The notes below the pieces were generated by a model, which had not been told where the DNA came from, did no database searches, and worked only from the letters and a program-made list of their open reading frames with translations. Position numbers and translations under genes: made by a program. A DNA stretch of 34,531 bases, from the NCBI GenBank assembly GCA_002256025.1, contig NKIB01000207.1, positions 1 to 34,531 of the forward strand. Reading direction: 5' to 3'. Positions 1 through 34,531 of this stretch are shown one piece after another; the first letter of the stretch is position 1, and every line of letters starts with the position of its first letter. This DNA comes from Asterionella formosa (taxonomy: Eukaryota).

Positions 1-2
1 TA

Positions 3-506
3 AAATACAGAGTGGCATCAGTTGCCGGACAACAAACACAAGGAGTCACAAAATACAATAAAGATGTATACAAACGATGTGGAATGAAAATGTCCCAACT
101 ACAAGAATCCTTCTGGAAACAGAAGGAAAAGCGACGGAACGATGGTGCAGCCTACAAGGCGCAATTCAATCAGAAAAGGAAACGAAACGAAAAAATTCAT
201 GCTGCACGATTTGAAGCTGTCAAACAAGAAAGGTACGACAATAAAACTGGAAAGACTTAGAGCTCTGGGGTGGCTTTTTTAGAAGACCAAGATCAGGAGG
301 CCACAACAAAGAATGCAAATGCGCAATGCAAACATTGCGGCCGGAATGATCATCAGAGAAAAAGCAGCAAGCTCTGTCCATTCTTTCAAGGCAAAGCGAA
401 TCATAGTACCGGTACTGGTATTACATGTGCATCCAGTGTGGCCGGCGTAAGTTTGCAACGCCCTGCAGATCAGGCAAATCAAATGGACGTTAGTAATTCA
501 TGTTGA
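3..506 (+). pseudogene. Transposase-like C-terminal fragment with CCHC-type zinc motif, interrupted by an in-frame stop
   Basis: ORFs 12..260 and 270..506 are in the same frame, separated by TAG at 258-260 (GKT*SSGVAF, likely Tyr). There is a basic helical region and the motif CKHCGRNDHQRKSSKLCP. Confidence 0.5.
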
Positions 507-731
507 CCAATCATATTGTATATGTGGAAGCGGGCACTTACAATGGAATTTGTTGGACAGGAGATTTTAGTACTAAAAATTCCGGCACACAACTACTATT
601 CCGATGATGACGTTTTGGCTCATAGTAATTCTGATTCTGCTATTTTGGCGACCGTAGGAAAGGCCGATTTTGTCGAGTTTTTGGACAACGATAGCTCAAC
701 GTTGGCTGGGTCTGAAGACGATTTAGATACA

Positions 732-932
732 TAGGTAACTTTCAAATAGCATCAGTATATAACTTCTGGCGAGAAACTGCAGAAAGGAACTTCGGTTTTT
801 TTACTATGCCAAATAAACAGATTTCCCCCGAATTTTCGAGTCTTTTTAGCCTAGTTAAAAAACCGAAATTCCTTTCTGCAGTTTCTGACCAGATCCTATA
901 TACCGGTACTGACGATATATAGAGTGAACCTA
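732..932. repeat. Imperfect inverted repeat, ~80-bp arms (732-812 / ~845-932)
   Basis: AGAAACTGCAGAAAGGAACTTCGGTTTTTT (772-801) pairs with AAAAAACCGAAATTCCTTTCTGCAGTTTCT (857-886) with one mismatch. Weaker pairing extends outward. The right arm carries an extra CCGGTA at 903-908. Confidence 0.85.
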
Positions 933-1566
933 CACCCCTACTTTGTCCGAAGACTGTATTTAAGCATATGGAAAGGGTGTGTATTGGTGAAAGCTCCGTT
1001 GAGCGTTATACATATTTAAATTGTATGTAAAAAGTACGTGTTTGATTAGTCTGACTGAATATTATTTTTTTAACCGTACCTCGAGCTAGGGGTTCAAATG
1101 CAGCAACCTTAATACTGGTCCTATATTTATCCACTACATACTGGCATAGTTATTTACGTACTTTGGTGGCACGGAGTTCCTGGTACGCAGCCATGTTTCG
1201 TGATACTTATTCATACGACATGGTAACCCTTCGCCCAGAATGACGACTTCACGACCAGGCAGTATGTGCATGCGACAACGAAGGTGTTCTTTGGGTGTTC
1301 TGAGGACCACACATATGTACAACCATCACTATTCCCATATAAATCATCGCGGCACTTTACACACGGTACTGGTACACATGTCGCCATCGTGCGCAAAGAC
1401 GATGGTTACCGGTAACAAGTCCTCTAAATGCAAAAAATCTTCATCGCTCCCTCTACGTCCGACATCTGCTTCAGGGAACTTTGCCATCTTGAAAATGTTT
1501 GTGAACGTCTACTCCAAGTAAAAGCTGATTCGTAACATTACCTCGTCCTGAACCCGCTTTCCAAAC

Positions 1567-2769
1567 ATGATGGCCAGTCCCAACGAAGTTATGGAAGACT
1601 GGCGCGCTACACTTGATAAGTTAGAACGCGAAATCAAAGAGGCAGATACTACTCTCTTTGTTTCCAATGATGGTCATGTCACCCTGGCTGCGTTCTTCGT
1701 TCTGATGGGAGGCCTATTTCTCTCTGGAGGTCGATGGTTCCTAGGAATTACCTGTGTATTAATTGGGGCATTGGTAGCTCTATGCAATGCCATGGATCAG
1801 ATTGCAGAGGAAGACAAACTCGAGATCCGATACAGTAACATGCCCGCCGAAGATATCATTAACGAACTTATAGACCTGGAAAATGCATTGGATTTCAGCA
1901 TTAAGGACGAGAAGAGACGAGACGCTCTATTCAAGAGGTCCAGACTCAATTTTCGTACTGCATTGAAGGCCCTAGCGAAGCGAATTGCTAGAGCAAAGAA
2001 CCGAAAGATTCAATACCATCCACACGAAATTGAATGTATTGGTCAAGATGCTGCATACGCTACATTTCGTCTCTTTCCAAACGACGATGAGCTGATCGAA
2101 TCAGCGCTGTCACTTCATGCTTTGGTAGCGAAGGACTCGGAGGTTCGACAACGGCATTTGTGCCAGGCTGATGAATATGGCTTGAACGTTCCGATTGAAG
2201 CAATGAAACAAGCCATGTCCAGAGCCCAGTCAATTGAAAATCCACCAGAAAATCTGGAAAGAGGATTTGTAGAACTTCAACGCAAGGCATGTCTTCTCTT
2301 GGGTGCCTTGGCTGATGGAGACAAGGACGTTGCTACCAAGGTCGTCGACGAACAAGGATTGCAAGCGATTCTTGAAGTTCTCAGCTGGTACAGGTACCAT
2401 GACGATGGAGCGAACTGGGCTCTTTGGGCCACCTTTATTTTGTGTTATGATCATCCTGGGAATAAACAAGAGCTCATCAGGTTGGGTGGTATTAAAGTCA
2501 TTTGCCAGACCATATTGAATATTCCAAACTCACCTGATGTTGCTCGGCATGGGGTGGCAACACTGTTCGATCTCCTTCGAGAAGATTCTGAGAATCCAAC
2601 GTGTGCAACACAAATAAGAAAGATGGCGGTTCATGCTGGCCTGCACAATGCTCTTCGTAGCACTATGGATGAGTTTTCACAGAGTATGGAGGTCATGATG
2701 ATGTCACAAGAGATGTTGGTTGTAACCGGTTTTAAGGGGGAAATACCGATTTACGAACCCATCAGATAA
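1567..2769 (+). CDS. ARM-repeat protein with N-terminal hydrophobic (transmembrane) hairpin
   Basis: 400-aa ORF. Hydrophobic segments VTLAAFFVLMGGLFL and WFLGITCVLIGALVAL. Armadillo-like repeats (ACLLLGALAD..VVDEQGLQAILEVL; NKQELIRLGGIKVICQTI). Confidence 0.8.
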   Translation: MMASPNEVMEDWRATLDKLEREIKEADTTLFVSNDGHVTLAAFFVLMGGLFLSGGRWFLGITCVLIGALVALCNAMDQIAEEDKLEIRYSNMPAEDIINELIDLENALDFSIKDEKRRDALFKRSRLNFRTALKALAKRIARAKNRKIQYHPHEIECIGQDAAYATFRLFPNDDELIESALSLHALVAKDSEVRQRHLCQADEYGLNVPIEAMKQAMSRAQSIENPPENLERGFVELQRKACLLLGALADGDKDVATKVVDEQGLQAILEVLSWYRYHDDGANWALWATFILCYDHPGNKQELIRLGGIKVICQTILNIPNSPDVARHGVATLFDLLREDSENPTCATQIRKMAVHAGLHNALRSTMDEFSQSMEVMMMSQEMLVVTGFKGEIPIYEPIR

Positions 2770-2844
2770 AGTCCCTAAGTACCCTTACCAACTTTAGCTT
2801 TGTTATTTTATAGCTACGCAAGTAGCGTGCAAAATGTTTGGTTA

Positions 2845-3564
2845 TCAATAGTTTACTGAGACCATGAATACACAAGGTGGTAGATCTCCGCAGGTAACCT
2901 TTACTTTGTCACCTACTTCCAAATTTCCTACTCCTGCTGGTGTTCCCGTCATTATGAGATCGCCTGGCATCAAACGAAAATAGCGAGAAAGAACTGAAAT
3001 CGTTTCTGGAACGGACCAAATCATTTGACCAATTCTGCTATTTTGTTTGATTTCGCTTCCCACTGTAAGTTGAATCAGATCGTCCAGATCGACTTCCATT
3101 TCACTTTTTGGAATAATTGGCCCGCAAGGAGCGCTGCAGTCGAAACCTTTGGATGTATCCCAGGGTCGACTGAGCCTTTTGGCTTCATCTTGAAGGTCTC
3201 TTCTTGTCAAATCGCAGCCAACGGCGTATCCAAAAATACATGCCAATGCTTGCTCCTCGCTGAGCTGGCTCCCTTCTGTTCCGATGGCAACCACCATTTC
3301 TGCTTCATAGTGCAGATTGGTTGTCATGGGAGGAAAAGGAACCTTGCAGCCTGCTTCAAAGCAATCAACTACGGCGTTTGCAGGCTTTTGGAAAAAGAAC
3401 GGCGGCTCTCGATTTGAGTTGTAGCCCATCTCTTTTGCGTGTTCCGCATAATTTCTACCGATGCAATAAATTCTGTTGACAGGAAAGCATCCAATCCTTT
3501 CGATGCTTCTGTTGACTACCGAAAGAGTTGCCTGCTTGACGATAATTTCTGGAATCAAGAACAT
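2845..3564 (-). CDS. Fumarylacetoacetate hydrolase family protein (FAHD1/NagK-like acylpyruvase)
   Basis: Motifs RIYCIGRNYAEHAKEMG, PFFFQKP, LHYEAEM, GYAVGCDLTRRDLQ, WDTSKGFD, PGDLIMTGTPAGVG. Start placed at ATG 3564; an upstream in-frame ATG at 3708 lies inside a repeat motif. Confidence 0.93.
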   Translation of the reverse strand: MFLIPEIIVKQATLSVVNRSIERIGCFPVNRIYCIGRNYAEHAKEMGYNSNREPPFFFQKPANAVVDCFEAGCKVPFPPMTTNLHYEAEMVVAIGTEGSQLSEEQALACIFGYAVGCDLTRRDLQDEAKRLSRPWDTSKGFDCSAPCGPIIPKSEMEVDLDDLIQLTVGSEIKQNSRIGQMIWSVPETISVLSRYFRLMPGDLIMTGTPAGVGNLEVGDKVKVTCGDLPPCVFMVSVNY

Positions 3565-3702
3565 TGCACACAAGAGGAAGTTCGTGGATACCGTACTCCA
3601 AGAATGACAACATCGACGACGAAGATTATTCCCCACACTCAACCAGTTCCGACAATGTTGCGACAGAGTTTGGATAATCGCAGGAATTTGATGTATACTA
3701 TG

Positions 3703-3901
3703 TACCATGGTACCTGGTACTTGGTACCAGGTACCTGGTACTCAGTACCATACAGCTTTACTCCTTCCTTGGTTCGTCGTGCGATCGCAATGTGCCTATA
3801 ATACAGTGACCATTACATGCTGACTACCGGTATGATGATACCGGTATTCAGTATCGTACTGGTACCTGGTAACAGGTGCTCTGGACTCTGGAGTACCGGT
3901 A
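3703..3901. repeat. Array of TA-flanked CC..GG micro-units upstream of the FAH gene
   Basis: 3703-3752 reads TA-CCATGG-TA-CCTGG-TA-CTTGG-TA-CCAGG-TA-CCTGG-TA-CTCAG-TA-CCA-TA. Further TACCGGTA/TACTGGTA/TACCTGGTA units occur at 3825-3901. Confidence 0.85.
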
Positions 3902-4853
3902 CATCACAAGTTAAAACATCATCAGTAAATGATGGTTTTCTGTGAAGTGTCCACAGCAATTCCACTATTTACATCCCTGCTATCTTCCAGCATGCTCCAA
4001 TCCTATATAATCACCTACAATGACAACAAGAATTCGTCAATCTTAATGAGCTATCCTCGTGAACTCAGCAAAGCAGCCAGAACATGATGGAACCGGTGTT
4101 CTGCATTAACTCTTATTCAACAAGGAAGAGAGGACAGGTATGTGCTTGTTGATTGTTCTTTCTCATGTTTTAGTTCCCACCATAGTCAAGCATATTGATT
4201 ATAATACATATTTATTTCTCTTCAGAACGTTGATGAAGGCACCTGTCATGTTACTCCTCACTTCCTGACAATGCCAACAAATCACCATCCACTGGTCAAA
4301 CCAGCTTGTCCAATGAGTTGAAGTATGTTGCCAGTTGATTGTTGTTTTTCACAAGAATATACACACACTGACATTATTTGTTTCCGTTTCTTGTTTCCCA
4401 ATGCTTGCAAATCCACTTAATTCGAAACTCGCACAAGGAATGAAACTAAGTTCTTCAGGATGCCAATAATGTTGGCAACATATCTCACCAGCACCAAAAA
4501 AATCACTCCATTGCTCCCTGGTGTCATCCTACTCAAACTTGTCCTCCTAAAGTTACAATGTCACAAACGCCCATATCAGCAAGTAAATTTTTCGATATGT
4601 CCTGCTCCTCCTTCTGCCGGATACTACCAGCAGCCTGCAAACCCAACACCAAACCTCCACTATCAAGCTGTTGCTCCTCCACCACCAATGTGAATGTTTC
4701 TGAAATTTCGTTGCGATGACAAAAAATTGTGAGTTGACATTTGTTGATGCGAATGCATTGATAATTTTTCACACCATTTTTCCGCTGACCCATTTTTTGC
4801 CTTTATATTCTACTCCCTGCTTGTCATTTTCACTCCTTACCTTCCGATTTCCG

Positions 4854-5195
4854 TTTCATACTTTGGTTGTTGCTTAACAACATTGTGTCGAAATTTCGAT
4901 GCTTGTTACAATCATTCTTGTTTGACTAGTTTTCATGCATATACCGGTACCGGTTTATTTGGTGGTCCATGCATTTTAGATGTGTCTAAACTTTTTCCCA
5001 TGAAAATTCTACTCATAACGTTGCTCGATGGTCTCAAACCTAAAACTGGACTGCCGAAAAATCCATTGTGCCCCTATATTGCCCCTAAATAAAAATTACT
5101 TAAAAGAACCAAAAATTACTTAGACACCCACAGTTCTCATCGAAAAGCAAGACTATATATAGCTAGGATGGGGATTGCTGAAGGCAACAATACAA
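4854..5195 (+). repeat. Degenerate direct repeat, copy A (copy B at 6765-7016); probable TE relic
   Basis: Shared blocks in the same order: TTTCATACTTTGGTTG, TTGTTACAATCATTCT, TGCCGAAAAAT, identical 23-mer ATATTGCCCCTAAATAAAAATTA (5076-5098 = 6936-6958), GCAAGAC..ATAGCT. Confidence 0.75.
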
Positions 5196-6764
5196 GCCCC
5201 AGGTGGTCTCATACCTGCGAGTATACATGTGTATGTTCGAGGCTTGTTGGCGAAAGTAGGTTGACTGTATGAGTGGCACCAGCACCAGCGCTGCAAGAAG
5301 GTCAACCCAGCGAGTGCCATCCCGGCCGAGTACACATGTGTACGAGAAGGCATGCAGCCAATGAGAAGGATATTTATTGAGGCAATTCACAAACTAGCTA
5401 TCATTGCGCCGTCCGCTTACGACCTACTGCCCACTTAAATGAGAGTAAATGTCAATTTTAGCTCACTTTAGCCCATCATAAAATGAATTTCGTATATTTC
5501 CTATCTTCACATCGAAATTTGCAATGGGTCCGATATTGCCCATCATCAATATATATTTTGTGAATTTCCTATGTTATCATTTCGGCATAACATTTGTGCC
5601 GATTGCCCCTTGGTTTTCCAGCCCTGGGATTGCCGAAATTGGCAAGGGGTCTACTTAAGGAAACCATTTATATACTCTACAGATTTCAATAATTTATATC
5701 TAGAATTAAACTCGTTTTTGTTCGTCACCTGAAAAGTGGACTCCGGCAATTCACCTTTCACCATGCCAATCATTGTCCATCATGCCCAATCTGAAGCGAA
5801 ATTAGTTCATTGATGACGCCAGTAGCGATCCATTGTCGAACAGATGCGGTTGGTTGTTGGATTGCTCGTCTTCTCGAGGGATTCATGCAGTCGCACCGTC
5901 CATATTTCGTCGGACGAATGATGATAGCGATACATCTGATGTTGGAGCAAGTTTTTGCTCAGGTCGCTCATGCATGTGATGATGCTGCCTTAACGGACAT
6001 TCTACTAGTAGTCATCGCCTACATACGTACGTAGTACTAAAAACAACCATGCATGGTTTAAGCTAAAATTTAATGCTTACTGGTACTTTGATAACATTAT
6101 TATATTCATGCTGTAAGTTCGGTTTTATCATTACAAGACCAGAAGGTTAAATGATATTGTTCACATATTCATTGATTTTACATCATACTGTATGCCCAAT
6201 TTTGTCCTCACAATTATCCTTCTTGCTCTATCCTGTCTGCTGTTGCTCAATTTGGGCTTGCAAAAGGAACTTTCGACTTTCTTATGATCCCTATCGTCTG
6301 CTGCATGTTATGCTAGTTAGAGCGGATTGGTGACGAGTACAAGAACAGTGAAACCAGCCATGAATGTGGAATGTAGATACTATTGGTTGTCGAATTTCCG
6401 ATTTGGTTTCTTTCCATAGTTCGTTTTGATCGCTTGTTCCGCCGTTCTTTGTCGTTCCACACAGTCGTTTTGTTTTGATTGAAATACTGCTGCTACTGGT
6501 GTCAGACTACTACAGCGATGCGCATGGTTGCAGCAAACAGACCATTTACGCTACAAAATAATGCAGGTCTAAATTGGGTTCAGCTTTTTTTCTTCTTATT
6601 TCGGTCTTCGCTTGTGTGGCGATGGAAAGTCAATGTTGCCTGTGTAAATACTACTACAATGAGACACAATGCATACATCTCCAATGAAACTCCTATTTTT
6701 TACTTCATTTCTAACCCAAAACAATTTTATCTATTTCTTATTTGATGCAACTTATTACATCGCA

Positions 6765-7016
6765 TTTCATACTTTGGTTGCTCCAAACATCATGTTCAAT
6801 TTTCTTTGATGTTGCATGTTGTTACAATCATTCTCGTGTGTTTTACGCTTGTTGCTATCTCTATGCATATTACCGTTATTCTGGTTGTCATGCTAAAAAT
6901 CGGCAATTTTATTGCCGAAAAATTCGATGTGCCCCATATTGCCCCTAAATAAAAATTATATAGAAGTACCCGAATGGCAAGACAATAGCTGGAGCGGGAA
7001 TTGCTAGAAAATACAA
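6765..7016 (+). repeat. Degenerate direct repeat, copy B (copy A at 4854-5195)
   Basis: Same colinear blocks as copy A. Confidence 0.75.
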
Positions 7017-7338
7017 CGAGTACCAGGTACCAGGTACTCCCTCTGTCTAGTAACAGTTGCATCGATTTGCCGGCACCACCAGTGTCTTTACTGTTTGAAT
7101 ATGAAGGATTATGTAGCCAACATACCAAATTTCTACGTGAGGGTCGGCTTACTCGAAAAAATGCGTTTTTTATGAGTTACATAGATGTGGACATATACTC
7201 TGTTTTTGTAATTAAATATTTAGCATCTAAATAAGTTAATCGAAACCAATTTAACATATACTATTTATACATTGGGTACATGTAGATAGATATCAAGCAA
7301 TGCAAATGCATTGATTTTGCATCATTATTTTTGTCAAA

Positions 7339-7551
7339 ATGGATGTTGACTTTGCCAATGCGCCCATTCCTGATGGTCAGATCCTTGGCTTGATGGCCAG
7401 AAACAATGGTCGCAGTTGCGCCCATAATCACTGTTGCGGATCAACAGTAAAGGTTGGCTCTGTGGTTTTCTTCTCTTTCTGTATTGTGTTGGACAAGATC
7501 CTCGAAGAACTCGAGGATGCTATCGAGGTGAGAATGAATATGCGAGGTTAA
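7339..7551 (+). pseudogene. Small Cys/His-rich second ORF inside the mariner, convergent with the transposase (probably truncated)
   Basis: 70 aa with NNGRSCAHNHCCGSTVKVGSVVFF...EDAIEV. ATG is preceded by AAA. It lies between the left TIR and the transposase stop. Confidence 0.45.
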
Positions 7552-7777
7552 GGAGTTGCTCTTTTTACGTTTCAAAATTTTTACTGCTGTGTAGTTAAAT
7601 AAAATCCAACTATAGTTATCCAGCTTGTCAAAGAAACTATAAGTTCAATACATATAGAACCATTAACAACCAGTGCTAGCTAGTATATATATATTTAAGG
7701 GGGAACGTCTTTTGATCCAATGCAGCCATGCAAAATGGCGCCGGAGACGAAAACCCCCTTATCATTACACCCTACTG

Positions 7778-9236
7778 TTAAAAAAGATCATCCAGAAATG
7801 TGCTAGCCAACTCAATTGCTCCTTCCCCAGCTGCTAGCCTATCAGGTAAAATTCCCGCCCGTTCCAGAGCCGCCTTCCCAATGTGAGGTATATTATAATT
7901 GTTGTCGCCATTAACCAAAATAATCTCTTCCAAGCAACCCTGTAATGTTAAGAAAGAACAATTTGATTTGGTTGGTTAAAAAAACGAATGCTGCCTGGTG
8001 CACTGCCTCTATCAAACTGTCGATGTCGTTGTGGGCTTCTTCCACAGAGTCCCATTGACCTGATTGTAATGCCCTAAAAAAAGATAGATCGTTGATATTC
8101 AAATCCGGACTGTTCGCTGGTTGCTTAGTCAATCGAATATCCCATTCTTCTTCTGTTGCAGCTGCTACAAAGGGAGCAAAATCGGAACCAAAATGTGTTG
8201 AAGCATTGTCGTGCTGTAGATATATTCGTTTGTTTCCATCAGGCCACTTCGCTTTTATCATAGGTAAATCATTATCAACAATCATGTCAGCATATGACTG
8301 TTTTGTCACTGGGAGTGACTTTGTTTCCATTGTCCCTGCCAGTCGATAAATTGAACTTCTTTGCGCTGCTACTTGGTGCACAAATGGCCAAATTCCAATT
8401 TTACCACCAAACGTACACACTTTTTCGTTGTCAAAACGCGGACGTGTCACAGCGCGCAGAAAGCAAGGAACATGACCTTTTCGATATACTCCTTATGTTT
8501 CTTCCGCCTTGTGGGAGCCTCTTCTCCATGAGCCAGATATATTTTCAACTTTCCTTCTGAAACAAAGAACCACTTTTAATCTATATGGACCTGGTTGTAG
8601 AAGCCATCATAGTAACCAAACAGTCCCGGATCAAAATCAACATCAGGGGAAGGATGTTCTTGATCTGGATGGTTCAATTGTAAATGATTAACACAGCCAA
8701 TACAATACATAAAACGACTTATCTTACCCTCCTCCGAAAGCATCGGCTTGACTGCACTTGTGTGCAGTCGTATTACAGTCTCTCTGTTATCCTTTGCAAT
8801 CCAAAAAACTGTTGACTTGGGAAGGGCAAGAGCAGCTGCTTTTTTACGATACGTAGTACGCTTGCAATATGGAATACCTCTAATTGCTGCAATTATTTGC
8901 TTCTTCACGTGGGTATTTGCGAGTATACCCAGTCAATAATTTTTGGGAAAGCAATGTAAACACGTAAGTATCATCATTATAATAGGATTCGAGCGCGCGG
9001 TTCCAAATACATTGTATAGTTGTTTTATCAACTTTGAACCGGCCTGCCAAAAATTTAACAGTTCCACACACTAAAATGAGCCAACCATCTATTTTGTCCC
9101 CTCCATCAGGTCCTTTTTGGAGGTTCCATAAACCATAATCCAACATGAGTTGACGCTCTTCTGGTGTTAGATCGTTTCTCATGTGCTTGTTGAGAAGAGG
9201 TGGTGGCAAGAAAAAAGGGGGGTCAGGCATCTGCAT
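7778..9236 (-). pseudogene. Mariner DD39D transposase, inactivated by frameshifts and a nonsense codon
   Basis: Fragments in successive frames: VHID*KWF (stop at 8576-8578 replacing E), KVMFL..VTRPRFD..FGGKIGIWPFV, LQHDNASTH...QPANSPDLNIND (39 residues between the 2nd and 3rd catalytic Asp), FLTLQGCLEEI..GDNNYNIPHIGK..LERAGILP, stop at 7778-7780. Confidence 0.93.
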
Positions 9237-9606
9237 TTCGCTCGAGATGAGCAAAAGTGGAAGTCGAAATAGCCGGAAAACGTTTTTTTCAGATGTAGTT
9301 GCCAATTTTAATCTTTCTATATATAATATATACATGGATCGGTAGCTTAGAGCAAGCTGCACCATAGGGCTATTGAGCCGGAGAAAATCGTAGGAGTCAA
9401 AATGGCCCCGGATAAATTTGAATTATCGATGCAACTGTTACTAGACAGAGGGAGTACCACGCAGGTACTCAGGTTAGTACCAGGGTACCGTTGCCGGTAT
9501 TCGCCCATCGTTGTTCTTGTCAACAATTGATGCTCGTCCGAATGATAAATCATTGCTTCATTCGAATTCGAGGTTGGTAAGCCGTTGAAAAGAGCGACAA
9601 GAAATA

Positions 9607-10503
9607 ATGGGACCGATCAACCGAGTCAATCCTTTGACCTATCATATTCTCATCGCTCTCATAGCAAGTATACCTGTAAGGTCTAACTACTGTTTTGTCT
9701 TCGGCTTTGTTGCGGTTCCCGACAGATCTTTGCATGTTAGCAGTATATTTCGACCGTTGGCCGATGGAACAATAACGGAAACGCAAAAGCAAACATTAAA
9801 AGCACATCAGGGCGAAATTTTTTCAGGAGTACCCACGGAGGATACGACGAATGGTGATCAATCTTCTCAAATTGGTGTTGAGACACTTGTTGATAATCAG
9901 CCGCCAATAACAAATGGCAAGGCGAGAAACGAGAAGTTGACACAAGAAGATCTATACTGGAGAGTAGAAGGGGATCCATGGAGAATTGAGCATGATTTCA
10001 ATCGAACGACAGTCATTTTCAAAATTAGAGGCAATCCACTACCTCTTCGCCGACATCGAACATCTCGCGGGTTTATCTACAATCCATCTGCATCAGCACA
10101 AGCTGCATTTAGTAATTTGGTTAAGGAACTGATCTGGTCAAATGATGTACAATCAGATTCAAAGGATAAACCACTTTTCGGAGATCAAGATCAACTTTCT
10201 CTTTCAGTGGTTTTTTGCATGAAGCGACCACTAAACCACTTTATTTCTTCAAAGAGGGGGGAAGGACGGCTGAAGGAATCGACAAGAAACAGAGTTGGTT
10301 CTATTCGAACAGATGTGGACAACCTCGCCAAGTTTATTCTGGACAGCTTGAACGGTATGGTATATGTTGATGACAAGCAAGTTGCTTCAATCCATGCTAC
10401 AAAATGCTATGATAGTGAAGGACTTTGTCAAGGGTCTACATTGGTGTGCATACGAAATTTACAAGAGTCCGACTTGGTTGGCCTACTTGATATTAAACTA
10501 TAG
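9607..10503 (+). CDS. RusA-family Holliday-junction resolvase-like protein with N-terminal targeting-like extension
   Basis: 298 aa. FKIRGNPLPLRRHR, YNPS, RTDVDNLAKFILDSLNGMVYVDDKQV (RusA DxDN..K..D...DD catalytic signature). Hydrophobic N-terminus. Confidence 0.85.
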   Translation: MGPINRVNPLTYHILIALIASIPVRSNYCFVFGFVAVPDRSLHVSSIFRPLADGTITETQKQTLKAHQGEIFSGVPTEDTTNGDQSSQIGVETLVDNQPPITNGKARNEKLTQEDLYWRVEGDPWRIEHDFNRTTVIFKIRGNPLPLRRHRTSRGFIYNPSASAQAAFSNLVKELIWSNDVQSDSKDKPLFGDQDQLSLSVVFCMKRPLNHFISSKRGEGRLKESTRNRVGSIRTDVDNLAKFILDSLNGMVYVDDKQVASIHATKCYDSEGLCQGSTLVCIRNLQESDLVGLLDIKL

Positions 10504-10560
10504 ATTGACGCATTATGCAATATATTGTAATACTTGTTCATTATTTTCCTTTATGCAGTC

Positions 10561-11637
10561 TCAGTTGCGTTCTCGAATCTTCTTTTTCAGAACTGGAGCT
10601 TTAAAGGACAAAAGTAGATTTTGTTTTCGTTTTTTCTTTGTTGGCGCTTTTTCCAATAAATCATCCAGCTTGAGGTTGCTTTCTGTGATGTCAGTGACAT
10701 AATGCCCATAAGACTCAATTTTTTCAATTGGAGAAATGTCTTTGGTTGATTCATTGAGAAAATCCAGATATTCTTCAATGGAATGGTTCTTGTCAACAAT
10801 AGGATTAGGTAAAAGTTCCATTTCTTTGCTTTGACAATGCCTCGTCTTAACTTTTGCTGCCTTATTCATGAAATCTATGTCCGACTTCTTGTTTTCCTTG
10901 TCATCATAGGTAACTTCTTCCTCGGCACACTTCATGCGCCGACTCTTCTGTCCATCGCTTCTCTGCCTTGGTTCCACGATGCGTTCCTCCTGAAGCAGTG
11001 GTTGTCCTTTTTCCTTTCGATTTCTGGAGCGAGTGATTCTAGTCTCCAAGATTGAAACAGAAGATTCAATGATCGAATCCTTGGGCTCCAAGAGTCGGAC
11101 ATGGGAGCTTTCGTGTTGACTGTCCTGATTCCCTGGCTCATTCGCGTCAACAGGACCCTCGTTCTTTGGTGACTCCTCCAACATTAATGTTTGAAAAGCT
11201 TTCTCCGGATCTTTATGTAATTCGTCTTTGCCCTCGATGACATCACCATTCGAGGCCTCAATGTGTAGCTCTTGGGATATCTGTTCCGACGTTGATGAAA
11301 TAAATTCAATTTCTTTCATCAGAAGCGATGATTTTACTTTAGTCTTCTCTTCAATTTGACGAATCATATTTTCTCGTTCCTCCAGCATGGAAGCTTTCAT
11401 TAGAACCAGTTGTATCCGTAGTTTCCGTTGCTCCTCATTGGACAAATGATGGTCACCATGGAGCATGGCAAATCGAACTTCCGATTTCAGGTACTTTGTC
11501 TTCCAATCATCGTCAGATACAATCACAGCAATCTCGTTTGGCTCCTCATGCTCAGTATCACGATTGTTCCACCAAGTTCGATAATGGTCTGAGTTGACGA
11601 TACTACGCAATGGAGATGCCATTGTCAATTTCGTCAT
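10561..11637 (-). CDS. Hypothetical protein, coiled-coil N-half and charged low-complexity C-half with basic NLS-like tail
   Basis: Long uninterrupted ORF. First ATG at 11637 (alternative 11622). KKKRK and KKKIR near the C-terminus. Forms a tight convergent pair with the RusA-like gene. Confidence 0.65.
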   Translation of the reverse strand: MTKLTMASPLRSIVNSDHYRTWWNNRDTEHEEPNEIAVIVSDDDWKTKYLKSEVRFAMLHGDHHLSNEEQRKLRIQLVLMKASMLEERENMIRQIEEKTKVKSSLLMKEIEFISSTSEQISQELHIEASNGDVIEGKDELHKDPEKAFQTLMLEESPKNEGPVDANEPGNQDSQHESSHVRLLEPKDSIIESSVSILETRITRSRNRKEKGQPLLQEERIVEPRQRSDGQKSRRMKCAEEEVTYDDKENKKSDIDFMNKAAKVKTRHCQSKEMELLPNPIVDKNHSIEEYLDFLNESTKDISPIEKIESYGHYVTDITESNLKLDDLLEKAPTKKKRKQNLLLSFKAPVLKKKIRERN

Positions 11638-11899
11638 TGTCAGGACGATTGTAGATGGCAAACAACTGTATTTTTTAAAATCTATTAATATATACCGGTA
11701 CTGCTACTTCGGTGACCCGATCTAATATGATTTAAAATTGTCCCCTTTTATAATTTTGCTCGCATCACAATCTCAGCAATATAAAATACAATGTAGTCGC
11801 ACCTTTGACCAAATACTTAGTGCAACATGCTGGCCAGCGTATAATGCCGTTAATTTTCATTCGTCATATGATTTTGAAAAAGATTTTAAGCTCTAAATA

Positions 11900-12030
11900 T
11901 GATCATCTTGGCAGAAATAGCAAAATGTTTTGATTTGTCAGATAAGGTGAACTTTACTCGATTTCGAGTAAATTGGTCATTCCATTATCTGCCAAATCAA
12001 AATATTTTCCCTTATCTGCCAAAGTGATCA
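11900..12030. repeat. ~130-bp imperfect palindrome (foldback) built from TTGGCAGATAA-like units
   Basis: TGATCATCTTGGCAGA..AAAATGTTTTGATTTGTCAGATAA..TTTACTCGA|T|TCGAGTAAA-like centre..TTATCTGCCAAATCAAAATATTTT..TCTGCCAAAGTGATCA. Confidence 0.8.
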
Positions 12031-12076
12031 AAATAACCCATACTAATCTACCCCCAGAACTAGTGGTACCTGGTAA

Positions 12077-12828
12077 CTCCCTCTATCTAGTAACACTTGC
12101 ATCGATTCGCCGGCACCACTAGTGTCTTTATTGTTCGCATATGAAGGATTACGTACCCAACATACCAAATTTCTACGTGAGGGTCGGTTACTCTGTTTCT
12201 GTAATTAAATTATTAGCATATAAATAAATAAATCGAAAACAAATTTAACTTATGCATATTCATTGCATACATGCACATATCGCCAAATGCTGTTTCACAT
12301 CGGCCGGCCACTCAAATATTTGCGGGAAACCGAATACAGCAAGCCACTATCATAATTATAGTGTGAATAGAGTAATTGTTGTTACTTTCTACTGTTGTTG
12401 CGCCTACATGGGCCATACCACCGGATGTTTAACGGTTACTAACTTCAAAACAAGCATACCGACATTTTCTTCCTTTCCATCATTGCAACTTTTGGGGTTG
12501 CGCATTCCAAAATTGAACGCAAGTTGCCGCTGTTCTACTTTCATATCGTGCTTTGTACGTATGTTGAGAATAGATGCTTCGAAGAAAAATGGGTCCTCAT
12601 GCATCTGCATTTTGATCGAGATAGCTAAAAGTGAAAATCGAAAAATCCCAAAAAGGTTTTTTTGAAATGTAATTGCCAATTTTAATCTTTCTTTATATAA
12701 TATATACATGATTCTGTAGCTTAGAGCAAGCCGCACAATAAGGCAATTGAGCCGGAGAAAATAGTAAGAGTCAAAATGGCCCCGGATAAAATTGAATTAT
12801 CGATGCAACTGTTATTGGACAAAGTGAG
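12077..12828 (-). mobile_element. Non-autonomous internally deleted relative (MITE-like, 752 bp) of the mariner at 7037-9454
   Basis: Degenerate TIRs 12077-12106 (2 mismatches to the full element) and 12799-12828, followed by TA. The left ~200 bp and right ~400 bp are colinear with the full element. ORF 12404..12736 aligns with ORF 8880..9365. Confidence 0.92.
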
Positions 12829-12848
12829 TACTAGTCTAGTACCAGTAC

Positions 12849-14235
12849 TGTCTTGGCCAGAAAAATGAAGAGAGGTTTTCAGTGTGAGCCGATGTACAGC
12901 TGAACCGTCTGTCTTACCCACCTACAAAAGAATAATCTATCACGTCATTATAATTTTGCATTTCATCTTTTGATATTGCATTCATACGCTACTGAGCCCT
13001 TTTTGCGGTCGTTGCCTGAACCCTCAACTCCTATTCTTTCTTTGCCGTACTAGACACTGTGAGTTGTCTTTCAACCCACTGCTTCTTCACTTCTGCTTTG
13101 GTTTTCGGTGCAAACAGTACCACAAAGCCTATTGGTTCTTTCCTGATCCCCCAGGTCTTCACCAATGCAACCTGGATGCTAATGTTTGTGCTCTACATCA
13201 CTTTGTCAATACTCCAGAACTATAATCCCCTTTCTGTTCCCTTTGACCTTCTAGGCTCTGATGCATCTGTTCAGGGTATGCAAAGTCCAGGTTATGGTTA
13301 CTACTCACTCCATTTTTCTGATGGATCTACCAGCACCCCTGTCCTCATGTACTACTGCCCTAAGCTGTCTGAGACTCTCCTATCCCCACAACCCATTTGC
13401 TGCCAGGACCTTGATCAGGCATATATTTGCTTCTTCTATGGCCCTTCTGGATGCTTATCAGTTGCAGCACCCTTGACTAGATCAAATAATCTCTTTTCTT
13501 TCAACCAGATTTCCTTTCAGCCTAAAACACACAGCTTATTTCCTATTTTCAGTTCAGAGTTGTGGCATCATCGCCTTGGCCATCCTGGCATGCATCAATT
13601 GGATCAATATGCACAGCAGGATGTGTTTTGTGATCCTTGCCCTCCTCCTCTTGATGCTTCCATCTTTCATTGGGTATGGAAATACAAAATCAAGGAAGAA
13701 GAACAAACCGAGCGAAAAAAGGCTAGAGCTGTTTGTGATAGCTCTACTTGTGGGGGCGAAGCTCAAGTTCATGGTCCCAAGTTTGCAACCACCCCTGACA
13801 TGACAGATATGCGTCTCTTCTTTGCACTTACTGCGCTCGAGAATAAATTGGTCTTTTATGCTGATGTTTTCAAAGCTTTTGCTGAAGCCACTGCCCCTGA
13901 ACAGGCGTACTACATGCGTGTTGATACCCAATACCGTGAGTGGTGGGCAAGCAAAGGTCAGGAAAGAACTTACAAGGTCATCCTGAAGCTCCTCGCCAAT
14001 GGTCCCGCCACATTGATACCATCTTTCAGGAATACAATTTTCCCCACTCAACATGCTACTTGCCTCTACGTGCTACAATTTCCAATGAAAATGTACTTTT
14101 CCTTTGACAAGTTGATGACTTTGCCATTGCAACCAATGACTTGCTTCACTATACCCACATCTGTAATGCTCTGGACAGCAAACTCCTTGTTCCTATGAAA
14201 CAACAACAGCGATAACTCTCTCAACATTACAATGG
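12849..14235 (+). mobile_element. Heavily deleted Ty1/copia LTR-retrotransposon relic (diatom CoDi-like); boundaries approximate
   Basis: ORF 13059..14198 has MYYCPKLSETLLSPQ, GAG-pre-integrase SELWHHRLGHPG, then RT motifs FHWVWKYKIK..RKKARAVCD and ADVFKAFAEA. QHYNG occurs near 14222-14236. The integrase core and RNase H are missing. A possible 5' LTR TGTCT..AGACA at 12849-13056 is weak. Confidence 0.8.
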
Positions 14236-14707
14236 GCGGTATTGTCTGCAAATTGAAAATATTTTATTCGTGTGATGCATCTTATAATGATGATGATTAT
14301 ATGATCATATCAATTAGATTTATCATCTAATATGTATAATATTTATCCTCATAGAGAATATTGTAAGGATTAATAAATAGATGCATGTATATTTGTATGT
14401 TTACCATCACTGATTGCAACCATCAGCAATCGCTCAATCTGAATTTAAATCATTTGTGTCGCAATGGGATAGTCGTACATGGGTATATGTACATTCTGAA
14501 ATTTAAAGGAATATCCTGAAAGTCGTAGTCATATGCCATGTGTTCTCGTTTTTGTAATTGGAAGAATTCCGATATCTATTTCGATGAATCGTGCTGTGAA
14601 TAGAATATGTTCTTTTTGTATGATAAAATATGTCGCTGTCAGGCCAGTAACACATTGACCTTTTCAGGAAAATGATCACAACTTGCAGGTACAGCAAACA
14701 AATACGG

Positions 14708-14760
14708 TTATTTTTTCAAGCCTACCGGTACCTCTAATCTAGGGTTGAATTGCAGGAACC
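14708..14760 (+). mobile_element. Second Kolobok-like right terminus (orphan)
   Basis: TTATTTTTT..GTACCTCTAATCTAGGGTTGAATTGCAGGAACC|TTAA is homologous to 1062-1108 TTATTTTTT..GTACCTCGAGCTAGGGGTTCAAATGCAGCAACC|TTAA. Similarity ends at TTAA. Confidence 0.6.
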
Positions 14761-15384
14761 TTAAATAAACAATTTAATATAGGATAAAGATTACCGCAAC
14801 TCCTTCCAGGTACCTTGGTACCAGTTAAAAACTGTAAGCCACCATTATTTTACTCCATCTTCCGACTGAAAATATTTAAGTAATTTAGCAATCAAAACCT
14901 GATGCAACTACGAAGAGTATGTTAGACGATGCACTCTACTCAACAAATAAGCTCCGGTAATCAATTTCGATTCAGTTTACAAAGCCATGAAGATCTAATT
15001 TTTTCAAAGTCATCAAAGATTGTTGCATAGCGGTGGCTTACAGTGCATATTTTTCTATCCTTACATGAGTATATTTTCCCCCCACACCGTGATTATTTTT
15101 ACTACCGTACGTTGATACTACAGAAATTCTTTTCGTATTAATTTACCTGTTAGGCGCGATACAGTATGTTTTTATGATTTTTGTGGGCACCACTCGTTCG
15201 GTCAACCTACTCGCGCCTCCCAAGCCTCGAACACAAGAATACTCGCAGGCAGTCTCCACCCTTCAGCAACTTAAAATACCCTGCTACCTGGTACAACAAT
15301 TCAACCACGCACAGGTCCACCAATACATTTCGAATCTCCTAACGGTGTATCACTTCCCTCTAGTTTACTACCATCATCATCGCC

Positions 15385-15696
15385 ATGGCCGAAGAAGACA
15401 ACAACATCCTGACAGATGAAGCCAAGCAGCTTGACATGGTTACTGATAGGGTGCAAGAAAAGGAGCTCGACGCATCCAAGGCTCAAGAGGCCATGTCGGC
15501 ACTAGTGGCGGGTGGTCCCAAGGCAAACGACGCCTTGTCACAGATTCAGGTATCCCAGGAAGATGTACAACTGATCGTTGGCGAGCTGGAAGTGACGGAA
15601 GCAGTTGCAGAACGAGCGTTGAGAGAAGTTTCATCTGGGGTGGTTGAAGGACAAGCAGTGGTTGTCGCTGCTTTACGAAGGTTGGTTACATCTTAG
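15385..15696 (+). CDS. HYPK: Huntingtin-interacting protein K (NatA-associated, C-terminal UBA-like domain)
   Basis: 103 aa. LDMVTDRVQEKELD..AQEAMSAL; IQVSQEDVQLIVGELEVTEAVAERALRE..VVAALRRLV. Confidence 0.88.
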   Translation: MAEEDNNILTDEAKQLDMVTDRVQEKELDASKAQEAMSALVAGGPKANDALSQIQVSQEDVQLIVGELEVTEAVAERALREVSSGVVEGQAVVVAALRRLVTS

Positions 15697-15991
15697 TATA
15701 GCCAAATAGGGACGAATCATACTACATTTGAGTTGGCGAAGAAATGCTCCATGTGATGCTCTCTCTATAGACTTTTGTAGGCTGTAGCGCATCAATTTCG
15801 TAGGAATTTGTGAAATATGAATTCCAGTATCAAAACAGCAACAACACTTTGCTTTTACATGATTACGGGGTACCATTGTTGTATACAGAGTCAAATTGCC
15901 TTGTTTTGAAGTTGTCGTTTTCAAGTGGGCTCTTGAACTTTTATGCTTTTGTTTATCAGTGGTTTTCTCCCCTGTCCATTTCGTGATGAAA

Positions 15992-16728
15992 CTATTCTTG
16001 CTTATTAGGCTCATCAGCGCAAATTGGTTCTGATTCCTTCTTCATGAAGCGATCCACTACATTGTTTTGGATCCAGCCAGTAGTTGACAGGGCGAGTCCA
16101 ATACGAAGCGGAACAGCAAAACGAGCGAAATTGACAAAGGCAAAGGCCTCAGCACCCAACTTTTCCATGTCTTCAGCATTACTGAAATCAGGCCAGTGAC
16201 CAGTGACTTCACGGTATCCAAAGACGCAAACAGGAACGGAGACAGCCCAGAAACCAATCTATTGTTTAGTTAGGGAGTAGAAACAGGTTGGGGTGTCAAC
16301 GGCGACATTTGCAAAAATGTTGATACAAATTATACCACAAGTATTCAACCTACCTCCCAGAGGGCATATGAGATGACTCCAGCAAGACCAGCGTCCTTGA
16401 CTTGTTTCATCAACTTCTGTGTGTCGCTGAGCTGTTCCTCCTCTGGTGGAACGACACAAACTTCTTCTTTCTCTTCAACGGTACCTACGACGGGGCTATC
16501 AGTAACAGGAGCTTCCTCTTTCTCGTCGACAACCGTACGCCTAAACGGGTTCTTCAATCCCAAAGACCTAAGATGTGGAGATGTCAGTCTAGAAGCCGCA
16601 TGGTCCAGAGAATTGACGAAGGCTGGAGGAGTATAAGGCAATCCTCGCATGCGACTTCCGACGAAGGATTGAGATTGAAAGGCGACAGAAGTGGTGACTA
16701 CAGATAGAAAGATGGCAGCTGATTTCAT
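15992..16728 (-). CDS. Plastid-targeted uncharacterised membrane protein (DUF1279-like C-terminal domain), 213 aa, 2 exons
   Basis: Exon 1 16728-16354, intron 16353-16259 (GTAGGT...CTAAC..TAG), exon 2 16258-15992. Signal peptide MKSAAIFLSVVTTSVA|F. Spliced product KVKDAG-like QVKDAGLAGVISYALWE|IGFWAVSVP...GHWPDFS...ARFAVPLRIGLAL. Confidence 0.82.
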
Positions 16729-16952
16729 GGTGAAAAATCAAAAAATTATGAGGGGAGGCTTATTGAAAGTGGGGATGGTGGGAATGAATCAAAGGAAGCA
16801 GAGAGACAATACAAGCTAGTACAAGGTACCATGTAATAAGGAGGAGGTCGATCGATGTCACTTGTCATACTGAGGTTGAACGAGATCAATACAGCAGGAT
16901 TTATTGGCGCATGGATGTAGCAGTTGATTACAGACAAATCTATACGATAGGC

Positions 16953-17605
16953 GGTACTCGGAGCACCTGGTGCTCCCTGTCCGGAGTCCTCCGTACATCC
17001 GTAAAGTACCTGCACCTGGTACCGATAACTGTATTCTAGAGTTGTATCTATATACCTATACGGTAGTCTAGTATGGTGTCAGTCTATACATAATGACGTG
17101 TTTTCTGAATTGATTGACTACCCCCAGAATAAAAATACCGGAGTTTATTTTAATACGTACCGGAATAGGTATTAGTACTGACCAACTACGGTACATACAG
17201 GTGTTAAACGAACATCTGTATTCAGCAGGGAGGCAGAGGAAAGGAGGGGTTAACAAGCGAGACTCTCGCTCACAAACATAACAGTATTTCTTATTTGCTT
17301 GGCTGCACCAGTATGCATACCGGTAGGTATACATAGTACTGGTACCAGGTACCAGGGTACACAAGCATCGCACTGACATCATTCGCAATGATAATCATCC
17401 TGTTGTCCATCATTCATAGCAACGTATTATGTAACAATGCTCTGAGCAAGCATACCGGTAGGTAGATAGGTCTGTACCTGGTACCCTGGTACGTAGGAGC
17501 TGAGTACCCGGTACCCGGTGCCATGTACCGGTGTACTACGGTACCTGGTACCGGAGCACTGTACTGTAAAAGATACCAGGAGTACCAATACATAAAAAGG
17601 GGTGA
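16953..17605. repeat. Dense cluster of TA-flanked CC..GG micro-units in a divergent promoter region
   Basis: Examples: TACTGGTACCAGGTACCAGGGTA (17337-17359); TACCTGGTACCCTGGTA, TACCCGGTACCCGGTG and TACGGTACCTGGTACCGG (17475-17554); several TACCGGTA. Confidence 0.85.
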
Positions 17606-17785
17606 TGCACGTTAGCTTCCGGTACATGGAACAAATTCAGATTCGTTGTTCCACCCACATCACCTCGGTGACGATGCGGATGAGAGCCATTCTGACGGTG
17701 CCATCCTCGTTCCTTTTGTGTATTACTTGAGAGCAATTGTATTTCTATTCTTCCTTTCCACCACCAAATTGGTATTAGTGAGGCC

Positions 17786-19165
17786 ATGAATCCTGACGTA
17801 GTAAGCGCAATCAATGCCATCCAAGCGGTGATTGGCTCTGACGCTGGTAACAGGGGAATGAAGGCGCTGATTGTCGATGGTGATTTGCTTGCCGCTTCCG
17901 AGATCTTTGGCAGGTTGGAACCATCCCATGTGGTTATTTTAACGGGGTTTCCCTGCTGTGTCAACGAAACTCCACCAACAGAAACCGATGGTCCACCTGG
18001 CGCTTTGGCACTTGCTAGAGCAGCCTATCACTTCGGCCACACTGTGTCGGTGATAACGGACGATTGTAACAAAGCAGTCTTTGACGCTGCAATGAGTCAT
18101 ATCGGTGACTGGTTGGAGGATGCATCGAAGATTAAGTTGGAATGTTTCCCTTCCAGCATCAACCAGATGCACGAGGCACGCCTAGAGGTTCTTGCAGACA
18201 AATGTGGGTTGATCTTAGCTTGTGAACGCGCGGGGCCTGCTTTAGATGGGATGTGCTACACCATGCGAGGTATCAACATGAACGATCAAGGTTTGATTGC
18301 ACCCATTCATCGCATTGTGGAAAAAACGCGTGGAAGAAATTGCATGTTTCTAGCCATTGGAGATGGTGGTAACGAACTTGGGATGGGGAAAGTTCTGGAC
18401 ATCATCAAAGAATCCATTCCAAATGGTGAGAAAATCGGCTGCATCATTGCAGCAGATCGACTAATAGCTGCCAGTGTCAGCAATTGGGGAGGCTATGCAC
18501 TAGCTGCTGGTGCAGCTTTAATAAGGGCGATGCATGAAAGCAAGTCCGACGATGATTTTGCTGACAAGGTTGATGAATGGATTGGAAAATGTCTGCCAAC
18601 TGAGACAGAAGAAATCGCTCTCCTGCAAAGGTGTGTTGATGCTGGTTGTCGAGACGGTGTAAGTGGAAAGGTGGAGGCCACTGTTGATGGTATGCCCCTC
18701 GAGACTAGCATGCAGGCATTGTGGAACATCCGTAAATTAGCATTATTTGACAGATATGGAGAATACAATCTTTCATGTCACTGTGGCAAAGTAAAGGCGA
18801 CCTTCCTATGTGATCGAAAGTCCATAACAGCATGGGATTGTAACTGCACAGACTGTGCCATGCGTGGCAATATTCACATCATTATTCCAAAATCTAATTT
18901 TCAAATAAATGGACATGAATGGAGGGGAGAAACAATTGAGTACTTGTGGGGTTCTAAGGTTGCAATCCGTCGCTTTTGCAAATTTTGTGGAGTGCTACCT
19001 TTCTACACGCCTCGGTCTAATCCAGAGGGGGTTGCAATCACTGTAGCTTGTATAGACTGGGGAGACTATGTAAAACCGGAAATTCTGACAAAACGCTTTG
19101 ATGGGATAAACTGGGAGGAAAGTTACAAAGCCACTGCTATTGCAAACGAGACAAAAAGCAGATAG
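17786..19165 (+). CDS. DUF4392 (D-glutamate cyclase C-terminal-like) domain fused to a GFA/CENP-V zinc-binding domain
   Basis: 459-aa single ORF. VILTGFP..ETDGPPG, CERAG, AIGDGGNELGMG, SVSNWGGY, DGVSG..TVDG, followed by LSCHCGKV..CNCTDC..RRFCKFCGV..PRSNP..FDGINWE. Confidence 0.85.
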   Translation: MNPDVVSAINAIQAVIGSDAGNRGMKALIVDGDLLAASEIFGRLEPSHVVILTGFPCCVNETPPTETDGPPGALALARAAYHFGHTVSVITDDCNKAVFDAAMSHIGDWLEDASKIKLECFPSSINQMHEARLEVLADKCGLILACERAGPALDGMCYTMRGINMNDQGLIAPIHRIVEKTRGRNCMFLAIGDGGNELGMGKVLDIIKESIPNGEKIGCIIAADRLIAASVSNWGGYALAAGAALIRAMHESKSDDDFADKVDEWIGKCLPTETEEIALLQRCVDAGCRDGVSGKVEATVDGMPLETSMQALWNIRKLALFDRYGEYNLSCHCGKVKATFLCDRKSITAWDCNCTDCAMRGNIHIIIPKSNFQINGHEWRGETIEYLWGSKVAIRRFCKFCGVLPFYTPRSNPEGVAITVACIDWGDYVKPEILTKRFDGINWEESYKATAIANETKSR

Positions 19166-19226
19166 GATATGTCTCTAATTCATGAATTTGCATCATCCGT
19201 CTAGCTTTTCTTCATGTTGTATGAGT

Positions 19227-22200
19227 TTAGAGTGTCAAAAAGCCCCGTGCCGTGACTCGGAAGGCAGTCAATTTTTGTGTGAACCTGTCACGATTTGCAG
19301 AGTCGAGCGACCGACTGACATCTCCCAAAAGCTTGTTGAGTGCTTCATTCAACTGCGCTTGATTTTCAGGGTTCTGCGAACTCAGCAAATGGTCTTTATA
19401 TGCGGAAAACGAGGTCTCGCTTGCCAGCATCAACGATAACATTGGACGCATGACGGACCAGTGATTTTGAGGTGGGCCAAAGAGGAGGAGGTTGAAAAGG
19501 GTAGCAGTCAAACTGGAAAAAAGGTTAGGTTGAGCAGCCAAGTGCTATTATCATGATGAAGGAATGGAGCATGTTTAGGAAATAAATAGAGCAAACAGAG
19601 AATTGAACACCAAACAGTATTACACTTACCTTGTTCAAATTGTGCATCTCAACCTTATCTTTCCCATTCGTTTGGAAGTAAAAGGTTGCAAGGTGATCAA
19701 TTGCATTTGCGCAGAGCGATGAGAGAGTTGCATCACTTGCTTGGAGACCTTCATGAACTGCAGTCATGAGCTGCATGAACACTCCAGTGTCCAGTGCAAA
19801 AACGGTTTTTTGATGATTGCGGAAGAGAATTTCAATGAAACCATAGACGGCTTTGCTCAGTTTAGGATATGCGACGATATCATCTAAAGGAACACTGAGA
19901 GCCATCTGCAAAGCAATGTCCAGTGAGCTATCCAATGCTTGGTCATTGTAAAGTGCAAAAACACCGAAACAAACGTAGTTGCCACCCAACGCAGAATTCA
20001 GAACATTCATTGCCAAAGCCATACCCTTGTACCGATTCTTGTAAATGTCAAGAGCATTCCCACTGGGCCTAGGTTGAGCCATGAGTCGTCTACCAAATGC
20101 GCAGACCACATCGCTGGTCGATCGAAAAAGTAAAATGCCGTTGGGACTGCTCTGGTCGAAGTTAACTCGGTTCGCTTTGTTGTGGCAGAACTCATGCAGA
20201 AATCGAAGAATGCTGATGGTGACATCGGTCTGGTCATGCCAAACATCGACAACCTTTGACAACAATGGAAGGTGATTTGGATGCATGAGGTCGAACAAAA
20301 GGCCATATGTTCTCCTGTTGTGAAGGCTTGCTGCAACACCGCGCAAATCTCTGAACACGCCAATTAATGGACGACGACAGTTTTCAATTCTGAGCTCAGC
20401 TGAGGCTAGAGCTCCGAGTTGGCCAAGCGTGTTCAACAGTGGTTCCATAAATTGCTCAAAAGTTAGACCTAACTTTTCCTCCCCACCAGGCGAGAGCAAC
20501 AATCTCGTCAAGGTTGCATGAAAAGTTGTGCGATGTCGAGCATTTGATGGGACCGCTAGGAAGGGGAAGTGATCTTCTGTATGATGCCTCGCCAAGAATC
20601 TTACTGTTTCTAAAGTCAACAAAAGCTTTGAGCTGCTATAGCCACCAGCCATATCGTGAAGCAACTCAAGAGTTTTCCCTACAATCTCTTGTTCTTCTGG
20701 CCAGAACTTGAGATTATTCCCCATTTTCGTAACGATGAGATTCGCTACAGCAGTATGATCACCCATTTGTAAGTGCTCAAACATTCGCTGGTAGACCTTT
20801 TGCTTCGTCGATGGGGCCGAGTCCAACTTTGCTGCCATCATTCCAACAACTGACACCGAAGTGCCACCTGGACTTCCGGAACTGGTTCCAGACACCTGAT
20901 CCCACATGAACATATATACTCGACGAAAATTCTGAAAATAGAACAGAAGTGCTTGTTCAAGTCGAGGATCAGTCCTTCCAATGCCGCTGGATGACGTTAA
21001 TCGATAGTCGACGCCTTGAGCCAACTGAAGAGCCCTTCTACTCAAACTGGCATCTATCGTTTCCTCGCCTTCCCCCATGTGTGCTGACGACCAGCTATGA
21101 CCACCGACGATAGTTCCTACTAAGTAAGTCAACCAAGTCAACTGCCCTTCAATAATTGCCATGCGTTGCTGAACATCCTGTGGAGCATTTTCAGTGCTAC
21201 TAGATCCCAGTTGTCCAATAATTTCCCGATATTGGTTCATTAAAGGGTCAAACTTGTTCAGAATCATATTGGCGATTGGTCCGTACTGAAATCTACAGAT
21301 AACTGGAAGACGATCAAGCTGCTCCATCAAAGAACCATCATCATCAAGGGGGTCATCAAGCGCGCCGTCACTACGGAGAACAGTCTCTACAGAATCGAGC
21401 ATGCTTTCTATGTACGTTTCAGCAACAAGGAGAACTTGCTTCTCAAGATGCTGAACATGGCCGCGAGCACCTGCTTCAGGCCTAACGTATGGGACAGCGG
21501 CAACCAAACGACCCCATAGTGCCAAAAGGTAGTGTATTGAATTTGTGCTGTATTGCCAATTTCGAATGGACTGTACCGTGAATGATGCCGCCAATTCGAG
21601 CCATTCCAAGTATCCATCGGTCTTCACTAGCTCACTCAATTGATAATTTGCTTTCAGGCGTCCCAAAAGGCGGCAAAACTGATGATAGTTTTCCTGATGT
21701 GCAAGTCCGGTCTGGTTCTTGAGGAGCTCCCGAATGCCATTGATGAGAAGGCCCAGAAATGCAGCTCGATCCTTGTCCGTTGGAAAGAGCGATCTCCTTA
21801 TTGACGAAAGTAGAATGACCGCTTCCATAGCTTTTGAAGAACGGGGTGGCTCTGTCTTCGCATAAAAGTCAAAGAGGAGTTCAGTAGTAGCAGGATCTTG
21901 CAAGACGGTCCTCCACGAAGTTGGAGCTTGGATTGTCCCGACATCTTCGGTAGATTCATCTGGGTTGGTACCGATAAAATCGAAGTTAAGGCATCTTACA
22001 GTCAAGCCAAGAGCTTGCTCTCCAAGAATAGCCTCTTGTTGAGGATTAGCAGCTGTGATGATAAAACAGCAAATGATTTAGTATATGGCGAATAGAGCAT
22101 CCATTACTTAGTCTACTAAAAACTTACCAATAGCGCGAGTTTGAAGCTGCTTCAACGTAGTTAAACCCAATTGAAAGACTTTGAAGAGACAAACATCTCG

Positions 22201-22749
22201 AAAGCTCACGCTGGATTTCCTGTGTTGAGTCAAGGTGCGTCCTGTTGTCGGGATATTAAGCTCATCAACCAGCTGATTCAGGATTTTTAGTCCCAAAATG
22301 CAGTGGTCGACTGTCGCCTGCAAAAACTTTGTCACGTCGTCGGCAAGCTCCCTATGTGTAGGATCATCAAACCATCCTAGCTTGGTGATTCGACAGACAA
22401 GTTTGATCAGTGAACTAACAACAAAGTCCTGCATGGAAGGCCCCTTATTTGCCAAGTAGCCAAGGACATAATTTCTGATATCGATACGCTGCAGTACTGT
22501 AAAAGAGTTCCAGTAGTTGGTGATAAGTTCTGTGAGGCTGTTTGCGGCGACAAGACGAGCGTACGGGGAAGTCGATGTATCCAGAATAAATTGACATTGT
22601 GGAATGAATTCAGCCGATGACTGAAGACTCAGTAGCCGTGCCTGAGCATCTTGGCGCGAAATCGGCTTTCCGTCTTCTGATGTGGAAGGAGTTCCAGAGT
22701 ATAGCGTTTCGCACAACGCTTCGACTTGAGCAAGTTGCTGAGCATCCAT
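19227..22749 (-). CDS. XPO7: Exportin-7 / Ran-binding protein 16 (importin-beta family), 1120 aa, 3 exons
   Basis: Exons 22749-22128, 22052-19630 and 19544-19227. GT-AG introns 22127-22053 and 19629-19545 give an in-frame 3363-nt CDS. Motifs LAQVEALCETLY, RITKLGWFD, CLNFDFIGT..DES.ED..TIQ.P.SWR, RLKANYQLSELV, NHWSVMRPML, NRDRFTQKL. Confidence 0.95.
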
Positions 22750-23083
22750 TTTTAAAATAGTAAAAAAGTAAAACGGAGCACAAACAGAAAGGATTTCGGC
22801 AAAGCCACAGCCAATGAGTCTTCCTTTCGCTATTCTTCTTGTTCGGTTTTCTGAGCTTCTGCTCGCAGCCACAAATCCAACGAGACGCTGAGAGTCCAGG
22901 AAGCGTTAAAGAGAGCGAAAGAGGAAACTAAAACCGACTCGTTCTGATCGTCAAACTTCAAATAATATATTATTAAATACTGGTATGTCTATGGGCCATT
23001 TCAGGATTCTAGATGATGTACGACGTTATTGTTTCTATCGACCTGTCGTCGTTGCATATGAGGATGTGGTTATGATATGGAAG

Positions 23084-23749
23084 TACCAGGGGTACCTGGT
23101 ACTGTGGTATTACATGTAAATATATACCGGCAGATTATTCGAGGCGGCTCGAAATCTTGCTTTTATTGTTTTCCGGGGTAACAGTAATGTTCAATTGGAC
23201 TGAAGAAACGACAGCCAAGCAACGACCAGCAACGACCTCGTCGTAAAAATGACTCGTACAGGAGTACCGGGCAGAAGTGGATGACAAAATAGTTTTGTAT
23301 CGCTTGTTTTTGGATATATATTGTTGTACCCTAGCCTACTCAATATCCTATTATGTAGCTAACGGTAAGTTGCGGTCATTTTGCTTAAAGAAATAATTTA
23401 ATATGGGATAAAGACAGCTAAATTGTTGGATTCAGCACAATTACCGCAATTCGCTCGTACCGCCAAAGCATATACCAGTTACCAGTACCAGGTACCCTAC
23501 ATTCTAGATGTCTTTAGACTACCGGTATTACCAGGACGCTGTACCAAGTACCAGGGACGTGGTACGTGGTACTTGTACACGCCTGTGTCCATCAGCCTTT
23601 ATCTGGTGCTGATGTGTGCGTGGCCCCCATTGCCTTGCATAGATTAAGATTCCCTGGTCCCGTTTCAGTCATCATTATCTGCGTGAATGTGGTCAGACAG
23701 ACATGCATAGCATGGTAACATTTAGTACCAGGTACCAGGTACCTGGTGC
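23084..23749. repeat. Cluster of TA-flanked CC..GG micro-units upstream of XPO7
   Basis: TACCAGGGGTACCTGGTA (23084-23101); TACCAGTTACCAGTACCAGGTA and TACCGGTATTACCAGG (23473-23535); TACCAGGTACCAGGTACCTGGTG (23726-23748). Confidence 0.8.
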
Positions 23750-24288
23750 CACTCCTAGTACATCGAATAATATACTCGTAGGATTTGGTAATAAGTGTAG
23801 CTAGCTACCAAATGTGGATAGGGAATGACTCAGAGGACTAAGATATAGTAATAGTTCGCACTGTTCTGACTTGGTGGGCAGGTGGATCATGAAAAAATGG
23901 CTTGGCGGCTACTAGGAGGCCTTCACATGGTTCAATTCTATAAATCGGCAAAACAATGAGATAACTATATCTGAGCCTGGTCCACATATGTTAACCCCTT
24001 CCTGCCAGCCAGTTGGCTAATCCTTCAACTGTCACAACTGCTTCCTTTCAGGACTTGGTATGACACAAAGCTTATTGTTAGTAGCATTTACTTCAGAGCA
24101 TGCTCGTCTGCACAAATGTCCTCATTTGCTTTTGCCTTACGTTTCACCAACAAGAAGAATCAAGATTCCCTGGTCCCGCCTCAGTCATCATTATCTGCGT
24201 GAATGTGGTCAGACATGCATAGCATGGTAACATTTAGTACTACCCTTACCACATATATACTCTTAGGATTCGGTAATAAGTGTAGCTA
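23646..24288 (+). repeat. Direct repeat pair, 23646-23803 and 24162-24288
   Basis: AAGATTCCCTGGTCCCG..TCAGTCATCATTATCTGCGTGAATGTGGTCAGAC..ATGCATAGCATGGTAACATTTAGTAC is nearly identical in both copies, followed by ATATACTC.TAGGATT.GGTAATAAGTGTAGCTA. Confidence 0.92.
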
Positions 24289-24309
24289 AGTTACAAAGTG
24301 TGACTGACT

Positions 24310-24652
24310 ATTTGTGTTCCAAGTTCCCCATGAAAAGGTCACAGTTTAGAGAGGAACTTTCAGAACAAGTGTTCTCTAAATGGACTCTAGTAACTAGGAA
24401 GCGAACAGATCTAAAGACGAAGTCGATAAATGATTGATTAGACAATTGCAGATATGTCCACCAAATCAAGGAATAGTCAAGAAGCAATTCATAAATAATC
24501 TAGTTTTGATTCTTACTACGATAACTCAGTAAGTAGTCTTTTCAAACAGCATCTGGGCCTAAAGCTGGGACAGGTCAAGATGAGACTACTACATAAGTGA
24601 ATTCAGGAAGAGGATCTAGTTAATCTTAGTTCAAGAAGCTGGGAACACAAAT
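24310..24652. mobile_element. Possible solo-LTR or MITE relic bounded by 11-bp inverted repeat
   Basis: ATTTGTGTTCC (24310-24320) / GGAACACAAAT (24642-24652) with a TG..CA core. A purine run on the minus strand lies just outside the right end. No target-site duplication seen. Confidence 0.3.
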
Positions 24653-25178
24653 GAACCTCACCTCCAAAGATCACCTCTCTTTTGAAACATGCATGAAAAG
24701 AAACTAAACATTAAAATTTTCATTTCCTTTATGCTTGCTCTCTTAATTGCAATAGCAACCAAAAGCAAAGTAAAACAAAGTAATTTTTACTGTCTTGTAA
24801 GAGGTAGCAGAGGAATATTGCACATACCTCTGATAAAGACATTCAATGGTGAACATCAACAGTAGTATGTTGGAAGATACATATGTCCAATATGTATGTA
24901 TGTGCCAGTACTTCAATATATGGATTAATGACAGACAGCATACCCCTGCAGTATGCTGATGAATTTATAGAGCACATATTAGTAGAAGTAAACAATTGGT
25001 AACTTTATTTCTCTGTGTCTGGCAGCATAAGATGCTTTCGTCATGATATGTTCAGTGCTTGTTAGTATATTTGGAATAGTACCTGTCACCCTGGTACCTG
25101 GAAGCAGCCATCATTCAACTTCAATAGGACAATGAATCGATCATATTATGAGTTGCAAGCCACAAGCAATATTTACAG

Positions 25179-25250
25179 TTACTGGTATGCATATTACTTC
25201 GTGGACAGATCATCTTACTGGTATGCATATTACTTCGTGGACTGATCATC
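25179..25250 (+). repeat. 36-bp tandem duplication (2 copies, 1 mismatch)
   Basis: TTACTGGTATGCATATTACTTCGTGGAC(A/T)GATCATC at 25179-25214 and 25215-25250. Confidence 0.95.
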
Positions 25251-25410
25251 GCTCTATTTTCCACCGAAGGTAGGAGCAAAATGAACACCTACTGCCGGTA
25301 GAACGGAAACACTTGAACGACCCTGTCTAATTGTACCGGCACAATTATACAATCAAGACTATATTGTTTGGTATTGTCACTGTTTTTCTTTCTTATCGTC
25401 TCTCGCTCAC

Positions 25411-27432
25411 ATGGAGCAAAACAGTGCTCCACCGGAGCTACGTGGAATATTCGGAGACAAAGGAGACTCGGCAAACTGGCGCGATGAAATGGACAAGTTT
25501 CCAAACGGAGTACCGCGCTTCGAGTCGGGACCCGAATGTCTTGAGTTTATGAAATGGTACTGCACCAATAATGGTGGATCGAACCCAGATTTCCCTCAAT
25601 TGATGCATATCTTCACCATGTTGATCAACTGGGAGCAGATTGAAACGATTCTGTTACCAAACATTGAGAAAGCACGCAGTGAACCGTCTTTCGCCAGGAA
25701 GGTGCCTCGTGACTACCTGGGCAAGGAGTCGGATCCCTCCTCCAAAAACGTTTATGAAAATCCTGAAAGTCGTGAAGTACTTGATGAAATTTCTTTTCGA
25801 TTGGAATTGCCGATTCATCGATGTACCACGCCAATATCGACGTTGAACACCCTCAAATACCTTTTCTTTCACATGAAGTGTGGCATCTTCGTCATGATTC
25901 GCAATGGCAAGCTCAGGATCTTTGCTCCTTTTGTAAATATTGACTATAGAAATTCATGGGGTGACACGCTTGCCCTAGAAGGAGATGGCTCACTTGATAC
26001 GTACTACTCGAACAAGGCGGGACTTTACAGAGAGGAGCAGATTGAGAGGGACAGGAGCAAGTGGTGGGCGAACGGCAATATAATTTGCAACGAACTGGCC
26101 AAAGATAGCGACAAGGACAAGATGCAGCATTGGGGGGATCATTTCCTGGCACCGCTCCGCGATATGCTTGCTGAAGCGTGCAACACCCGTGAAATACCCG
26201 ACTGTGAGTTCTTTCTCAATAAGCGTGATTACCCCCAATTAAAGGTCAATGTCCCCCGAGGCGGGATCCCAGTTGAGCCATATGGATTTATTTTTGGTAA
26301 GGATGACAGAGATCCAGCGGAAGATGTTGATTTAGTGGAAGAGCACAGCTTTAAATCCTTTGCACCAATCGTATCTTTCTACGCGGCTGCTCCTGATCGG
26401 TTCAGCGATATTCCGTGGCCATCGTCTGAAGATTGGGAAGCTGCCTGTGGTCTAGTATTTCCACCCACGTTCATTCACTCCAAAAATAAGGAAACTGGTG
26501 ATGTTGAATTTGGTAGTAAACCCCGCGACTTATTTACTGAAGCAAACTTTCGAAAGTTCGAGCGCGAGTGGGAAGATAATCGCGTTGCAACCGCCTTTTT
26601 CCGAGGCACTGCTACTGGTGGGGGGACAACCATAGACAACAACCAACGCCTAAAGGTAGCTTATCTCAGCCATGAGTGGAAAGATGATCCAGAAAAGGGA
26701 GGTGAGGAGCCTTTCTTGGATGCCGCAATCGTGGGGTGGAACCTGAGAGACAAGAAGATTGCAGGGGCTCCTATGACTTTCCTGAGGTCAAAGGAATTCG
26801 AATTTACAGCTGGGCGACATCACTTTACACCTATTTACGAGCAGTCGAAATACAAATACTTGGTTTATGTGGATGGTCACTGCGCCGCTTGTCGTTATGG
26901 ATTCATGATGCGCTTGGGAGGTGTCATTTTGAAGGTTGCACCCCGTCAGGTTGCTGACCGAATGTGGTATTTTCCTCTTTTGAAACCTTACCACGATCAT
27001 GTGCCTGTCAATGCAGATTTATCTGACTTGGAGGAGAAAATTCGCTGGTGTCGAGCGAATGACGCAAAGTGCAAGGAGATTGGGCAGAATGCGATAAAGT
27101 TTTATGAAAAATACGTTGGCAAACAAGCTTTGCTCGACTATGTTGAGATGGTGTGCAAAAGCGTGGCGGCGCGATACATGCCTCCGCCCGACTGGTGGAC
27201 ACCAGCCCCCAAGGAAGAATCTCCACCCAAGCTGAGACGTCCTGATGTACCCTGTTATGAAGATAAGCAAAGTGGGCAATCTCGATTGTGTATTCGATGC
27301 CAAGAGGACGAAGAACTGGAAGCCCAACACGAAGCAGAAGATACTGCAAAGGCTGCGGCCCAGAAATCTGACAAAAAATCTACCCGAGCTAAGTTACGTG
27401 AGCGTATGAAGAAGAGAATTAAGCAGTCATAG
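25411..27432 (+). CDS. Glycosyltransferase family 90 (CAP10/KDELC-like) protein without signal peptide
   Basis: 673 aa. PDCEFFLNKRDYP, AFFRGTATG, KYKYLVYVDG..RYGFMM..VILKV..WYFPLLKPYHDHVPV..DLSDLEEKIRWCRAND..IGQNA. An alternative 5' exon is possible (ATG 25281, intron 25298-25424). Confidence 0.88.
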   Translation: MEQNSAPPELRGIFGDKGDSANWRDEMDKFPNGVPRFESGPECLEFMKWYCTNNGGSNPDFPQLMHIFTMLINWEQIETILLPNIEKARSEPSFARKVPRDYLGKESDPSSKNVYENPESREVLDEISFRLELPIHRCTTPISTLNTLKYLFFHMKCGIFVMIRNGKLRIFAPFVNIDYRNSWGDTLALEGDGSLDTYYSNKAGLYREEQIERDRSKWWANGNIICNELAKDSDKDKMQHWGDHFLAPLRDMLAEACNTREIPDCEFFLNKRDYPQLKVNVPRGGIPVEPYGFIFGKDDRDPAEDVDLVEEHSFKSFAPIVSFYAAAPDRFSDIPWPSSEDWEAACGLVFPPTFIHSKNKETGDVEFGSKPRDLFTEANFRKFEREWEDNRVATAFFRGTATGGGTTIDNNQRLKVAYLSHEWKDDPEKGGEEPFLDAAIVGWNLRDKKIAGAPMTFLRSKEFEFTAGRHHFTPIYEQSKYKYLVYVDGHCAACRYGFMMRLGGVILKVAPRQVADRMWYFPLLKPYHDHVPVNADLSDLEEKIRWCRANDAKCKEIGQNAIKFYEKYVGKQALLDYVEMVCKSVAARYMPPPDWWTPAPKEESPPKLRRPDVPCYEDKQSGQSRLCIRCQEDEELEAQHEAEDTAKAAAQKSDKKSTRAKLRERMKKRIKQS

Positions 27433-27476
27433 CCCTTTTGTTGCAAAATACACATTACAGCTATATGAAGCATTTC

Positions 27477-28367
27477 CTATATTGCGGACCAGACCTTTGT
27501 AGAGGCCCTGAGTGACTTGGCTAGATCTAGGCCTTCAGTAAATTCCATGGCGATTCCAAACTTTTTCTCGAGAACGTCACGAAGGGAATCAACGCTGTCG
27601 ATTTCTTCTATAATCTGCTTCGATTCTGGTCCAAACCTAGGCTCAGTCACCTTTAGTCGATTGCCAGCCACAGTTAATTTCTTTGTTCTAGTAACTTTGC
27701 AAACAATCAATTTCTGAGAAAAAATACTCTCTTCGCACTGAACAAATTCAAGATTTTTCTGGAATTCGCACAGCAGCGGATCCAGGCAAATTGCGTCAAC
27801 CTTCCATCGTAGCCTATCTTTCCATTCGCCATCTTTTAGCCACTGCAACGCAACGAAACTGTCTGTATCATGGACTAGCCTAGACAACATACCTTCTGGT
27901 GTTTCTTGAGGCTTGTTGAAGATATATTGCAAAGGGTGTATTGCTGGTTCCCCAAACGCAACATCCACAAACCAGATAGAGTCATCACATTGCATTGTAA
28001 CAAGCAAAATCAAATGTGATGAATTGTCACGATAAGAGCATATTTCAGGTTCAAAGACGTATGCCGGGATGCGCCTCACTCTGTAACCAAGCTCCGAGAG
28101 AAATTCTCCAAGCAATCCATTTAATTCGAAACAAAATCCACCTCGAGATTGTTCCAATATCTTCTGGGCCGTCGTTTCGACGTCCAAACATGCTTTGCCT
28201 CCACGCACCCCATGTTGCGCAAGATTGTCGAATGTGATTTCAGATAAGTGAGCTTCCGTTATGATAGCTAATTTTTCCAACGTGGCATTAGTGTCCAAGA
28301 TTGACGGGTCCAGCTTAAGTCGCCTGTAGTAACGATCACTTAAATGCACTGGTGTGGTAGAGCTCAT
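27477..28367 (-). CDS. Arylamine N-acetyltransferase
   Basis: 296 aa. HLSEITFDNL, RGGFCFELN (catalytic Cys), HLILLV (His), WFVDVAFG (Asp). Confidence 0.93.
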   Translation of the reverse strand: MSSTTPVHLSDRYYRRLKLDPSILDTNATLEKLAIITEAHLSEITFDNLAQHGVRGGKACLDVETTAQKILEQSRGGFCFELNGLLGEFLSELGYRVRRIPAYVFEPEICSYRDNSSHLILLVTMQCDDSIWFVDVAFGEPAIHPLQYIFNKPQETPEGMLSRLVHDTDSFVALQWLKDGEWKDRLRWKVDAICLDPLLCEFQKNLEFVQCEESIFSQKLIVCKVTRTKKLTVAGNRLKVTEPRFGPESKQIIEEIDSVDSLRDVLEKKFGIAMEFTEGLDLAKSLRASTKVWSAI

Positions 28368-28376
28368 GGTCGTGTC

Positions 28377-28585
28377 ACCAGGTACCTGGTACCATTAGAT
28401 TGCTTTTATGTATGAGTTCCAGACGTTTTCCCTTCGCCCAGCCAGCCAGCATGAATCATACATCACGATGATATCTAGTGGACATCATGATCCACAATAC
28501 CGGTACTTTATGTAGGTAGTCCGAGATATATGCAAATTTATTTTTATCATTTTTGTACTGTACTACCGGTATTAAATACCGGTAT
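28377..28585. repeat. TA-flanked CC..GG micro-units upstream of the NAT gene
   Basis: CACCAGGTACCTGGTACCA begins about 10 bp upstream of the ATG. TACCGGTA occurs at 28498, 28564 and 28577. Confidence 0.7.
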
Positions 28586-29475
28586 TTGATTGCTGACTGC
28601 TACCCATCATAGGTGGAACATGATACCTTGTACAATTGGTTAACGAATGAGCATTCACAAAGTGCGTAAGCAAATCTGCTAATGATGAAGTCGAGAAAAC
28701 AAGAGAATAGGGTGGTTTGCATTATATCAGATGAATTCAAAATCTTCCTGGATTATCAGTCATAATTTCAAGATCTAGCTTTGACTGTTGCCGCTTCTGA
28801 AAGCCTTAAAATTATTTATGGTATACTTGCCGGCTTGTACAAGTATCAGCTTCCCTGGTCCCTGGTCCATGCAACAGGTAATAGACTAGATACATGGCAA
28901 GATGGCAACTACATTATGACAATGATTGTACATCCTGTTACATAGGAATGGGAGAGTACATTATCATTATGACCTCCTAGCATTTTGTATCACTCAGGAC
29001 TAATGAGGAGCACTTGAATCATCCTTGTAGTAAATATTTTTAGGCATATATAGCTGTAGTCAGCACCTGATTGGGAAACAATAAACTCTGATATCTGGTT
29101 GGATTCCATTAGCAACCATCAAGGCTCTTGCCTTTGATCATTTTCCAGCACTCTTTCACAAATGAAGAATGTTGAGTCGCCCAAAAGCTCCACTGAAATT
29201 TTGTGGGTGATTCTCCAGCAAGGCTGAGTATTTAGACCACGAGGAGATTGAAAAAGAAAGGATTTTTCTGAGTTCTGCAATCCCACAACCACCTACATCA
29301 GTGCTACTCTACATCGAGAATGCGGGCGAAAGTAGTTTTGCGAAGAAACGACACACAACTTAGCCAGTGACAGCACCATCACCACTCGTGATGGAGGAAG
29401 GATGTTCGTCATAACAGGAATACTTACTATTGTGCACTATGACATAATGTTTGTGAGAAACATCCTTTCGCTTCC

Positions 29476-30420
29476 CTAATGAGAACCGGTAGCTGGCAGA
29501 CCCAGGGCTTGCTTCACAATGTCATAGATTACCAACTGAGACGTTATGATCATGCCGACGTGCACGATACGAGCACTAGTGCCGGTGAAGAAGGCGCTCA
29601 CTCCACCTCTATCCCATATGGTGTTGATGACACCAGGGAAGCTTCCAGGGTTCTTTCCCTTGTATGTTTCGGTCAAGATCATGTCACCGGGCTGACTGAA
29701 GATACAGGCGAAAAGCGAAGCAGCGAAAGCTGACATAACAGACACGAGAAATTTCATGTCCTTGTCGCCGAGCAACGTATACAAAAGCGCAGCAATGATA
29801 TCGAAACTAACTTGCTTGGCCATGGTGTACGGTACTTGCTTCGCCAACATGGCGTAAATTCCTCCAAAAGTGGAGAAGAATCCTTCTTCGCTGATTATTT
29901 TGGTCAAAGCAGCTATCAATCCCTTGTCAGCATATTGAAGGTCGGTCACTTGACGAATCCGAACACTTTCGGCGGGGCACAAGATCATGGAAGCAACAGC
30001 TCCAGCCACGACACTGGCCAGGATGAAAGCCACGGTCGTCGAATCTCCTCCGATCAGCTCTGCAAAGACAGGCTTCAACACTTCGTAGACCCCGAACTTC
30101 ATGGCCCCTTCGATTCCGTAGCCAACAATAGTCGGGCCAAGGCCAGTCAGCAAAGCCTGTGGACCGTCCTCTTTGATGACCGCCAGGGTGGCCTGTGACA
30201 AGGACTTTCCAGCCAGCTTACTGTCAGTCTGCAGTTTGGTCTTGACGACATCGATTGGGGTAGTAATTCCGTGTGAGGTGGCCGCGCAGACTCCTCCTGC
30301 AATAAAGTAGCGATAGTCCATGGACTTGAGAGCATTGGCTGCCGACGCAGCAGCTCCAGCGTCGACGGGGGCGACGTGAGGCAGCACAAGGGCAACGGTC
30401 AGTGTTGATCTGAATCTCAT
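29476..30420 (-). CDS. Mitochondrial-carrier-family phosphate carrier (PiC/SLC25A3-like) with N-terminal signal peptide
   Basis: 314 aa. AGGVCAATSHGITTPIDVVKTKLQ, GLGPTIVGYGIEGAMKFGVYE, LCPAESVRIR, KQVPYTMAK, SQPGDMILT, QLVIYDIVK..LGLP.TG. Confidence 0.92.
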   Translation of the reverse strand: MRFRSTLTVALVLPHVAPVDAGAAASAANALKSMDYRYFIAGGVCAATSHGITTPIDVVKTKLQTDSKLAGKSLSQATLAVIKEDGPQALLTGLGPTIVGYGIEGAMKFGVYEVLKPVFAELIGGDSTTVAFILASVVAGAVASMILCPAESVRIRQVTDLQYADKGLIAALTKIISEEGFFSTFGGIYAMLAKQVPYTMAKQVSFDIIAALLYTLLGDKDMKFLVSVMSAFAASLFACIFSQPGDMILTETYKGKNPGSFPGVINTIWDRGGVSAFFTGTSARIVHVGMIITSQLVIYDIVKQALGLPATGSH

Positions 30421-30518
30421 GGTAAACTGTATCTGCGCTGTTCGTGGTGAGGAGGAGGTTGTGTTGAACTCGAAGATTTGCGGTTGTTGGACGAAACCGA
30501 ATTAAACTTGACAACTGG

Positions 30519-30804
30519 GTACAAGGTAGAGTACTGGTACCGGTATAAAATAATCAGACCAAGCAAAATGGTGACAACATGATTGTATACATCGTCACGT
30601 GCGTATGCATATGTTAGAATAAATACACAAGGTACAAGCAATGAAATAAAGGAAGGTCATAATTCTGGCGGGGCGGGCTCCGGCTCCAAAAGTACCTAGG
30701 GGTACATGTCGTACGTATCTCATGATACCACCATCAGGGTACCAGGGTACCGGTATTTGGCAAAGTTGTGATCGATTCGCTCAAAACAAATACCCGGTAC
30801 TGTA
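30519..30804. repeat. TA-flanked CC..GG micro-units upstream of the carrier gene
   Basis: TACAAGGTA, TACTGGTACCGGTA (30532-30545), TACCAGGGTACCGGTA (30740-30755), TACCCGGTACTGTA (30791-30804). Confidence 0.75.
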
Positions 30805-31094
30805 CAGTGATACACAATACACAATGCGCATTTGCAGTGGTCATAATTATCTAGAGATGCAGTCTAGCAGCACAGTTTTAGTTGTACATCAACTCAATGG
30901 GTGCACTTCCGTCGACTGTCTATATCCAAGGAGCATCACTCCAGCTCTATAATAAAGTAGACTACAATGATGTTGCCTCTGCATCAAGCAAGCAACATTT
31001 GAAATAAGCTTGGATTGGTTTTTCAAATAAAAACAATTCAATTTCTTCACGTTTACCTCTCTACCGGTAACTACCAGGTACAGGAATCGCTATG

Positions 31095-32699
31095 TTATGG
31101 TGCGCCCGCAGCGACCAAAGGAGTGGCAATCGAGGGTGAGGTGAACTTTTCGACGACACACATGTCTTCAAAGAAGCACTTGTGCAAGTTCAACACCGCA
31201 TTCTCCAACTGATCATCAGCTAAAATGAAAGAAATATTCACCTTGCTGGCACCTTGCGACATCATTTCAACTTTGATATTTTCGGTGGAGAAGACGCGAA
31301 AGACGGTTGCCAGCACTTCGCTTGAGCGTTCAACATCAGTAATTAGAGTGAGAATAGACTTGTTCTCTTTCAAGGTAACCTCGGCATAGGGTCCCATAGC
31401 CTTGATCAAACAGTCGATGCTATCCATTTTCTGTTTCTTGTCAAGAGTTAGTGAAACACTCACTTCACTACTGGCCAATACGTCGACACTGATCTTGTAC
31501 TTGTCAAAGTCACCAAAGACTTGAGCCAAAAATCCATAACACCCCAGCATCTGCGTAGAGTGAATGTCCATCAACTTAATATCACGTTTGTACGTAATTG
31601 CAGTGACAAGACGGGAGTCACCATCAACAACCTTCTTCCCGATCACAGTACCGACAGCGGAGGGGTTGTAGGAGTTTTTGACGCGAACAGGAACGTTGTA
31701 TTTCATGGCAGGCTGCATGGCAATCGGATGCAGGACCTGAGCTCCAAAGTATGCCAGCTCAGACGCTTCTTCGTAAGATACGCTATTTACTGGGATAGCG
31801 TTGACGACAAGGCGGGGGTCACTCGAGAGAATTCCGTCCACGTCCTTCCAAACTTGAATCTCGTCCAATTTCAACGCGCTCCCAATGGCAGTAGCAGTCA
31901 GGTCTGATCCACCACGCCCCAAGGTAGTGATCTTGCCGTTGGGATCGTGTCCAATGAAACCGGTAACGACAGCAACAATATTGGGGTCAAGGCTTCCAAA
32001 GGCAGCGCGGACAGCGTCTTCGTGGGAAGGAATCAGCCTTGCGTCGCCAAAGTTTGAGTCAGTCAAGATGCCCATTTCCCATGCATCAAAGGCCTGAGCA
32101 GGAATGCCAATTTGATTCAAGCGAGCAGCCATGATTCGTACAGCACAACGCTCACCATAACTAACAAGCTGGTCAAGAGATTTGGGAGAGAGCTCTTGAA
32201 TGAGGCGGACGCCATTCAGCATGTCTTCACATTCGTCTAAAAGGGCAGTGATATCTTTGGCAGTGTTTTCCGGAGTGTTGAACTCGTGCAGAGTGGCAGC
32301 ATGGAGAGTACGAATCGCGTCAATGTTGACCCGGCCTTCCAACGCAAAGCTACCAGCGCTCAATAGGTTGTTGGTCGTCTTGCCCATGGCGGAGCAGATC
32401 ACAGCGCGAGGTCGATACCCGAGGGCGATTTGGTCCTTGATAAGATTGGCCACATGATCGATTCTCTCAAAGTTCGCCAACGACGAGCCACCGAATTTCA
32501 TAGTCACGTCCTTTGGCACCTTGGTTGTGTCGGGTTGCCGTGTGATTGAGAGCTGCTCCTTGTAATCGCTGACAGCCTCATGCGCCTCCTCGTTGCCTGC
32601 AGCTTCATTTAACTTGATTGGCGGCGCAAAGGCTCGGATGGGCAACACAAACGCGGTTGCGCTGCTTGCAAGGAACAGCACTGACAGAACGAATCGCAT
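31095..32699 (-). CDS. lysC: Aspartate kinase, monofunctional with two ACT domains, plastid-targeted (534 aa)
   Basis: MKFGGSSL, CSAMGKTTN, LVSYGER, VTGFIG..ITTLGRGGSDLTA, WKDVDGILSSDPR, ELAYFGAQVLHP, SSEVSVS, MSQGASKVNISF. Bipartite presequence MRFVLSVLFLASSATA|F from ATG 32699. Confidence 0.96.
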   Translation of the reverse strand: MRFVLSVLFLASSATAFVLPIRAFAPPIKLNEAAGNEEAHEAVSDYKEQLSITRQPDTTKVPKDVTMKFGGSSLANFERIDHVANLIKDQIALGYRPRAVICSAMGKTTNNLLSAGSFALEGRVNIDAIRTLHAATLHEFNTPENTAKDITALLDECEDMLNGVRLIQELSPKSLDQLVSYGERCAVRIMAARLNQIGIPAQAFDAWEMGILTDSNFGDARLIPSHEDAVRAAFGSLDPNIVAVVTGFIGHDPNGKITTLGRGGSDLTATAIGSALKLDEIQVWKDVDGILSSDPRLVVNAIPVNSVSYEEASELAYFGAQVLHPIAMQPAMKYNVPVRVKNSYNPSAVGTVIGKKVVDGDSRLVTAITYKRDIKLMDIHSTQMLGCYGFLAQVFGDFDKYKISVDVLASSEVSVSLTLDKKQKMDSIDCLIKAMGPYAEVTLKENKSILTLITDVERSSEVLATVFRVFSTENIKVEMMSQGASKVNISFILADDQLENAVLNLHKCFFEDMCVVEKFTSPSIATPLVAAGAP

Positions 32700-32823
32700 G
32701 GGGTCAAGGAGCCGCCGAGAACAACGAAAGGCCAAGGTATACCGTACTGGGGAGGTGAGCAAAGCCCAATCAGTTTTTGCTGTGTTCTGGTTACTATGAA
32801 CGGTAACTCGAACCTGGACCATG

Positions 32824-33113
32824 TATGGTACCAGTACCAGTACCAGTGCCAGTGCCAGTAGCAGTACCATTACAAAACATGACGAACTCACATTGTGCAG
32901 ATCGACTACCTGGTACCCTGGGAGTACCTGGTGATTACAGGTAATTACTCCGGTTACGAGTGTGTCTTCATAGTACATAAGTAATTGTTGAAGGGAATAC
33001 CGGTACCGGTAAATAACCTTTGCCACCCTTAGTTAAACAACGATGTGGGCTGCTGTATAATGACTACCGGTATCTGGTACCCTGGTACCAGGTGCCAGGA
33101 CCAGGTACCGGTA
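32824..33113. repeat. TA-flanked CC..GG micro-unit cluster upstream of aspartate kinase, including a (TACCAG)n microsatellite
   Basis: TATGGTACCAGTACCAGTACCAGTGCCAGTGCCAGTA (from 32824); TACCTGGTACCCTGG; TACCGGTACCGGTA (32998-33011); TACCGGTATCTGGTACCCTGGTACCAGG..CCAGGTACCGGTA (33065-33113). Confidence 0.85.
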
Positions 33114-33215
33114 TTCGAAGACGACTGCCTTTGGCCCATACCTGCACCTAATCTGGTGGCTATGGCGTACAGTCTGTACGGTGCTCGCGCAGTATATTGT
33201 ACTCAGGTATTCTTA

Positions 33216-34531
33216 GGGTCGTTCTTATCATTTTCGATTTGGTATCATATTTTTTAAAAAAGTATCATGTAACGGCTACTCGATTTAAACCGAAAAAATG
33301 CATTCTCCACAAAAATAAAAATGAAATTGTATCACCCAAAAAGTATCACGAAAATTCAACAGTTACGGGCTGGCTACAATCATGTGCATATCCCTCCAGG
33401 CTTCCCTCCAGATTAATTCGATAATTTTCCATTACTAAAACCATGTAGGAAAACTACGCATATTATGTTCCAGGTATAGAATATATAGCTGACATACCTG
33501 CTAATTTTTTGATTTGCCATGGTCAACACAGACATGCAAGATCGTCTATACACTTCTTATTACACTTCCGCTTGCCATCGTCCCCTTTCAGTTTTACAAG
33601 CAATCAGCACCATGTCATCATTGTCACTGCACAACGACGAACAAGGGGATCAACATTGGACTGAAGAAGAAGGTGCCGTGAATATCAACGATGGCAATGA
33701 TGATGATGGTAATGATGTCATCAGTAATCAATTTTTTGATAATGAAAACAACCATCAATTCTTTGATTACGATGACCATGATCAATTCTTTATCCTTTGT
33801 CATCTGGCTCTGGAGGCTGAAACGAAAGTTAAAAAGAGGAAGGCGAAATGGGAGCATGAGAGAATGTCATGGCATTCTCATGTCAAGAAGCTGTGTCATG
33901 AGGACGCTTTTGAAAAGACTTATAGAATGTCCCTTCGAGCCTTTAAGAAGTTGGTTTACTTGCTGGAGAGTGATGTCATAGGGAATTTCTCCAAGTGCGG
34001 TACAGCTACTCCCATTTGTGCTGGCCATTGGCATTCGATGATTGGATGGAGGCAGCTACATTGACATTCGTCATGCCTATGGATGTAGCATAGCTTCAAT
34101 CTATAGATGCCGAGATTTATTTCTTGAAGCCATGCTTAACTGTGATTATCTGAAAATTATATTTCCTAAAACAAGGAGTGATTTGGTGAAATTGGCTATA
34201 GCCTTTGAACAAAAGAGCACAGAAGGGTTGATCAGAGGGTGTGTTGGTGCTATTGATGGTTTTTTAGCCACAATTAGTCGCCCCACGCTATGTGACTGTG
34301 GTGGAAACAATCCAGGAGCTTTTTATTCTGGACATTACATGACTTATGGTATCAATGTTCAGGCTATCTGTGATGTTGAGAGTAGATTTATATTTTTTGG
34401 GGTGATTGCTCCTGGACGATGCAGTGATCAAGTTGCATTTGAGAGAACTGCTCTACCCAACAAAACTGCATTATTTGATTCTGGTTTTTATCTTGTTGGT
34501 GATGCAGCATATACATTGTCAGATGTCATGT
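33216..34531 (+). mobile_element. PIF/Harbinger DNA transposon (left part) with disrupted DDE transposase; runs off window end
   Basis: FEKTYRMSLRAFKKLV, a frameshift near 34015-34020, then LAIGIR*LDGGSYIDI (TGA at 34039-34041), GCVGAIDG, FYSGHY.TYGINVQAICD..SRF....APG..SD, YLVGDAAY. The left end is tentatively placed at TTA|GGGTCGTTC, followed by repeated GTATCA motifs. Confidence 0.88.

Follow-up and report, generated by a model that had tools for sequence, protein, structure and literature searches.

Short TA-bounded CC(W)GG units in a freshwater algal contig, tentatively read as scars of transposon excision

The 34,531-nt contig NKIB01000207.1 of Asterionella formosa, which we analysed at its full length and refer to as the window, carries numerous short units that are bounded by TA on both sides and have CC..GG termini, and a 21-bp block that distinguishes the two copies of a direct repeat is one small array of this window-wide class. 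Singletons are in excess, the arrays are heterogeneous, and the ends of mariner-like elements lie within such arrays. From these observations we infer an origin by excision: at a little short of an even chance, the units are transposon-type scars left at TA hot spots, with some copies added by slippage.

The 21-bp difference had been noted in a first-pass annotation, and its coordinates and letters were all reproduced, MAFFT placing a single 21-column gap at the position of the block. The direct repeat is ~170 bp long, and its two copies (Table 1) differ by CCAGGTA-CCAGGTA-CCTGGTG after TTAGTA. Copy 1 reads TTAGTAC (23722-23728), CAGGTAC (23729-35), CAGGTAC (23736-42) and CTGGTGC (23743-49) followed by CACTCCTAGTACAT, and copy 2 reads TTAGTAC (24234-24240) followed by TACCCTTACCACAT. 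Overall identity is 75% over 175 columns, gaps included; the repeat search of the window gave flanking matches of 92% (23643-23704 with 24159-24220), 100% (23698-23728 with 24210-24240) and 86% (23770-23812 with 24255-24297). Copies 1 and 2 further differ by three indels, of 14, 4 and 6 bp, that are of another type than the TA-bounded units. TRF found period 7 at 23725-23751 (3.9 copies, 85% matches), and 23715-23765 is predicted to form a DNA hairpin (-8.8 kcal/mol, z -2.4).

The block had been described as exactly three 7-bp units at a TA, which agrees with the 21-column gap and the period of 7. Because the 15 nt to its right are identical at only 10/15 positions (hand count, against 86-100% in the rest of the repeat), the exact count of three is alignment-dependent, and the third unit closes with TG instead of TA. 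Units 1 and 2 are identical, and the sole departures of unit 3 are A>T and A>G. The letters of the mixed CCAGG/CCTGG orientation are as annotated; because these two reverse complements differ at the central base only, the mixture amounts to a lone A/T difference. The view of the block as direct evidence of insertion does not hold, as two copies fit insertion or deletion alike. Because two copies cannot set the polarity of an indel, the block alone is no proof of serial insertion.

In run X1, the summed contig depth of 23342-25342 was ~40-90 times that of nearby single-copy bins, summed depth being no measure of copy number, and in contigs of three runs 6642 and 23367 are joined through a single intervening C. 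Because of this high depth and these joins, we regard both copies as members of a dispersed repeat family and not as a private duplication. The stretches 6000-7036, 14671-15260 and 23342-25342 all had very high summed contig depth in 4/4 runs, as dispersed repeat families, and those at 6642 and 23367 adjoin each other in further copies of one family. The repeat core had no match in viral contigs and none in genome contigs.

Table 1. Features of the window and contig pieces of further samples compared with it.
Feature	Position	Strand	Remarks
Heterogeneous array CCATGG/CCTGG/CTTGG/CCAGG/CCTGG/CTCAG/CCA	3703..3752		includes TACTCAGTA at 3739-3747
Left flank of element A	7021..7036		TA CCAGG TA CCAGG TA, then element
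Element A, mariner-like	7037..9454	-	TA both sides (7035-36, 9455-56), 30-nt perfect TIR CTCCCTCTGTCTAGTAACAGTTGCATCGAT
Right flank of element A	9455..9502		TA CCACGCAGG TA CTCAGG..TAG TA CCAGGG TA CCGTTGCCGG TA
Element B	12077..12828	-	short internally deleted relative of A, TA-flanked, right TIR decayed
Unit cluster	17316..17563		roughly twelve 6-, 7- and 8-bp units; gene at 17786 lies downstream
Copy 1 of direct repeat	23643..23816	+	carries 21-bp block
21-bp block, copy 1 only	23729..23749		after TA at 23726-23727
Copy 2 of direct repeat	24159..24302	+	without 21-bp block
Homogeneous (CCAGTA)x7 array	32826..32870		substitutions only; slippage-like
Heterogeneous array CCGG/TCTGG/CCCTGG/CCAGG(TG)/CCAGG(A)/CCAGG/CCGG	33065..33113
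Sample X7 piece	15267-17313		gap total +6
Sample X7 piece	17467-19487		gap total +7
Sample X2 piece	21933-23969		net -1, 13 gap letters; spans 21-bp block
Sample X7 piece	22534-24093		net -1, 13 gap letters; spans 21-bp block
Sample X2 piece	16647-18018		39 gap letters
Sample X5 piece	15260-23694		20 gap letters

Across the window, TA-CC(N0-2)GG-TA occurs 49 times, against 0.6 expected from 40 Markov simulations. With the CC(N0-2)GG core kept constant, TA alone is enriched and the 15 other bounding dinucleotides occur 0-2 times each; with TA...TA kept constant, CC..GG alone stands out among the 16 inner termini, the others reaching at most 8. The observed and expected counts in the window are 22 and 0.17 for TACCGGTA, 10 and 0.07 for TACCTGGTA, 8 and 0.07 for TACCAGGTA, 13 and about 0.7 for TACTGGTA/TACCAGTA, and 39 and 6.1 for GGTACC. 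The spectrum consists of CCGG (22), CCWGG (18), CCAG/CTGG (13), CCG/CGG (7), CCAGGG/CCCTGG (5), CCATGG (1) and rarer forms. Its general form is TA-C(1-3)W(0-2)G(1-3)-TA with 3-7 inner nt, and C and G runs range from 1 to 4 (CCCGG, CCCTGG, CCAGGG, CCAGGGG, CCCCG), CCC- or GGG-run units accounting for 9/107 unit matches. The outer neighbours of TACCGGTA, which is a perfect 8-bp palindrome, are apparently unconstrained (before, G6 A9 T1 C6; after, C8 A3 T9 G2), and CCWGG units have G before them in 15/18 cases and C after them in 16/18.

The units lie in intergenic DNA almost throughout, on the promoter side, at a density of ~2.5 per kb (88 in 34.5 kb), and the arrays within the long frame 31095-33026 are upstream of its probable true start. 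The aspartokinase frame at 32400-33026 (minus strand) extends upstream through the (CCAGTA)n array, which is read as (LV)n. It has an internal Met, then a hydrophobic stretch and 'ATAF', MRFVLSVLFLASSATAF, that looks like the true start, and this leader may be of the type that directs proteins to the complex plastids of algae. The long frames of the window encode eukaryotic nuclear proteins (exportin-7, importin-beta N-terminal domain, mitochondrial carrier, aspartokinase, GT90 and a Copia-type fragment), and tRNA and Rfam scans of the window gave no hits. The stretch 17000-26999 is present in 20 of the 24 public runs listed, from 16 studies, with labels of algae, freshwater and lake-water metagenomes. 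Because these 20 runs carry freshwater or algal labels, we regard the host as a widespread freshwater alga.

Several further features were observed in the same DNA. MITE-like hairpin inverted repeats with arms ~76-80% complementary and TA-rich flanks lie at 748-910, with TACCGGTA directly after, and at 11900-12030, just upstream of element B. A plus-strand Copia-type retroelement fragment at 13059-14198 gave weak gag-pre-integrase and RVT_2 matches, and a 36-bp tandem duplication in perfect register (97% identity) occupies 25179-25250, just upstream of the GT90-domain gene. In the plus-strand frame at 17786-19165, a D-glutamate cyclase-like C-terminal domain (E 5e-76) is combined with a GFA domain, and the product of this frame had no usable match in the protein atlas. 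The 14-mer GCATACCGGTAGGTA occurs at 17316-17330 and 17451-17465, 135 bp apart, heading two unit clusters, possibly through a local duplication.

A strict TA parse yielded 88 units in 68 chains, namely 52 singletons, 14 doublets, one triplet and one quintuplet. Adjacent units differ in 16/20 pairs, and in length in 10/20; identical neighbours (4/20 pairs) compare with 2.1 expected from random draws (permutation p=0.11). Chained units number 36/88 against 7.3 simulated under uniform TA choice, a value attained in 0/2000 simulations, which is a clustering ~five-fold over uniform TA re-use. CCWGG is found chiefly in arrays and CCGG chiefly alone (13:5 versus 5:17, Fisher p=0.0035).

Like units and singles at chance level, as expected of a slippage microsatellite, were absent class-wide and present in the homogeneous array at 32826-32870 and in block units 1 and 2. 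Because slippage does not seed singletons and copies units without varying them, it cannot be their main source. The earlier argument against slippage alone is thereby upheld for the class, with 52/88 singletons and 16/20 unlike pairs, and not for the block, whose orientation mix is one base. The accompanying proposal that each event supplies a new TA, so that arrays grow, leaves the clustering of 36/88 chained units against 7.3 simulated unexplained. The CCWGG-in-arrays and CCGG-alone split is not predicted by a lone scar process, and together with the clustering excess it therefore requires a hot spot, a target preference or a second process.

Element A provides a candidate for the kind of transposon involved. 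Its ends form a 34-nt perfect inverted repeat with arms 2.4 kb apart, and transposase remnants occupy three minus-strand frames (7911-8492, 8576-8932 and 8880-9422), the window copy having no intact transposase frame, possibly on account of introns. The broken frames retain the minus-strand motifs DEKW-type, IYLQHDNASTH and QPANSPDLNINDLSFF. Among the longer proteins searched, the transposase has 26 relatives at E<=0.001, many of them 430-500 aa long, and a profile of 20 of these best matched the Mos1 mariner transposase (E 2.4e-5), followed by Tc3 and Sleeping Beauty. The profile-Mos1 alignment registers on DEKW, QQDGA and SPDLN, and the DEKW, HDNA and SPDLN motifs of element A align to the regions of Mos1 D156, D249 and D284. 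The invariant D337 and D372 of the relatives have 34 residues between them. A DUF7769 N-terminal domain is present in 14/20 relatives, and Pfam DDE_3 matched weakly, below threshold. With TA duplication, TIRs and a DDD triad all present, element A is mariner-like, and together with its 26 relatives and their profile match to Mos1 it places a TA-targeting transposase in the lineage. The transposase profile had no match in viral contigs, and the element tip none in viral or genome contigs. A plus-strand frame of 298 aa with a RusA Holliday-junction resolvase domain (9607-10503, E 4.9e-14) adjoins the right end of the element.

The element-tip scan of metagenome contigs returned two loci, L001 and L002, that are one site, the same locus on opposite strands, and represent a third insertion of the A family with its left TIR deleted. 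At L001 2600-2770, the left TIR is replaced by a ~60-bp direct duplication of the flank, a messy deletion at the element end. The alignment of A, B and L001, three copies only, contains no unit-type indels inside the element.

All five readable ends of this family (left and right of A and of B, and the shared L001/L002 site) adjoin TA-bounded units, and TA-CCWGG-TA is exact at 3/5. Written reading into the element, with a slash at its boundary, the A right end is TA CCTGCGTGG TA/, the B left end TA CCTGG TA(A)/, the B right end TA CTGG TA CTAGACTAG TA/, and the L002 end TA CCTGG TG TA CCTGG TA/. The sole TACCWGGTA across the 5.5 kb of L001 is at the element end. The three independent insertions, 3/3, thus lie in arrays.

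PMC7827188 states that the nicks made by Sleeping Beauty and mariner transposases lie three nucleotides within the element, with scars equal to the overhangs, and PMC1925063 describes Stowaway scars as 1-4 TIR nucleotides within TA...TA, e.g. TACTC...AGTA. The active bamboo element Ppmar2 has the tip TA/CTCCCTCCGT (PMC6696609, Table 1). The tip of element A, TA/CTCCCTCTGT, starts TA/CTCCCTC and shares 9/10 of its first nucleotides with Ppmar2; from this match an overhang of CTC and CTC/GAG scars are therefore expected. Such scars were at background in the window (TACTC..TA, 9 against 7.2; TA..GAGTA, 5 against 7.7), and TACTC(N0-2)AGTA was observed twice against 0.38, once as TACTCAGTA at 3739-3747. 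For the resident CTC..GAG family, the inner letters of the units are thus not those of the element tips. Searches of the window for TA-flanked and for TACC...GGTA-ended TIRs found no CC..GG-ended element and returned element A plus array-to-array matches only.

The annotation had interpreted the units as footprints of a CC..GG-ended element. The TA bounding (49 against 0.6), the CC..GG termini and the presence of a TA-targeting family in the arrays bear this out; the resident scars are unenriched, and the TA-flanked element with CC...GG termini that had been predicted is absent from the 34.5-kb window. The source of the units would be either another family outside the 34.5 kb, an extended tip of the A family, or inner letters derived from repair. 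If the A-family tip were really CCWGGTA-CTCCCTC, 3/5 ends would fit exactly and two loosely; we rate this below even chance, since the tested plant TIR to which the tip aligns has CTCCCTC as its start. The Mos1 repeat begins CCAGGT, as the extended tip would. Scars of the hAT-type hairpin (P-nucleotide) kind and longer target duplications were dropped because singletons show no constraint on their flanks past TA.

In the reading that we tentatively favour, a Tc1/mariner-like cut-and-paste transposon would enter a TA, duplicating it, and on excision would leave behind short remnants of its termini, CC(W) at one end and (W)GG at the opposite end. End joining with variable trimming would yield units of 6, 7 or 8 bp, arrays would build up where events recur at hot spots, for example at earlier scars and in intergenic DNA on the promoter side, and replication slippage would contribute some array copies. 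The unit spectrum is what trimmed CCW/WGG overhangs would give, and the heterogeneity of neighbours fits junctional diversity; CCC- and GGG-run units require an added assumption. A bolder version, which we consider possible but unlikely, is that a mariner-type transposon prefers its own scars, each round adding a TA-bounded CC(W)GG unit, so that promoter-side arrays grow de novo to a few units per kb and vary between strains.

Contig pieces of three further samples (X2, X5 and X7) contained gap letters only where array-bearing intergenic DNA is spanned (Table 1), these gaps being known as totals per contig piece and not by position. Five listed genic pieces were without gap letters (X2 16146-16616, 19265-20313 and 20322-21858; X7 19490-20903 and 21680-22121). 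The gap sizes suggest changes by 6-7-bp units, and slippage would yield equal totals.

Plain microsatellite dynamics would have a GGTACC-type 6-7-bp repeat expand by slippage, perhaps aided by hairpins, and then decay by point mutation, the block, apart from two substitutions, then reflecting either the gain of three units by copy 1 or their loss from copy 2. The likeness of block units 1 and 2 with the third two substitutions away, an 'orientation' that comes down to one base, the hairpin at the block, the homogeneous (CCAGTA)x7 array at 32826-32870 and clustering above random TA re-use all agree with this account, and the unit-sized gap totals between samples are equally compatible with it. 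As an explanation of the class it is nonetheless improbable: 52/88 units are single, TACCGGTA occurs 22 times against 0.17 expected with its outer flanks unconstrained, 16/20 neighbour pairs are unlike and 10/20 differ in length, and slippage explains neither why the units are so strictly bounded by TA nor why they are associated with mariner ends. A different origin altogether, for instance as selected palindromic promoter motifs among which the mariner-like family merely lands by target choice, without leaving scars, appears distinctly improbable. An inner length of 3 to 7 nt and irregular arrays are unlike a binding site, units are present in repeat-family DNA too, e.g. in copy 1, and the motif is unnamed in the open-access papers and preprints searched. 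In favour of such motifs, TACCGGTA has the perfect 8-bp symmetry of a dimeric-factor site, 3/3 independent insertions lie in arrays while the element tips are unlike the units, and the units are nearly all intergenic and promoter-side, a position to which a compact genome restricts any neutral insert regardless.

The mismatch between tips and units would also be accounted for by a repair signature independent of the tip, in which breaks at TA are trimmed and their 3' ends gain a few C before joining, giving C(n)...G(n) whichever element left. It would explain scars unlike CTC..GAG and C/G runs of 1 to 4, but it leaves the central A/T unaccounted for, and such end joining in algae was not found in the literature examined; we know of no end-joining activity that adds C to 3' ends in algae, and we consider this account very improbable.

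Provided that the units did arise by excision, they form a log of very many past transposon visits and would show that cut-and-paste transposons are able to generate abundant short palindromic arrays in the promoter regions of a compact algal genome. This would have a bearing on the birth of microsatellites, on gene-proximal mutation hot spots and on the typing of strains of this widespread freshwater alga. Re-entry of a transposon into its own scars, if true, would make this a self-reinforcing, transposon-written source of microsatellite-like, hairpin-forming DNA. Should the units prove not to be scars, it would still have to be explained why a motif enriched 80-fold is so strictly bounded by TA.

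Known footprints of Tc1/mariner elements (Sleeping Beauty TA-C(A/T)G-TA; Stowaway/Osmar5) likewise have TA on both sides and few nucleotides between, and they share with the units mutually complementary inner ends (CC..GG) and a variable length as after end joining. The present case differs from them in its ~2.5 units per kb with arrays of up to five strict units, and in that no candidate source whose tips match the units is present in the window. Clean scars are uncommon in rice, where 8/94 excisions were 'perfect' (PMC4423477), and PMC1925063 describes one Triticeae locus at which an element re-inserted next to an earlier Stowaway scar. In open-access papers and preprints, we found no literature on dense TA-bounded CC(W)GG units or on the array sequences seen here.

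Plant mariner-like elements and Stowaway MITEs (TIR CTCCCTCCGT) resemble element A in the TA duplication and in a tip that shares 9/10 nt with Ppmar2. The putative transposase of element A is of the DDD type with Mos1 as its nearest solved relative, and its family differs from the plant elements in having 34 residues between the second and third D, in the DUF7769 N-terminal domain of its relatives and in its host, a freshwater alga. A spacing of 34 residues is that of animal mariners, and plant elements have 39. With microsatellites and short palindromic repeats, the units have in common a head-to-tail arrangement of 6-7 bp, some homogeneous arrays and suggested length differences between samples; in contrast to microsatellites, the units described here are mostly single, and most of their arrays mix lengths and sequences.
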